Shown here: piece after piece, positions 1 to 45,970 of the stretch
Numbering within the stretch: the first letter of the stretch is position 1
How the letters are laid out: every line of letters starts with the position of its first letter
Assembly: GCA_040081795.1 (NCBI GenBank)
Contig: JBEBFV010000003.1
Span: 1 to 45,970, forward strand
DNA: 45,970 nt
Source of the DNA: Limisphaerales bacterium
Lineage (GTDB): Bacteria > Verrucomicrobiota > Verrucomicrobiia > Limisphaerales > SXTU01
Reading direction: 5' to 3'
Program-made: the position numbers and the translations under genes
Notes under the pieces: generated by a model
Told to the model about the DNA's origin: nothing
Database searches by the model: none
Seen by the model: the letters and a program-made list of their open reading frames with translations, nothing else

Positions 1-1
1 G

Positions 2-850
2 TTTGCAGCGTCCGTCGCAGCCACGGGCATTCTCGAAGCGGCCCGGGAGAACGTAAAGATCGCCGCGCCGAAGGCTGCCTTGATCCAGAAGGTCGCCGTT
101 CAAGTCGGCTCCAAGGTGAAGGCCGGCGACGTGATTCTCCAACTCGACGATCGCGAGGCCCGTGCGCGGCTCAACACCTTGCGCGCGCAGATCGCAGCCT
201 TGCGCGCCGGACTCAAAGCCGACCACGTGATGCAGGCCGACGCCGCCGACCAGCTCGCGCGTGCCGAGAAGCTGGCGAAGGAAAACGTCATCTCCGTGGA
301 CGAGCGCAAGCGCCGCGAGTTCGCCACGCAGAACTGGGACGCGCGCATCGCCAAGAGCGAGGCGGACATCGCCGCGATGGACGCGCAGTTGCAGCAGGTG
401 CAGACCGAGCTGGACATCCTCACCGTCCGCGCGCCGCGCGACGGCACGATTCTTCAGGTGAACGTCCGCGCGGGCGAGTTCGCCGGCACCACGCCGCAGG
501 AGCCGCTGATGATTCTCGGCGAGGTCGAGAAGCTCCAGGTGCGCGCCGAGGTGGACGAGCAGAACGCGCCGCTCGTCGAGGCGAACCGGCCCGCCGTCGC
601 CTACTTGAAGGGCGACACCACGCGGAAGCTCCCATTGCGTTTCGTGCGCATCGAGCCGTTCGTCATCCCCAAGCGCTCGCTCACCGGCGACAGCGCCGAG
701 CGCGTGGACACGCGCGTCCTGCAAATCATCTTCGAGCTGGACCGGCCCGAGGTTCCACTCTACGTCGGCCAGCAAGTGGATGTCTTCATCGAGCGCGGTC
801 CGACGCCGGTCGCTGCCGGTTCCGCAACTCCTCCACCCGCCAAGCAATGA
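2..850 (+). CDS. Efflux RND/ABC transporter periplasmic adaptor (HlyD/MFP family), 5'-truncated by the window edge
   Basis: Frame is open from position 2 (FAASVAATGILEAARENVKIAAP...). Lipoyl-like half motifs V-VG--VKAGDVILQLD and VRAPRDGTILQVNVRAGE flank a coiled coil. A TolC-like gene follows. Confidence 0.9.
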   Translation, partial: FAASVAATGILEAARENVKIAAPKAALIQKVAVQVGSKVKAGDVILQLDDREARARLNTLRAQIAALRAGLKADHVMQADAADQLARAEKLAKENVISVDERKRREFATQNWDARIAKSEADIAAMDAQLQQVQTELDILTVRAPRDGTILQVNVRAGEFAGTTPQEPLMILGEVEKLQVRAEVDEQNAPLVEANRPAVAYLKGDTTRKLPLRFVRIEPFVIPKRSLTGDSAERVDTRVLQIIFELDRPEVPLYVGQQVDVFIERGPTPVAAGSATPPPAKQ

Positions 851-893
851 ACCTTGAACGGGCCTGCCCAAGCAGGCTCACTCTCCCACGCAC

Positions 894-2282
894 ATGAAAC
901 GCATCATCCTGTCACTCGTAGCCACCCTGCTGCCCGCGCTCTCGCCTGCGGCCGACAAGCCCGCTGTCACGAACGCACCTTCCGCCAAGGCCATCCCCAG
1001 CGCCACCGTCGCGTGGCCCACCGCGCCGCTCTCCTTGCGGGACGCCGTAGATGTCGCGCTGCGCCAGAACAGCGCCGTCCTCAAGAGCCAGTCCGATCTC
1101 GAGGCCGCGTATGGAGTCGTTGTCCAGACAAAGGCCATCCAACTGCCTCGTGTCACGGCCACTGCCAACCACACACTGACCGACCAGGGCGCGATTGAGC
1201 AGTTCCCCTTCGGCGGCGGCGTCCGCACACCAGACCAGGCGTGGAACGTCCGGGTTCAGGTCACGCAGTCCATCTACGAGGGCGGGAAGATTGAGTCCGC
1301 TCTCCGCACCGCGCGGCTCACGCGCGAGCAGGCAATCCTCCAGCATGAGACCGTGCTTGCGGACACCGTGCTTGCCGTGCGCGTGAACTACGACGACGCG
1401 CTGCTGGCGGCGCAGCAAATCCTCGTGCAGGACGCCTCGCTGGAGCTGCTGAAGAAAGAGTTGCAGGACAACCAGCGCCGCTTCGAGGCCGGCACCGTGC
1501 CGCGATTCAATGTGCTGCGCGCCGAGGTCGAGCTGGCAAACTCCCGTCCGCGCCTCATCCGCGCCCGCAACGCGCTGCGCATCGCAAAGAACAACCTCGC
1601 CAACCTCCTCGGCTACGACGTGCCGCGCGCGGTCGTCGAGGACATTCCGCTGCAACTCTCCGGCAAGCTCGAAGCCGACGCGACGCCCATCGAGCTGCCC
1701 GTCGCGCTCGCGAAGGCACTGGAGCAGCGCACCGAGCTGGCCGCGCTCCGCAAGGGCGAGCGTTTGCGAAAGGAGGCGATCACCAACGCCGAGGCGGGCC
1801 GCAAGCCCAGCGCGCAAGTATTCGCGGGCGTCGGTTCGCACAGCTCGCGCTTCAGCCAGCACCTGACCAAGGACGTTTCCGGCTGGGACGTGGGCTGGCA
1901 GGCGAGCTGGAATATTTTCGACGGCTGGCTGGTGAAGGGCAAAGTCGCCGAGGCCACCGCGCTGCACCGCAGGTCGCAGGAGGAACTCGACGACATCGGG
2001 CGTCGCATCGAGCTGGACGTGCGCACGGCCTACTCGAACTTCGTCGAGGCGCAGGAGGTTTTGGAATCGCAGAAGAAAGTGCAGGAGCAGGCCGAGGAAT
2101 CGTTGCGCCTGGCCAACGCCCGCACCGAGGCCGGCACCGGCACACAGCTCGACGTGCTCAACGCGCAGACCGCGCTCACCATCGCCCGCAGCACGCAGAT
2201 CGAGGCGCTCCACGCCTACTCCGTAGCCCGCGCCCGCCTCGACCGCGCGATGGGTGTGACGCTGAAGGTGGACGGGAAGTAA
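894..2282 (+). CDS. TolC-family outer membrane efflux protein
   Basis: Signal peptide, LSLRDAVDVALRQN, and two OEP repeats (RFEAGTVPRFNVLRAEVEL; RTEAGTGTQLDVLNAQ). 462 aa. Confidence 0.92.
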   Translation: MKRIILSLVATLLPALSPAADKPAVTNAPSAKAIPSATVAWPTAPLSLRDAVDVALRQNSAVLKSQSDLEAAYGVVVQTKAIQLPRVTATANHTLTDQGAIEQFPFGGGVRTPDQAWNVRVQVTQSIYEGGKIESALRTARLTREQAILQHETVLADTVLAVRVNYDDALLAAQQILVQDASLELLKKELQDNQRRFEAGTVPRFNVLRAEVELANSRPRLIRARNALRIAKNNLANLLGYDVPRAVVEDIPLQLSGKLEADATPIELPVALAKALEQRTELAALRKGERLRKEAITNAEAGRKPSAQVFAGVGSHSSRFSQHLTKDVSGWDVGWQASWNIFDGWLVKGKVAEATALHRRSQEELDDIGRRIELDVRTAYSNFVEAQEVLESQKKVQEQAEESLRLANARTEAGTGTQLDVLNAQTALTIARSTQIEALHAYSVARARLDRAMGVTLKVDGK

Positions 2283-2468
2283 ATCCGGTTCGCCGTGCGA
2301 GTCAGCGGACAGAGTTTGGACCGCAGGGACGGGACGGGCGCAGAGGCCGGTAACTTGCAGGCTGTGCAGGAGTCGTCGGCACACGAGGCACAACTGGCTG
2401 TTCGGTCTCTTTCTCGTCGGCCGGGAGGATCAGCTCCAGGGCAGACAAGGACGCCTGGCACAGCAAGT

Positions 2469-2927
2469 TCACCTCGAGACGTCGGCCTGGCCGAGCACGC
2501 TGAACTGCTGCTTGCGCAGCGCTTCCTCCGCCACGTCGCGGTCCTCCAGGTTCAGCGCGAGCGCGGACTTGTCCTGCGAGCGTGTCATGAATGAGTAGAT
2601 GTAGTGGATGTTGATCTCCGCCTGAAGCAGCGCGGCGAGCACGTCCTTGAGCTGTGTCTCGGAGGCGATTTCCACGACGAGCAGCGCGCTCTCGCTGAAG
2701 GGGAATCCGTGCTCGTGCAGCAGGTCGCGCGCGGCGTCGGGGTCGTCCACCACGAGGCGGATGATGGAGCTGTCCGTGGTGTCGAGCACGGTGAGGGCGA
2801 GGATGTGGACGTTGCGGGAGGCGAGCAGGGTGGTGAGCGTGTGCAGCCGCCCGAGGCGGTTAGGCGTGAAGACGGAGAACTGTTTCACCGGGCCGCCGGG
2901 GCGCTGGCGCATCGTGGTGACACTCAT
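2469..2927 (-). CDS. ACT domain-containing protein (tandem ACT)
   Basis: VKQFSVFTPNRLGRL...NVHILALTVLDTTDSSIIRLVVDDPD and EINIHYIYSF are typical of tandem ACT proteins. Start placed at ATG 2927 because the longer ORF overlaps pirin. Confidence 0.85.
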   Translation of the reverse strand: MSVTTMRQRPGGPVKQFSVFTPNRLGRLHTLTTLLASRNVHILALTVLDTTDSSIIRLVVDDPDAARDLLHEHGFPFSESALLVVEIASETQLKDVLAALLQAEINIHYIYSFMTRSQDKSALALNLEDRDVAEEALRKQQFSVLGQADVSR

Positions 2928-2953
2928 GGGCGCAGTGTTGGCTGGTCCGCAGT

Positions 2954-3649
2954 TTAGTTCAAGTCGAAGACCAGCACCTGCGCGGGCCGACGGGCGGAGA
3001 GGCTGAGGGTGGTTTCGTCGGACAACGCCGCGCCGTCGCCTTCGTGCAGCGTCGTGCCGTTCAAGGAGACTTCGCCCTCGGCCACTTGCAGCCATGCGTG
3101 GCGCTGCGGCTGGAGCGTGTGCAAGACCTTCTCGCCGCCTGCAAACTTGGCCAGCCACACGTCGCAGTCCTGGTGCAAAGGCAGGCTGCCATCGCGCCCG
3201 CCGCGGCTGGCGACGAGGTGAAGCTGTCCCGGCGCCGCGCTGGCAAGGGACTTCTCGGCGTAGCTGGGCTTCACGCCGGTGCGCTCTGGGAGAATCCAGA
3301 TTTGCAGCAGATGGACCGGCTCGGTGGGCGAGTCGTTGAACTCGCTGTGGCGCACGCCAGTGCCGGCGCTCATCTGCTGGGCGTCGCCCGCGCGCATGAC
3401 GGCGGTGTTGCCCATGCTGTCGCGGTGGCGAAGCGCGCCGCGCAGGACGTAGGTGAGGATTTCCATGTCGCGATGCGGGTGCATGCCGAAGCCACCGCCG
3501 CCCGCAACGGTGTCGTCGTTGATGACGCGCAGGCTGCGGAAGCCCATGTGTCGCGGGTCGTGGTAGTCGGCGAAGGAGAACGTGTGCGCGGACTGGAGCC
3601 AGCCGTGGTCGGCGTGGCCGCGTTCGGCGGCGGGGCGGAGGGTGATCAT
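2954..3649 (-). CDS. Pirin family protein (YhhW-like)
   Basis: RGHADHGWLQSAHTFSFADY, GFGMHPHRDMEI, MSAGTGVRHSEFN, HLLQIWILP. Start at ATG 3649. Confidence 0.95.
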   Translation of the reverse strand: MITLRPAAERGHADHGWLQSAHTFSFADYHDPRHMGFRSLRVINDDTVAGGGGFGMHPHRDMEILTYVLRGALRHRDSMGNTAVMRAGDAQQMSAGTGVRHSEFNDSPTEPVHLLQIWILPERTGVKPSYAEKSLASAAPGQLHLVASRGGRDGSLPLHQDCDVWLAKFAGGEKVLHTLQPQRHAWLQVAEGEVSLNGTTLHEGDGAALSDETTLSLSARRPAQVLVFDLN

Positions 3650-3767
3650 GTCATGCCCGATGCGGGCGGAGGGGATGGTGCCGCCCTTTTCCCTTGAGTC
3701 AACCTGCGGCGCGCGAAAAGCTCCGAGCATGTCACCTGTGATTTGTCCGGGCTTCACCCACCGTGCG

Positions 3768-5201
3768 GTGAAGCGGTGCGCGCTTCTCCTGTTTGCGTTG
3801 CTCCCGCTGCTTGCGTTGGAGGCCGAATTGGCCCGCGCCGGGGCAGCTCAGGCGCGCGTGTTCCGAGCCGGTGCCGCGACGAGCAACGTCACGCCCTGGC
3901 TGGGCGTGTCCATCAGCGGCGGGTTTCAGGATTTGAAAGCACGTCATGTCCACGACGAGCTGCACGCGCGTTGCATTGTGCTGGACGACGGAGAGACGCG
4001 GCTGGCCTTCGCCATCGTGGATGTGGCGCTGCTGGGCCGGGAGCTGATTGACGAGGCGAAGGCGCTCATCCGAGAGCACACGGGCATCCCGCCGACTCAT
4101 GTGCTGGTGGCGGCGACGCACACGCATTCCGCGCCCACGACCATTCCGCTCGCGCAGTGCGAGCCGGACCCGGCTTATCAGAAATTCCTCGTGCAACGCA
4201 TCGCGGACGGCGTGCGGCGCGCGGCGAACCAACTCGCGCCCGCGCGCATCGGCTGGGGCACGGTGGATGTGCCGCAGCATGTCTTCAACCGCCGCTGGAG
4301 GATGAAGCCCGGCGCGGTGCCGGCCAATCCCTTCGGCGCAACAAACGAGTTGGTCCGCACCAATCCGGGCGTGAACAACCCCGACCTCGTCGAGCCAGCC
4401 GGGCCGACCGACCCGCAGGTGTGGTTCCTCTCCGTGCAATCCACGAATGGCCGTCCGGTCGCGCTGCTCGCGGACTACTCGTTGCACTACGTCGGCGGCG
4501 TGACGCCCGGCGACCTCTCGGCGGATTATTACGGCGTGTTCGCGGAGCGGATGGCGGAGCTGTTGCAGGCGGAGCGCAGCAGCCCGCCGTTCGTCGCGAT
4601 GCTCGCCAACGGCACGAGCGGCAACATCAACAACGTCAACTTCCGTGGTGGCCAGCCGCGCCAGCCGGCTTACGGGCAGATGCGCCTCGTGGCGAATGAC
4701 GTGGCAACCGCAGTCCACGCCGCACTCGCGAAGGTGGAACACCGCGACTGGGTGCCGCTCGCCGCCGCGCACACCGAACTCAAGCTGGCGACACGCAAGC
4801 CTGCCGCAGAGGAATTGCCCCGAGCCCGCGAACTGGTCAGCCGTGCGCCGTCCTTTCCACGCATGGCCACGCTTCCGGAAGTGTATGCCCGCGAGTCCGT
4901 CATCATGGCGAACTGGCCGGCACAGGTGAGCGTGCCGTTGCAGGCGTTCCGCGTCGGCGAGCTGCGCATCGGCGCGATTCCCGGCGAGCCGTTCGCCGAG
5001 GTCGGGCTGGACGTGAAGCGCCGCAGCCCGAACACCTTCGTCGTTTCACTGGCAAACGGCTACTACGGCTACATCCCGACGCCGGAGCAGCACCGACTGG
5101 GCGGCTACGAGACGTGGCGCTGCCGGTGGAGCTTCCTCGAAGTGGATGCGTCCGTGAAGATCATGGACGCGCTGTCCGACCTGCTGGGGAAGTTGCAGTG
5201 A
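3768..5201 (+). CDS. Neutral/alkaline ceramidase-like secreted hydrolase
   Basis: Signal-like N-terminus, VHDELHARCIVLDDG, ATHTHSAP, IPGEPFAEVGL, LANGYYGYIPT...GGYET. Start uncertain (GTG 3768 or ATG 3729). Confidence 0.75.
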   Translation: MKRCALLLFALLPLLALEAELARAGAAQARVFRAGAATSNVTPWLGVSISGGFQDLKARHVHDELHARCIVLDDGETRLAFAIVDVALLGRELIDEAKALIREHTGIPPTHVLVAATHTHSAPTTIPLAQCEPDPAYQKFLVQRIADGVRRAANQLAPARIGWGTVDVPQHVFNRRWRMKPGAVPANPFGATNELVRTNPGVNNPDLVEPAGPTDPQVWFLSVQSTNGRPVALLADYSLHYVGGVTPGDLSADYYGVFAERMAELLQAERSSPPFVAMLANGTSGNINNVNFRGGQPRQPAYGQMRLVANDVATAVHAALAKVEHRDWVPLAAAHTELKLATRKPAAEELPRARELVSRAPSFPRMATLPEVYARESVIMANWPAQVSVPLQAFRVGELRIGAIPGEPFAEVGLDVKRRSPNTFVVSLANGYYGYIPTPEQHRLGGYETWRCRWSFLEVDASVKIMDALSDLLGKLQ

Positions 5202-5263
5202 GCCGAAACCTTGCCCGGCGGACGAACGTCGGAATACCGTTGGTCACCCAGTTTGAATCGTTT

Positions 5264-6829
5264 ATGAAAGAACCGTCCTTCCTCGTTGGCCGCCGCCTTT
5301 GGCTGGCGGTGTTCGCCTGCGCACTCGCAATCACCGCTTCCGCAGCGCCGAAGCAGCCGAATATTCTCTTCATCTTCAGCGATGACCACGCATATCAGGC
5401 CATCAGTGCCTACCAGCATTCCATCAAGCTGGTGCAGACGCCGAACATTGATCGGCTCGCGAAGGAGGGGATGATTTTCCACCGCGCGATGGTGCCCAAC
5501 TCCATCTGCGGCCCGAGCCGCGCCACGGTGATGACGGGGAAATACAATCATCTGAACGGCTTTTACAACAACTCGAATAGCAAGTTCGACGGCACGCAGC
5601 AGACCTTCCCCCGGCTCCTCAAGGCCGCCGGCTACCAGACCGCCGTCGTCGGCAAGTGGCACCTAACCGGCGCGGAGCCGTCGAGCCTGGGCTTCGACTA
5701 CTGGGAAATCCTTCCGGGCCAGGGCATCTACTACAACCCGCCCATGAACCGCATGGGCCAGCAGGTCAAGCACACCGGCTACACCACCGACATCATCACG
5801 GACCTCTCGCTGGATTGGCTCAAGAACCGCGACAAGTCCAAGCCGTTCCTGATGATGGCCCAGCACAAGGCCCCGCACCGCGAGTGGTCGCCAAACCTGA
5901 AATACCTCGGCTGGAACAAGGACCAGAAGTTCGCCGAGCCGCCCACGCTCTTCGACAACTACACCGGCCGCGGTCGCGCCGAATACGAGCAGGACATGAC
6001 GCTGGAGAAGACCTTCACCAAGCTCGACGCCAAGCTCACCGTGCCCGGCAGCATGAACGAGGAGCAGCGCAAGACGTGGAACGCCTACTACGAGCCACGC
6101 AACGCGGAGTTGGAAAAAGCCAACCTCACCGGCAAGGAACTCATTCGCTGGCGCTACCAGCGCTACATGCACGACTACCTCGCCTGCATCCTCAGCGTGG
6201 ACGAGAGCGTCGGGCGGCTGCTCAAGTTCCTCGATGACGAAGGGCTGGCGAAGGACACCATCGTCGTTTACACCAGCGACCAGGGCTTCTACCTCGGCGA
6301 GCACGGATGGTTTGACAAGCGGTGGTTCTACGAGGAGTCGCTCCGCACGCCGCTGCTCGCGCGGTGGCCCGGGGTGACCAAGCCCGGCAGCGTCAACCGC
6401 AGCGACATTGTCAGCAACCTCGACTTCGCCAGCACCTTCCTCGAAGCCGCCGGCCAGCCGGTTCCGACGGACATTCAAGGCCGCAGCCTGCTGCCCGTCC
6501 TGCGCGGCCAGACGCCCGCCGACTGGCGCAAGAGCTTTTACTATCACTACTACGAGTTCCCCGGCCCGCACAGCGTCCGCAAGCACTACGCCGTCATCAC
6601 CGACCGCTACAAGCTCGTCCACTTCTACGAGCCAGACGTGAACTACTGGGAGCTTTTCGACCGCGAGAAGGACCCGCAGGAGCTGAAGAGTTTCTACGAA
6701 GACCCCGCCTACGCGAAGACCCGCGCCGAGCTGCACACGGAAATCACGCGTCTGCGCAAGGAACTCAAGGTGCCCGACCCGGACGCGCCCGAGACGATCA
6801 TCCGCCCCGGCGCGAAGAAGAAGCTGTAG
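5264..6829 (+). CDS. Sulfatase (formylglycine-dependent, S1 family)
   Basis: PNILFIFSDDH, signature CGPSR (CxPxR), GKWHL, YTSDQG, FDKRWFYEESLRTP. Start at ATG 5264 inferred. Confidence 0.95.
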   Translation: MKEPSFLVGRRLWLAVFACALAITASAAPKQPNILFIFSDDHAYQAISAYQHSIKLVQTPNIDRLAKEGMIFHRAMVPNSICGPSRATVMTGKYNHLNGFYNNSNSKFDGTQQTFPRLLKAAGYQTAVVGKWHLTGAEPSSLGFDYWEILPGQGIYYNPPMNRMGQQVKHTGYTTDIITDLSLDWLKNRDKSKPFLMMAQHKAPHREWSPNLKYLGWNKDQKFAEPPTLFDNYTGRGRAEYEQDMTLEKTFTKLDAKLTVPGSMNEEQRKTWNAYYEPRNAELEKANLTGKELIRWRYQRYMHDYLACILSVDESVGRLLKFLDDEGLAKDTIVVYTSDQGFYLGEHGWFDKRWFYEESLRTPLLARWPGVTKPGSVNRSDIVSNLDFASTFLEAAGQPVPTDIQGRSLLPVLRGQTPADWRKSFYYHYYEFPGPHSVRKHYAVITDRYKLVHFYEPDVNYWELFDREKDPQELKSFYEDPAYAKTRAELHTEITRLRKELKVPDPDAPETIIRPGAKKKL

Positions 6830-6839
6830 GCATGAAAGC

Positions 6840-6883
6840 TTGAAATCCCACTTCATTTCAACTCTCACACTCTCTGGTGAGAG
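6840..6883. terminator. Two small hairpins between the sulfatase stop and the att duplicate; possibly the original tRNA-Phe/sulfatase terminator
   Basis: ttgaaat/atttcaa (6840-6861) and ctctcac/gtgagag (6862-6883). No clear U-tract. Confidence 0.3.
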
Positions 6884-6899
6884 GGCACTTGATTGAAAG

Positions 6900-6930
6900 T
6901 GGTGGCTGCGGCCGGAATTGAACCGGCGAC
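6900..6930 (-). repeat. att site: 31-bp duplicate of the tRNA-Phe 3' end
   Basis: tggtggctgcggccggaattgaaccggcgac is identical to 33126-33156. Flanking sequences diverge immediately. Confidence 0.95.
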
Positions 6931-7009
6931 TAGGCTTTGAGCACAAAACACCCCGTTTTTGGCCGGGAAATCGTTAACGAACGCTGTTAGAACTCGAAGA
7001 TTTATGACC

Positions 7010-7022
7010 TCATGTGACGGTG
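7010..7022 (+). promoter_or_regulatory. Putative integrase arm-type binding site (left end)
   Basis: tcatgtgacggtg is identical to 33089-33101 and is preceded by a degenerate tandem copy (tatgacc). Confidence 0.6.
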
Positions 7023-7023
7023 A

Positions 7024-8094
7024 GTGGCATCGCTCTTCAAACGCAAAGGCAGCCGTAACTGGTGGATCAGCTTCCGCAAGCGCGGGAAGCGCTGGCACCG
7101 TAGTCTCCGCTACAAGCATGACGTGTCGGCGGACACTCGCAAAGCCCGTGAGGAATGCGCCCGCCAGACGCTGCGGGAGATGACCGAGTCCGGCCAGCAG
7201 GCCGAGAGCCGGTGGGAGGGCTGGGTGCCCGGCTTCTTCGCCCAGCGCTACGCCACCATGCCCAAGACCAAGCACCGCTACGAAATAACCTGGCGCACCT
7301 TTCTGCTCTTCTTCGACCGGATGGACATCACCAGCCCGGCCCAGATCGGCTACAAGGAGGTCATGGAGTTTCTGGCTTGGCGGCAAAACCCGGATGTAAA
7401 GGGCGTCTATCCCTCCTCGCGCAACACGGCCATCCACGAGGTAAAGATGCTCGGTGCCATCCTTCAGGAGGCCGTCCGCCGGGGCTACATCGTGGCGAAC
7501 CCGGCGCGCGGGCTGGGCCTGATTCGGGACAAGCCCAAGGAGAAGGCGGAAATCACGCTGGCCGAAGAGGCCATCATTCGCCGTGAACTGCCCAACTGGC
7601 CGGCGTGGATGCAGGCTTGTTTTGAAATCGCGATGGCGACGGGCTGCCGGCTCCGCGAGACCGCCATTGATCTCGCCAACGTGGACGTGGACGCCGGGAC
7701 CATGCACTTCATCGCCAAGGGCGGGCGCGTTCACTCCCTGATGATCCCGCCGGTGCTGCTCCCGCTGTTCCGCCGGCTGAAGGCGGAGGGGGCCAAGAAA
7801 GCGTGCGAGCTGCCCAAGAGCGGCCCGTCGAAGTTCTGGTGGAGCTTCTTTCGGAAAGTCGGCCTGCCCCACCTCTGCTTTCACTGCATTCGGGTCACGG
7901 TCGTGACACGGCTGGCCCGCGCTGGAATTCCCGAACGGCTCACCATGCGCTACGTCGGCCACGCCAGTTCGACCGTCCACGCCATCTACACCAAGTTGCG
8001 GCCAGCGGACCTTCAGTCCTGCATCGAGGCGCTCGCGGCGGCCAGCAAGCCCACGGTGCCCGCCGTGCCGGTCGCCGTGGCGCAGGCCGCGTGA
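7024..8094 (+). CDS. Tyrosine recombinase/integrase (island integrase A)
   Basis: Catalytic set TGCRLRE (R), AKGG (K), FHCIR (HxxR), VGHAS (H), HAIY (Y). Basic N-terminal arm-binding-like domain. Adjacent to att. Confidence 0.92.
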   Translation: MASLFKRKGSRNWWISFRKRGKRWHRSLRYKHDVSADTRKAREECARQTLREMTESGQQAESRWEGWVPGFFAQRYATMPKTKHRYEITWRTFLLFFDRMDITSPAQIGYKEVMEFLAWRQNPDVKGVYPSSRNTAIHEVKMLGAILQEAVRRGYIVANPARGLGLIRDKPKEKAEITLAEEAIIRRELPNWPAWMQACFEIAMATGCRLRETAIDLANVDVDAGTMHFIAKGGRVHSLMIPPVLLPLFRRLKAEGAKKACELPKSGPSKFWWSFFRKVGLPHLCFHCIRVTVVTRLARAGIPERLTMRYVGHASSTVHAIYTKLRPADLQSCIEALAAASKPTVPAVPVAVAQAA

Positions 8095-8126
8095 GTTGGA
8101 TGGGAGGCTGGTCTTCATCAGCGCCG

Positions 8127-9230
8127 TCAAATCCTGACCCGCTCGGCCCCGTCGCACTCATCCTCGTAGTCGTAAAACACCACGGGCGGCGTCGCGGCTG
8201 GCAGCGTCTTCACCGCTGCTGCGCAAGGTGCCAAATCCTCGGTCTGGAGGCGCTGGTAAAGGGTGTGAACGTCGGCGGAGGAATGGCCCACGAACTTCAT
8301 CGCCTGACTTTGGTTGACGCCCGCGCGGGCGAGGCGGCTGATCACTGTGACGCGGCAGCAGTGAAAGCAGTATTGCGGGCGGCCAATCCGGTCGAAAAAA
8401 CGGCGCCAGTGCTTGGAGGCATCCTCCGGAATTTCACAGGTGCGCTCGCGGCCTTCGGCGCGGAGGCGCTCAAAGAGCGGCCGCAGCCGCTCCTGCAAGG
8501 GCACGGTGAACACCTTCTGCCCCTTTTCATGGAACGTGACCGTCCACTGGTCCCAATTCACATCGCGGCGCAAGTCAATTGAGGTCGCGCGCAGCCGCGT
8601 GCCGTGAGCGATGGAAATCTGAAAGCTGACGAACATCCACTCCGGCTCCTGCTGCAGCTCGTCCAAGATCAGGGCAATGTCCGGGCCGCTGATCTCCGGC
8701 TTCTGCGGCGAGGGCTGTTTCGTCAGGCCGGTCTTGTGGCAGGGGTTCCGCTCGCAGAATTCCCGGCGGACGGCTTCGTCTAGCACAATGCCCAGCAGCT
8801 TCACATCGCCCAGGGAGGTATTGTGGCTGGCGGACCGGACGCGGTCATCATCGGGCTGCATCCGCCAAGCATGGTAGGCTAGGACATTGGCATAGCGAAG
8901 CTGACGCGGATGATGGAGGCCGTGGCGCTCAAGAAAGACGGACAAGACGCGCCATGATCCAAGATAGCGCTCCAAGGTCCTTGCCTGGTGCGGCGCACTA
9001 TGGCGGGAACGCAGGAACGGCAAGACCCACGCGGAAAACTTCTCGGTTCCACTGACATTTCGCCCCGTGCGCTCCTTGATGGATTCCTCCTCGGCGAGGG
9101 CGTGGGCGCGTCGCCGGTCCAACCGGTTGTCCTTCCGAAGCACGGTGCTCCGCTGGTGCCATTTGCCATCTGCGCCGCGCGTGCGGAGTTGCAGGAACGG
9201 GCTGTCAGTCTTGGCGACGAGGTGGGCCAT
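8127..9230 (-). CDS. Tyrosine recombinase/integrase (paralog B, convergent with A)
   Basis: HGTRLRA, HEKG, FHCCRVTVISRLARAG, VGHSS, HTLY. Collinear with 7024..8094. Confidence 0.9.
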   Translation of the reverse strand: MAHLVAKTDSPFLQLRTRGADGKWHQRSTVLRKDNRLDRRRAHALAEEESIKERTGRNVSGTEKFSAWVLPFLRSRHSAPHQARTLERYLGSWRVLSVFLERHGLHHPRQLRYANVLAYHAWRMQPDDDRVRSASHNTSLGDVKLLGIVLDEAVRREFCERNPCHKTGLTKQPSPQKPEISGPDIALILDELQQEPEWMFVSFQISIAHGTRLRATSIDLRRDVNWDQWTVTFHEKGQKVFTVPLQERLRPLFERLRAEGRERTCEIPEDASKHWRRFFDRIGRPQYCFHCCRVTVISRLARAGVNQSQAMKFVGHSSADVHTLYQRLQTEDLAPCAAAVKTLPAATPPVVFYDYEDECDGAERVRI

Positions 9231-9248
9231 TATGTGGAGTGGGGGAAA

Positions 9249-9275
9249 GGGGTGCCGTCACGGGGACGGCACCCC
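9249..9275 (-). terminator. Perfect 11-bp stem-loop between the hypothetical gene and integrase B
   Basis: ggggtgccgtc-acggg-gacggcacccc, followed on the minus strand by only ttt. Confidence 0.5.
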
Positions 9276-9285
9276 CGGTTTCGAG

Positions 9286-9987
9286 TCAGTTATAGGCCGA
9301 CACCTCAGCCGCCTCAGCTTCGGCGGTGGCCGGTTCGTAGAGCTGCGCGAAGGCGGCGGCGAACGCGTCCGGGAACTGATACGTGTCAAAGCGGTGGTAG
9401 TAGTAGGTTTCCAACCGCTCCTTCAGGAGTTCAGGGAGCAGTTCGCACTGCTTCTCGATGAGTTTGAAGGCACGGCGGAACCGCGCCTCATCCTCGCTCT
9501 TGTAACCGGCATACGCCTCCTTTGCCGCATCCATGAGTTGGGTGCACAGCGCTCCGAAGGACGCGTCGGCGTCCGGTGCCCAGTCCACTTGACCGTCCTG
9601 CCGATACGCGCCCTCAACCAGCCACTCAGGATGATAATCGCGGAGCGCCTTGAGCTGCGGCGCAACCCGCTCCCTGAAGTGACTCACCTGCCAGCCAGCG
9701 ACGGCGAGCGCACCAACGATCAGCACGCCATCCTTGGTCGCAGCGCCCTCTTCGAGCGCGTTGCCAATTTCCTGGCCGTCAATTGCGATGAGCGCAAGGT
9801 TCATGCAGGCGAGGGGGTTGATGTTCCTGGGGTCCTCGTCGTAGTCCTCGTCGGGGTTCCAGTAGGGGAGCATGTCCACCGCAGCCCTGCCGATGTTCGC
9901 GCGGGTCATGCTGGTGCGATCAGACCAATGTGTATACTCGTCGGGGTCAAGGCACGCCAAACGCGCCTGTTGTTTCATCGTGTTCAT
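9286..9987 (-). CDS. Hypothetical protein (acidic, helical)
   Basis: Protein-like ORF. Start set at ATG 9987, 24 nt after the conserved leader hairpin. No family recognised. Confidence 0.7.
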   Translation of the reverse strand: MNTMKQQARLACLDPDEYTHWSDRTSMTRANIGRAAVDMLPYWNPDEDYDEDPRNINPLACMNLALIAIDGQEIGNALEEGAATKDGVLIVGALAVAGWQVSHFRERVAPQLKALRDYHPEWLVEGAYRQDGQVDWAPDADASFGALCTQLMDAAKEAYAGYKSEDEARFRRAFKLIEKQCELLPELLKERLETYYYHRFDTYQFPDAFAAAFAQLYEPATAEAEAAEVSAYN

Positions 9988-10011
9988 AACGGTTTTCGGT
10001 TGACTGACTAG

Positions 10012-10196
10012 GTCCGTGAATTGATTTCCACGGACACCCATGCGGGCTTTCTCCGAACGCCCGGAGCGGACGCTGGCCAAGTTTTGTGGCCTGCACGAAA
10101 GAGGAACTGATTCAATGGAGCACGAACCGTGTGAATCAGATGGACATTCTGGCGGCGATTGCTGGGTTCAACTCGACTTCCTTCGCATGAACCGTG
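10012..10196 (-). promoter_or_regulatory. Conserved ~185-bp leader element, copy A
   Basis: Homologous, in inverted orientation, to 11094-11276: two CACGGTTCRTG boxes 65 bp apart, a 28/29-identical core, and a GTCCG...CGGAC hairpin. Confidence 0.75.
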
Positions 10197-10211
10197 AAAT
10201 TCAAGGGCGAT

Positions 10212-10883
10212 ATGCCGTCCTCGCTTCCTAAGCTTTGTCCTGAATGCCGCAGCCGAATGGTAGTCAGCCGAACTTTCGAGGCTCCCGAAACCCGTGTGCG
10301 GACTCAGATTTGGAAGTGCCTAAATCGCGCTTCATCCGTGATTGCACGTCCGCACAAACGCGACCTCCATTTACGTGGGATGATTCAAGAGCGCTTTCGT
10401 CTTGATGGACGAAGTCGAGGCGCTAGCCAAGTGATTCTGGACGAAGATACGCTTATGCGCACGTTGGCGGGGCTTGCGATGGGATTGTCAATCCGAGAGC
10501 TTGAGCGGCTGGGCCTCACTCGTCTTTACTCGAACCATGCGCGCCTGATGAACCGGCGATGGTTTAAGGACGCCGCTTATCGAAGCGAAGCTGAGTGCCT
10601 GCTTAACCGTTATGCGGAAAGGAATGATTGGGAACTTCGCCTTACAATCCTACTTTGGCAGAGTGCGTGCGTGGATGAAGGATTCACCCCTTCCAAAGCC
10701 GCCGCCAGCAAGGTCTTGAGAATGGGACTCGATTCTGCGGAACCGAGCTTCAGTCAGAGAATCGCGGGCCAAAATGCTGAAGTTTTGCGCACCGACTCGC
10801 GCAACCGGCTTACGTCCGGAAATTTCATACGGGCCGTAGAGCAAGCGAAGGAACGCCGCCGTCGTCAAAACGGTCTTTGGTGA
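10212..10883 (+). CDS. Hypothetical protein with N-terminal Zn-ribbon-like CPEC...C and possible HTH
   Basis: LCPECRSRM...IWKC and LAGLAMGLSIRELERLGL. Lies between the two inverted leader copies. Confidence 0.5.
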   Translation: MPSSLPKLCPECRSRMVVSRTFEAPETRVRTQIWKCLNRASSVIARPHKRDLHLRGMIQERFRLDGRSRGASQVILDEDTLMRTLAGLAMGLSIRELERLGLTRLYSNHARLMNRRWFKDAAYRSEAECLLNRYAERNDWELRLTILLWQSACVDEGFTPSKAAASKVLRMGLDSAEPSFSQRIAGQNAEVLRTDSRNRLTSGNFIRAVEQAKERRRRQNGLW

Positions 10884-11093
10884 GCGATTATTCCAGAGGG
10901 AGTCAGCAGGACGAGTTTGACGGTGCGCCGGGCGTCTCTCGTCGCGCCTGCGAGGTTGGTTCAAGGAGCCGCAACGCTTGCAAAATTTACCCAGCCACTG
11001 CTGCCTTACTGTTAGCAATTGGCGTTTGATGGCTGGCTGGTCACAATAGCGAGCCGTGGTCCAACGCTCAGAGGGTAGCAAACGCGATCTTTA

Positions 11094-11276
11094 CACGGTT
11101 CGTGCATAGGAAGCGGAATTGTCATAGTAAAATTGTGGCAACAGCCCTTTCACCTCCGCACGGTTCGTGACCCGCAAACGAAGTTCCTTCCTTGTGTCCG
11201 CGCATTTTGCGCTGGCGCCTGCTCCAGGCCGTTCGGAGAAAGCCCGCAAGGGTGTCCGCAAACAAGGTTTGCGGAC
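11094..11276 (+). promoter_or_regulatory. Conserved ~185-bp leader element, copy B
   Basis: Boxes at 11094-11104 and 11159-11169, core 11230-11258, perfect 10-bp hairpin 11254-11276. ATG 24 nt downstream (11301). Confidence 0.75.
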
Positions 11277-11300
11277 TCAGCTAACAAGCAACACATCACC

Positions 11301-11402
11301 ATGACCACTACCGCAAATCCCACCACCGCCTCACGCGCCGTCGAGGAGCTGCTCAACAGTTCCTCTGGTTTGGGCGTGTGCGCGGGACGGCAGCCTCAAT
11401 AG
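11301..11402 (+). pseudogene. 33-codon ORF behind leader B (small peptide or truncated gene)
   Basis: ATG lies at exactly the same distance from the hairpin as the ATG behind leader A, but the ORF stops early. Confidence 0.35.
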
Positions 11403-11413
11403 GCTCGCCGGTT

Positions 11414-11689
11414 ATGAACTGCCCATGCCCTCCGGCCAAGAGCCGGCCCAAGCAGCCGACGCTCCTCGAATCCGCCGGGGAGGTCGTGCTGCTGCTCGTC
11501 ATCGTCGCCGTGATTGCCGTGGTGCCCTTGCTTGTCTGCGAGTGGCTCGCGCAAATCGCCCTGCCGGCGCCCGTGAACGGGACGCCAGAGATGCGGCAGG
11601 CTGTTGCCGCCCAGCGAGAGTCGCTTGCGAAGGTGCTGTTCGGCCTGCTCTGGGCGGTGCTTGGCGGGTGGCTGATTTTCTTCGGCTGA
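11414..11689 (+). CDS. Small two-TM membrane protein
   Basis: Two hydrophobic stretches (VVLLLVIVAVIAVVPLLV; VLFGLLWAVLGGWLIFFG). Confidence 0.55.
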   Translation: MNCPCPPAKSRPKQPTLLESAGEVVLLLVIVAVIAVVPLLVCEWLAQIALPAPVNGTPEMRQAVAAQRESLAKVLFGLLWAVLGGWLIFFG

Positions 11690-11730
11690 ACGGCTGGGCT
11701 CGTGCCTCACGCGCGCCCCGCCGGTCCACA

Positions 11731-12435
11731 TCAAGTTGTCTGCCGCTCAAGCCGTGCCTTGCGCAGCTTCCAGTCTGGAAGCAGGCGCGTCAGCAGTTCG
11801 TAAAATCGCGGGCCGTGGTCGTGGTGCCGGAGGTGGCAGAGTTCGTGGATGATGACGTAGTCAATGCAATCCACGGGCGCGCAGATGAGCGCCGGGTTGA
11901 GCAGAATCCGGCGGTCAGCGCCGCAACTTCCCCAGCGCCGGGGCATCCGCCGCAATCCAAATCCCTTCGGTGTGATGCCAAAGGGGTGAACTGCTTCGCT
12001 GCATCGCTGGAATCGTTCCGCGAGCTTTTGCTGGGCGCGCCCGCGAAGCCACTTTTCCAACGACGGCGTGGCCCCTGTCTTGTCAGGCTGCTTGTCCTTG
12101 ACGACGATTTCGACCACGCCACGCGACATCCTGATTCCTAACGGGTTGCCTGAGCGAATCCGCAGCCGGTATTGCCGCCCCAAGTAGCGAATGGACTGGC
12201 CGCTCACGCGCCGCTCACTTGGGGCCGGGAGCAAGGCTTCAAACATCCGCTGCTGCCGCAGTATCCACCGCCCTCGCCGGGCCACCCGGCCAATCACGCC
12301 TGCCTCTGCCGCGTGCGCCGGAGCGATGACCTCCACGGCCCCGGAGGGTTGAACGCGAATGGCGAGGTGCTTGACGGCGCGGCGCTCAAGCTGGAACTGG
12401 ATTGTGCGGGTGCCGTATTGCGCTTCGCAAATCAT
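11731..12435 (-). CDS. M48/SprT-like (YgjP/DUF45) metallohydrolase associated with HsdR
   Basis: RRWGSC, LLNPAL, IDYVIIHELCHL (HExxH), HGPRFY. 4-bp overlap with the hsdR stop. Confidence 0.92.
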   Translation of the reverse strand: MICEAQYGTRTIQFQLERRAVKHLAIRVQPSGAVEVIAPAHAAEAGVIGRVARRGRWILRQQRMFEALLPAPSERRVSGQSIRYLGRQYRLRIRSGNPLGIRMSRGVVEIVVKDKQPDKTGATPSLEKWLRGRAQQKLAERFQRCSEAVHPFGITPKGFGLRRMPRRWGSCGADRRILLNPALICAPVDCIDYVIIHELCHLRHHDHGPRFYELLTRLLPDWKLRKARLERQTT

Positions 12436-15400
12436 GCCGTCCCCTTGCTCCCCTTGTAATGCGCCTCCGCAATCGGCAGCACGTCCTTGCCGATTTCATC
12501 CAGCGCGGCCAGCGGCAGGGTGAAGCCGTGCCGCTTGGCGGTGGCAAGCAGACAGTCCTCCGCCGCGTTGAGCATCTGGTTGCGCACGTCCGGGTTGGCC
12601 GTCCAGTTGACGATGCTCGCGAGCTTCGCCACTTCGTCGTCAATCGCCAGGCCCAGCTCCACCCCCACAGCCTCAGCCTCCGCCGGGGACAGCGACTCCA
12701 TCGCGCCCAGCGCCCGCTTCGCCACCCCGTAGTAAGCCCGTGCGGCGGCGCGCTGGTGCAACTCTGGCGGCAGGTCGCTGGTGGCGCGGTCGCGGACCTT
12801 CTGCATGACCTCGCTCACGCTGGCGAGGTATTGCGCGTCCGTGAGCCGCTTGGCGCGGTAGTCCTCGATGAGCCGCTGAAGGATGCGGGAGAAGCGTTCG
12901 TAAAACGCGGGGTCTTCCTCCCACTTTTCACGGATGGTTTTCTCCGTGCGGCTGAAGATGGTGTCGGCGCGGGACGCGGTGCTTTCCAGCTTTTGCACTT
13001 CCGCGTCGAACCGCTCCTTGTCGAAGATGTTCACCAGCGGCGTGAGCTTCGCCACCTCCGTCGCGCCGACGTGCCGGTCAATCAAGGTCTGGATGCGCTT
13101 CTCGTATTCCGCGTAGTCCACTTCCTCGCTGTAACGCTGCTTCATGCGCGTGCGCAGGTTCAGGAAGTATTTCAGGTCGCGCCGATACCGGGCCACGGTC
13201 GCGGCGGGCGTCTGGGTGAAGAAGTCCGACGACGACAGCGCGACTTGGAAGATGCGCGCGAACCGGCTCAGGCGGGCGTAAAACTCGTCGCGCTGGTCCT
13301 GATGTTGCAGGCACGCGGCGAATTGTTCGTCGTCCTGCTGGTTCTTCACCGCGCGGAACAGCGCCCACAACTCCGCGCTGGCGTCCGGCAGCTTGCCCAC
13401 TTCATCGGCCACCGGCGTCAGTGTGGCGGCGAGGTCCGCCGCGTCGTATTCGGCCAGCGCCTCGTAGTGGGTCAGGGCCTCGTTCAAGTCGCCCAAGACA
13501 CCGTAGTAGTCGAGGATGTAGCCGAAGTCCTTGCCCTCGCTGCGGCGGTTCACGCGGGCGATGGCCTGCAAGAGCGTGTGACCCGTCAGTTTCTTGTCAA
13601 TGTAGAGGACCGTGTTGGTGGGGGCGTCGAAGCCGGTGAGCAGCTTGCTGACGACGATGATGATTTGCGGGTCGCCGTCCCCCTTGAAGCGGCTGGTGAG
13701 ACTGTCGTTGTAGCGTTCCTCGGTGCTGAAACGCGCCATCATCTCGCGCCAGAACAATTGCACGCGCGGCAGCTCGCTCTCGGCGCAATCCTCGTTGTCA
13801 TCGCGCGTGTCCGGCGCGGAGATGAGCACTTCAGTGGAGACGCGCAACGCCGGGTCGGTGCGGCCAATTTCATCAATGATTTCCTTGTAACGCAGCGCCA
13901 CGTCTTTCCGCGGCGCGACAAGCTGCCCCTTCGCGCCGGTGCCGGCGAAGGTGCTGGTGAAGTGTTCACAGAGGTCGTAGGCCACCATCATCAGCCGCTT
14001 GTCGGCGCGGTTCAGGTGGTCGGCGTTGGCGAACTTCTGTTTGAAATCCGCCTTCTGGTCCTCGGTCTTGCCGCGCATCAGCCGTTCAAACCAGAGGTCG
14101 AGCTGCTCCTTGTCCACTTCCTGTTCAACGTGCCGGCCTTCGTAGAGCAACGGCACCACCGCCTGGTCACGAACGGCGTGGTCGAGCGTGTAGGTGTGGA
14201 TGAAGTCACCGAAGACCTGGAGGTTGTTCCGCTTCTCGTCATGCACCACCGGCGTGCCGGTGAAGCCGATGAAGCAGGCGCGCGGCAGCGCCTTCCGCAT
14301 CATCGCATGGAACGAACCGAAGTTCGTCCGGTGGCCCTCATCCACCAGCACGAACAGGTTGGGGTCATCGTCAAGCTGGGCGACGCCGCGCACGGCGCGC
14401 TCGAATTTGTTGATGATGGTGGTGATGACCCCGGCCTTGCGGCTCTGAATCAGTTCGCGCAGCTCCTTGCCGTCCTTCGCGCGCACGGGTTCGTAACCGC
14501 AGTAGCGGAACGTGTCGCCAATCTGTTTGTCCAGTTCCACCCGGTCGGTGACGAGAATCAGCCGGGGATTGGGGATGGCCGGATGCAGCGTCAGCGCCTT
14601 CGCCAGCATCACCATCGTCAATGACTTGCCGCTGCCCTGCGTGTGCCAGACGAGGCCGCCCTGCCGGTTGGCGTCCGGCCCACGCTCTTGCACGCGGAGC
14701 AGCGCGGACTTCACCGCCGCATACTGCTGGTGCCGGGCAATCTTCTTCTCCCCGCCGTCGTAAACGATGAACTGGCGGCTCAGTTCCAGCAGCCGCTCCG
14801 GGCGGCACAGCGCATACAGGACGCGGTCCTGCTCCGTCACCGTCCGCTCCTGCAAGATGGGCAGCTCCAATCGCGCCCAATGCAGCTTCACCAGTTCATC
14901 CACGGCGAGCGGCTGGCTGAGAACCTTCAGCACCTCGCCGTCAGGAATCACCTCGCGCCACGACGCCCAGAACTCCGCCGGGGTGCGGGCCGTGGCGTAT
15001 TGCGCGGCCTCGCCATTGATGCCGAGCACGAGCTGGGCATACCAGTAAAGGCGCGGGATGCCGTCCTCGCGCTGGTTGCGGATGTGCTGCGAGATGGCTT
15101 GTTGAAGTTCCTTCTTGCCCCTCGGCTTGCACTCGATGACGGCGAAGGGGATGCCGTTCACGAACAGCACCACATCCACCCGGTAAGTCTCGCGCGTGCC
15201 GGTGCGCTCGACGGTGAATTCCTCGGTGACGTGGAAGGCGTTTTGGTCCCAGCGTTCCCAATCCACGTAGCGCAACGTGAAGCTGCGCGTGTCGCCCGCG
15301 ACCGTCTGGGGGAAGCTCTTGCCCAGCGACAGCAGGTCGTAAAGTTTCTCGCTCGTCTGAATCAGCCCCTCATCCGACAGGTCGCGGACGGCGGCGATGC

Positions 15401-15644
15401 CGGCTTCGATGGCCTCCGATGAAAACGGCTGCTCCTGACCTCGCCAGCGCACGCGGTTCAGCTTGGATAACTGCTCGTGCAAAATGGGCGCGAGAATCAC
15501 TTCCGACTTCCGCCCGCCGCGCAACTGCAACGCCTCGGCAGGCGGCAGGTAGCGGAAGCCCAGCTTCATCAGCAGTTCCACGGCGGGAATCTGCGAGACG
15601 AGCTTTTCGCGCGTGTCGGGCGTGGTGGATGATTCAGTGGGCAT
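12432..15644 (-). CDS. hsdR: Type I restriction endonuclease subunit R
   Basis: Nuclease motif VDVVLFVNGIPFAVIECK, Walker A HTQGSGKS, DEGH box, GFTGTP, LLTGFDAP, LLQAIARVNR. 1070 aa. Confidence 0.97.
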   Translation of the reverse strand: MPTESSTTPDTREKLVSQIPAVELLMKLGFRYLPPAEALQLRGGRKSEVILAPILHEQLSKLNRVRWRGQEQPFSSEAIEAGIAAVRDLSDEGLIQTSEKLYDLLSLGKSFPQTVAGDTRSFTLRYVDWERWDQNAFHVTEEFTVERTGTRETYRVDVVLFVNGIPFAVIECKPRGKKELQQAISQHIRNQREDGIPRLYWYAQLVLGINGEAAQYATARTPAEFWASWREVIPDGEVLKVLSQPLAVDELVKLHWARLELPILQERTVTEQDRVLYALCRPERLLELSRQFIVYDGGEKKIARHQQYAAVKSALLRVQERGPDANRQGGLVWHTQGSGKSLTMVMLAKALTLHPAIPNPRLILVTDRVELDKQIGDTFRYCGYEPVRAKDGKELRELIQSRKAGVITTIINKFERAVRGVAQLDDDPNLFVLVDEGHRTNFGSFHAMMRKALPRACFIGFTGTPVVHDEKRNNLQVFGDFIHTYTLDHAVRDQAVVPLLYEGRHVEQEVDKEQLDLWFERLMRGKTEDQKADFKQKFANADHLNRADKRLMMVAYDLCEHFTSTFAGTGAKGQLVAPRKDVALRYKEIIDEIGRTDPALRVSTEVLISAPDTRDDNEDCAESELPRVQLFWREMMARFSTEERYNDSLTSRFKGDGDPQIIIVVSKLLTGFDAPTNTVLYIDKKLTGHTLLQAIARVNRRSEGKDFGYILDYYGVLGDLNEALTHYEALAEYDAADLAATLTPVADEVGKLPDASAELWALFRAVKNQQDDEQFAACLQHQDQRDEFYARLSRFARIFQVALSSSDFFTQTPAATVARYRRDLKYFLNLRTRMKQRYSEEVDYAEYEKRIQTLIDRHVGATEVAKLTPLVNIFDKERFDAEVQKLESTASRADTIFSRTEKTIREKWEEDPAFYERFSRILQRLIEDYRAKRLTDAQYLASVSEVMQKVRDRATSDLPPELHQRAAARAYYGVAKRALGAMESLSPAEAEAVGVELGLAIDDEVAKLASIVNWTANPDVRNQMLNAAEDCLLATAKRHGFTLPLAALDEIGKDVLPIAEAHYKGSKGTA

Positions 15645-15660
15645 CGCGTGGGCTGGCAGG

Positions 15661-16119
15661 CTAATTCTCGCCGGGGGAGTAAGCCGCCTTGGGTTCGTCT
15701 GTCTTCTCAGTCGTGTGATTCGCGGATGGTCCCAGCCACTTGCCGGTCAGCAGAAACAACTCGTAGAAGACGAGCCATTCAGCCACCCACGGGATGACGG
15801 TTTCGTGCAAATGCCACTTGTTCTGCCAAGGCTGCTCACGCCAGTCGTAGAGGCAAAGCGTGTCGTTCCGATACATGTGCGCGCCGGACGTGAACTTGAG
15901 CGCTGGCTCGATGACGCGGATTTCAGGTGAACTCCACGGCTGGTATTTTATTTCCACGCGGTAAGGCGCGCTGTGCTCAGTCGGCTGAATCCGCCCGCGA
16001 CACGTCAACTCCTGCCCACGAATCCGCGCATGGAGGCCGGGAAAACTCCGCCGGACGAGCGCCTGCTCACAAACGACCTTGTGATAGCGGTCAGCTTTGT
16101 TGGTGGGGATGGTCGCCAT
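15661..16119 (-). CDS. Stand-alone prokaryotic E2 (ubiquitin-conjugating-like) protein of short type II CBASS
   Basis: GRIQPT...YRVEIKY...PEIRVIEP...HMYRNDTLCLY...W...TVIPWVAEWLVFYELF...GKWLG matches the CBASS E2-only family (catalytic Cys in LCLY). Overlaps the CD-NTase 3' end. Confidence 0.85.
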   Translation of the reverse strand: MATIPTNKADRYHKVVCEQALVRRSFPGLHARIRGQELTCRGRIQPTEHSAPYRVEIKYQPWSSPEIRVIEPALKFTSGAHMYRNDTLCLYDWREQPWQNKWHLHETVIPWVAEWLVFYELFLLTGKWLGPSANHTTEKTDEPKAAYSPGEN

Positions 16120-17200
16120 AGAACTTGTGCGGTAGGTTCAGCACGCCCGCGCCGATGGCGGCGCGGACAATCACGCCAGCGCTGTTGGTCGCCGCAACTC
16201 CCGCGTTCACCAGTGCGGCATTGGCAAAGAGCGTGCGCGTCTTCCCCTTGTCCTTGTCGTAAGCCTCGAAATACCCGTCGCTCTGGAACACCCAATCCCA
16301 CGCGGCGCGAGCCTGCCCAGGTTTGCAGTCCGAACGGTGGAGGACATTCAACTGCGCCAGCGCCTCTCCGACGCGCGTGCGCAACTCCACCATGTTCCCG
16401 TCGCTTGGCGACTTGGTAAGCTTGTCCTTCGGCCACTTTGTCTGCGCCCGGTTCTCCACTTCCAAGTTCGTCGCGAGCCGGTCCTTGAGCCGGGCGAGCA
16501 GCCAGTAAAAGCACTCGTCATCCCGCTGGTATTGGGTTTGCAGGCACTCTTCGGTGAGCATCGTAAGCTTGAGGCCGTTTGGCAGGTCCCAATCCTTGCC
16601 CCGGCTGCGGGCGAATCGCTTCATCATCCGAATCATCACGCGGAGCTGGGAGCCAGCACCGGCGCGCTGCTTGTTGAGCGCCTGAACACGGTCCAGAAAC
16701 CAGCGATTGATTTCAGTCGGGTCGGAGAGATTGAACCCCGCTGCCCCGGCCAACTCTTGCCGCTCCTTGTCTGTGTCCGCATCGAGCTTCCGATAGGCGG
16801 GCACGTCAACATGGTGGCCCGCCTCGTAGAAGATGCGGACGCAGTTGTTGTGAATCTCCGGCTGCTTGTTGAATCGGTCGTCCTTCAAGGCATCACGCAC
16901 CATCACTTGCGTGTCCATCGCGCTGTAGGCCGCACCGTCCTTCTTCTTCAAGTCGTCCGCGTGGAACCACACGCCGTCGTCAATGTCGTAGGCGTTATCC
17001 TTCTCCTGAACCGTCGTCTCAATCGCCATTGAGCCTTGCGGCATGAAGTGATTGTCGTTCAACCGGATGGTGTCGGGGCGGTTGGCTTTGAGCCGGTTCC
17101 GATTGGCGGCGCGGTGGTCGCGCAACTTGTCTTTGACTGCCTGCGGCAACGCAACGCAGTCGGCTTCGTAGGCTTGGATTTGTTCGTTGTAATCAAACAC
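16091..17200 (-). CDS. cGAS/DncV-like nucleotidyltransferase (CD-NTase) of CBASS
   Basis: PQGS...T...YDIDDG catalytic motif, CVRIFY...HVDVPAYR, SDP, QLRVMIRMMKRFA, and a C-terminal tail ...PHKFYG-DHPHQQS. GTG start with GGAGG RBS. Confidence 0.92.
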   Translation of the reverse strand: MFDYNEQIQAYEADCVALPQAVKDKLRDHRAANRNRLKANRPDTIRLNDNHFMPQGSMAIETTVQEKDNAYDIDDGVWFHADDLKKKDGAAYSAMDTQVMVRDALKDDRFNKQPEIHNNCVRIFYEAGHHVDVPAYRKLDADTDKERQELAGAAGFNLSDPTEINRWFLDRVQALNKQRAGAGSQLRVMIRMMKRFARSRGKDWDLPNGLKLTMLTEECLQTQYQRDDECFYWLLARLKDRLATNLEVENRAQTKWPKDKLTKSPSDGNMVELRTRVGEALAQLNVLHRSDCKPGQARAAWDWVFQSDGYFEAYDKDKGKTRTLFANAALVNAGVAATNSAGVIVRAAIGAGVLNLPHKFYGDHPHQQS

Positions 17201-17969
17201 TGTGACCTCCTTGGTCTGGCGGACGGTTCGCTAGCTGATTGGCGTAGGCCATCCAGTCCACCGCCGGAACCGTGGCGAGCGACTGGAGTTTCCACAACAG
17301 GCGGAAGGCGAAATAGGCCAGCGCGTTCTCTGGCGGGCCAAAGGTGTATGCGTTCGGCCCGGCGAACGTGTCGAAGCTCGCGCCGCTCGCGGCGAAGCCG
17401 CAGTCAATCTTCCGCTCGTTCAGCAGGCCGGCGTGAGCTTCCCGAAACGACTCGCCGAACCCGTCTTTCCAGTCAACCTCGATGGCGAGGATTCCAGCCA
17501 CGATGTCGAAATGCTTTTTGGCAGCGAACACGCCGCCCGCGTGATGGATTTCAACTGAAGTGCGCTTGAGCTTCCTCACTGAAGCAGCCTTGTCCGCCGC
17601 ATATTCCAAGTAGCCCTTGTCAATCGTCGGCTTGCACTCAAAGACGGCGTAAACGGCTTCGGCTGGCACGTAGCGGTGCTTGTGGTTGTCCAGCAAGGTC
17701 GGTGTGTATTGCCGGTCGAAGACCACCACGTCTATCGAGTCGCTGACGTTGCCTTCGCTGTCGAGGACAATGGCCTTCTCGATTGTGTAGCGGTTGGGCA
17801 GGTATTTGCGGAGGAAATCAATGCAGTGCTGTTCGTTGACTTCCCCTCGGTCGCCCGCGTGCGAGATGCGCTTGGAGGATTTCAGTTGGGCCTTCAAGCA
17901 ATCCTGCTCAGTGGCGAAGGCTTGCCGTAGGAATTCTGCGTTGTGCGGCGTGTTCGTGTCGTTGTTCAT
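17193..17969 (-). CDS. nucC: NucC-family cyclic-oligonucleotide-activated endonuclease (CBASS effector)
   Basis: H-GDRGEVNE, YLPNRY, DSEGNVSDSIDVVVFDRQYTP, VPAEAVYAVFECK, SVRKLKRTS--I-HAGG and C-terminal TVPAVDWMAY are collinear with E. coli NucC as I recall it. Confidence 0.93.
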   Translation of the reverse strand: MNNDTNTPHNAEFLRQAFATEQDCLKAQLKSSKRISHAGDRGEVNEQHCIDFLRKYLPNRYTIEKAIVLDSEGNVSDSIDVVVFDRQYTPTLLDNHKHRYVPAEAVYAVFECKPTIDKGYLEYAADKAASVRKLKRTSVEIHHAGGVFAAKKHFDIVAGILAIEVDWKDGFGESFREAHAGLLNERKIDCGFAASGASFDTFAGPNAYTFGPPENALAYFAFRLLWKLQSLATVPAVDWMAYANQLANRPPDQGGHSV

Positions 17970-19132
17970 GGCTGTTTGGTTTTAACGCGGACCTTGCCGG
18001 TGAGGAGCTTCTGCATGAGGCCGCGCTTTTGGAGTTTCAGGGCGGCCAGTTCGGTTTCGAGCAGGCGGATTTCGCGGTCGCAGGCGTCGAGCACGCTCAC
18101 GATGCGTTGCTGTTCCTCAATGGTGGGCGGCAACTGGATGTGATGCTTCAGGAAGTCCTTGGAATCGAAGATGAGCTTCTCGACGTGAACGCCGTCGCTG
18201 GCGAGGAAGGCGAGGTGCCACATGCGGCGCTGATGACAGAGCCAGTCGAAGAAGGGCATGTGCAACACGTCGGGCGCGCGGTTGACGAGGATGGAGTATT
18301 CCTTGGAGACGTGGCAGCCAGCGAACTCGTCCGTCACCATGCCCCAGGCGCCGTGGACAACCTGCCGCTTGGAAATCAGGAAATCACCGCTGCGGACTTC
18401 ATGCAGGTCGGTGGTCTTGTAGTCCGCGCCGAGCAAGTCTCCACGGCGGAACAGGCCGCCACAACGACGGCGGATGCTGATGAGGTGGAACAGGCGGTCA
18501 GGTGCCCAATCCACCGGGCGGAAGACGTGCTCCAAGACAGCGCCCAACTGGACGCGCCGCCATTTGCCGCGACCAAACTTGGGGAAGCGGCGGGTGCCGG
18601 TGAGGAGATGTTCGCGCAAAGCGCGCATGCGCTCCGTCTTGGTCGTCACCGTTGCTTGCAGCTTTTCAATGGCCTGGTCCCAAGTCGCAAGAATTTCGGC
18701 TACACGCTTTTGTTCGCGTGAAGCCAGGGCGACGAACGGGGTGTCGAGGATAACGTCGCGGGAGATACCCGGAATTAACCCCGATGCTACGGCTTCATAT
18801 CGGTGTCCATTGGCGAGAAGGACTTGGTGAACAAAATTGGCATCCCATGATTTCGGACGGACAGCCATCAACTGCCGACCAATGGCATAGCGTCGGTCAG
18901 CGCGAACGACTGCGCCGGTGCCTGAACCCTTTACGACCACCAGAATATCCCCAGCTTCGCAAAACGCTCGACCAGTTCCAGTGAATCGTTCCGCGTTTGG
19001 TTTCCCGTTCAGAAAATCCGTCGGGCCAGTCAAATACGGAATCCCGCGCTTCTCGAAAGTTAGTTCAGCGCTTTCGATGTGCTGACCCGAAATCAGTTGG
19101 ATGTCGTCACCAAGCAAGCTGTGGCGGCTCAT
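17966..19132 (-). CDS. hsdS: Type I RM specificity subunit S
   Basis: Two TRDs separated by conserved regions (EQKRVAEILATWDQAIE; LPPTIEEQQRIVSVLDACDREI...KRGLMQKLLTGKVRV). Confidence 0.93.
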   Translation of the reverse strand: MSRHSLLGDDIQLISGQHIESAELTFEKRGIPYLTGPTDFLNGKPNAERFTGTGRAFCEAGDILVVVKGSGTGAVVRADRRYAIGRQLMAVRPKSWDANFVHQVLLANGHRYEAVASGLIPGISRDVILDTPFVALASREQKRVAEILATWDQAIEKLQATVTTKTERMRALREHLLTGTRRFPKFGRGKWRRVQLGAVLEHVFRPVDWAPDRLFHLISIRRRCGGLFRRGDLLGADYKTTDLHEVRSGDFLISKRQVVHGAWGMVTDEFAGCHVSKEYSILVNRAPDVLHMPFFDWLCHQRRMWHLAFLASDGVHVEKLIFDSKDFLKHHIQLPPTIEEQQRIVSVLDACDREIRLLETELAALKLQKRGLMQKLLTGKVRVKTKQP

Positions 19133-20640
19133 AGTCCAAGCTCCTTGAGGTAGCGACCAATCTCCTTCCGCACGCCGACGAGTTCGTCTTCAAGCCGGGT
19201 GATTTCCCGCTGCACCTGCTTCAAGTCCACCGGCGCTTCCGCCTCGAACGTGTCCACGTAGCGCGGGATGTTGAGGTTGAAGTCGTTCTCCTTCACTTCC
19301 TCGAACGTGGCGCGCTTGGCGTATTTCGGCACATCCTCGAACCGGCGCACGGTCTGGACGATTTTCTCAATGTCCTGCGGGCGGAGCTTGTTCTGGTTGG
19401 TGCCTTCCTGATATTCGCGGCTGGCATCCACGAACAGGATGTCGGTGCCGCGCCTCGCCGCCGGCTTGCCCTTGTTGAACAGCAGAATCGCGGCGGGGAT
19501 GCCGGTGCCGTAAAAGAGGTTCACCGGCAGGCCGATGACGGCTTCCAGCAGGTTTTCCTCGATGAGCGCCTGACGAATCTTCCCCTCCGCCGCGCCCCGG
19601 AACAGGATGCCATGTGGCACGATGACGGCCACCCGGCCAGAGCCAGCCTTGGCGACTTCGACCATGTGGGTGATGAAGGCGAAGTCGCCCCGGCTCTTGG
19701 GCGGGATGGCGCGGTGAAAGCGGCCGTAAGGGTCGGCGGCAGCCTTGTCGGCCCCCCACTTGTCGAGGGAGAAGGGCGGGTTCGCCACCACGATGTCGAA
19801 CTTCATCAGCCGGCCATCCTCGACGAGCTTGGGGGAATTGATGGTGTCGCACCACTCGATGCGCGCGGCGTCGAGGCCGTGGAGGAACATGTTCATGCGC
19901 GCGAGCGCGTAGGTCTGGTTGTTGTTCTCCATTCCGAAGACGGCGACGTTCTGGCTGCCGACTTCGCGCGCGACCTTGATAAGCAGCGAGCCGGAGCCGC
20001 ATGACGGGTCGCAGATTTGGTGGCCCGGCTTGGGGGCAAGGAGCTTGGCGAGCAGCGTGGCGACTTCGGAGGGCGTGTAGAACTCGCCGCCCTTCTTGCC
20101 CGCGTCGGAGGCGAACTGGCCGATGAGGTATTCGTAGCAGTCGCCGATGATGTCGCTGGGATTGCTGCCGAGCGTCTTGGGCCGGAGGTCGAGCGGGGCG
20201 AAGTCTTCCAGCAGGTGTTTCAGGCGGCGATTGCGGTCGCGCGTCTCGCCCAAGTGGACCTCGGAGTTGAAGTCAATTTTGCGGAACACGCCGTCGAGCT
20301 TGGCCTTGTTCTCGTCCTCGATGGTGTCGAGCGCGCCATTGATGAGTTCGCCGATGCTGTCCTTGTCCCGGCTGGCATAGAGCGCGTCGAACGTGGCGGA
20401 CTCCGGGATGATGAAGCGCTCGCGGGCGAGGCGGCGCTGAACCATCGGCTCATCCTTGGGGAACTGCGCGCGGAGTTCCTCGATGCGCTGGCGGCGCACG
20501 TCGCTGAGGTATTTCAGGAACAGCATCGTGAGGACGTAGTCCTTGTAAACGGACGAGTCCATGACGCCCCGGAAGGTGTCGCACGCCTTCCAGGCAACGC
20601 GGTTGATTTCGTCTTTTCGGTCAATGGTGGTGTCAGGCAT
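19129..20640 (-). CDS. hsdM: Type I RM methyltransferase subunit M
   Basis: WKACDTFRG, GKKGGEFYTP, DPSCGSGSLL (motif I), VANPPFS (motif IV), PHGILFRG, FNLNIPRYVD. Confidence 0.97.
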   Translation of the reverse strand: MPDTTIDRKDEINRVAWKACDTFRGVMDSSVYKDYVLTMLFLKYLSDVRRQRIEELRAQFPKDEPMVQRRLARERFIIPESATFDALYASRDKDSIGELINGALDTIEDENKAKLDGVFRKIDFNSEVHLGETRDRNRRLKHLLEDFAPLDLRPKTLGSNPSDIIGDCYEYLIGQFASDAGKKGGEFYTPSEVATLLAKLLAPKPGHQICDPSCGSGSLLIKVAREVGSQNVAVFGMENNNQTYALARMNMFLHGLDAARIEWCDTINSPKLVEDGRLMKFDIVVANPPFSLDKWGADKAAADPYGRFHRAIPPKSRGDFAFITHMVEVAKAGSGRVAVIVPHGILFRGAAEGKIRQALIEENLLEAVIGLPVNLFYGTGIPAAILLFNKGKPAARRGTDILFVDASREYQEGTNQNKLRPQDIEKIVQTVRRFEDVPKYAKRATFEEVKENDFNLNIPRYVDTFEAEAPVDLKQVQREITRLEDELVGVRKEIGRYLKELGL

Positions 20641-21244
20641 GGATAAATTGGAGGTTGGCCCAGCCGCGCAGCAGCGCCCGGCGTGTGGTGGTGAGTTGGT
20701 TCATCAAATTGTGCTCGTGCTCAATCAGCCCGTTCAGCTCGGTCACGCGCTGTTGGACGGCGATGGGCGGCAGGCGCAGCGGCAGCGCGCGGAGCACTTC
20801 CAGCGCAATCATGGGGATGGTGGTGCCGGAGTTGTTCGCGTGAAGGAAGGTTTGGGCTTCCTCCTGATTCAGCAGCCACGCGAGGAAGGCGGGATGGACG
20901 CGGCTGGTGTCCGGGCGCATGACGTGGAAGCTGCCCGCGACGATGGTTCGGGCTGGGACTTCGGAGCCGACGGGAACGGCGTAGTTGCGCGGGCCGCGAC
21001 ACATCAAGATGACATCATCGGGGCGAAGCAAATGGTCGTCGAGATTGCGAACTTCATCGGGCGAGATGCACACCAGCCCACCTTCGGCAGGCGCGACGCG
21101 AAGCCGGTCCGAATCAACATCACGACCTTGGATGACCGCAACCGTGCCGTCTGCATGATGCCGAACCCCCACGCGAAATGGGTATCCCGCCCGAAGCGAG
21201 GCGACTTCGGTAACGGTCAGCCAGTTCAATCTTCCGTCTATCAC
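20633..21244 (-). CDS. Single-TRD (half) HsdS-like protein upstream of hsdM
   Basis: VASLRAGYPFR, LRPDDVIL--RG, PAFLAWLLNQ, LPLRLPPIAVQQRV. 8-bp overlap with hsdM. Start uncertain (GTG 21244). Confidence 0.8.
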   Translation of the reverse strand: MIDGRLNWLTVTEVASLRAGYPFRVGVRHHADGTVAVIQGRDVDSDRLRVAPAEGGLVCISPDEVRNLDDHLLRPDDVILMCRGPRNYAVPVGSEVPARTIVAGSFHVMRPDTSRVHPAFLAWLLNQEEAQTFLHANNSGTTIPMIALEVLRALPLRLPPIAVQQRVTELNGLIEHEHNLMNQLTTTRRALLRGWANLQFIHA

Positions 21245-21426
21245 AGTATCGAGTATCGGGCAGTTTTTATGTTTCGTCAAGGGCGAAAACGACAGAATCT
21301 TGATACTGTTGAAACAGGCCAAAGCGAACCAGTGCAAATGTGATTCAACATCGGAAACAATCTTCGTTCCGGCCTTCGTTTACAAATCTGTGTGCGGACG
21401 GTAGCGGCACGGTAGAATCCCCGGTC

Positions 21427-21660
21427 ATGGAAAAACAGACCATCAAGACGGTGAACTTGGAGAAGCATGGCCGATTCTGGGCCGTGCGCGCGGACGGGGA
21501 ACTTCTCGCGCTGGTGCTTTACAAGAAGGGGGCGCTGGCCGTGCGGGATTTGCTGGTGCGCTTGGCGGGTATCCCGGCCAACGAGCCACCGAAGGGCGGG
21601 AGGACAACGCGGCGGACACAGAAGCGAGCCGAACCGAGTCCATCGCCGCGCGCAACGTGA
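21427..21660 (+). CDS. Small hypothetical protein
   Basis: MEKQTIKTVNLEKHGRFWAVRADGELLALVLYKKGALAVRDLL. Compact beta-beta-beta-alpha pattern. Divergent from the RM operon. Confidence 0.6.
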   Translation: MEKQTIKTVNLEKHGRFWAVRADGELLALVLYKKGALAVRDLLVRLAGIPANEPPKGGRTTRRTQKRAEPSPSPRAT

Positions 21661-21845
21661 CAGGCTCAACTGCCACGAGCCACTGAGCGGGGCGGGGCGG
21701 TTCAAGTGCGCTACCGAGTTTCAAAGGATTGGAAGGCAGCCACTTGCTTGGCTCACCGGTTCAAAGCCGCTCGTTGAGGTTGTGGACGTGGATGGACGCG
21801 TAGCGAGAAGCCACGTCTAGCATCTGGGCGCCAAGGTTCCTGAGC

Positions 21846-24602
21846 CTACGGCTCAACTAGGCGGAAGTATTTCGCCCCCGCCCCGACGGGCTGAACGATG
21901 CTGATTACCCCGCCGTTGGTCTGGAAGCCCCCGGCTACGTTGCTCCAAGAAACAGGGAGTGCAAGAGTCGCTGCCGATTCCAGCCGGTAGCGCCCTGCCG
22001 TGGCAGGCCAAAGCACGGTCAGGTTGTTGCCACTGAAAGCAGTGGTGATGGTGGGCGGCGTTGGCAAGGCATCAGTCAGGTTGGGGACGCCGTTGCTGTC
22101 GGTGTCGTTGAGGTCCGTGAATTCAAACACCCAATTCAGGTGGTCAGTCCAAGCGGTGCGCGCATCCCCGTCCGAGAACGTCAACGCGCCCACGTAGCGA
22201 TTGCCAGTGCGGTTGAACGTGGCGGCTTGCACCGTGTAAACGGAACTGTCCGTCGCGTTCGTCAGCGTGAACGAGGGCAAGGTGAACTGGCTGGTTGTAA
22301 TCACCGTGAAGGTGGTCGTGCCGGTCAGGGAGAAAACCACCCCGGCGTTGGTGCGCTGGCAGGAGAAAGTCATCGTGTTGAGCGCCCCGCGTGTGTAGCT
22401 GATGGAACCGGTGTAGCACTGCAATTCCAAGACCCCGGTGATGTTCAATTGCGTTCCGCCAGTAGCCAAGTCCACGACGTTGTAGGTTCCAGTGAGTGAG
22501 TTGGCGTTGCGGGTCAGACTGCCTGTGATTGGAATCGTGGCGATGGACGGAAAGTCGCGTTGGTAAGAGCCGGTGATGCTGCTGGCTCCCGCCTTGTTCA
22601 ACTGCGCAACATCGGGCAGGCCGTTTCCGTCGGAGTCGGTTGTCGGGAGGGTTAGAACGACACTGCCGTAATAGGCGAAGCTGTTGTCGCCATTGTTCAC
22701 GGTCGCGGAATCCGCCTCGTAAACCCCGCCGCCACGCGGTCGCAATTCACCACTGTAAAGGAAAATGCCCGGTGACACGGCCTGGCGCCATGGGCTTCCA
22801 GCTAGTCCGTCGTAGGTTGTGAAATTGAGCGTTGTGTTCGGAGGGTTCACCATAGCCGCCGACCGTAACAATAGCGACTGGCATTGGCCGCTGAGGGTGG
22901 CGGTGCGGGTCTGGGCTTGGACAACGGTGGAGCCAAGGGCGTTCGTGACGGATAAGGTAGCCGCTTGGCTGGTCACGCTCCCCGCGATGTTGGTAATCAC
23001 CACGCTGTAGCTGCCCGCGTCGCCAAGCTGCACGTTGGTTATCGTCAGGCTGCTGATGGTCGCTCCTGCGAGAACCGCGCCGTCTTTGCGCCACTGATAG
23101 CTCAAGGGCACCGTGCCCGTGGCTGTCACGCTGAAGGTGGCGTTGGAGGTCAAGTTCACCGACAAGCTCTGAGGTTGGCCGGTGATGCTGGGCAAAATGC
23201 CAGAGACATTGAGCGTTCGGCTTACGCTGACCGCCGGCAGATACGTCGCATCGCCGGGTTGACTGGCTGTAATGGTAGTGCTGCCGACGCCTGTGAGCGT
23301 AACGGTGCTTCCGATCACGGTTGCCACGCCGGTGTTGGAACTTGTGTAGCTCACTGGCAAACTGCTGCCGGTCGTGGCGTTCAGCGTGAATGGTGCGTCG
23401 GTAGTCAGTTTGGGAGGCAACACGTCAAACGTGATCACCTGAAGCAATCGGCTAACGGTGAGGTTGGCCGCGCTGCTCGTTGCCGTGCCGTAGGGATTCG
23501 ACACGACCACGGTGTAGCCCCCAGCCTGATTCGTGGCGACGCTGCCAATGCTGTAGTTGGCATTGGTTGCATTCGGAATGTTAGAGCCGTTGAAGCGCCA
23601 CTGGTAGGACAACGGACCTGTCCCTGTGGCGCTGCTAGTGAGGTTGACCGCCGAGCCAGCTAGAACGGCTGTATCGTTTTTTACGGCTAAGGTGAAAAAT
23701 GTGCCGCCTGCTACGGCGGTGAAATTGCTGTAGCCAAAGGGCACGCTTGCTTCTCCTCTGATAGAATAAGAGGGCCAAGCAACGAGCGTTCCATCACTCT
23801 TGAGTGCCAAGCTGTGATAGAGGCCGGCTGCAATTTGGACCACATTGCTCAGGCCACTCGGGGGAGGGTCGAGGTTTGATTCGTTCTGCCCCCAGCTCAC
23901 TACAGTTCCGTCACTTTTGAGGGCAAGATTGTTGAAGCCACCTGCTGCGATTGCGACAACGTTGCTTAGTCCGCTGGGAGCTACTCCTTGGCCGTATGTG
24001 TTAACACCCCACGCGACGATTCTTCCATCGCTCCGCAAGGCAAGGCTCTGACCGTAGCCCGCACCGACTGCGGTTATCCCGGTCAAACCACTTGGCACAT
24101 TCGTGACGTTGGAAAAAGGATACCCCCAAGCGAATACTGTCCCGTCATTTCTCGAAGCGACGTTGTAGAAATCACCAGAAGCTATGCTGGTCACGTTCGT
24201 CAAGTGTGCAGGCACTGTGGCCTGCCCGTAGGTGTTGTCGCCCCATGCAACAATGGTTCCGTCGGTCTTCAGCGCCAAACTGTGATACCGGCCCGCCTTA
24301 ACACTCACCACGTTTGTCAAGCCAAAGGGTGGCGTGATTTCGCCGGAAGCATGATTGCCTGCCCATGCCGTGACCGTTCCATCGCTCATCAAAGCCAAGG
24401 CGTGAGACTCACCGGCAGCGATTGCCACCACACCGCTCAACCCCGTGGGCGGCACGGGGAGATATGTGCTGTCGCCCCAGCCAACCACCTGCAAATTTGC
24501 AGGCTGCCGCGTAATCACGGGCTGGGTATTCACCGGCATTGTCTGGGAGCGGACAACGGCAACCGAAGCCAGCAAAAGGAAAATGGTAATCAGGCACTTC
24601 AT
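21846..24602 (-). CDS. Secreted/surface protein: RCC1-like repeats, Ig-like domains and a C-terminal verrucomicrobial-type domain
   Basis: Signal peptide, ~7 repeats of VAIAAG--HSLALKSDGTVVAWG, two I-set-like domains (PLSYQWR-NG...AG-YTVVVSN), DSDGNGLPD/DTDSNGVPN motifs, C-terminal YRLESA...W...KYFRL. Confidence 0.88.
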   Translation of the reverse strand: MKCLITIFLLLASVAVVRSQTMPVNTQPVITRQPANLQVVGWGDSTYLPVPPTGLSGVVAIAAGESHALALMSDGTVTAWAGNHASGEITPPFGLTNVVSVKAGRYHSLALKTDGTIVAWGDNTYGQATVPAHLTNVTSIASGDFYNVASRNDGTVFAWGYPFSNVTNVPSGLTGITAVGAGYGQSLALRSDGRIVAWGVNTYGQGVAPSGLSNVVAIAAGGFNNLALKSDGTVVSWGQNESNLDPPPSGLSNVVQIAAGLYHSLALKSDGTLVAWPSYSIRGEASVPFGYSNFTAVAGGTFFTLAVKNDTAVLAGSAVNLTSSATGTGPLSYQWRFNGSNIPNATNANYSIGSVATNQAGGYTVVVSNPYGTATSSAANLTVSRLLQVITFDVLPPKLTTDAPFTLNATTGSSLPVSYTSSNTGVATVIGSTVTLTGVGSTTITASQPGDATYLPAVSVSRTLNVSGILPSITGQPQSLSVNLTSNATFSVTATGTVPLSYQWRKDGAVLAGATISSLTITNVQLGDAGSYSVVITNIAGSVTSQAATLSVTNALGSTVVQAQTRTATLSGQCQSLLLRSAAMVNPPNTTLNFTTYDGLAGSPWRQAVSPGIFLYSGELRPRGGGVYEADSATVNNGDNSFAYYGSVVLTLPTTDSDGNGLPDVAQLNKAGASSITGSYQRDFPSIATIPITGSLTRNANSLTGTYNVVDLATGGTQLNITGVLELQCYTGSISYTRGALNTMTFSCQRTNAGVVFSLTGTTTFTVITTSQFTLPSFTLTNATDSSVYTVQAATFNRTGNRYVGALTFSDGDARTAWTDHLNWVFEFTDLNDTDSNGVPNLTDALPTPPTITTAFSGNNLTVLWPATAGRYRLESAATLALPVSWSNVAGGFQTNGGVISIVQPVGAGAKYFRLVEP

Positions 24603-24940
24603 ACCGGAATTGCGACCCGGCCACGGTCAAAAGAAAGGGCGCGAACTCAAAGCACCCCCGCTAAAGGCACCGCGAAGCGCCCGTCCAGAGAATACGCCAA
24701 GCCGCGCCCAGGGGGCGCGTGCTCGGTAGGTCTCTGGACATGAAATTCGCGGTTTCTTAGCGAGACCGTAGCCGAAGCTGCGCTAAATGTTTTGTGGTGT
24801 TTGGTTACATGGTTCTTTTGCTGACAAGGAATCGTTAACAAATTTCGCGCCTCCCTGCCATGACATTCTCGCTGACCGTCGGAACGCGGCGGCGAAAGGC
24901 GAATGGCCGCTTTACCGTAGCGGCCCCTGTAGGTAGGGGC

Positions 24941-25483
24941 ATGGAACCAGCCGCCATCAAACTCGTTCAGGCCCTCATTGATGAGGAGGCCATGTCCTCA
25001 TGTGAACATTCCAGCGCGTTCGGCAAGCAGGAATACTGGAACCGCGTCACGAACACGCTCGATTGCGCCTACTGTGAGCATTGCGAGGCGCGTGGCCTGC
25101 CTCCGACGATGTTCCAGCGGCCCTTCCGTGAATTCATCTATCTGCTGGAGGACGCTTGGTTCTGCCTGACCCTGCCCAGCCACGCCGCCGCACGTCTGGC
25201 TGTGGCCTACTTGCAAGCGGAGTCCAAGGCGCGGCGGCAGTTCAAGAGCAAGCGCATCGTAGAGGCTGCGGTTGGCGGTGATGTGACCAGCGATGCTGAC
25301 GCGCTGGCGGCAGCGCTGGACCGGATGATTCCCAAGTCCCTCAAGCCAGTGGCGACGCGGGTTCAGCGGGTTTACGTGCCCAAGGCATCCAAGGCGAAGC
25401 GACTGCCTACGGACTTCGTCTGCGACAAAATCGTGAGCGCGTTCCTCGACCTGCAAACCCAGCGCCACGCCAGCATGAAGTAA
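24941..25483 (+). CDS. Hypothetical protein, Cys/His-rich N-terminal part
   Basis: ATG 24941 preceded by a G-rich RBS-like stretch. CEH...CAYCEHC. Confidence 0.55.
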   Translation: MEPAAIKLVQALIDEEAMSSCEHSSAFGKQEYWNRVTNTLDCAYCEHCEARGLPPTMFQRPFREFIYLLEDAWFCLTLPSHAAARLAVAYLQAESKARRQFKSKRIVEAAVGGDVTSDADALAAALDRMIPKSLKPVATRVQRVYVPKASKAKRLPTDFVCDKIVSAFLDLQTQRHASMK

Positions 25484-25559
25484 CGCCCGGCGGGCGCACT
25501 TCGGGTGAATGTAAACAAAGAGGGGTGTGCTTCTACGGTGCCGGTTTGTAGGCTGGCCC

Positions 25560-26528
25560 GTGAATACTACCAGCCTGTCCCTGACGCCGGTTCGCGCCGG
25601 TTCCGTGGCGCGAATTTCCCCCACCCACAGCGATCTTGTTCGTGCCTTCCTGTCTGGCCGGAACGAGCGCACCCTGCGCGCCTACTCCCAAGATTTGGCG
25701 GACTTCCAAGCCTTCGTCGCGGCCAAGTCGGTTGACGACGCCGCGCGCGAGCTGCTGGGCAACAGCCACGGCGCGGCGAACCTCTTGGCGCTGGCCTACA
25801 AGACTCATCTGGTGGAGCGCGGCCTGCAATCGGCCACCGTCAACCGGCGGTTGGCGGCGTTGCGGTCACTGGTGAAGCTGGCGGGCACGTTCGGCTTGGT
25901 CCCGTGGAAGCTGGAAGTGGCGAACGCCAAGACGACGGCCTACCGCGACACGCGCGGCCCCGGCAAGCAGGGCGTGCGATGCCTGTTGGAAGCGGTGAGC
26001 GGCCAGCGGGGCAAGCCAGCGGCGCGGAACAAGTTTGCGCTCCGGTTGCTCTACGACTTGGCCCTGCGGTGCGGTGAGGTCGTGGCGCTGGATGTGGAGG
26101 ACTTGGACTTGGCGCAAGGTCGGCTGGCCGTGCGCGGCAAGGGCAAGACGGAGAAGCAATGGCTCACCTTGCCAGAGCCAACCAAGGCAGCAGCGGCGGA
26201 CTGGCTGGCAGCACGCGGCGCGGACGCCGGGCCGTTGTTCACCAACTTCGACCGTGCGGGCAAGGGGCGACGGCTCACCAACGTGAGCCTGTATCGCATC
26301 GTGCGTGGGCTGGGCGAGCAGCACGGCTTGAAGGTGCGACCCCACGGCTTGCGACATACAGCGATTACTGAGGCGTGCAAGGCGGCTCAGGCAAACGGCT
26401 TTGGCTTGGAGGAAGTGCTGGATTTCTCCCGGCACAGCCGGAAATCCATCGCGGTGCTGATGGTTTATCGTGACAGGGAGCGCAACGTGCAAGGCCAACT
26501 GGCGTCACTGGTGGCGGGTGCAGCCTGA
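25560..26528 (+). CDS. XerC/D-like tyrosine recombinase
   Basis: TLRAYSQDL, SATVNRRLAALRSL, LALRCGE (R), RGKGK (K), PHGLRH, SRHS, MVYRD (Y). Start approximate. Confidence 0.92.
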   Translation: MNTTSLSLTPVRAGSVARISPTHSDLVRAFLSGRNERTLRAYSQDLADFQAFVAAKSVDDAARELLGNSHGAANLLALAYKTHLVERGLQSATVNRRLAALRSLVKLAGTFGLVPWKLEVANAKTTAYRDTRGPGKQGVRCLLEAVSGQRGKPAARNKFALRLLYDLALRCGEVVALDVEDLDLAQGRLAVRGKGKTEKQWLTLPEPTKAAAADWLAARGADAGPLFTNFDRAGKGRRLTNVSLYRIVRGLGEQHGLKVRPHGLRHTAITEACKAAQANGFGLEEVLDFSRHSRKSIAVLMVYRDRERNVQGQLASLVAGAA

Positions 26529-26540
26529 AATGAACCGGCC

Positions 26541-26939
26541 ATGCAAACCACTGAGCGACCCCCTGCGCGCGCCCGGCTGGCCTACTACCTGCCCCGGCGC
26601 GTGTATTGGCACTTCTGTCTGTGGCAGGGCATGAGGCGGCTGGGCTTCAGGGTGCTCTGCGTGATAAAGCTGAACCACCACCACGTTTGGGACGTGCGTC
26701 TGCGCTCCGGCAACAAGATCAGCGACAAGGCGGTGCGGAAGCTGCGACGCGAACTGCGGAAAGTGTGCGCGGCCCACGGACCAAGGATGAAGGCGGGCGA
26801 GCTTGCCATCGTGAGGGATGGCAGCCTATTGGAATTGGCGTTCATCTGGCCCGTGGGCGAGCCGGGAAACTATCAATCAGGCAGCCACGGTTACGTGACC
26901 ACTATGGACTCGCCGACTCAGACTTATTCGGCCAACTGA
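26541..26939 (+). CDS. Hypothetical basic protein
   Basis: 132-aa ORF directly downstream of the recombinase. No family recognised. Confidence 0.45.
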   Translation: MQTTERPPARARLAYYLPRRVYWHFCLWQGMRRLGFRVLCVIKLNHHHVWDVRLRSGNKISDKAVRKLRRELRKVCAAHGPRMKAGELAIVRDGSLLELAFIWPVGEPGNYQSGSHGYVTTMDSPTQTYSAN

Positions 26940-27766
26940 CTTTCACTTGCAGCACCGCCGCGCAGCATCACTTGTGGTTCGGTGCCTTGCCTTCGCTGGA
27001 GATCCTCGGCGTATTGAGCGAAAGCGTTGAACCACCTGTCAGCGTTTGAGGGCCAAAACGCCCTAACCTCTGCCAGCTCGCTTTCTTGGCGGTAATTGTC
27101 CAGCGCCAGTGAATGACATTCCAATATCTCCTGAGCCATCCAGTTTTTATCACCCTCATCCAGTGCCACGCGATAGAAGGTATTCCAGTCCATTACCGCA
27201 GGAACCAAAAACCGCATGGCGTGGAATGCGTGAACCAGTTCGTGTGCGACTACAAACCTGAAGGCGTCACGCGTCACTTCGTCCGTTGGCCCAGAAATCA
27301 TCTCGCGGGAAACGCTAATGATGCCCGAGTGTGCAGCAGGACCAGGCGCCCGATATGAAGGGTCGGTAAACAGGACGCGATGAATGTTGCTTCTGTAGCT
27401 GCCAAATGTGCCGGGACCATCCTTGTCTGGGCCGACGGCGGTGATTGTCTGAACTCCCACACAGAGCCACTCACGAATGCTTACCGGAAGAGTCGCCCTG
27501 TCCACAATTTCAATTTCCATTTCGGAATCATCCCCCACGGGGTCGTTACAGTTTAGGACGGTGGAAAAGTCCACGTCGGTGGGATACACCATCAAGGTGT
27601 CGTTTTCGATTGCGTCTATGACGCCGTAAATTGAAGGCGTGTGAAGCCTGAGCTGCACTTGGAGTGCAAATTGTCGCTCACAGGTCTTCGGCGGACTAGC
27701 GCTACTCATAGGCTGGTGCCGGGTGGAGGAGCTGCGGAGTGGCTTCTTTGATGTCAGTCGCTTCAT
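26924..27766 (-). CDS. Hypothetical protein with HExxH zincin-like motif
   Basis: FRFVVAHELVHAFH. Visibly more AT-rich than flanks. Start at 27766 or 27709. Confidence 0.6.
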   Translation of the reverse strand: MKRLTSKKPLRSSSTRHQPMSSASPPKTCERQFALQVQLRLHTPSIYGVIDAIENDTLMVYPTDVDFSTVLNCNDPVGDDSEMEIEIVDRATLPVSIREWLCVGVQTITAVGPDKDGPGTFGSYRSNIHRVLFTDPSYRAPGPAAHSGIISVSREMISGPTDEVTRDAFRFVVAHELVHAFHAMRFLVPAVMDWNTFYRVALDEGDKNWMAQEILECHSLALDNYRQESELAEVRAFWPSNADRWFNAFAQYAEDLQRRQGTEPQVMLRGGAASESQLAE

Positions 27767-28453
27767 ACTTTGTTCCTGTCTATTGATGCGTTGTTGCCAA
27801 TGAAGCGGTGGGATCACCATCGTTTCATACCTTACGAAACAATTCGAGGTGATTGTGCACTATAGGAATCTCCCGTAAGAAGGCAAGCACAATCCTCCCT
27901 TCCACGAAACTTTGTGACGGCTTGCCGTTGAAGACGATCAGACTCTTGTCCGTGTCGCCAACGCAACGCGCTGCAATCGCGTGGCAGTCGGCCCAGCTTG
28001 GTAAATGGAACTGATAGGGTGGCTCCCTATCCTCCAAGATTGACTGCCGGGGTGTTCGGCTGCGCGAATGTTGGGAGACACAACCGGGTGGACTTGAAGC
28101 CAAGGGGGGGCACAGACGGCGAATGTGTGATTAAATATCAATTATCATACACAAGATAACCGTCAGGCGCCTGCCATTATGGTTTCCGTTGGCAGGCCGC
28201 GCTTTTCGCCGCCGACGGTCATCACCGGCTGCTGAAGACAACCTCCTTGAAAATAACGCGCAGCAGCACGACCTCGCCAATGCCCTGTCGGCGATAGCCA
28301 GCCCAGCAGCCGATTCTTCCCGGATGAGGTGGGGAGCCGTCGGCTGGTTCGACCAAGTCTTGGCGGTAGGGGGCAGTTCATGACCCGCCAGCGCACCGGT
28401 TTGGGTGCCGGCTGGCTGCGCTCCTCTCTCTACTATCCTCTCCCCGCTCTCTT

Positions 28454-31400
28454 CTATCCCTTCCCGCCCTTCGCCCGCGCCTCCCGAATCATTGCCAAAG
28501 CCTGCTGCGCTTTCTTGGTATGCGGGTTCTCCGACCCCAGCTTGGCCAGATACCCTTGCACCGCCCGATCCGCCAGCGGCTCTGCTCCGGCCAAATCGCC
28601 CTTGGTCGCCATTAGGCTGGCCAGATTGTTCAGACTCATCAGCGTGTTTGGGTGCTCCGGGCCGAGGGTGCGCTCGAGGGTGGCCAGCGCGCGCCGATGC
28701 AGCGGCTCCGCCCCAGCCAGGTCGCCCTTGTCCTTCAGCAGGGTGGCCAGATTGTTCAGGCTCGACACCGTGGCAGGATGTTCCGGCCCCAGCGTGCGCT
28801 CACGAACAGCCAGTGCGCGCCGACACAGCGGCTCCGCCCCGGCCAAGTCGCCCTTGCCTAATAGCAGGTTGGCCAGATTGTTCAGGCTCGACAGCGTGGC
28901 GGGGTGCTCCGGCCCCAGCGTGCGCTCGCAGGCCGCCAGCACGCGCTGAAACAGCGGCTCCGCCCCGGCCAGGTCGCCCTTGCCTTTCAGCAGGACGGCC
29001 AGATTGTTCAGGCTCGACAGCGTGTCGGGATGCTCCGGCCCCAGCGTATGCTCGCGGACCGTCAGCGCGCGCCGATGCAGTGGCTCCGCCCCGGCCAAGT
29101 CGCCCTTGGCTGATAGCAGGCCGGCCAGATTGTTCAGGCTCCCCAGCGTGCCGAAATGCTCCGGCCCCAGCGTGCGCTCGCAGGCCGCCAGCGCGCGACG
29201 ATGCAGCGGCTCGGCAAGTGCATAGTTCCCCATCTGTGCGTGGATAATGGCGATGCATTCCTGTTCGGCGGAAAGCTCGCACCGCTCCTTGGATTCCGAC
29301 TGGCGGATCATCCCCAGCAGGCTGCCCCAGTGCGGTTGGAGGGCGGCATAGCGCGCCGGCCCGCCGGGCACGGCGTGGTTTTCATAACAACGCTTCAAGT
29401 CCTTCCACCACCAAGCGCGCCATACGCGGATTATGGCTCTGCGTCGAGGTAGTCCGATTGGCGCCCTACCGTCACCGACGCGCTGCCGCGCGTTCTGGTC
29501 GAGCGGCAGGTCGGCTCCGCCAGACCGAATGCCCAAATTGACAGACCATTGGTCACGCGCCCACTCCCCGAGCAGGGAATGCGTCAACTGCCAAGCGGGT
29601 TCGGTTTGCCCAATTTGCTCACTCGGAAACTGACTCCCCTCCGCGAGGCTGTAGTGAACCAGGGCGTTCAGCATGGTTCTGACTGTTTTCTCTGGCTGCT
29701 CCAGCACGCCGCACAGAACGGCCAGTGGCACGGGCGCGTGACCATGCAGCGCCAGCCCAAACCACGCCTCCAGAGCTTTCTTGTGCTTCCGGACGACGGC
29801 TTCGGCGCTATGTTGGAAGAGCAGATGGAGATTTGCTTTCTGTTTGTCCTCAGCAGCCCAGTCCCCAAACCGCTCGGTTTGCAGACGGTCGGCAAATTCC
29901 TTTAGCGGTTCACTCTGGTTTTGCATCCACGCGCCCGCGAGACGCAGGGCGAGCGGATGTCGCCCAAGCTCACCAGCCAGTTTCCTCCAGGGTTCCCGCA
30001 TGGCGTCGTCGTCGGGGAGGCTGGCCTGGAGCGCATGGTTGTGGAGCAACTGCGCGGCGTCCTCGATGGCAAGCGGGTGGACTACATACGGGTGGGCGTC
30101 ACCGCGCTTTTGCTTGTCGCGCGTTGTGAGGAGGACACGGACCTGCCCAGTAAGCTCAAGTAGTAGGGAGAGTTCATCGGCCTTCTCACAGCCTTCGAGG
30201 TAGAGGAGCACGCCCGACCGGCTAAAGAGGCGGCGGACCTCGGCGGTGGGATCAGTGACCGTGCGCAGGTCCACACCCGCCTGCCCGAGCAGCCCCGCGA
30301 GGGCGGCTTGGTGCCCGCTCTGCCGGTAGTAGTCGTGGATGTAGATGCCGCCGGGATAGCGGGACTCCGCACCGGGCGTCGGCGCAAGTTTGAAGAGCAC
30401 TTCCGCCGCGAGGGCGGTTTTTCCCATGCCACCGGGGCCAACCAGCGCGATACGTTGGTATTGGTCGAGCAACTTGGCCATGTCGCGCAACTCGTCCGCA
30501 CGTCCAGTGAACCCGACGGAGCGCGGCGGCGGGTTCCAAGGGAGGATTTTGGGCTGAGTCAAACCAACAGCCTCATGGAAGGTCGCCTTGAGTTCCTCCT
30601 TTGCACTTCCTACGACCTCCTCCACATGCTTCCGCGACTGGCGATGTTGTTGAGCGTTGTCCTCTATGACCAACTCAACTGCGGCAACCAAGTCATCGGA
30701 GAGCGTGGGGCGCAGCAGAGCCAGCAGAGCAGGATTGTTTTTCTGGATTTCGGCAAACACGCGCTGAATGACATTATCAAGGAGCGCAGTGCCGGGGTGT
30801 TCGGCGTCTGCCGCCCGCCGCTCCAAAGCCTCGCGCAGCAGAGCAAGCTGCGCGGAGATTAGTTTCAACTCGGCGGACTGCGTCGCGAGCTGCGCGGACT
30901 GCTCGTCGAGCTTGGCATTGGCTTGGCTGAGGAGTTCGCGCGTGCGCTTGTGCAGCCCACCCTGAAAGGCAATCCAAGCGCGTTCGTTCTTCTTAAGCTC
31001 GTCCCACAAATGCACCTCGAAGACGGGCGGGAACTGCTCGGCAAACCACTTGCCCGACACCGACAAAGCCCGGAAGAAGTGCGCGCTCAGTGGGAGTTCG
31101 CCTGTGCGCGCACCCGTGAGCTGCGGGTTCGGTTCCAAGTCCGCAAAGGCGCGGATGGCGGACTGGTCGAGGGTTTCAATCCAGTCGGCAATCGTCTGCG
31201 AGGCGGGATTGTCGCCATGATTTTTGAGCCAGCCCTCGCACTGCTGTGCGAACTCAGCAAGAACCTGCTCGGTGTCCCTGCTCCCGCGCTGCTCAAGTGG
31301 CAATTCCTGCCAGTCCTTAATCAACGCGACCAGCGTGCGGGTCGTCGCACGGGTCAGGGCGTGCTCCAGATCGTGGTTGAGGCCCGTCGTGGTGTGATGG

Positions 31401-31642
31401 TCCGGCTCGTGGGGGAAGAGCTTCTTGACGTTGCGCTCCTCGAGGCACTTCTCATAGATAGTGAGACCTCCTCCGACTATGGCCAGCGCGACGCCCGCCG
31501 CGGGACCTAGAGCTGCGGTGGTGGCGATCAGTCCCTCTGCGGAAGTGGCAGCGTGCGCCAGCTGCTTAATGCCACTAAACAAGCCGACGTCCATGAGCAG
31601 CTTGGCGAAGCCGTGGCCGGAGGACGGAGGTTGCCCGCTCAT
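28454..31642 (-). CDS. NLR-like STAND (NB-ARC-type) NTPase with C-terminal TPR array and uncharacterised N-terminal domain
   Basis: FTGRADEL, Walker A GPGGMGKT, Walker B-like VLLYLEGCE, VLLTTR, GRHPLAL, HSLL, and 42-aa kinesin-light-chain-type TPRs (LGPEHP-TL-SLNNLA). Confidence 0.9.
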   Translation of the reverse strand: MSGQPPSSGHGFAKLLMDVGLFSGIKQLAHAATSAEGLIATTAALGPAAGVALAIVGGGLTIYEKCLEERNVKKLFPHEPDHHTTTGLNHDLEHALTRATTRTLVALIKDWQELPLEQRGSRDTEQVLAEFAQQCEGWLKNHGDNPASQTIADWIETLDQSAIRAFADLEPNPQLTGARTGELPLSAHFFRALSVSGKWFAEQFPPVFEVHLWDELKKNERAWIAFQGGLHKRTRELLSQANAKLDEQSAQLATQSAELKLISAQLALLREALERRAADAEHPGTALLDNVIQRVFAEIQKNNPALLALLRPTLSDDLVAAVELVIEDNAQQHRQSRKHVEEVVGSAKEELKATFHEAVGLTQPKILPWNPPPRSVGFTGRADELRDMAKLLDQYQRIALVGPGGMGKTALAAEVLFKLAPTPGAESRYPGGIYIHDYYRQSGHQAALAGLLGQAGVDLRTVTDPTAEVRRLFSRSGVLLYLEGCEKADELSLLLELTGQVRVLLTTRDKQKRGDAHPYVVHPLAIEDAAQLLHNHALQASLPDDDAMREPWRKLAGELGRHPLALRLAGAWMQNQSEPLKEFADRLQTERFGDWAAEDKQKANLHLLFQHSAEAVVRKHKKALEAWFGLALHGHAPVPLAVLCGVLEQPEKTVRTMLNALVHYSLAEGSQFPSEQIGQTEPAWQLTHSLLGEWARDQWSVNLGIRSGGADLPLDQNARQRVGDGRAPIGLPRRRAIIRVWRAWWWKDLKRCYENHAVPGGPARYAALQPHWGSLLGMIRQSESKERCELSAEQECIAIIHAQMGNYALAEPLHRRALAACERTLGPEHFGTLGSLNNLAGLLSAKGDLAGAEPLHRRALTVREHTLGPEHPDTLSSLNNLAVLLKGKGDLAGAEPLFQRVLAACERTLGPEHPATLSSLNNLANLLLGKGDLAGAEPLCRRALAVRERTLGPEHPATVSSLNNLATLLKDKGDLAGAEPLHRRALATLERTLGPEHPNTLMSLNNLASLMATKGDLAGAEPLADRAVQGYLAKLGSENPHTKKAQQALAMIREARAKGGKG
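28601..29230 (-). repeat. Five tandem 126-bp coding repeats (42-aa TPRs); a degenerate sixth follows below 28600
   Basis: Near-identical units containing cagattgttcaggctc...ctccggccccagcgtgcgctc with 126-bp period. Confidence 0.92.
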
Positions 31643-31751
31643 GATGGTTATGAAAGTAGAGATACAATGCTGTGCCGACAATTTGTAAATGGCTCACGGT
31701 CACGGGGACTTCACATGGAATATCGCGGGGCGTTTGTAGGAGCCGGCGGCT

Positions 31752-32831
31752 TCAAGCCGCGTTCGCTTCACAGCGTCCGCTCGATGCCAGCGGCAGGTTT
31801 TCAATCGCTACCCGGTCGAAAACGAGTTCGTCCGTCGCTTCATCGGCGCACTCCCTCCACAGGGCAGCCACGCGGGCCTTGTGCGCTGCCTTCTGGCGCG
31901 TCGCCTTGGGCACGGCGATGCACCGGCGGCGAGCGCGCGCGTCGAGGATGCCCATGTAGTCAAGCTGGTGGCGCGAGTGGCAGTTCACGTCGTAGCCCTG
32001 GAAGAACTCCACCACATTTTCGTTCAACTCCGGCACGTATTCGCGTTCGTTCAGCACGGCCACCGGCCAGGCACTCAGGTATGGCTTCACCAAGTCCAGC
32101 GGCTTTACCAAGTAGCCCAGCACCCGCGCGAAGTCGCCCACCGTGGACAACGGGTGGGTTCGGGTGCTGACTTCAAGCTCGACGCGTTCGGCCTCATCCG
32201 TGAGCCACTCGCCGGTGCCCCAATCAGGCGTGAGGCCCCGGTGGGCCAAGACGAGCTGCTTAACCTGCTCGATGTGCCCAGCGGTGAAATCCTCGGCGGC
32301 AATCAGGAAGTGGCAGTGGGGCAGCACCACCAGCGGCAGAAGCGACTCGACGTGCAACTCCTCGACCTTGATGGCCCCAAGGAAGCTGCCGTCGTTGACC
32401 AGAGCGCGCACGGCACGGTGGCAGGCATCCCAGTAGAGGCCCATGTCTTCGGCGACGTGGCCTTCCAAGGACAGCAGCCCGCCTTCAAAGCTGATGGTCA
32501 GGAACCACCAACGGGAGCGCGAGAATTGCGTCAGGAAGCGTTCGAGCAGCAATGTGCGCCTCCGGTAGCTGCAATGGGCACAGAGCTTCCAGAGGCCACA
32601 GACGCGGTTACGGATGGAACAGTGGCAGAACTTGCGGCGACGTTCCCAGTCGGACAGCAGCACCAGCCCGGCAGTCTGCGCATAGCGCGGCCCACGGGCG
32701 AACCGCTGCGGGAAGGTTTCCAAACGGTGGTGGATAGCGTCGAGCAGCCAGCGTTGATGAGAAGTGAGGAGCCGACGGTGACGAGTGATCTCGTCGAGGT
32801 CGGTGGCGTTGAGGTGGTGGACAGAGCGCAT
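31752..32831 (-). CDS. HUH-superfamily rolling-circle replication initiator (Rep)
   Basis: Cys-rich N-terminal region (C...C--WKLCAHC), motif I FLTISF, motif II PHCHFLI (HUH), motif III GYLVKP (YxxK). Confidence 0.8.
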   Translation of the reverse strand: MRSVHHLNATDLDEITRHRRLLTSHQRWLLDAIHHRLETFPQRFARGPRYAQTAGLVLLSDWERRRKFCHCSIRNRVCGLWKLCAHCSYRRRTLLLERFLTQFSRSRWWFLTISFEGGLLSLEGHVAEDMGLYWDACHRAVRALVNDGSFLGAIKVEELHVESLLPLVVLPHCHFLIAAEDFTAGHIEQVKQLVLAHRGLTPDWGTGEWLTDEAERVELEVSTRTHPLSTVGDFARVLGYLVKPLDLVKPYLSAWPVAVLNEREYVPELNENVVEFFQGYDVNCHSRHQLDYMGILDARARRRCIAVPKATRQKAAHKARVAALWRECADEATDELVFDRVAIENLPLASSGRCEANAA

Positions 32832-33080
32832 AGCTGGTAGGGCAGGAGGGGATGACAAAGAATCAAGTGGTGATTGAATCTAATGGAGGGACAGCGGAAC
32901 TGAGCGAGGCCAAGCCAGAGGCCCCGGCGTGGCCGGGCAAGCCGACGGGCACGACGGCGGACGCGTCGAGGCAGCCGTGGAAAATAAAAAGTTGAGCCGG
33001 AAGGTTGGCTCGTGGTGCGCAGGCCGGGCCGTGGCACTGAACCGGAGAAGGCTGAAAACCGCCTAAAATGCCACCGACCG

Positions 33081-33101
33081 TGTGACGGTCATGTGACGGT
33101 G
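33081..33101 (+). promoter_or_regulatory. Putative integrase arm-type sites (right end), tandem TGTGACGGT
   Basis: tgtgacggt at 33081-33089 and 33092-33100. 13-bp identity with 7010-7022. Confidence 0.6.
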
Positions 33102-33125
33102 CACACCTAAGTGCTTGGAAGAGAA

Positions 33126-33201
33126 TGGTGGCTGCGGCCGGAATTGAACCGGCGACACGCGGATTTTCAATCCGCTGCTCTACCAACTGAGCTACACAGC
33201 C
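33126..33201 (-). tRNA. tRNA-Phe (GAA)
   Basis: 76 nt GGCTGTGTAGCTCAGTTGGTAGAGCAGCGGATTGAAAATCCGCGTGTCGCCGGTTCAATTCCGGCCGCAGCCACCA. Cloverleaf, anticodon GAA, encoded CCA. Confidence 0.98.
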
Positions 33202-33291
33202 AAACTAATTATCCTGCAACTACTTGCAGTGAAAACGATACTGCGAAAAACTTCCAGTTGTCACCCGAAAATGTCACCGTATGCTTCAGGG

Positions 33292-34383
33292 ATGGCTTCC
33301 GACCAGCCCCCGAGCAACGACGCACCTCGCACCCCTGTCTTCGACAAGGTTGGTGAGAACTTGTATCGCCACCGTTCATCTCGGACATATTACGCGCTGC
33401 TAAAAAGGGCCGACAAGCAATTTCGCCGGTCCCTGAAGACTCAGGACCGCGCACTGGCCCTGCGGCGCTTGGCGGAACTCCGGGGGAAAATCGGCGCCCT
33501 CTCGACCTCGGAGGACAGCCGGTTGCCGTGGGCGAAGATCGCAACGAAGTGGCTGGACACGGTCCGGCACACGATGAAAGCCACCTCTGCCAAGCGGCGG
33601 CAGAACTGCATCGGCAACATGGTCCCGTATTTCAGCGACACCCCGATTCGGAATCTCAAACCTGCGGACTGCGATGCCTGGCTTCAAGATCGCGGCAAGA
33701 CGATCTCGGCATCGTCCTTCGCACATGAGCTGGGCACAATGAATCTGGTGTTCGGGTTCGCCATCAAGCGGGGCCTTTTGCTTTTCAACCCGGCGAGCCA
33801 CGTCGAGCGCAAACCGTTCGAGAAGTATGAAATCCAGGTGCCCAGCCGCGATCAGTTCAAAAAGCTGATTGCGGCGATGCGCGACGCGGACGGCACTTTT
33901 GGCACGCAAGGCAAAGGAAGCGACGCAGCCGACTTCGTGGAACTGCTCGCCTACTCCGGTTGCCGCCAAGCTGAAGCGTCTGCGCTGCGCTGGGGTGAAG
34001 CCGACCTTGATGAAGGGATCCTGACGATCAACGGAACCAAGAGCGAATCCAGTAAGCGCCAGATTCCGATGACGGTGGCCTTGCGCGAGCTGCTGGGCCG
34101 CATGAAAGCCGACCGACACCCGCAGCCGGACGAGGTCATCAGCTTGATCAAGGACGCCAAGAAGTCCCTCGCGACGACCTGTCGGAAACTCGGCTTGCCT
34201 CATTTCACCCACCACGACTTCCGCCATTTCTTCGCAACCACGTGCATCGAGGCAGGCGTGGACATTCCGACCGTCTCCCGGTGGCTCGGACACAAGGACG
34301 GCGGCGCACTCGCCATGCGGGTCTATGGCCACTTGCGTGTGCAACATTCTACCGAGATGGCAAAGAAGGTGAGCTTCGGTTAG
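33292..34383 (+). CDS. Tyrosine integrase of the second element
   Basis: N-terminal FDKVGENLYR...YYALLK...RRSLKT domain, YSGCRQAE, HHDFRH, WLGHKDGG, VYGH. Confidence 0.93.
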   Translation: MASDQPPSNDAPRTPVFDKVGENLYRHRSSRTYYALLKRADKQFRRSLKTQDRALALRRLAELRGKIGALSTSEDSRLPWAKIATKWLDTVRHTMKATSAKRRQNCIGNMVPYFSDTPIRNLKPADCDAWLQDRGKTISASSFAHELGTMNLVFGFAIKRGLLLFNPASHVERKPFEKYEIQVPSRDQFKKLIAAMRDADGTFGTQGKGSDAADFVELLAYSGCRQAEASALRWGEADLDEGILTINGTKSESSKRQIPMTVALRELLGRMKADRHPQPDEVISLIKDAKKSLATTCRKLGLPHFTHHDFRHFFATTCIEAGVDIPTVSRWLGHKDGGALAMRVYGHLRVQHSTEMAKKVSFG

Positions 34384-34579
34384 CCGGGGTCAGCAGAACG
34401 AATCCTTGCCGCTGTCGGTTGGCGAGCTCGCGGACCACCCGCAACAGCCACTCCTGTTGTGCCATAAACCCATGAAGGACGGCTACGCTGCTTCTTCCCC
34501 GTCACGGCCGTGATCTCCTGCCGCTGGCGGGAGCGGCTTTCCTCACGGGTTCACGTTGGTTCATTCACAGGAGAAAACG

Positions 34580-35260
34580 ATGAGTTCCCACGCCGATAAC
34601 ATCCTCACCGATGAAATTGTTCCCCGCCTCCGCACCATGATCCCACACAAGGTTTCCTTCGTGGGTTCCGAGGACGCCGAGGAGGTGTTGCAGGACGCAA
34701 CCTTGATGGCCGCCCGATTGCTCGCCCGGACCCGTGCCAACGGCAAAACCGTGACGCCTGGCAACATCGCCTACTACACCATGCTGCACGTCCGCTCCGG
34801 GCGGCGCAGCCACAGTGCGAGTCGCAGCGACGTCATGGGCACGCGCACGCAGATTGTCGGCAACAGCCGCGTGCAGTCCATGGAGGCTCCGCTGGCTCCC
34901 GATGACGAAGCCCCGGACGACATGTTCACGCTTGGCGACGTGCTTGCCAGTGAAGCCGAAGATCCGTCGGAGACGGCGGCGCGCAACCTGGACTGGCAGG
35001 CATTTGCCGCCACGCTGGACGAGCGGGATCTGGCGGTGCTGGAGTGCTTGGCCGGCGAAGTCCGCCTTCAAGAGGTGGCGACGCGCCATGGTGTTGGCCG
35101 CAGCACCGTCCAGACCTGGCGCAACCGGCTCACGGAGCTGGTGCGTTCGTTCATGGGCGCGGACGCGCTGCGGCAGTTGCCGCGCGTGCCGGTCTGGCGG
35201 GATAGCCTCCGGGCGTTCCACGAACAACTCGCGTGCAAGCTGGATCGCCGGGTGGCGTAG
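34580..35260 (+). CDS. Putative sigma-factor-like/HTH DNA-binding protein
   Basis: AGGAG RBS, EDAEEVLQDA (region-2-like) and C-terminal LDERDLAVL...LQEVATRHGVGRSTVQTWRNRL (region-4 HTH-like). Confidence 0.65.
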   Translation: MSSHADNILTDEIVPRLRTMIPHKVSFVGSEDAEEVLQDATLMAARLLARTRANGKTVTPGNIAYYTMLHVRSGRRSHSASRSDVMGTRTQIVGNSRVQSMEAPLAPDDEAPDDMFTLGDVLASEAEDPSETAARNLDWQAFAATLDERDLAVLECLAGEVRLQEVATRHGVGRSTVQTWRNRLTELVRSFMGADALRQLPRVPVWRDSLRAFHEQLACKLDRRVA

Positions 35261-35350
35261 AGCGAACCTTGCCTCGCGTCCAAATTCAGCGCATCAACCT
35301 GCTGGCGCAGACGGGGTCCAACCCCCCGTCCGCGAGCGGCCGTCACCACC

Positions 35351-35962
35351 ATGATCTCCAAATTGCTCTCGAAGGCCGGGGATGCGTTCTCGGACTGGAC
35401 TGGCTACGCCGCGACGCGCGTGCCTCTGAGCCGGGCCAGCGGGCCGGACGAGGTGACCCTTGGCCTGCCGGGGTATTGCCAGCTCGACAGTTACGGCTGC
35501 GGCGTGGTTGCCGGTGTCATGGCGCTGAAACACTTCAAGCCGCGCGCCAGCTTCAGTGCGTTTTACGCGCGCGTGAGTCCGCACGCGGAGCATGGCACGC
35601 CCACGTCCCGCCTCATCGGTGCGCTCCAGCGCAGCGGCCTGCGCGTCACGGAACGCGACGGCCTGACCTTCGCCGACCTGTGCGCGGCGATTGATGCGGG
35701 TAGCCCGGTCATCGTCGCCATCCAGAATCCTGGCGCGGACGTCGCGCATTGGGTGACGGTGTATGGCTACGGTCTGGAACCCGACCGCGTGTTCCTTGCC
35801 ACCAACGGCTTTCCGTTCGTGGCGACGAATGTGTTCCCGCTCCGCCAGTTCGCGCGCATCTGGTCTCCCCACGGAAACGGCCTCCTCTGCGCCGCACCGA
35901 AACGGGCGGCTCGCCCGACACGCCCGGCGCGCAAGGCCCGGCGCGTGGCAGCCCTCAAGTAG
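35351..35962 (+). CDS. C39-like papain-fold cysteine peptidase
   Basis: YCQLDSYGCG (Q...C), GTP---LI, AIDAGSPVIV, HWVTVYGY, VFLATNG. Confidence 0.75.
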   Translation: MISKLLSKAGDAFSDWTGYAATRVPLSRASGPDEVTLGLPGYCQLDSYGCGVVAGVMALKHFKPRASFSAFYARVSPHAEHGTPTSRLIGALQRSGLRVTERDGLTFADLCAAIDAGSPVIVAIQNPGADVAHWVTVYGYGLEPDRVFLATNGFPFVATNVFPLRQFARIWSPHGNGLLCAAPKRAARPTRPARKARRVAALK

Positions 35963-36030
35963 TCCTCTCTCTTAGGAGGACGTTCCCGCCGGGCAGCGCT
36001 GTGCTGTCCCGGCCCAACCCAAACCTCACC

Positions 36031-36276
36031 ATGTCGAAATCAGTCACCAAGAAACCCAAATCCACACGCAAGAAATTGTTCCCTCGCAAACACCAGATGC
36101 TCCGGCGCGTGCTGATCGGCCTGGGCATCGGCATCGCCGCCATCACCGCCATCATCGCCACGCTGCACTGCCTGCCGCTGTTCATCGCGCTGTTGTCCGC
36201 GCTCGGCCTGTGTGCGGCCATCGCCATTGCCCGGCGGCTCGCTGACCTCAGCTCACTTCACCTTTCCATCGCGTGA
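36031..36276 (+). CDS. Small membrane protein (basic N-terminus, two TM helices)
   Basis: K/R-rich start followed by two hydrophobic segments. Confidence 0.55.
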   Translation: MSKSVTKKPKSTRKKLFPRKHQMLRRVLIGLGIGIAAITAIIATLHCLPLFIALLSALGLCAAIAIARRLADLSSLHLSIA

Positions 36277-36541
36277 ACCGCTTGGTGTCGGGCAGCGGCC
36301 TGCGCCAATGGGCCAAGGGCCGGGCGCGTCCGGCTATCTCACCCGCCGCTCCAGAGCGAAAGCTCCGGAAGCTGGCGGCGTGAGCAGAAAGGGAATCCGC
36401 CTCGCAGCGGATCCCATTTTTACCTCGCCGTTCCGCACCCGGCTTGGAATGCCTGCGTCGTCGCCGCGAGGCGCGGCAGGTGGTTACAGCTCGTGCATCA
36501 ACGGAGGCGTGCCGGGCTTCAGACGAACGACTGACGTTCGT

Positions 36542-36784
36542 ATGAAGCTCAAGCCGAACCACCCCAGATGTCCTTGCTGCAAGCGACCGTTCATTCCTGA
36601 CCCGAGAAATCGTTATCACCAAAAATTCTGCTCGAAAGCCCTGTGTCAGAAGGTCAGCAAAGCAGCGAGCCAACAGCAATGGGGTGCCCGGTCAGGCTAC
36701 TGGCGCGGCGAGGTGAACAAAAAGCATGTGCGCGACTGGCGCGAAGAACACCCCCAATACTGGAAGCGCGGCAAGCGCCGCTGA
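36542..36784 (+). CDS. Small Cys-rich (Zn-finger-like) protein, possibly truncated
   Basis: CPCCKRPFIPDPRNRYHQKFCSKALC...VRDWREEHPQYW. Confidence 0.6.
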   Translation: MKLKPNHPRCPCCKRPFIPDPRNRYHQKFCSKALCQKVSKAASQQQWGARSGYWRGEVNKKHVRDWREEHPQYWKRGKRR

Positions 36785-36985
36785 CGATTGCGTTACAAGA
36801 TGACATAGCCACGCCACGCGGAGCGGCATACATACGAGGCAGCATTCGCCTCCTTGTTGTGCAAGCGGCCACAGACTGTGAAATGTGGCGGGGGGTCACT
36901 ACTCCTTCGCTGCGCTGCCCCGGACTCGTCCGTCCGGGCTGGCCTCGCACGGTGGCGGCTGGCCAGTTCAAACCGCACTAATTGC

Positions 36986-38533
36986 ATGAGCCGTAAAGAA
37001 CCAGAACCACCGAGCAATCGTTCGGCGGCCTACGTCCGGATGTCCACCGAACATCAGCAATACTCGACCAGCAACCAGATGGACGCGATCCGGGAATACG
37101 CCAAACGACGCGGCTTAGAGATTGTGAAGGAGTATTCGGACGCGGGAAAGAGCGGGTTGAGCATCCTGGGCCGCGACTCGCTGACGGAAATGTTCAAGGA
37201 TGTGCAGGCCGGCACGGCGGAGTTTTCCAGCATCCTCGTTTACGATGTCAGCCGCTGGGGCAGGTTCCAGGACGCCGACGAGAGCGCCTACTACGAATAC
37301 ATCTGCCGCCAAGCCGGGGTGTCGGTTCACTATTGCGCAGAGCAGTTTGAGAACGACGGCAGCCCGGTTTCCACCATCGTCAAGGGCGTGAAGCGCGCGA
37401 TGGCGGGCGAATACAGCCGCGAGTTGTCCACGAAGGTGTTTCAAGGCGCGTGTCGCCTGATCCAGCTCGGCTACAAGCAAGGCGGCGCGGCCGGGTTCGG
37501 ATTGCGACGGATGCTTATTGATCAGAGCGGCCAACCGAAGGTCGCCATGAAAATGGGCGAGCAAAAGAGCCTGCAAACCGACCGGGTCGTGCTGGTGCCG
37601 GGGCCGGACGAGGAGGTCCGCATCGTGCGGTGGATCTACGACGCATTCGTCAGGGATGGAAAGCTGGAATCGGCAATTGCGGCGGCGCTCAACGGCCAGG
37701 GAGTGCTCACCGACTTCGGCCGCGCCTGGACGCGGGGCACCGTCCACCAGTTGCTCACGAACGAGAAATACATCGGGAACAACGTGTATCATCGAACCTC
37801 GTTCAAACTAAAGAAGAAGCATGTCAACAATCCGCCGGAGAAGTGGATTCGCGCGGAACGGGCATTTCCTGGACTCATCGCGGTCGAAGTTTTCACCCGC
37901 GCGCAGGAAATCATTTTGGCGCGGAGCCAGCGGCTCACGGACGACGAGATGCTGGACAAACTCCGGGGAGTGTTGGGCACGCACAAGAGCCTGAGCGGCA
38001 TCCTGATTGATGAAACGGAGAATGTGCCCTCCAGCGCGGCGTTCCGGCACCGCTTCGGCAGCCTGGTGTCGGCCTACCGGCTCATTCACTACGACCCGGA
38101 GATTGATTACAGCTTCATCGAGATCAACCGCAAGCTGCGGCGGCAACACGGTGAGATCGTGAACTCCGTTATCCGGCAGATCGAGGCGCTGGGCGCAGAG
38201 GTGCGTCTGGACCCACAAACCGACCTGCTGCACCTCAACCGCGAACTGCGAGTGTCGGTGGTTCTTTGCCGCCATGTGACCACCGGTGTCGGCGCGTCAC
38301 GCTGGGTGATCCGGCTGGACGCCGGGCTCAAACCGGACATCACAATCGCGGTCCGCATGGACGCGACGAACGAGACGGCACGCGATTACTACCTGCTCCC
38401 GGGCGTGGACATGACCTGGGAGAACCTGCGCGTCGCGGAGGACAACGGCATTTACCTGGATGCCTATCGGTTTGAGACGCTGGACTTTTTCTACAGCATG
38501 GCAGAACGCATCAACCTGGAGGAGGCAGCATGA
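36986..38533 (+). CDS. Large serine recombinase
   Basis: AAYVRMSTEHQ (catalytic Ser), YSDAGKSG, YDVSRWGR, recombinase domain LLTNEKYIG. Start at ATG 36986. Confidence 0.95.
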   Translation: MSRKEPEPPSNRSAAYVRMSTEHQQYSTSNQMDAIREYAKRRGLEIVKEYSDAGKSGLSILGRDSLTEMFKDVQAGTAEFSSILVYDVSRWGRFQDADESAYYEYICRQAGVSVHYCAEQFENDGSPVSTIVKGVKRAMAGEYSRELSTKVFQGACRLIQLGYKQGGAAGFGLRRMLIDQSGQPKVAMKMGEQKSLQTDRVVLVPGPDEEVRIVRWIYDAFVRDGKLESAIAAALNGQGVLTDFGRAWTRGTVHQLLTNEKYIGNNVYHRTSFKLKKKHVNNPPEKWIRAERAFPGLIAVEVFTRAQEIILARSQRLTDDEMLDKLRGVLGTHKSLSGILIDETENVPSSAAFRHRFGSLVSAYRLIHYDPEIDYSFIEINRKLRRQHGEIVNSVIRQIEALGAEVRLDPQTDLLHLNRELRVSVVLCRHVTTGVGASRWVIRLDAGLKPDITIAVRMDATNETARDYYLLPGVDMTWENLRVAEDNGIYLDAYRFETLDFFYSMAERINLEEAA

Positions 38534-39417
38534 ACGATGAAGTGCAAATGATCCCGATCGACCGCATCCGCATCCTAAATCCGCGACACCGTGATCGGAA
38601 GCGATTCGCGGTCATCGTTCAAAGCATCAAGAACCTCGGGTTGAAGAAGCCGATTCAGGTGAGCCTGCGTGCGGAGTCGGAGGGGGAGGGACCGGGCTAC
38701 GATCTGGTCTGCGGCCAAGGGCGCATCGAGGCGTTCACAGCCCTCGGTCACAAAGAGATCCCAGCCATCATCGTCGAGATTTCAAAAGAGGAGCGGCTGC
38801 TTCGGAGCCTGGTTGAAAACATCGCCCGCCGTTACTCCTCGCCGGTGGATTTGATCCGGGAGATTGAGCGGCTGAAAGCCCTGCACTACACCGTTGCCGA
38901 CATCGCGATGAAATTGGATGTGAGCGAGAGCATGGTTAACGGGCTGATCGCGCTGAAGCGCGCCGGCGAGGAGCGGCTGCTTGAAGCGGCGCTTTCTGGG
39001 AAAGTGCCGCTTTGGGTGGCCATCGACATCGCGAAGACCGATACGGTTGAAATGCAGCGCGAACTGCTCAAGGCGTATGAATCCAAAGAGCTCAACCATG
39101 TATCCATCCGCACCGTGAAGCGGCTGATTGAACAGCGGCGACTGGCTGGCAAGAGCCGCGTTGGAGGAGGGAAGGCGCGGAAGGGCAAGACCAGCGCCGA
39201 GAGCCTGGTGAACGCGTATCGCCGGGAGACTCAGCGGCAGAAGCTGCTCGTGAAGAAGGCGAAGATTTGCGATGGCCGGCTCGTGTTTGTGGTCACGGCG
39301 TTCAACAAACTGCTCGGTGATGAGCATTTTGTGACGCTGCTGCGGGCCGAAGCGCTCGCCAAGATGCCGAAATATCTGTGGTCAAAGTTGGCAACCAAAA
39401 ACAAGGAGGCAGCATGA
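38530..39417 (+). CDS. ParB/RepB-like protein 1
   Basis: SIKNLGLKKPIQV, YDLVCGQGRIEA, SLVENIAR, followed by an HTH. ATGA overlap with the recombinase. Confidence 0.88.
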   Translation: MNDEVQMIPIDRIRILNPRHRDRKRFAVIVQSIKNLGLKKPIQVSLRAESEGEGPGYDLVCGQGRIEAFTALGHKEIPAIIVEISKEERLLRSLVENIARRYSSPVDLIREIERLKALHYTVADIAMKLDVSESMVNGLIALKRAGEERLLEAALSGKVPLWVAIDIAKTDTVEMQRELLKAYESKELNHVSIRTVKRLIEQRRLAGKSRVGGGKARKGKTSAESLVNAYRRETQRQKLLVKKAKICDGRLVFVVTAFNKLLGDEHFVTLLRAEALAKMPKYLWSKLATKNKEAA

Positions 39418-40289
39418 GCGAAATGAAGATTGGATTTGAGCTGAAAACCATCCAGGTGGCGCTCGACAAAATCATGCCGGTCAAGCAGATCAAGAATCCG
39501 CAGAAGAGTGTTGACCGTTACAAGATGATCCTCGCATCCATCAAGGAGGTCGGTTTGGTCGAGCCGCTGATCGTGTATCCCCAAAAGGACTCGCCCGGGA
39601 CGTTCGTGCTGCTGGACGGACACCTGCGACTTCTCGCACTCATTGAGCTGGGGCAGACCACGGTAGCCTGCATCATCGCGAGTGATGACGAGAGCTTCAC
39701 CTACAACGCGCGCGTCAGCCGGCTCCCGCCGATTCAGGAGCACAAAATGGTTGTCCGTGCCGTGCGTAACGGCGTGCAACCGGAGCGCATCGCCGCTGCC
39801 TTGGACATGCCGCTTCGCGTCGTGATTGCGCGAATACGGCTGCTCGATGGCATTCACGAAGAGGCCGCCGAGCTGCTGAAGGACAAGAACATTTGCCCCA
39901 AGGCAGTCCGGCTGCTGAAGCGGGTGACCGGCGTGCGCCAGATCGAAATCGCGGAGCTGATGGTCTCCGTGAACAACTATTTCGCCGGCTACGCCGAGGC
40001 GCTGGTCCTGGGCACGCCGAAGGAACAAATGGTCAAGGTGTCGGAGTCGAAGAAGAAGGAGGGACTGTCAGCGACCGAGATCGCCCGGATGGAGGAGGAG
40101 ATGGGGTCGCTGGAGCACGACCTGAAGGCAGTCGAAGAATCCTACGGCGAGAATGTGCTGAACCTGACGCTCGCGCGCGGCTACATCAAGAAACTCTTGG
40201 AAAACGTGAAGGTCGTCCGCTTCCTCAACGGGTATCACGCCGACATTCTGGCGGAGTTCGAGGCCATCGCGGCGGCGGAAGCGTTGTGA
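39414..40289 (+). CDS. ParB/RepB-like protein 2 (RepB C-terminal-like)
   Basis: SIKEVGLVEPL, LLDGHLRL, DDESFTYN, RQIEIAELM. ATGA overlap. Confidence 0.88.
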   Translation: MSEMKIGFELKTIQVALDKIMPVKQIKNPQKSVDRYKMILASIKEVGLVEPLIVYPQKDSPGTFVLLDGHLRLLALIELGQTTVACIIASDDESFTYNARVSRLPPIQEHKMVVRAVRNGVQPERIAAALDMPLRVVIARIRLLDGIHEEAAELLKDKNICPKAVRLLKRVTGVRQIEIAELMVSVNNYFAGYAEALVLGTPKEQMVKVSESKKKEGLSATEIARMEEEMGSLEHDLKAVEESYGENVLNLTLARGYIKKLLENVKVVRFLNGYHADILAEFEAIAAAEAL

Positions 40290-40310
40290 TTGCCTCTGGC
40301 AACGCGCGAT

Positions 40311-42359
40311 TCAATCGTTCATCGCCTTCAGCAGCGCGTCTCGGCCATCCGAATAGAACAGCACGTTTACCTTGGTCGCTAGCTCGTCGGGGAGTTCGAT
40401 CAGTTGCTTGCGCGCACTGATTGGCATCAACACGCTGGTCGCGCCCTTGTCGGCGGCAAGCTCGATGATGCCGATGGCGTTGTAGATCGGCTCGACTGAT
40501 CCCCCCAGATTCAGCCCGCCGACGATGGCGAGTCCGCCCTTGAGACTTTTTTGCAAGAGGGCCGAGCACAATCCCATCAACACTCCCACGCCCACGGACG
40601 TGCCATTCTTCGACGCGTCGAAGGCGCGCACCTGCACTGAGAACTCGTGCGCGCGCGGATCCTTGTCGCCCACGAGCATCTTCGCGCGGGTGTAGAGGTT
40701 TTGCTCCGCGCACCGCACGCTTTCTTTGAGCGGGGCCGGCAGTGGCTGGTTCAGTATTTTAACGCCGCTTCCCGGGCCTTCGGTAACGTCCACGCGGAAT
40801 AATCCGGGATTTTCCTCCGAGCCCCCGGGTGAGATGACCCACGCCTGCCCGGGTGGCAACGGGTCGTCGCCGATGCTGTCCTCACTGCGCAATTCCGCAG
40901 TGCAGACGAACTTCTCCACTCCGTCCCCAAGCTGGTAGCTGAAATGGGTGTTCCGAAACTCAGCCGACCCAATACGCTTTTGCTGTTCCTTGACCCGGCG
41001 CCGGCACTCCAGCGCCAGCCGCACAGCCCACTCCAGCGCGTCGTCCGGGACCGGAGCTTCCGGACTGGGGTAAAGCAGCTTGAGCAGTCCGCTCACGGTT
41101 TTCTGCACCGCCGTCGTGTCACGGCCGCTCAGGGCACCGCCGAAGTGGACGCGCGATTGCCACGAGGCCCCCCGGCTTTGCTTGCGAAGCTGATTCCAGC
41201 ACTCCGAAAGGAAATCGCTTACCAGCCCGAAATGATCCGTGAGCACGTCACGGCTGACCTTCGGCAAATCCCAGCCCGGCACATACGCGTGGATGCGGTC
41301 CATGAACGCGGTGTCGTCGCGCATCTCCGGCGGCAGTGGTCCCAGCAGGTGGCCGATGCGCTGCTGGTGCTGCACGTCCACGTCGAAATTGCCCACCATG
41401 ACCATGCCTCCGAATCCCCGGATGCTCTCCTTGCCCCGGCTGAATTCGCCGGACTCCATGTAGCCTTTCATGATGTTCACGCCGTCCTTCTGGTCGAACG
41501 TGATGCCGGACACCTCGTCGAAGCACACCACATCGTATTGGCAAACCAGACCCCGCTGACCGTTGCTGTTGTTGACGAACATCTTTGCCACCGTCGCCTT
41601 GCCGCCCGAGACGAGGTGGGCATACGGCGACACCTGTTGGAAGAGATGGCTTTTCCCGGTGCCGCGCGGCCCAAGCTCGACCACATTGAAATTCGTCTCC
41701 ACGAACGGCACCATGCGCAGCAAGAGCACATCCATCGCGCGACTGGAAAGCTTGTCCGGCTCCATGCCGGTGCTGCGCACCAGGAAGCGCTTCCATTCCT
41801 CCAGGCTCAACATTTCGCGGCCCCGGCAAAGCGTGGGCAAGACCTCGCGCTTGGAGAGCTGGATTTCGCGTATCGAGGCAATCCCGAACGGCCGGCCATC
41901 GTTCTCCTGCGCGATGATGGGATCGTAGGTCACCTCGACCTCTGCATAAAATCCGCCTGTGAGCATCCGCTCGTTCGCGTGAACCAGTTCGGAGGAGATC
42001 CGCACGTCTTTGATTTGCAAGCTGGGCAGTTGGGCCACGAACGAGTCCGTCGTCGCATCCAGCCGGGCGGTGAGAATGTCGATGATGCGAATCTGGCCGT
42101 GCTCCTTGGCCCTCGCCTTGAACAGCTCCTGTTCGCCGGCGCGCACGGTCTTTTCACCCAACTGCCGCTCCACGATTTTCAGCCCTTCCTGAATTTCCAG
42201 CTCGTCGGTGGAGGCGCAATAGCGTCCGAGCAGAAACTCAGCAACGTAGGTGGGCACGGGATACTGGCCCTTGAAACGGCGGACCAAATCCTTGCGCACG
42301 ACAAAGCCTTCAAAAGCCTTGGTCGCGAGTTGATCCAACGCGTCTAGTTCGATGCTCAT
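40311..42359 (-). CDS. brxL: BREX Lon-like AAA+ protein BrxL
   Basis: VPTYVAEFLLGRYC, VELGPRGTGKSH, CQYDVVCFDE, IMKGYMESGEFSRG, C-terminal Lon-like domain. Follows pglZ with a 4-bp overlap. Confidence 0.93.
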   Translation of the reverse strand: MSIELDALDQLATKAFEGFVVRKDLVRRFKGQYPVPTYVAEFLLGRYCASTDELEIQEGLKIVERQLGEKTVRAGEQELFKARAKEHGQIRIIDILTARLDATTDSFVAQLPSLQIKDVRISSELVHANERMLTGGFYAEVEVTYDPIIAQENDGRPFGIASIREIQLSKREVLPTLCRGREMLSLEEWKRFLVRSTGMEPDKLSSRAMDVLLLRMVPFVETNFNVVELGPRGTGKSHLFQQVSPYAHLVSGGKATVAKMFVNNSNGQRGLVCQYDVVCFDEVSGITFDQKDGVNIMKGYMESGEFSRGKESIRGFGGMVMVGNFDVDVQHQQRIGHLLGPLPPEMRDDTAFMDRIHAYVPGWDLPKVSRDVLTDHFGLVSDFLSECWNQLRKQSRGASWQSRVHFGGALSGRDTTAVQKTVSGLLKLLYPSPEAPVPDDALEWAVRLALECRRRVKEQQKRIGSAEFRNTHFSYQLGDGVEKFVCTAELRSEDSIGDDPLPPGQAWVISPGGSEENPGLFRVDVTEGPGSGVKILNQPLPAPLKESVRCAEQNLYTRAKMLVGDKDPRAHEFSVQVRAFDASKNGTSVGVGVLMGLCSALLQKSLKGGLAIVGGLNLGGSVEPIYNAIGIIELAADKGATSVLMPISARKQLIELPDELATKVNVLFYSDGRDALLKAMND

Positions 42360-44683
42360 GCTGTGCCTCCTATGGTTGTAAGTTGCGTGTGAAAAACCGT
42401 GCCGTCCGGCCGCAGGAGCACCGCCACCGCCGCGCTCCCTTCGGCGGAATCCTTGGCAAAAATCGAGACCGTGCCGTCGTTCCCAAAGGCTTTCGGGCCG
42501 GGCGTTTCACTCTCCTGCAATGAAGACTCCGCCGACGCCGGACGACTGCGAAGGTCTGCTGTCAGCCCTTTGGCGTTGCCCTCGACGGTGATGCGGCAGC
42601 GCAAACCGCTCCACTGCACCTTGGCGATGCGTGCGTCCTCGGGAGCCGCGCCGGTGGACCGCACCATCAATCGTGGCACCACCATCTCCTGCGCGGAAAT
42701 CCCACCGTGTCCGTAGGAGAGTCCCGCTTTGAAAGCAGCCACTCCGAACGGTGAGGCAACGCGAACGAGCGGGTTCCAGTGCCAGGGGCGAACCGGCAAC
42801 TCGGTGTGCGCCTGCTCGGTCATCATGGCGCAGCGACCCCATCGGTGCTCGGTCAGAAACTTTGGCATCTCAGCCTTCGGAAAATCACCTGGCAACGTCA
42901 GCCAGCCGTGGTCCGTGACCACTTCAATCTCCCGCCAGCCGTGCGCGAGCAATGACTGAATCAACGCCCTCAGCGCCGCGATTTCCTGACTCACCAAGGC
43001 GGCGAGCTTCCAACCCTCGTTGTGTCCGTGCTTGTCAATCGCGCCTGTCTCCAGCCAGCCCTTGCGAGTGGGGTCGCCCAACGAGCCGACGCGCAGCACC
43101 TGAATCTCCATGGCTCCCAGCGCCTCCTCGAATCGGTCCTGTGTCCAGAGCTTGGACTTGCCGTCGCCGGAAAAGGCCGTCGAGAATTCCGCATCGGGTG
43201 CCGCTCCCGTCAGGAGTTCGCGCACCGGCGAAACGAAGGGCTTGGCCGTGGGGGTGACAGACGGACAAACCGTCCAGTCCCATTGTAGGTCCGCAGCGCA
43301 CCCCGCGCGGTTCAGCTCGTCCTGAAGCTGGCGGGCCAAATCCATCCTCAGTCCATCCGCGAACAATACCACCCGGCCGGACGGACCATTCACGCAACTG
43401 CCGCGCGGGGTCAGCGGCGAACTGACAGACAAGTGCTGGAGATTTCGGGCCGACTCCTCCAGCCACGGGAAGTAAAGCGCCCGGACCACCGCGCTGATGG
43501 CCGATTCCTTTCCCGGCTCCCGCGCGAAGGCCATCGCGGCGATGGCGGCGGCATCCGTCCGCCAGCCGTCCTCGCAGTAGCGCTGGGCGAGCGCGTCCGC
43601 CGACTCGCCGGCGAGCGGGGAGGCAGTGCGTTGCGCCAGCTCGACGAGCGGCTCCAACGCCGCCGCCAGCGGTGAACGTCCGAGTTCGTTCCAGACCCAG
43701 CCGCGCCGCCGGGCGTGCTTCTGCTCCAACTGCTGCACCGCCTGCACGGCTGTCGCTCTTGGCTGGCCGGCCAGCGCGCGGAAGGCCGCTTCGAGTTCAC
43801 GTTCCGCCGCGTCGGTGTAGTGCGGCCACGGCTCCTCGTTGAAGGTCAACTGGCCGGTCGTGGTGGGCGTGATGCGTTCCAGCAGTTTGACCACGCCGGG
43901 GTATCGCTGCGGAGCCTCCGCGAAGCGCTGCCACACTTGCGGCCAGCCTGCTTCGCGGTGGCCCAGCAATTCCGCCGCCTTGAGTTCTCCGTCCTTGTCC
44001 GGACGGAACTGATACTCGCCCTGGCATTGTTCGCAGAACGCCTTCCACTCCGAGGCGCTGACCCGCTGGCGTTCCTGCTTCGGGTCGTTCATCCAGCCCA
44101 ACAGCTTGCGCGGCAGGTCCGGGGCGAGCAGCTCATTGAACTGTGGCGAGGCTAGCTTCTGACCGTGCAAGCCCTCCACCCGTTCCTCCAGCAACACCGG
44201 CAGCGCGCGGCGCAACGCCTCGTCCGTGGCCTCGTCCCGCGCCACGTCCAGCCCCAGTCCGCCCTCCTGCGAAACGAGGAACGCATACGGCGTCCAGTCG
44301 CGGCCGTTGACGTGCGCCCAGACCGCGCCGCGAAACTGCAGCTCCACGAGCGGCAGCCATTCAGCGGGACAATCCTCCGCCGCGCGCAAGTCCTGCCGGC
44401 TGACGCGCGGCAGGTAGAAGATGGGAATGGTTCCGGCGGGTGGGCGGACCTCCACCGTGCGCGCCTCCACGCACCGCAGCCACACCGCCGGGCCGGTTCG
44501 CTGGTCCGGCTGAAATGGCCCGAGGATGAACAGCTCCGGCACTGCGTCGCGCACGGCGGCAATCGCTTCGGCCCATTGCGCCTCCGGGTCCGGCCAGAGG
44601 ATGGCGCACGGGGGCACCTGGTCACCCTTGGTGTAGTGTCCCATCCGCCTCAGCTCGGCGACCAATGCCTCCTTCACCGTCAC
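42356..44683 (-). CDS. pglZ: BREX PglZ (alkaline-phosphatase-superfamily) protein
   Basis: ILWPD...RTGPAVWLRC N-terminus, DGLRMD, PSVTPTAK, IDKHGH, VTDHGW, HGGISAQE. GTG start 44683. Confidence 0.92.
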   Translation of the reverse strand: MTVKEALVAELRRMGHYTKGDQVPPCAILWPDPEAQWAEAIAAVRDAVPELFILGPFQPDQRTGPAVWLRCVEARTVEVRPPAGTIPIFYLPRVSRQDLRAAEDCPAEWLPLVELQFRGAVWAHVNGRDWTPYAFLVSQEGGLGLDVARDEATDEALRRALPVLLEERVEGLHGQKLASPQFNELLAPDLPRKLLGWMNDPKQERQRVSASEWKAFCEQCQGEYQFRPDKDGELKAAELLGHREAGWPQVWQRFAEAPQRYPGVVKLLERITPTTTGQLTFNEEPWPHYTDAAERELEAAFRALAGQPRATAVQAVQQLEQKHARRRGWVWNELGRSPLAAALEPLVELAQRTASPLAGESADALAQRYCEDGWRTDAAAIAAMAFAREPGKESAISAVVRALYFPWLEESARNLQHLSVSSPLTPRGSCVNGPSGRVVLFADGLRMDLARQLQDELNRAGCAADLQWDWTVCPSVTPTAKPFVSPVRELLTGAAPDAEFSTAFSGDGKSKLWTQDRFEEALGAMEIQVLRVGSLGDPTRKGWLETGAIDKHGHNEGWKLAALVSQEIAALRALIQSLLAHGWREIEVVTDHGWLTLPGDFPKAEMPKFLTEHRWGRCAMMTEQAHTELPVRPWHWNPLVRVASPFGVAAFKAGLSYGHGGISAQEMVVPRLMVRSTGAAPEDARIAKVQWSGLRCRITVEGNAKGLTADLRSRPASAESSLQESETPGPKAFGNDGTVSIFAKDSAEGSAAVAVLLRPDGTVFHTQLTTIGGTA

Positions 44684-44750
44684 GCGCGCCCTCCTGTCCG
44701 GACGACGCACCGCCGCCAAGCGCCGTCCGCTTCGGCCTCGCGTCCGGCTT

Positions 44751-44833
44751 TGGACAAATCTATGGACAAACGCTGTCCTTCTTTGTCCATAGAACTCCCT
44801 GCAAGCACGGCCTGCGCAGTCCGCGTATGGACA
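44751..44833. repeat. Cluster of TGGACA motifs including a perfect 12-bp inverted repeat
   Basis: tctatggacaaa (44759-44770) / tttgtccataga (44782-44793), plus direct copies at 44751 and 44826. Confidence 0.6.
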
Positions 44834-44836
44834 GGA

Positions 44837-45928
44837 TTATCCATTCGCCCCTCCGGTTTTGTCTTTGGCCGATTGCAGCCGCGCACGCGCCAGCCGCACC
44901 GCCTCGTGGAGTTTTCGCTCCAATTGTTTCTTCGGCAGAACCTCCGTCCAGTAGGACGAGACGCGGATGCCGCTTTGCTCCATGTCCAGCAGCTCCACCG
45001 TCTCGTGCATCTTCCCGGCGCACAGAATCAGCCCGATGGGCTTCTCCTCGTCCGGCTTGCGCTCGTGGCGGTCCAGCCACTTCAGGTAAAGCTCCATCTG
45101 CCCTTTGTCGCCGGCCTTGAACTCCTCCAGCTTTAAGTCAATCGCCACCAGCCGCCGCAGATGCCGGTGGTAAAACAGCAGGTCCAGGTAATGGTCCTTG
45201 TGGTCAATCTGCATCCGCTTTTGCCGCGCCATGAAGCAGAAGCCCACGCCGAGTTCCAGAATGAACGCCTCAATCTCCCGCAGAATCGCGGCCTCCAAAT
45301 CCTTCTCCGCGTAGGTGTCCTTCAGGCCGAGGAAATCCAGCACATACGGGTCACGGAAGACGAGGTCCGGCGTCAGCTTGTCCTCTTCGCGCAGTTGCTT
45401 CAGCTCCATCGCCATCAGCTTGGCCGGCTTCCTCGACAGCGCTGTCCGCTCGAACAGCATCCCGCCAATCTTCTTTTCGAGCGTGCGCGTGCTCCATCGT
45501 TCGATGCGGCACATCTCCGCGTAGAAGTCGCGTTTCAGCGGGTCGGCAATCGGAATGATGCTCTTGAAGTGAGTCCATCCCAATTGTCGCCGCAGTGCGG
45601 CGACAATCTCCTTATCAGGGAAAACCTCCGCAAACTGCACCATCCTGCGGAGATTTTTGTCCGCGTAGCCCCGGCCAAACTCCCGTTCCAATTGTCGTGA
45701 CAACGTCACGACAATCTCCGCCCCATACTCCGCGCGCTTCTCTTTCAGGATGTCCTGCCGGATACGCCGCCCGACTTCCCAGTAGTGGAGCGCGAGGGTG
45801 GCGTCCACCGTTCGCGCGACACCTTCGCGCGCCTTCAGAATCATCTCCCGCACGTCCGTCAGCAGCCCCTTCGTGCCGGGCTTGGCCGGTGGGGGCGATG
45901 TCTTCACGACTGCCAGTTTGCGTTTCAT
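44837..45928 (-). CDS. DUF1016/YhcG-family PD-(D/E)xK nuclease-like protein
   Basis: YWEVGRRI, RAEYG, NLRRMVQFA, LGWTHF, RDPYVLDFLGL, ELGVGFCF, DLLFYHR-LRRLVAIDLK, GQMELYL, PIGLILC. Confidence 0.93.
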   Translation of the reverse strand: MKRKLAVVKTSPPPAKPGTKGLLTDVREMILKAREGVARTVDATLALHYWEVGRRIRQDILKEKRAEYGAEIVVTLSRQLEREFGRGYADKNLRRMVQFAEVFPDKEIVAALRRQLGWTHFKSIIPIADPLKRDFYAEMCRIERWSTRTLEKKIGGMLFERTALSRKPAKLMAMELKQLREEDKLTPDLVFRDPYVLDFLGLKDTYAEKDLEAAILREIEAFILELGVGFCFMARQKRMQIDHKDHYLDLLFYHRHLRRLVAIDLKLEEFKAGDKGQMELYLKWLDRHERKPDEEKPIGLILCAGKMHETVELLDMEQSGIRVSSYWTEVLPKKQLERKLHEAVRLARARLQSAKDKTGGANG

Positions 45929-45969
45929 GCGTTGGGACCTTTCGGGGCAATTGTCTCCGCAATGCGGAG
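45925..45969 (-). CDS. 3' end of an upstream gene (partial, runs off the window)
   Basis: Frame ...LRIAETIAPKGPNA* ends in an ATGA overlap with the DUF1016 start. Confidence 0.4.
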   Translation of the reverse strand, partial: LRIAETIAPKGPNA

Positions 45970-45970
45970 A

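Follow-up and report, generated by a model that had tools for sequence, protein, structure and literature searches.

Two mirrored, block-conserved non-coding units surround the gene for a rare Cys-motif protein in an integrase-bearing island of a Limisphaerales bacterium

Introduction

In the immunity region of phage lambda, a regulator gene lies between the operators OL and OR, and the two outward transcripts carry the nutL and nutR sites. A different arrangement is found at the late promoters of P2 and P4, where small activators with a Cys motif, Ogr and Delta, use a common, partly palindromic box that lies upstream and is separated from the start site by a constant interval. Inverted repeats are also the hallmark of invertible switches, such as the H segment of the hin system and fimS, which is acted upon by FimB and FimE. 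In phage HK022, each of the two divergent early operons carries one of a pair of homologous cis-acting stem-loop RNAs, putL and putR, which measure about 65-70 nt (PMC9378689).

Here, we analyse a locus in a Limisphaerales bacterium (GCA_040081795.1, contig JBEBFV010000003.1) at which two non-coding units point away from each other around a single gene. The window, i.e. the whole stretch of DNA analysed, comprises 45,970 nucleotides. An earlier note on this DNA, based on its letters, had described the two units and offered three ideas about them: an undescribed cis-regulatory RNA, a single-strand-active promoter in keeping with a supposed rolling-circle Rep, or the recombination sites of an invertible segment.

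Results

Pairwise alignment places two homologous, outward-pointing units of ~185 bp at the positions reported in the earlier note (Table 1). The copies agree in 115 of 187 aligned columns, and this conservation is strongly blocked: four CACGGTTCRTG boxes, an AGTTCCT motif and a 29-nt core are 90-100% identical, whereas the spacers are 25-45% identical (random expectation 25%). Per block, the boxes match at 10/11 and 11/11 positions, the single strand of the core at 9/9 and its hairpin P2 at 11/12; by comparison, 11/37 positions are identical between the boxes and 3/12 between box 2 and AGTTCCT. One identical run covers 19 bases. From box 1 to AGTTCCT, both copies align without an indel over 95 columns, and the following interval up to hairpin P1 differs by a net 2 nt. 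The conserved blocks fall into different reading frames in the two copies, which rules out coding conservation and identifies the unit as non-coding. Together, block conservation and exact spacing point to selection on protein-binding geometry rather than to neutral decay of a duplication. The G+C content of the stretch bounded by the two copies is about 55-56%, below that of the flanking genes. Inverted repeat I1 has 32-nt arms that are 94% complementary and 1164 nt apart, and the homology of the units reaches 130 bp inward of these core repeats.

Table 1. Positions of the two units, their parts and the neighbouring genes in the window.
Feature	Position	Strand	Description	Basis
Tyrosine integrase	8127..9230	-	co-oriented with and directly downstream of P0002	
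P0002	9286..9987	-	233 aa, no assigned function; first gene downstream of left copy; GC3 0.77	
Left unit copy	10012..10196	-	reads leftward to P0002	alignment to right copy
Hairpin P3, left	10012..10035	-	9 pairs, one G-U	
29-nt core, left	10031..10059	-	3' side of P1, single-stranded UCGGAGAAA, P2 (GCCC-GCAU-GGGU), start of P3	
Hairpin P1, left	10057..10073	-	7 pairs, CUC loop	single-sequence folds and RNAalifold
AGTTCCT block, left	10102..10108	-	7/7 identical to right; complementary to AGGAA after box 1	
Box 2, left	10121..10131	-	CACGGTTCGTG	pattern match
Box 1, left	10186..10196	-	CACGGTTCATG; last three plus-strand bases are GTG 10194, candidate P0001 start	pattern match
P0001	10194..10883	+	229 aa, rare; CxxC...WKC Cys motif, helical remainder; GC3 0.55	
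Right unit copy	11094..11276	+	reads rightward to 33-codon ORF and 91-aa membrane-protein gene	alignment to left copy
Box 1, right	11094..11104	+	CACGGTTCGTG	pattern match
Box 2, right	11159..11169	+	CACGGTTCGTG	pattern match
AGTTCCT block, right	11182..11188	+	7/7 identical to left	
Hairpin P1, right	11215..11232	+	7 pairs, one bulge; compensatory change of C-G to U-A relative to left	
29-nt core, right	11230..11258	+	P2 loop is GCAA	
Hairpin P3, right	11254..11276	+	10 pairs; two compensatory pair changes relative to left	
33-codon ORF	11301..11402	+	starts 24 nt past right P3; coding status uncertain	
91-aa membrane-protein gene (P0008)	11414..11689	+	downstream of right copy; GC3 0.85; 86% identical DNA in run X3	

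The box is an 11-bp part-palindrome (CACG-GTT-CGTG), and pattern matching bore out its earlier description: the two exact boxes of each copy are 65 bp apart, start to start, and box 1 is followed by C-NN-AGGAAG-NN-GARTTG. When one mismatch was allowed, the window contained five boxes versus 2.02 expected, and 2 of 100 shuffles reached five. Across the 6.18-Mb genome there are six exact matches, four of them at this locus, and three for the reversed-pattern control. AGGAA after box 1 is complementary to UUCCU within AGTTCCT, a relationship absent from the earlier note, which had reported the AGTTCCT motif itself. No sigma-70-like promoter and no terminator-like site was found on either strand in 9800-11800. 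Judged by eye, an A/T-rich hexamer 6 nt ahead of P1 (AAAACT/CATTTT) is a candidate for placing the transcription start site, and the 2-nt indel between AGTTCCT and P1 fits poorly with fixed -35/-10 spacing. Two other promoter types were considered and rejected, sigma-54 because the GG/GC spacing is wrong by eye in both copies, and an ECF-type promoter on the opposite strand because its spacing is unconvincing.

On the outward strand, the 3' third of each unit folds into three hairpins, P1, P2 and P3, which were recovered independently by single-sequence folds and by RNAalifold; P1 adds a third hairpin to those described before. The 29-nt core occurs twice in the window (0.00 expected from 100 shuffles). 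Its sole mismatch between the copies lies in the middle of a small palindrome, i.e. in the loop of the GCCC-GCAW-GGGT mini-hairpin (P2; GCAU versus GCAA), in agreement with the earlier description. The terminal hairpin, P3, is likewise borne out by the folds: its base GUCCG/CGGAC is kept, and the upper stem is swapped between the copies yet still paired. All 40 cells of the proposed P1-P3 structure pair (40/40), with three pairs changed on both sides and two on one side, compared to 20-46% pairing in slid controls. Six of the cells in the hairpins are G-U, and the opposite strand would have A-C at these places; the outward strand is therefore the one that fits. Leader folds have z values of -1.9 and -2.4 in sense and of -0.9 and -1.3 in antisense orientation. 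Between P3 and the ATG, both copies have 24 A/C-rich nt, as reported before (9988-10011 ahead of ATG 9987; 11277-11300 ahead of ATG 11301). The mutually exclusive folds that the earlier note had suggested did not materialise, as the alternative CGGA/UCCG pairing appears in no MFE or centroid fold.

Further copies of the unit were sought at several levels. Its own genome holds this pair only: BLAST of the right copy returned itself and the left core, and a covariance model (R1) found the two copies plus one match at E=0.26. Among 150 genomes of the order, R1 gave four weak matches (E 0.008-0.08) in coding-looking DNA without boxes, none of them real, and the core pattern with up to three mismatches was found in 0 of 400 other genomes of the phylum. 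In viral contigs, the core pattern had no match and the box-pair pattern matched nine stretches, each of which is a tandem or a coding repeat spaced at 59-72 bp. Chance matches to the core were obtained in genome contigs (two, with unrelated flanks) and metagenome contigs (three). Among sequencing runs, none from RNA was listed as a holder, and 10095-11309 is uncovered at ≥80% likeness in the contigs of runs X2-X4; neither blank is counted as evidence. Searching the whole window with Rfam 15 at the gathering threshold yielded only a tRNA at 33129-33201, off the units; at E≤10, region 9900-11450 gave sub-threshold chance matches to RF01111 (16.4/35 bits) and RF01131 (14.9/40 bits), neither on the hairpins. 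Finally, a shuffle control for covariation (72/500) is uninformative with two sequences. The earlier note had held that a lack of further homologues and of significant covariation, or a match to a known IS/MITE end or Rfam family, would speak against its proposal; as far as searched, neither homologues nor significant covariation were found, and no Rfam family was matched.

The gene between the copies encodes P0001, whose candidate start codon overlaps left box 1. P0001 has two relatives, P0007 and P0006 (the latter at 46% identity, E 1.9e-34); in addition, an N-terminal MPSS-PKLCP-CRSRM motif is conserved in the family, which together indicate a real gene. Its GC3 of 0.55 compares with 0.77-0.87 in neighbouring genes. 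A match to Ogr_Delta (Pfam PF04606) covers residues 15-31 only, at E=0.17 and 12.2 bits versus a gathering score of 26.3, and such a sub-threshold match was seen in one of the three family members scanned. Domain-profile searches found neither a transposase nor a recombinase domain in P0001, and PDB profile searches gave nothing below E 0.3 and no usable match. With a mean pLDDT of 43 (P0001) and 54 (P0002), the AlphaFold models were not good enough for fold searches, and PADLOC, PHROGs and NCBIfam returned no match for either protein or for the 91-aa protein. Viral contigs, plasmids, phages and 400 genomes of the class yielded no member of the P0001 family.

P0002 and the 91-aa protein have two and 22 relatives, respectively, and the flanking genes are therefore considered real. 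Searches of plasmids and of genome, metagenome and viral contigs yielded no member of the P0002 family; for the 91-aa family, 400 genomes of the phylum and 400 of the order (12 of the genus included) were negative, as were viral contigs and plasmids. The 91-aa gene has two paralogues in its own genome, both of which lack boxes and leader, and a P0002 relative in run X3, 94% identical, diverges at 9950, ahead of the leader; thus, the unit does not generally travel with the flanking gene families. P0007 and a relative of the 91-aa protein (P0027) share 13,025 bp as the length of their longest listed contig, which suggests that the P0001 and 91-aa families are linked elsewhere, too. Two of the 91-aa relatives have over-extended N-termini. 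Set against 9900-11800 translated in six frames, these extensions matched nothing on the leader, and only ~14 residues just ahead of the start codon gave a match (E 2e-4).

Two tyrosine recombinase genes (7024-8094 and 8127-9230) lie within 2 kb, and synteny with two same-genus genomes ends at about 6820. The locus sits in an accessory island that is missing from these two genomes. The island is defence-rich; phage structural genes were not seen. The rolling-circle Rep mentioned in the earlier note was not recovered among the ORFs scanned with Pfam, which include only genes of the ParB/RepB partition type (38530-40289).

Discussion

The homologous repeat, its block structure, exact spacing and pairing pattern, its non-coding status and uniqueness, and the gene context are directly established. 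As our best reading, to which we assign an even chance as a whole, the units might be paralogous, paired operator/promoter regions with a structured 5' leader behind each of them, together forming one small switch module in an integrase-bearing island. Under this reading, the upstream half of each unit (box 1 to AGTTCCT) would act as DNA and the downstream half as a transcribed leader. The two 11-bp boxes, 65 bp apart, and the fixed AGGAAG, TTG and AGTTCCT blocks could constitute an operator or activator-dependent promoter region, and P0001, a putative regulator encoded between the copies, is the most likely binder of the boxes. Outward transcription of the downstream half would yield a 5' leader about 85-90 nt long, assuming that transcription starts where we infer, and this leader would present in order P1, the invariant single strand UCGGAGAAA, P2 (GCCC-GCAW-GGGU), P3, 24 unstructured A/C-rich nt and the AUG. 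The leader may place both divergent transcription units under the same post-initiation control. It could be bound by a protein or by RNA polymerase, as with nut and put, or, placed just outside the 30S footprint, it could set how stable the mRNA is and how readily ribosomes gain access. The left unit would then express P0002 and the integrase, and the right unit the short ORF and the 91-aa membrane protein.

Of the three ideas in the earlier note, an outward cis-regulatory leader is best supported, namely by compensatory pairing, by G-U pairs that fit the outward strand only and by the lack of a common reading frame. A new class of RNA is possible but unproven, since the covariation rests on two sequences, and we consider it rather unlikely that UCGGAGAAA with P1, P2 and P3, or the whole 185 nt, represents a new class of cis-acting structured RNA (nut/put-like or an operator for an RNA-binding protein) that subjects both divergent arms of a rare mobile-island switch to one post-initiation control, with P0001 as the founding member of a new Cys-motif regulator family specific for CACG-N3-CGTG boxes. 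Another reading, which we regard as unlikely, takes all of the ~185-210 nt of each copy as one structured cis-regulatory RNA (either a leader that binds a protein or a ligand, or an antiterminator of the nut/put kind) that is made from non-homologous promoters further upstream; the boxes would form CACG-GUU-CGUG hairpins and AGGAA would pair with UUCCU. Indeed, on the full unit RNAalifold predicts, besides P1-P3, a conserved AGGAA:UUCCU helix enclosing box 2 as well as box hairpins, the full-length sense folds have z values of -1.7 and -2.7, and no promoter was recognised within the unit. However, these upstream helices are invariant between the copies and carry no covariation signal, random-level spacers that keep their length over 95 columns typify the geometry of DNA sites rather than RNA linkers, the left copy would require a promoter within the P0001 coding region, and Rfam holds no matching family. 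That the units are a remnant of an ancient inverted duplication and have no function, for which the presence of just two copies could be cited, is very improbable: neutral decay would leave neither a 19-base identical run and exact 11-mers amid random-level spacers, nor exact spacing and compensatory stem changes.

The remaining alternatives concern DNA mobility and transfer. Inversion of the ~1.16-kb segment 10063-11226 by a tyrosine recombinase, with the inverted core repeats (30/32 bp) as crossover sites, would create a phase switch like hin or fimS. The geometry of I1 suits this idea, and the locus resembles these switches in having a ~1.2-kb segment with one gene, bounded by inverted repeats, and recombinase genes nearby. 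Yet, we judge it quite improbable. The one contig of the likely source run that spans the segment has it in one orientation, and the contigs of four runs show no inverted joint, although contigs drop rare variants. Unlike hin and fimS, the repeats are 185 bp long and mostly diverged, P0001 lacks a recombinase domain, and the core shows no recombinase-type dyad, i.e. no inverted binding arms around a spacer (no arms of at least 5 nt at up to one mismatch beyond trivial ones); its only mismatch falls in the middle of the small palindrome. Moreover, swapping two equivalent upstream halves would have little consequence, and the compensatory changes in P1 and P3 and the 130 bp of inward homology would be left unexplained. 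We are very doubtful, too, that 10012-11276 is a small mobile element which has the copies as its long terminal inverted repeats, encodes P0001 as its mobility or DNA-binding protein and has jumped in between P0002 and the membrane-protein gene. Inverted repeats do bound this stretch, its G+C content and the GC3 of P0001 are lower than in the neighbouring genes, and the boxes repeated within each end are reminiscent of how transposase-binding sites are arranged in Tn7- or Mu-like ends. Against the identification as IS or MITE ends, the element is single-copy in its genome and was found in none of the other genomes searched, there is no target-site duplication beyond 4-nt chance matches at offset positions, and P0001 has no transposase domain; in addition, the apparent linkage of the P0001 and 91-aa families on another contig argues against random insertion, and homology to the X3 relative is not picked up again at the edge of the repeat. 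Finally, single-stranded DNA could likewise adopt the hairpins with their conserved bases, and the units might then serve as a promoter or initiation site on transferred or rolling-circle DNA. This is extremely improbable: Frpo is a long imperfect hairpin that rebuilds a -35/-10 pair in the leading region of conjugative elements, whereas the hairpins here are short (4-10 bp), rebuild no such pair and contain no sigma-70-like site, G-U wobbles suit RNA more than DNA, and neither a relaxase nor a type IV secretion gene or rolling-circle Rep was detected in the ORFs scanned.

If the paired operator and leader reading is correct, the locus constitutes a compact switch without known sequence relatives from a poorly studied lineage, in which a single rare regulator acts through two mirrored sets of operators and a common structured leader to control an integrase operon and a small membrane protein. 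It would provide a new box/regulator pair and a new leader RNA, and it would indicate that the lambdoid layout, in which operators and leader RNAs are both mirrored, is found beyond phages as well. With a single instance in hand, its practical value is limited.

Compared to the P2/P4 late promoters, the combination of a Cys-motif protein (P0001, a putative activator) with part-palindromic boxes at fixed positions is similar, but the boxes differ in sequence, P0001 has about three times the length of Ogr and the Ogr_Delta match is far below threshold. The likeness to the lambdoid OL/OR region lies in its layout: a putative regulator gene is placed between homologous, inverted and outward control regions of repeated identical boxes, and the start of the regulator abuts one operator. 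Lambdoid operators are three adjacent 17-mers that overlap the promoter, whereas two boxes are 65 bp apart here; the neighbours include no homologue of N, cro or cI, the transcription units are tiny, and no terminators to override were found. As in nutL and nutR, both outward transcripts would carry a conserved single strand and then a small GNRA-type hairpin (here UCGGAGAAA and GCCC-GCAA-GGGU); the 4-bp hairpin is present in both arms, with a GCAA loop on the right and GCAU on the left. However, no sequence similarity to boxA/boxB is apparent, UCGGAGAAA not looking like boxA, nor was an N-like family seen among the neighbours or a terminator-like site in 9800-11800. HK022 put is a ~70-nt RNA of two long bulged stems whose target is the zinc-binding domain of the RNA polymerase beta' subunit. 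The unit has three short hairpins instead, no sequence or Rfam-level similarity to put was seen, and action on RNA polymerase is putative here. What the two systems would have in common is a homologous, cis-acting structured RNA in each divergent arm that needs no shared coding context.

Twin copies conserved in blocks

Reading of 9700-11600 and pairwise alignment bore out the two homologous, outward-pointing copies of the earlier note (left and right copy; see table), with 115 of 187 aligned columns identical. As that note had stated, each copy carries two exact CACGGTTCRTG boxes 65 bp apart (four in all), a common AGTTCCT, a 29-nt core with a single W position (two matches versus 0.00 expected), a terminal hairpin whose base is kept while its upper stem is swapped between copies, and exactly 24 nt from this hairpin to an ATG (left copy, 9987; right copy, 11301). 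Conservation comes in blocks: the boxes, AGTTCCT, the core single strand and hairpin P2 are 90-100% identical, against 11/37 positions in the inter-box spacer and 3/12 between box 2 and AGTTCCT, where ~25% is expected at random. The conserved blocks lie in different reading frames in the two copies on either strand, and the copies are therefore non-coding. Few boxes occur outside this locus: it holds four of the six exact occurrences in the 6.18-Mb assembly (reversed-pattern control, three). Neither an artefact nor a product of chance, the feature is almost certainly functional. The P2 loop of the left copy, and not of the right, contains an ATG (10039-10041, minus strand) 9 nt past a conserved GGAG. 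This ATG shares the frame of the 233-aa protein P0002, 18 codons ahead of ATG 9987 with no intervening stop, and is a candidate alternative start preceded by a Shine-Dalgarno sequence.

The further homologues sought in Rfam and Verrucomicrobiota genomes did not emerge. Rfam returned only a tRNA away from the copies at gathering thresholds, and two sub-threshold chance matches, neither on the hairpins, at E<=10; the element is not a known RNA. The pair stands alone in its own genome, a pattern search of 400 genomes of the phylum found no further copy, and a covariance model built from both copies, run on 150 genomes from the order, gave only four weak matches; each sits in DNA that looks coding and lacks boxes. 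Every match from exact-pattern scans of viral, genome and metagenome collections was, on inspection, chance or a coding repeat.

Predicted structure of the putative leader

Single-sequence folds and RNAalifold concur on three outward-strand hairpins, P1 (7-10 pairs, CUC loop), P2 (GCCC-GCAW-GGGU) and P3 (9-10 pairs), with the invariant single strand UCGGAGAAA between P1 and P2. All 40 of 40 cells of the 20-pair structure pair across the two copies, falling to 20-46% when partners are slid. Both partners differ between the copies in three pairs (one in P1, two in P3) and one partner in two, six cells hold G-U pairs that would be lost on the opposite strand, and fold z scores are -1.9 and -2.4 in sense versus -0.9 and -1.3 in antisense. 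This evidence for RNA structure is suggestive rather than proof, since with two sequences the shuffle control (72/500) cannot reach significance.

Genes at the locus and their relatives

Synteny with two same-genus genomes stops at ~6820, just past a sulfatase gene, and all DNA to the right is accessory. Just beyond lies a ~33-nt stretch (6897-6930) that several contigs in each of these genomes also carry, 97-100% identical; it may be a short repeat or what is left of an attachment site at the island border.

Features of the twin-copy locus and the surrounding island
Feature	Position	Strand	Remark
Tyrosine integrase	7024-8094	+	left edge of island; convergent (tail to tail) with the next
Tyrosine integrase	8127-9230	-	left edge of island
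P0002	9286-9987	-	233 aa; two relatives (71% and 50% identity)
Left copy	10012-10196	-	between P0002 and P0001
P0001	10194-10883	+	between copies
Right copy	11094-11276	+	between P0001 and 33-codon ORF
33-codon ORF	from ATG 11301	+	after right copy
91-aa membrane-protein gene	11414-11689	+	22 relatives; GC3 0.85
Type I restriction operon tail	right of 91-aa gene	opposite
hsdR/YgjP	11731-15644		type I restriction operon
CBASS-like set	15661-17969	-	within the operon: E2-like protein 15661-16119, oligonucleotide cyclase 16091-17200, NucC-type nuclease 17193-17969
hsdS/hsdM	17966-20640		type I restriction operon
Integrase	25527-26528
Integrase	33229-34383		adjoins tRNA-Phe 33126-33201
Large serine recombinase	36854-38533
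Other defence-type genes	28454-31681 and 40311-45928	-	NB-ARC/TPR protein, BREX brxL, weak PglZ match, YhcG-type PD-(D/E)XK nuclease

ARAGORN also calls a tRNA-Leu (anticodon tag) at 23646-23720 on the minus strand; it is probably false, as it has no Rfam match and falls within a long RCC1/Ig-repeat ORF (21846-24602).

P0001, the Cys-motif protein encoded between the copies, looked orphan in a word-indexed search. Exhaustive HMMER recovered P0006 (46% identity, E 1.9e-34), whose cluster-mate P0007 retains the N-terminal MPSS-PKLCP-CRSRM...WKC Cys motif; P0001 is thus a genuine and rare gene. A GC3 of 0.55, versus 0.77-0.87 in its neighbours, suggests that it came from a foreign source. Because P0007 and P0027, a relative of the 91-aa protein, are both listed with a longest contig of 13,025 bp, the two families are probably neighbours elsewhere too. 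Two own-genome paralogues of the 91-aa gene (C476:8380-8625, minus strand, and C343:1482-1718, plus strand; 52% and 48% identity) each have a divergent AIG2/GGACT-like gene, with a ~215-aa protein and then a metallophosphoesterase behind; a PcfJ-like gene lies near one of them. Boxes and leader are absent from both loci.

One run of another study contains 9854-10094 with one difference and adds no variation. In run X3, also from another study, the P0002 gene is 94% identical up to 9950, inside codon 13, where similarity is lost abruptly and the open frame runs on into an unlike N-terminus. Such a break suggests that recombination took place slightly within the gene; the N-terminus and upstream region of P0002 are thus not its fixed partners, which would fit a modular control region. 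X3 also holds the 91-aa gene (86% identical), starting at the contig start.

Proposed paired control regions and their alternatives

We see about an even chance that the two copies serve a single switch as paired control regions, each combining a protein-binding DNA half with a transcribed, structured leader half. The stretch from box 1 to AGTTCCT is free of indels between copies, and this, together with boxes that are identical and part-palindromic and blocks at fixed positions, indicates that the upstream half behaves like protein-binding DNA, which would be an operator or activator-dependent promoter. P0001 would be the obvious candidate binder; its candidate start codon, a GTG, shares bases with box 1 in the left copy, through which P0001 may regulate itself. 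The downstream half would be a transcribed leader with maintained stems, which might act on polymerase in a nut/put-like manner, bind a regulator, or form a stabilising structure just outside the ribosome footprint. The weak points are that no promoter or terminator was recognised around the copies and that the 91-aa paralogue loci lack the element. Of the undescribed cis-regulatory RNA or switch proposed earlier, the outward leader with maintained stems stands within the control-region reading, and a new RNA class is no more than suggested by the two sequences. That the whole unit is a structured RNA is unlikely; RNAalifold additionally pairs AGGAA after box 1 with the UUCCU of AGTTCCT and folds each box into a 4-bp hairpin, and these pairs are neutral because their bases are invariant.

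Site-specific inversion, also raised in the earlier note, would be the work of a neighbouring integrase and fits the inverted-repeat geometry at the 30/32-bp core, but the core lacks a recombinase-type dyad and has a mismatch at its centre, and the sole spanning contig shows one orientation and zero joints (although contigs cannot reveal rare variants); we regard it as improbable. Somewhat less credible still is that the copies bound a small mobile element as its terminal repeats, given that the element would be single-copy, that neither a target duplication nor a transposase domain was found, and that P0001 and the 91-aa gene apparently stay linked. A neutral relic, to which we give slightly less weight again, is at odds with the block pattern of conservation. 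The suggested Frpo-like single-strand promoter is very improbable: its defining hairpin and context are missing, and the rolling-circle Rep invoked for it was found in no scanned ORF; only ParB/RepB partition-type genes are present, at 38530-40289.

The twin copies are best read as a novel version of a familiar regulatory design. As in a lambdoid immunity region, a putative regulator lies between mirrored operator-like sites, its start abutting one of them. The nutL and nutR sites of phage lambda place homologous small structured RNAs in both outward arms. In HK022, putL and putR likewise supply both arms with small structured RNAs that are homologous to one another (PMC9378689). The outward arms of the twin-copy locus, each with its own homologous, predicted small structured RNA, would share this arrangement.

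Follow-up and report, generated by a model that had tools for sequence, protein, structure and literature searches.

The window analysed here, a stretch of 45,970 nucleotides from a Limisphaerales bacterium (contig JBEBFV010000003.1 of assembly GCA_040081795.1), contains a type I restriction-modification (R-M) operon in which three CBASS genes lie between hsdS and hsdR. This arrangement raises the question of whether the CBASS is wired to the restriction enzyme or is simply carried by its operon. We consider it likely that the locus is a co-oriented, probably co-transcribed layered defence, in which the CBASS is exchangeable cargo in a slot of the type I R-M operon and both systems act independently.

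Gene organisation

Open reading frames (ORFs) were called on the minus strand. Eight genes were obtained between 21337 (or 21244, depending on the first start codon) and 11731; the order and every junction length given in the original prediction were reproduced exactly:

20633..21337, minus strand: half-size hsdS with one target-recognition domain (PADLOC Specificity_I 2.4e-19; Pfam Methylase_S 6.9e-4, under the curated cutoff)
19129..20640, minus strand: hsdM, type I N6-adenine methyltransferase (Pfam N6_Mtase 3.8e-104, HsdM_N 5.9e-27; PADLOC MTase_I 2.7e-140)
17966..19132, minus strand: hsdS, full-length specificity subunit (PADLOC Specificity_I 1.2e-45, residues 54-386; Pfam Methylase_S)
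17193..17969, minus strand: nucC, CBASS effector endonuclease (Pfam DUF6602; PADLOC NucC 4.4e-92; PDB matches)
16091..17200, minus strand: CD-NTase (cdn), cyclic-oligonucleotide synthase (Pfam DncV-like NTase 1.3e-18; PADLOC cyclase 6.9e-93; PDB 7ljo 2.7e-15)
15661..16119, minus strand: E2-only Cap2, ubiquitin-conjugating-enzyme-like cyclase regulator (PADLOC E2 1.6e-39; PDB 8hsb_B 'E2' 3.3e-7)
12432..15644, minus strand: hsdR, type I restriction translocase and nuclease (Pfam SWI2_SNF2 2e-76, HSDR_N 2.3e-37, T1R_D3-like 5.4e-22; PADLOC REase_I 3.6e-196)
11731..12435, minus strand: YgjP-like (M48/WLM-type) metallopeptidase (Pfam YgjP-like 6.8e-54)

In this order, the genes overlap by 8, 4, 4, 8 and 29 nt, are then separated by a 16-nt gap, and overlap again by 4 nt. 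Such tight packing is usual: at 10 of 14 loci, the junction between hsdS and nucC falls within -4 to +12 nt. The start originally proposed for the half-size hsdS (GTG 21244) is in frame, but the longest ORF begins upstream at TTG 21337. The PADLOC run that had been suggested as a check matched NucC, cyclase, E2, REase_I, MTase_I and Specificity_I. HsdM with HsdM_N, HsdS, and HsdR with an N-terminal nuclease and an SF2 motor were all found, and the host operon is accordingly annotated as a predicted type I R-M system.

The CBASS cassette

The effector was matched to 'Serratia NucC' (7zgv, 1.7e-80) and to NucC of E. coli MS115-1 (6p7o, 1.4e-47). In an alignment of homologues, residues G56, S57, D72, D74 and D132 of the CD-NTase, which we take to be catalytic, are invariant. 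At its C terminus the cyclase is extended by a conserved tail of some 50 residues with the ending ...HKFYG[D/E]xxxx; alignment showed that this tail is missing in the second, E2-less cyclase of relatives. The cysteine of the 'LCL' motif in E2 aligns with the cysteine of the 8hsb_B E2, and all 44 homologues have Cys89. A Pfam search gave no ThiF (E1) or JAB family match among the eight operon proteins. With an intact-core CD-NTase, an E2-only Cap2 whose cysteine is conserved, and a NucC-family effector, the cassette is predicted to be a complete type II-short CBASS ("E2-CBASS") of about 2.3 kb with a NucC effector, and all three proteins look intact.

Judged by their families, the CD-NTase would make a cyclic oligonucleotide, and the type of effector suggests that this is probably cyclic tri-AMP, presumably the ligand of NucC. 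E2 would bind and covalently handle the extended C-terminal tail of the cyclase and thereby regulate it; the signal would activate NucC, the DNA would be degraded and the infection aborted.

The hsdS-hsdR slot

Related hsd operons were collected from a sample of the phylum (20 regions fetched, one of them too short, 19 usable). The layout of the family is half-hsdS, hsdM, [cargo], hsdS, [cargo], hsdR, YgjP-peptidase. The half-size hsdS upstream of hsdM is kept in most relatives, and the YgjP-like gene is the last gene of the operon family, being found 3' of hsdR wherever the contig of the relative extends far enough. At least one co-directional ORF of at least 80 aa lies between hsdS and hsdR in 17 of the 19 operons; 16 of the 18 operons other than that of the window hold unrelated cargo there.

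The cargo set comprised 36 ORFs from 16 operons. Pfam families found in it were Fic (3), Schlafen/AlbA_2 (3), SMODS (2) with SLATT (2), KAP (2) and DUF4209/DUF7380 (2), as well as DUF6119, AAA_21/AAA_15, HEPN, RhuM and IS200; PADLOC matches were SoFic (4), PDC-S04 (3), PDC-S24 (3), PDC-S39 (2) and cyclase (2). At least four CBASS architectures share the slot: the E2 type, nucC-cdn-Cap2-Cap3 (L052), nucC with cdn-AGS_C (G287), and SMODS-type cyclases (fused to AGS_C in L121), which occur alongside SLATT 2TM effectors in this set of cargo. As a general bay, the slot habitually holds co-oriented defence cargo, and CBASS is one swappable cargo among others.

Cassette exchange and free-standing cassettes

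A 19,151-nt contig from another metagenome (run X2) carries the hsd backbone of the window at about 96% nucleotide identity and without the CBASS. It matches M48 and hsdR at 11708-15631 (172 differences) and hsdM with the half-size hsdS at 19127-21765 (106 differences), and 2909 other letters replace positions 15631-17982 from gene boundary to gene boundary:

15631..17982, no strand assigned: exchangeable cargo segment nucC-cdn-E2 (2350 nt; replaced by 2909 other letters in the ca. 96% identical backbone)

A second swap was found between G287, which carries a CBASS, and G350, which carries a 200-aa ORF, in a common backbone of 86% nucleotide identity; homology breaks near the 3' end of hsdS and restarts at the start of hsdR. 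L002/L035 and the X2 contig also have a different N-terminal target-recognition domain in hsdS, replacing that of the window.

The cassette was likewise found by itself. The embedded copy L002 and the free-standing copy L019, which lies outside any hsd operon together with a CapW-like (WYL) gene and an HNH/TM gene, share 89% (nucC), 92% (cdn) and 85% (E2) protein identity. Their nucleotide homology (84%) covers only the stretch from nucC to the E2 stop, its limit on the nucC side lying some 25 nt ahead of the start codon. More distant relatives of the cassette are also free-standing, and it is predicted to be an autonomous unit.

Recurrence

The survey of neighbourhoods of close CD-NTase homologues, proposed with the original prediction, was carried out on 37 clusters with cdn at least 65% identical. 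The order hsdS-[nucC-cdn-E2]-hsdR recurred in 11 of the 37; six clusters were free-standing and 20 unclassifiable. The share of embedded clusters among those that could be classified (11/17, against 6/17 free-standing) is biased upward, as one nearby hsd match suffices for this call and a 'free' call requires a long flank. Occurrence of the cassette outside R-M operons, in the manner of hotspot insertion, is one half of what had been named beforehand as evidence against a hybrid system; it was seen in these six clusters and for L019. CBASS-bearing hsdR genes belong to at least three to four separate lineages, and in the three that were scored HsdR is 49-81% identical to that of the window. The hsdR tree has four label changes for the CBASS-bearing state, at least three of them forced by starred branches. 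In the cdn tree, five changes between embedded and free copies were counted and the two states are not separated. The association with hsd operons is much stronger than random hotspot hits would give. Together with the sharing of the slot by at least four CBASS architectures, it may be a product of selection in favour of functional coupling.

Transcription

A scan of positions 10500-25500 for sigma-70-like sites gave a sole hit (21280-21252):

21252..21280, minus strand: sigma-70-like promoter candidate (TTGACG, 17 nt, GATACT) immediately upstream of the half-size hsdS

Because 2.4 sites are expected by chance, this candidate is not significant. No recognisable regulator gene was found in the window, and its cassette contains no transcriptional regulator gene of the CapW or CapH/CapP type; in the relatives L002 and L035, the operon is preceded by a CapW-like gene. 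Embedded copies carry no CapW-like regulator between hsdS and hsdR, whereas free-standing sisters are headed by CapW-like or CapH/CapP-like genes: ahead of nucC stands either a divergent WYL-WCX gene (L015) or an HTH gene with a weak CapP-like gene. The L018-type gene was related to the WYL-WCX gene of L015 by tblastn only. The original statement that the CBASS has no regulator gene holds for transcriptional regulators of these types but not for E2, which in E2-CBASS is described as a post-translational regulator of the cyclase (PMC12948482).

The genes touch or overlap and the cassette lacks CapW-like and CapH/CapP-like genes; it is therefore most likely driven by the hsd promoter, and the eight genes are probably co-transcribed as one transcript. 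What stands of the earlier one-operon claim is a recurrent, co-oriented and tightly packed two-layer defence unit, probably with a single transcript. A search for RNA runs containing the locus found none. Promoters may also lie within coding sequence.

It is unlikely that the cassette is embedded physically and yet transcribed independently, its promoter lying within nucC or the 3' end of hsdS and hsdR having one of its own. The slot would in that case simply be the place where an hsdMS unit and an hsdR unit meet and insertions are tolerated. Separate promoters for hsdR and hsdMS are known from the classical E. coli K-12 system, and cargo is freely variable at the hsdS-hsdR boundary. Homology between embedded and free copies starts upstream of nucC, and a short upstream element may therefore travel with the cassette. 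Against this, both the window and most relatives have junctions that overlap or span no more than 16 nt, and the scan described above (a weak test for this phylum) detected no sigma-70-like site within the operon. In free-standing sisters, a regulator and a small HNH/TM or YdjM gene precede nucC, which suggests that nucC is not normally promoter-proximal.

Comparison with known systems

NucC of the E. coli MS115-1 type III CBASS and the CRISPR-associated Serratia NucC belong to the same effector family as that of the window. Their partners are HORMA/TRIP13-regulated cyclases or type III CRISPR systems, whereas the NucC of the window is encoded within an R-M operon and paired with an E2-only regulator. 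The free-standing sisters resemble CBASS regulated by CapW (WYL) and by CapH/CapP; the cassette of the window has neither regulator.

The E2-CBASS of Serratia marcescens (SmCdnG-SmE2, type II short) resembles the window in having an E2-only Cap2 and lacking E1 and JAB proteins, and SmCdnG has an extended C-terminal E2-binding region as described in PMC12948482; the cyclase of the window also has an extended C terminus. The E2 proteins share a fold family but similarity is low (8hsb_B as listed above), the best PDB match of the window cyclase is 7ljo, and the effector of the window is NucC.

The embedded-defence reading has a published framework (10.1101/2024.01.29.577857; PMC12255303). Payne et al. 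described 'guilt-by-embedding' in type I R-M, BREX, DISARM and Hma systems: embedding in the same orientation is common (96.7% of cases) and cargo is diverse, known systems included; genomic-sink, backup and co-regulation hypotheses are given, with PrrC as an example (10.1101/2024.01.29.577857). Several cargo ORFs of the present set match the PDC-S and HEC models of that work. The window conforms to this class: cargo has the orientation of its host, varies among homologous hosts and also occurs non-embedded. Whether the architecture had been reported before, a point originally left open, can be answered in part. Type I R-M operons in which known defence systems are embedded have been published, and CBASS as cargo was not found in the literature searched; the term 'CBASS' is absent from the main text of 10.1101/2024.01.29.577857, although its figures and supplements may list it.

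Type I R-M islands with a toxin-antitoxin pair or a type IV restriction system as cargo likewise hold an independent defence system in the same slot; the whole island is proposed to be under a single promoter or regulator, with its cargo site regarded as a potential recombination hotspot (PMC12255303; PMC11411939). According to these reports, a dedicated small repressor is the first gene of those islands, unlike in the window, where no recognisable regulator is present.

In EcoprrI (hsdM-hsdS-prrC-hsdR) the abortive-infection module PrrC lies, like the CBASS of the window, co-oriented between hsdS and hsdR, and both can be read as a second line behind restriction. PrrC is described as almost exclusively embedded and as held inactive by the R-M enzyme (10.1101/2024.01.29.577857). 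The cargo of the window shares the position and orientation of PrrC, but is a three-gene signalling system that is also found free-standing, in six of the classifiable clusters and at 85-92% identity between L019 and L002.

Relation between the two defence layers

The original prediction suggested that the cyclase may guard the Hsd enzyme in a hybrid system. In such a PrrC-like guard, the Hsd complex would silence the cyclase or E2, or anti-restriction proteins or Hsd inactivation would act as trigger, and NucC would fire once restriction was disabled. The slot is that of PrrC, the association is recurrent and spans several hsdR lineages, several CBASS architectures occupy the slot, and embedded copies are free of CapW-like and CapH/CapP-like genes, as an integrated system would also show. 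Free-standing sisters are nevertheless closely similar in all three proteins, the hsd partners are very divergent, and the cdn tree mixes embedded and free copies. Near-identical hsd backbones hold other cargo, which argues only indirectly. The same slot houses many unrelated defence genes, and position alone is therefore no argument for wiring. On these grounds the guard claim is disfavoured and regarded as unlikely.

Any functional coupling of the CBASS to the type I enzyme, be it as a guard or as a sensor that takes its input from Hsd activity, is unlikely; selection for coupling would account for most classifiable cassettes lying in hsd slots, for the convergence of at least four architectures and for the missing regulator genes. 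The arrangement is not an assembly artefact: a chimeric or mis-binned contig is conceivable in a fragmented metagenome assembly of 647 contigs, but is practically negligible given the identical order in 16 other loci and G287 from independent assemblies, contigs from two other metagenome runs that span the hsdR-E2 junction at about 96% identity, and a smooth GC content over the region (0.585-0.657).

In the preferred reading, that of exchangeable cargo in a layered defence, the layers are most likely independent: restriction of unmodified DNA would come first, and abortive infection by the CBASS would deal with phages that get through. The most plausible origin of the linkage is cassette exchange at the boundaries of the conserved 3' end of hsdS and 5' end of hsdR, together with hitch-hiking of cargo on a mobile R-M operon; no dedicated molecular connection has to be invoked.

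Conclusions

To our knowledge, the trigger of CBASS is largely an open question. The same E2-CBASS cassette is available here in three states, namely free behind a CapW-like regulator, embedded in an hsd operon with no regulator gene in the hsdS-hsdR slot, and swapped out of a nearly identical backbone; this natural series is a ready-made design for testing the effect of embedding on regulation and triggering. Cassette exchange with gene-boundary precision is documented for a family of type I R-M operons that acts much like a platform for carrying defence genes. Were the guard idea true, the PrrC paradigm would be extended to cyclic-nucleotide immunity; if it were false, the locus would be one more well-resolved case of layered, co-transferred defences.

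Operon organisation and protein integrity

Eight minus-strand ORFs were read from 21337 (alternative GTG start at 21244) to 11731. The originally predicted gene order and junctions were borne out exactly, with successive overlaps of 8, 4, 4, 8 and 29 nt, a 16 nt gap and a final 4 nt overlap. The ORFs were assigned as follows:

First ORF, minus strand: half-size HsdS (Pfam and PADLOC)
Second ORF, minus strand: HsdM (Pfam N6_Mtase, 3.8e-104)
Third ORF, minus strand: full HsdS (Pfam and PADLOC)
Fourth ORF, minus strand: NucC (PADLOC, 4.4e-92)
Fifth ORF, minus strand: CD-NTase, cdn (PADLOC, 6.9e-93)
Sixth ORF, minus strand: E2-only Cap2 (PADLOC, 1.6e-39)
Seventh ORF, minus strand: HsdR (PADLOC REase_I, 3.6e-196)
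Eighth ORF, minus strand: YgjP-like (M48-like) metallopeptidase (Pfam, 6.8e-54)

The window NucC matched solved NucC structures (7zgv, 1.7e-80), the cyclase matched 7ljo (2.7e-15) and the E2 protein matched 8hsb_B (3.3e-7), which is the E2 component in a solved E2-CBASS structure; the "LCL" cysteine was aligned. Cyclase residues G56, S57, D72, D74 and D132 and the cyclase tail of ∼50 residues, ending in HKFYG[D/E], were kept across the aligned homologues; Cys89 of E2 was invariant (44 of 44 sequences). Because of these structure matches and conserved features, the window CBASS is predicted to be a complete type II-short "E2-CBASS". The absence of a CBASS regulator, as originally claimed, holds for transcriptional regulators only, since E2 itself regulates the cyclase in this class through the extended cyclase C-terminus, as outlined in PMC12948482. 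Judged from the sequence, the type I R-M system and the E2-CBASS with NucC are both intact, and all genes are co-oriented and tightly packed.

Recurrence of the embedded cassette

A cyclase scan with one genome per species returned seven loci, three of which (L002, L003 and L005) have the order half-hsdS, hsdM, hsdS, nucC, cdn, E2, ..., hsdR(-M48). A metagenome scan with alignment added 72 further loci, and the window proteins were mapped onto all loci by tblastn; the query proteins belong to the hsd family of the window, and other type I families could escape. Cassettes were called free-standing if a CapW-like or CapH-like gene lay upstream, or if ≥3 kb upstream or ≥4 kb downstream held no hsd match. 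A single co-oriented hsd match was enough for a cassette to be called embedded, and with criteria tilted in this direction the 54 loci with a cyclase ≥65 % identical to that of the window (window counted) comprised 14 embedded cassettes, 13 free-standing ones and 27 with flanks too short. Because the criteria favour "embedded", the true embedded share of the cassette clade is probably lower than counted. After the same loci were collapsed at 95 % cyclase identity, 11 of 37 clusters were embedded, six free-standing and 20 unclassifiable; the predicted recurrence of the hsdS-[nucC-cdn-E2]-hsdR order among cyclase homologues was thus found, and the association of cassette and hsd genes is real and frequent.

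In the phylum sample, only five of 400 other genomes matched the cyclase at E≤1e-20. One genome (G287) is hsd-embedded, two (G342, G248) carry nucC-cdn-E2 with no hsd gene within ∼9 kb and two (G141, G336) carry other CBASS types. The best cyclase relatives in the plasmid collection were ≤36 % identical; the two inspected (Agrobacterium vitis, Sphingobium) belong to ordinary patatin-type type II CBASS outside hsd operons and were set aside as uninformative for the cassette clade.

Contents of the hsdS-hsdR slot

HsdR relatives (E≤1e-100) were found in 32 of 401 sampled phylum genomes (G000 included). The best 20 of these 32 HsdR regions were surveyed and 19 were usable, all with the layout half-hsdS (usually), hsdM, [gap], hsdS, [gap], hsdR, M48. 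Of the 19 operons, 17 had one or more co-directional ORFs (≥80 aa) between hsdS and hsdR, often with stop-to-start packing; two operons (L118, L133) had no such ORF in the slot. The cargo of 16 operons (G287 left out) comprised 36 heterogeneous ORFs, which are given below with the other cargo of CBASS-bearing loci.

Cargo of the hsdS-hsdR slot
Pfam: Fic, 3
Pfam: Schlafen/AlbA_2, 3
Pfam: SMODS cyclase, 2, with SLATT_6, 2
Pfam: KAP NTPase, 2; DUF4209, 2; DUF7380, 2
Pfam, one each: DUF6119, AAA_21, AAA_15, HEPN, RhuM, IS200 transposase
PADLOC: SoFic, 4; PDC-S04, 3; PDC-S24, 3; PDC-S39, 2; cyclase, 2; 2TM effector, 2
Beside the CBASS cassette, L002/L035: Ppl-like 899-aa ATPase
Beside the CBASS cassette, L003: Schlafen protein
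Beside the CBASS cassette, L005: HEC-07/NsnC-like protein and second, tail-less cyclase
Beside the CBASS cassette, L027: DUF1016/YhcG nuclease
Other CBASS, L052: nucC-cdn-Cap2(E2-E1)-Cap3(JAB)
Other CBASS, G287: nucC and cyclase fused to AGS_C sensor domain
Other CBASS, L121: SMODS-AGS_C cyclase

A second cargo slot was observed between hsdM and hsdS, with 19 co-directional ORFs in 13 surveyed operons (L116–L134; alignment A3); the window has nothing at this position. Many relatives carry a second cyclase (53–55 % identical) directly after E2 (L005, 11617–12621; L029, L030, L033, L039, L058). The L005 copy, the only one aligned, has no C-terminal tail, and in L029 and L039 the second cyclase abuts hsdR (+3 nt); such loci are two-cyclase CBASS. 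At locus L027 a short hsdR N-terminal fragment (9024–9200, 47 % identity) follows E2, and the nuclease gene lies between this fragment and the full hsdR; the fragment may be a scar left when cargo was inserted through recombination within the hsdR 5′ end.

Regulation

Two types of head module occur ahead of nucC in free-standing sister cassettes, one type per cassette. The first consists of a divergent CapW-like gene and a small HNH/TM gene; both were present at eight loci (L015, L016, L018, L019, L022, L023, L071, L081), and L021 had the CapW-like gene only. The L015 CapW-like protein is WYL-WCX by Pfam; the L018 type had no Pfam match and was related by tblastn only. The second kind (L004) comprises an HTH gene and a weak CapP-like gene. 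Head-module genes were found between hsdS and nucC in none of the embedded cassettes, and the hsdS-to-nucC junction measured −4 to +12 nt in 10/14 loci where visible. The window contains no head-module gene anywhere, nor do the hsd operons of the survey (20); a search for CapW-like genes gave one weak match in the window (E 0.009), which was disregarded, and none beside these operons. It is simplest to infer that embedded cassettes would depend on the promoter of the hsd operon; independent transcription of a cassette that is embedded physically is unlikely. No RNA run containing the locus was found. A candidate hsd promoter was located at 21280–21252 by a scan with a result that was not significant. 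The end of its −10-like hexamer is 8 nt short of the GTG at 21244; should promoter and GTG start both prove real, the first gene would have almost no leader.

In the two closest relatives of the window, both embedded (L002, 3189–5708; L035, 2679–5737), the region upstream of half-hsdS contains a CapW-like gene together with a small gene of YdjM-like or HNH type; here the head module known from free-standing CBASS cassettes stands before an entire R-M/CBASS operon. The region also holds an ORF of 268/302 aa without a family match, and the L002 CapW-like copy matched no Pfam family. The head modules of L002 and L035 differ, and the rest is ∼95 % identical.

Probable cassette exchange and mobility

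A 19 151 nt contig from metagenome run X2 matched the window across M48 and hsdR (11708–15631, 172 differences in 3924 nt) and across hsdM, half-hsdS and beyond (19127–21765, 106 differences), as well as in two short conserved pieces of hsdS. In place of window positions 15631–17982, that is, the whole CBASS, it carries 2909 other letters; the replaced segment ends 13 nt inside hsdR and 16 nt inside the hsdS 3′ end. In runs X4 and X6, short contigs span the junction between hsdR and E2 with ∼96 % identity, and the CBASS-bearing form therefore circulates elsewhere too. Genomes G287 (CBASS) and G350 (a 200-aa ORF in the slot) share 86 % nucleotide identity over half-hsdS and hsdM and over hsdR and M48; the homology breaks off close to the hsdS 3′ end and picks up again where hsdR begins. 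The cassette proteins of embedded L002 and free-standing L019 are 89 % (NucC), 92 % (cyclase) and 85 % (E2) identical, and the nucleotide homology (84 %) is limited to 2332 nt; it begins ∼25 nt ahead of nucC and ends with the E2 stop codon.

Thirty hsdR rows, 11 from CBASS-bearing operons and 19 from operons without CBASS, were placed in a tree by a "quick" method; L003 (110 aa) and L052 (147 aa) were left out for their shortness, and four rows that duplicate the window or G287 (L008, L012, L086, L090) were also dropped. The CBASS label required four changes, at least three of them forced by well-supported branches, and G287 nested beside a non-CBASS operon. In the cyclase tree (also "quick") the embedded and free-standing states required five changes, a soft count because this tree is poorly resolved, with 8 of 41 inner branches starred. 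The cargo swaps on the X2 and G350 backbones, the free-standing L019 cassette and the multiple changes on the hsdR tree argue indirectly against the originally proposed hybrid R-M/CBASS system, and PrrC-like functional coupling of CBASS to the type I enzyme is quite unlikely.

The cassette itself is a mosaic. Two NucC lineages (∼80 % and ∼54 % identical to the window protein) are paired with cyclases that are all ∼75–79 % identical; with the very divergent E2 proteins (46–71 %) taken in, the cyclase range is 67–79 %. This pattern implies recombination inside the cassette. The window is collinear with L002/L035 from half-hsdS (21207) to M48 (11756) at 75–80 % nucleotide identity, interrupted at the Ppl-like insert and at a single hsdS target-recognition domain; the composite operon in its entirety therefore also travels, or is inherited, in one piece. 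Inspection of the 60 nt immediately upstream of hsdR in 28 operons showed no shared motif; homologous or illegitimate exchange is therefore proposed, rather than site-specific recombination.

Genomic surroundings

The window is the entire contig (45 970 nt) of a metagenome-assembled genome of 647 contigs; its close relatives are labelled Verrucomicrobiota. The operon is surrounded by a mosaic of mobile elements and lies in a mobile stretch rich in defence genes, with the following features:

8127–9230: tyrosine-integrase gene
25527–26528: tyrosine-integrase gene
33126–33201: tRNA-Phe
33229–34383: tyrosine-integrase gene, adjoining tRNA-Phe
Within 36854–39417: serine recombinase and ParB/RepB gene
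40311–42359, minus strand: BrxL Lon-like protease (4.2e-125)
42356–44719, minus strand: PglZ, weak match
44837–45928, minus strand: DUF1016/YhcG PDDEXK nuclease gene

BrxL and the PglZ-like gene are part of a BREX system that is truncated by the contig edge (40311–45970, minus strand). The nuclease gene lies directly upstream and may be embedded in BREX; a gene of this nuclease family is also the extra cargo that follows E2 in L027. A protein of 1075 aa with NB-ARC and TPR domains (STAND-type; 28454–31681, minus strand) is possibly an Avs-like defence NTPase. A tRNA-Leu (anticodon tag) called by ARAGORN at 23646–23720 falls within a 918-aa RCC1/Ig-repeat ORF (21846–24602) and is probably a false positive.

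Comparison with known embedding and proposed function

PrrC is an established case of a defence gene embedded in type I R-M, as described by Payne et al. (10.1101/2024.01.29.577857), whose "guilt-by-embedding" study reports the same orientation for 96.7 % of embedded cases and discusses genomic-sink, backup and co-regulation explanations. TgvAB is likewise embedded in type I R-M (PMC11411939), and DarTG2 lies between hsdS and hsdR, a position for which a recombination hotspot has been suggested (PMC12255303). Full-text literature searches found no paper naming CBASS as hsdS-hsdR cargo. The term "CBASS" is absent from the main text of Payne et al.; CBASS may nevertheless appear as an embedded system in the figures or supplements of that study and of the other papers. 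Defence genes inside type I R-M systems are thus already known, and the window offers a real, recurrent and nicely resolved case.

From family knowledge, HsdM2S would methylate and HsdR2M2S would restrict DNA, and the cyclase, under E2 control through its C-terminal tail, would make a cyclic oligonucleotide. Cyclic tri-AMP is the known ligand of NucC. NucC would then degrade DNA, and the infection would be aborted. The comparative data suggest that the cassette is autonomous cargo, which would have arrived, and could leave, by exchange at conserved gene boundaries, and which would gain co-expression and co-transfer with the R-M system. R-M and CBASS are thus likely to form layered but independent defences.

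Follow-up and report, generated by a model that had tools for sequence, protein, structure and literature searches.

A lone-E2 CBASS module between hsdS and hsdR in a Limisphaerales bacterium, with the E2 start codon inside the Tyr-Gly codons of a masked cyclase

Introduction

When a cyclase and a lone E2 are encoded inside a type I restriction-modification (R-M) operon, to which protein does the E2 link the cyclase, and how does the mask on the C-terminal glycine of the cyclase relate to the E2 start codon that lies across it? Both questions are raised by a locus of a Limisphaerales bacterium (contig JBEBFV010000003.1), which we analyzed in its window, the whole stretch of DNA of 45,970 nt. 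A first-pass annotation of this DNA had described an E2-only conjugation module and proposed that its target could be the cyclase itself or a co-translated Hsd subunit. Our analysis indicates that the lone E2 likely links the cyclase to itself rather than to restriction proteins.

Results

Gene order and genomic surroundings

The genes of the locus lie on the minus strand of the window, in the order half-size hsdS-like gene, hsdM, hsdS, nucC, CD-NTase (the cyclase), E2, hsdR and the gene for a YgjP-like peptidase (Table 1). Apart from the junction between cyclase and E2, 5 of the 6 junctions are overlaps of 4-8 nt, and hsdR comes next after E2 across a 16-nt gap. The half-size hsdS-like gene was also seen in several related loci. 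Elsewhere in the window we found the end of a BREX cluster with BrxL and a type B PglZ, adjoining a YhcG/DUF1016 gene (40311-45928, minus strand), as well as serine and tyrosine recombinase genes and ParB/RepB genes (8127-9230, 25527-26528 and 36854-40289); considering these genes together, the contig resembles a mobile defense island. The minus strand further encodes a protein with RCC1 repeats and an immunoglobulin domain (21846-24602) and an NB-ARC and TPR protein (28454-31681).

The operon contains no gene for Cap2 (E1) or Cap3 (JAB), and a BLAST search of the assembly, which is 91.6% complete, with the Cap3 of a relative gave no match, in agreement with the earlier reading that both are absent. 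The same search with the relative's Cap2 returned a single partial match (27% over 190 aa) that covers the ThiF part only. At the profile level, the assembly yielded 3 sub-cut-off matches to Prok-JAB and 4 matches to ThiF, all of them on other contigs, and 0 matches to Prok-E2_B, a profile for which the control genomes were equally blank. Exactly one E2 of the lone-E2 family and one CD-NTase were found in the assembly by profile search, both of them in the window.

Table 1. Features of the window and of related loci (locus handle before the colon)
Feature	Position	Strand	Basis or remark
Half-size hsdS-like gene, upstream of hsdM	20633-21337	-	Pfam and PADLOC; extra to the full hsdS
hsdM	19129-20640	-	Pfam and PADLOC; context, outside the conjugation module
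hsdS	17966-19132	-	Pfam and PADLOC; context, outside the conjugation module
NucC endonuclease effector	17193..17969	-	PADLOC NucC, E 4.4e-92; Serratia NucC 7ZGV, E 1.7e-80
CD-NTase, 369 aa, CdnB-like	16091..17200	-	Pfam PF21654; closest PDB match 7LJO
Cyclase C-terminal helix and strands (residues ~318-359), candidate E2-binding motif	16124..16249	-	Secondary structure of the model
Cyclase Gly362, predicted scissile and conjugating residue	16115..16117	-	Invariant in 82/82 aligned cyclases
29-nt dual-coding overlap (E2 start, tail DHPHQQS, cyclase stop)	16091..16119	-	ORFs; ATG in the same place in 46/52 junctions
Lone E2, UBC fold, E2-CBASS, 152 aa	15661..16119	-	PADLOC, PDB sequence match, Foldseek
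E2 His81 (HMY)	15877..15879	-	Aligned to Serratia catalytic H87; invariant in 81/81
E2 Cys89 (LCLY)	15853..15855	-	Aligned to Serratia catalytic C101; invariant in 81/81
E2 His135	15715..15717	-	Likely counterpart of Serratia H152 (pH sensor); 79/81
hsdR	12432-15644	-	Pfam and PADLOC; context, downstream
YgjP-like metallopeptidase	11731-12435	-	Pfam and PADLOC; context, downstream
Second CD-NTase after E2	L008:9617-10618; L024:1603-2754; L083:3441-4430
Second CD-NTase after E2	also L025, L028, L034, L051, L058, L060, L070
Second CD-NTase after E2, plasmid loci	L094:2918-3790; L096:2880-3737
HNH-domain gene upstream of nucC	L011:6664-7095; L012:2757-3179; L014:4678-5124; L017:1817-2263; L029:1426-1872

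The lone E2, the cyclase and the effector

The window E2 is matched by the PADLOC CBASS E2 models (best E 1.6e-39), and its only PDB sequence match is the Serratia E2 (8HSB_B; E 3.3e-07 with the single sequence, 3.6e-17 with a profile). Structure prediction (mean pLDDT 87) upheld the UBC/E2 fold, since the top Foldseek matches of the model are the Serratia E2 structures (8YJY_B, TM 0.69; 8HSB_B, TM 0.67), followed by eukaryotic E2s. The proposal that the cysteine of LCLY is catalytic is likewise supported by its alignment to Serratia C101 and its invariance among the 81 aligned homologues (86 were returned, and 5 short or partial ones were excluded), although the alignment of the window and Serratia enzymes spans only ~100 residues. 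His135 is probably the equivalent of Serratia H152; its distance from the conserved Trp exceeds that of H152 by one residue, and it lies outside the HMM alignment. The window E2 has K139 and K144, but the position of the Lys is not conserved among homologues, and 24/81 have no Lys after the conserved His. Considering that the acceptor Lys of the E2 is not positionally conserved, the resting state may differ from that in Serratia.

The active-site motifs of the cyclase are intact (QGS, D72/D74/D132). By both sequence and fold, its best PDB match is the Bacteroides fragilis CdnB 7LJO, with the 8YS-series CdnB structures also matched, and the Serratia cyclase SmCdnG (8HSB_A) matches only at E 0.0024; on these best structure and sequence matches we assign the cyclase as CdnB-like, not clade G. 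Gly362 was scored in 82 cyclases, picked from 120 listed of 717 matches as being full-length and having the tail type of the window. The earlier classification as a short type II (lone-E2) CBASS with a masked conserved Gly is supported. The description of the C-terminus as a flexible Ala/Gly-rich tail, on the other hand, did not hold: the model predicts a helix at 318-332, short strands at 336-338 and 344-346 and a 2-residue bridge, at a falling pLDDT (~63-88), and disorder is confined to 357-369. A C-terminal helix with a three-stranded sheet is described as the E2-binding motif in PMC12948482, and the predicted helix and strands would fit it. In our alignment, one Cap2-linked sister and the tail-less second cyclases discussed below do not have this C-terminal region. 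As the Serratia NucC is cA3-activated (10.1101/2022.06.20.496707), the product of the window cyclase is likely a cA3-type signal, judging by the NucC effector alone.

The E2 start codon inside the Tyr-Gly codons

The cyclase ends in ...LNLPHKFYG-DHPHQQS, with F360, Y361 and G362 encoded at 16123-16115, and the E2 ATG (16119) is made up of the AT of TAT (Tyr361) and the first G of GGC (Gly362); both the tail and this placement of the start codon, reported in the first-pass annotation, were confirmed from the ORFs. All 7 masking codons fall within the 29-nt overlap. From the preceding in-frame stop, 6 codons upstream, to residue 38, the E2 frame contains no other ATG, GTG or TTG, and this ATG lies upstream of the first predicted helix (residues 8-25).

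For comparison, we used 89 related loci in addition to the window. A pattern for the tail matched 55 junctions, of which 3 exact duplicates were dropped to give 52; the loci outside this set are Cap2-type, truncated or frameshifted. The ATG lies within TAT-GG in 46 of the 52 junctions, and the other 6 have an ATG, GTG or TTG within 6 nt. The junction Tyr is encoded by TAT in 46/49 junctions, versus 131/409 for the other Tyr codons of the same genes. As the relatives are not independent, codon columns were also compared within these genes: among 63 conserved two-fold columns, that of the junction Tyr has the largest T-ending fraction (0.94), with the other 8 Tyr columns ranging from 0.12 to 0.41. 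In 23 in-register junctions, most of them from close relatives, the wobble position of the E2 codons is the most variable within the overlap (0.77 bits versus 0.49 and 0.26), which suggests that constraint acts on the E2 frame. These codon comparisons indicate that the E2 start codon inside Tyr-Gly is under selection. Its simplest role would be to couple the translation of two proteins that associate 1:1, and after its first letter the tail would largely be carried along by the E2 frame.

The conserved TAT could alternatively mark a recoding site, at which a frameshift at Tyr-Gly would produce a cyclase-E2 fusion. Such fusions do exist in nature (PMC12948482), the PADLOC model PDLC00816 spans both domains, and all 52 counted junctions place E2 in the +1 frame relative to the cyclase. 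However, the 6 junctions without that ATG keep a start codon nearby, as predicted for a start codon, and distant systems have other frames or no overlap; at L046, which the tail pattern missed and which has a 4-residue mask, the E2 ORF opens at the stop codon of the cyclase and in a different frame. Recoding is therefore almost certainly not the explanation, and we retain the reading as a selected start codon. Our literature search found no description of an overlap between E2 start and cyclase tail, although supplementary CBASS operon tables may list such loci, and the accessible part of the Serratia preprint (10.1101/2022.05.25.493364) mentions neither an overlap nor the start codon nor transpeptidation.

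The masked tail and the type of partner

In the lone-E2 junctions, a mask of 1-8 residues follows the Gly in 52/52 distinct cases, with D or E as the first residue in 50. Among 120 listed of 717 cyclase matches, 93 have the motif followed by 1-15 residues, and none has it with zero residues following; of the remainder, 22 have a free FG end, 1 ends in FGE and 4 have other termini. We also analyzed 18 distant plasmid loci, picked for taxonomic spread from 40 listed of 81 plasmid E2 matches. The cyclase is clearly masked in 16 of these, ambiguous in 1 (L093) and without a Gly near its end in 1 (L104); the ATG is placed as in the window in 4/18, and a mask of 1-2 residues occurs without any overlap in 5/18. 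The ambiguous case, a Nostoc plasmid E2-CBASS (L093:1-2914), has a ThiF-family gene ~0.8 kb upstream, and its cyclase has a masked FHG motif yet a terminal Gly.

In Cap2 loci, by contrast, the cyclase ends in a free Gly (18/21) or in Ala (3/21, one of them FG+SHA), in a set of 21 that contains several near-duplicates; a Pfam check of the genes of these loci recovered ThiF in 15/15 and JAB in 11/11 tested. A mask with a lone E2 and a free Gly or Ala with Cap2 suggest that the tail is a leaving group for ATP-free ligation, although the split partly follows cyclase lineages in a quick, unfinished tree search. In other words, we infer that the tail is kept because, without E1 and ATP, the Gly-X bond would serve as the acyl donor of a transpeptidation. 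In Serratia, however, linkage was reportedly unaffected when E407, the only masking residue, was deleted (10.1101/2022.05.25.493364), which argues against a strict need for the mask.

It had further been stated that the 7 masking residues are encoded by the overlap. Strictly this is correct, but the overlap leaves room for an unmasked end: a stop codon directly after the Gly, seen in 0/52 junctions, keeps the E2 frame open in 48/48 codon combinations. Considering also the plasmid loci that are masked without an overlap, the overlap is not the cause of the mask.

Relation to the type I R-M genes

We then asked how tightly the module is linked to hsd genes. The 47 full-length masked loci comprise 14 hsd-positive ones (including the window), 10 hsd-free ones and 23 with too short a flank. 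A locus was called hsd-free only if its flanks reached 2.5 kb or more upstream and 2 kb or more downstream, and hsd-positive loci were taken at any flank length, which biases these counts toward the hsd-linked class; duplicates (L018, L027, L049), a split locus (L080) and a frameshifted one (L050) were not counted. R-M embedding is thus frequent, at 14 of the 24 informative loci, and beyond casual adjacency. Given how common embedding is, co-regulation or layered defense is plausible.

A closer tie would exist if an Hsd subunit (HsdR, HsdM or HsdS) were the protein to which the E2 ligates the cyclase: the CBASS would then guard the R-M enzyme, as PrrC or Ronin do, and fire when a phage blocks restriction. 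The placement of the module in a compact operon, with hsdS on one side and hsdR on the other, speaks for this idea, as do the proportion of hsd-linked loci and the existence of guards embedded in type I R-M systems (10.1101/2024.01.29.577857). However, PrrC is reported to be nearly always R-M-embedded and RonA always hsd-linked, and the E2 module shows no such near-obligate linkage, 10 of the 24 informative loci being hsd-free. Cyclases about 77-79% identical to that of the window occur in both hsd-linked and hsd-free loci, and no hsd gene was found within about 2.5 kb in any of the 18 plasmid E2 loci, whose gene tables are incomplete.

The site itself also receives other genes. The hsdS-hsdR gap and its surroundings carry differing extra cargo in L003, L005, L008, L022 and L056, which varies by locus among Schlafen AlbA_2, TrlF/Ppl-like ATPase, YhcG, Mrr, TIR and HEC-07-like genes. 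At one locus (L091:1597-3332, minus strand) the order is hsdS-nucC-cyclase-hsdR, without an E2, and the cyclase has a long C-terminal extension, which may resemble an AGS-C domain. The hsdS-hsdR site is described as an insertion hotspot (PMC12255303; 10.1101/2024.01.29.577857).

The frequency of hsd-free loci, the variable cargo of the gap and the E2-less NucC and cyclase pair at L091 all go against the earlier suggestion of an Hsd subunit as target and physical link to R-M, and we regard ligation to Hsd proteins as extremely unlikely. Nothing in these gene neighborhoods points to Hsd as a substrate, and the module appears independent of the hsd genes. It is better read as cargo in the hsdS-hsdR insertion site, which would share transcription with the hsd genes, not chemistry. 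A physical link between CBASS and R-M would be of far greater consequence, but the comparison of loci speaks against one. No description of CBASS within hsd operons was found in our literature search; supplementary operon tables may list such loci.

Two-cyclase loci and other observations in related loci

A second CD-NTase gene directly follows E2 in 10 of the 45 E2 loci with enough flank and in 2 of the 18 plasmid loci, 12 in total (Table 1). The seven that we aligned have intact QGS and Asp motifs and are without the C-terminal motif and the terminal Gly. In a first group, the second cyclases share 52-57% identity with the first cyclases of their own loci and 24-28% with the Bacteroidota copies, suggesting that the second cyclase arose independently at least twice. 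The same two-cyclase layout was seen in a Cap2 locus (L085:4537-8930), where a first cyclase ending in RFA is followed by Cap2, Cap3 and a tail-less cyclase. Two-cyclase CBASS was not described in the literature that we searched, although supplementary operon tables may list such loci. The tail-less second cyclase is a candidate conjugation acceptor or second-signal enzyme, and the recurrence of this layout around E2 in related loci is of modest added value.

These loci bear on whether the E2 might trim the cyclase and pass it mainly to an acceptor other than the cyclase: another host or phage protein, or the second, tail-less cyclase where present. Besides the recurring second cyclase, the E2s that have no Lys after the conserved His would fit this alternative, and Cap2 systems do conjugate to non-self proteins, for example PspA in Bacillus (PMC11153139). 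In Serratia, however, mass spectrometry identified the larger species mostly as cGAS (10.1101/2022.05.25.493364), and, with only one CD-NTase found by profile in the genome of the window, the acceptor in this case is not a second cyclase. We therefore consider a main acceptor other than the cyclase unlikely. A broader version, in which the tail powers ATP-free transpeptidation onto a non-self partner, namely Hsd in R-M-embedded loci (making the CBASS a covalently tethered guard) and the tail-less cyclase in sister loci, strikes us as very improbable. Linkage of the cyclase to itself remains the preferred reading.

In addition, ORFs of 345-383 aa occupy the effector position, upstream of the cyclase, in 4 related loci (L056:6903-7997, L009:2156-3190, L066:737-1825 and L089:357-1505). 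They have no Pfam, NCBIfam or PADLOC match and are possible unrecognized CBASS effectors. A small HNH-domain gene was seen directly upstream of nucC in several hsd-free loci (Table 1).

Discussion

The locus represents an E2-only CBASS, in which NucC is combined with a CdnB-like cyclase and a single E2; by homology, it probably acts via a Serratia-like mechanism. The anatomy and its conservation are observed here, and each chemical step is modeled on the Serratia system and on NucC biochemistry. The E2 would bind the C-terminal motif of the cyclase, and His81 and Cys89 would cut after Gly362, freeing DHPHQQS; the Serratia E2 cleaves even long C-terminal fusions such as MBP and GFP (10.1101/2022.05.25.493364; PMC12948482). 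At rest, the cyclase would be held on the E2, either as a Cys89 thioester or through an isopeptide bond on an E2 lysine. Infection would shift the linkage to cyclase-cyclase chains, activating the cyclase, and its cyclic trinucleotide would turn on NucC, leading to destruction of the cell's DNA and abortive infection. The acceptors reported for Serratia are E2 K159 and cGAS (10.1101/2022.05.25.493364; PMC12948482), and by homology with that system the cyclase itself, which had been proposed before, and also an E2 lysine are the likely acceptors.

The closest known system is thus the E2-CBASS of Serratia marcescens (SmCdnG-SmE2; PDB 8HSB, 8YJY, 9KKB), which likewise combines a CD-NTase with a lone E2 and has no E1 or JAB. 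The two share the E2 fold, in which His81/Cys89 of the window align to H87/C101, a conserved Gly after Tyr with an acidic mask, and a helix-and-strand motif at the cyclase C-terminus, which in the window cyclase is predicted. They differ in the cyclase (clade G in Serratia, CdnB-like in the window), in the effector (2TM-SAVED in Serratia and NucC in the window), in the lack of an exonuclease gene from the window module, in the length of the mask (1 residue and 7), in the position of the acceptor Lys, which is not conserved, and in the embedding of the window module in a type I R-M operon. Clade G makes up 74% of E2-CBASS and is therefore typical rather than defining, and the window cyclase is not closest to CdnG. 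With B. fragilis CdnB (7LJO), the family profile aligns over residues 22-363, tail motif included, and the 7LJO chain ends in H-x-N-Y-G plus one residue, although identity in the fold alignment is only ~22%.

The E1E2/JAB type II CBASS also conjugates via a C-terminal Gly or Ala of the cyclase and is used by sister cyclases 36-61% identical to that of the window, but it requires Cap2 and Cap3, which are absent here; its cyclases have a free Gly or Ala end in 21/21 loci, and one aligned member is without the C-terminal motif. In position and orientation, the module, which adjoins YgjP-linked type I R-M genes, equals other defense cargo embedded between hsdS and hsdR (DarTG2 in EPEC, PrrC in EcoprrI). 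PrrC, however, is almost exclusively embedded and kept inactive by the R-M enzyme, whereas the E2 module is often free-standing.

As both the type of system and its chemistry have already been published, the central result is an ordinary one. What it adds is a CdnB-like, NucC-coupled branch of E2-CBASS. Its mask of 7 residues is large and could readily be followed by intact mass, the loss of DHPHQQS amounting to a computed difference of about 830 Da. The state of the tail, which in our data tracks the type of partner without exception in one cyclase lineage, offers a natural test of how a lone E2 pays for ligation without E1 or ATP.
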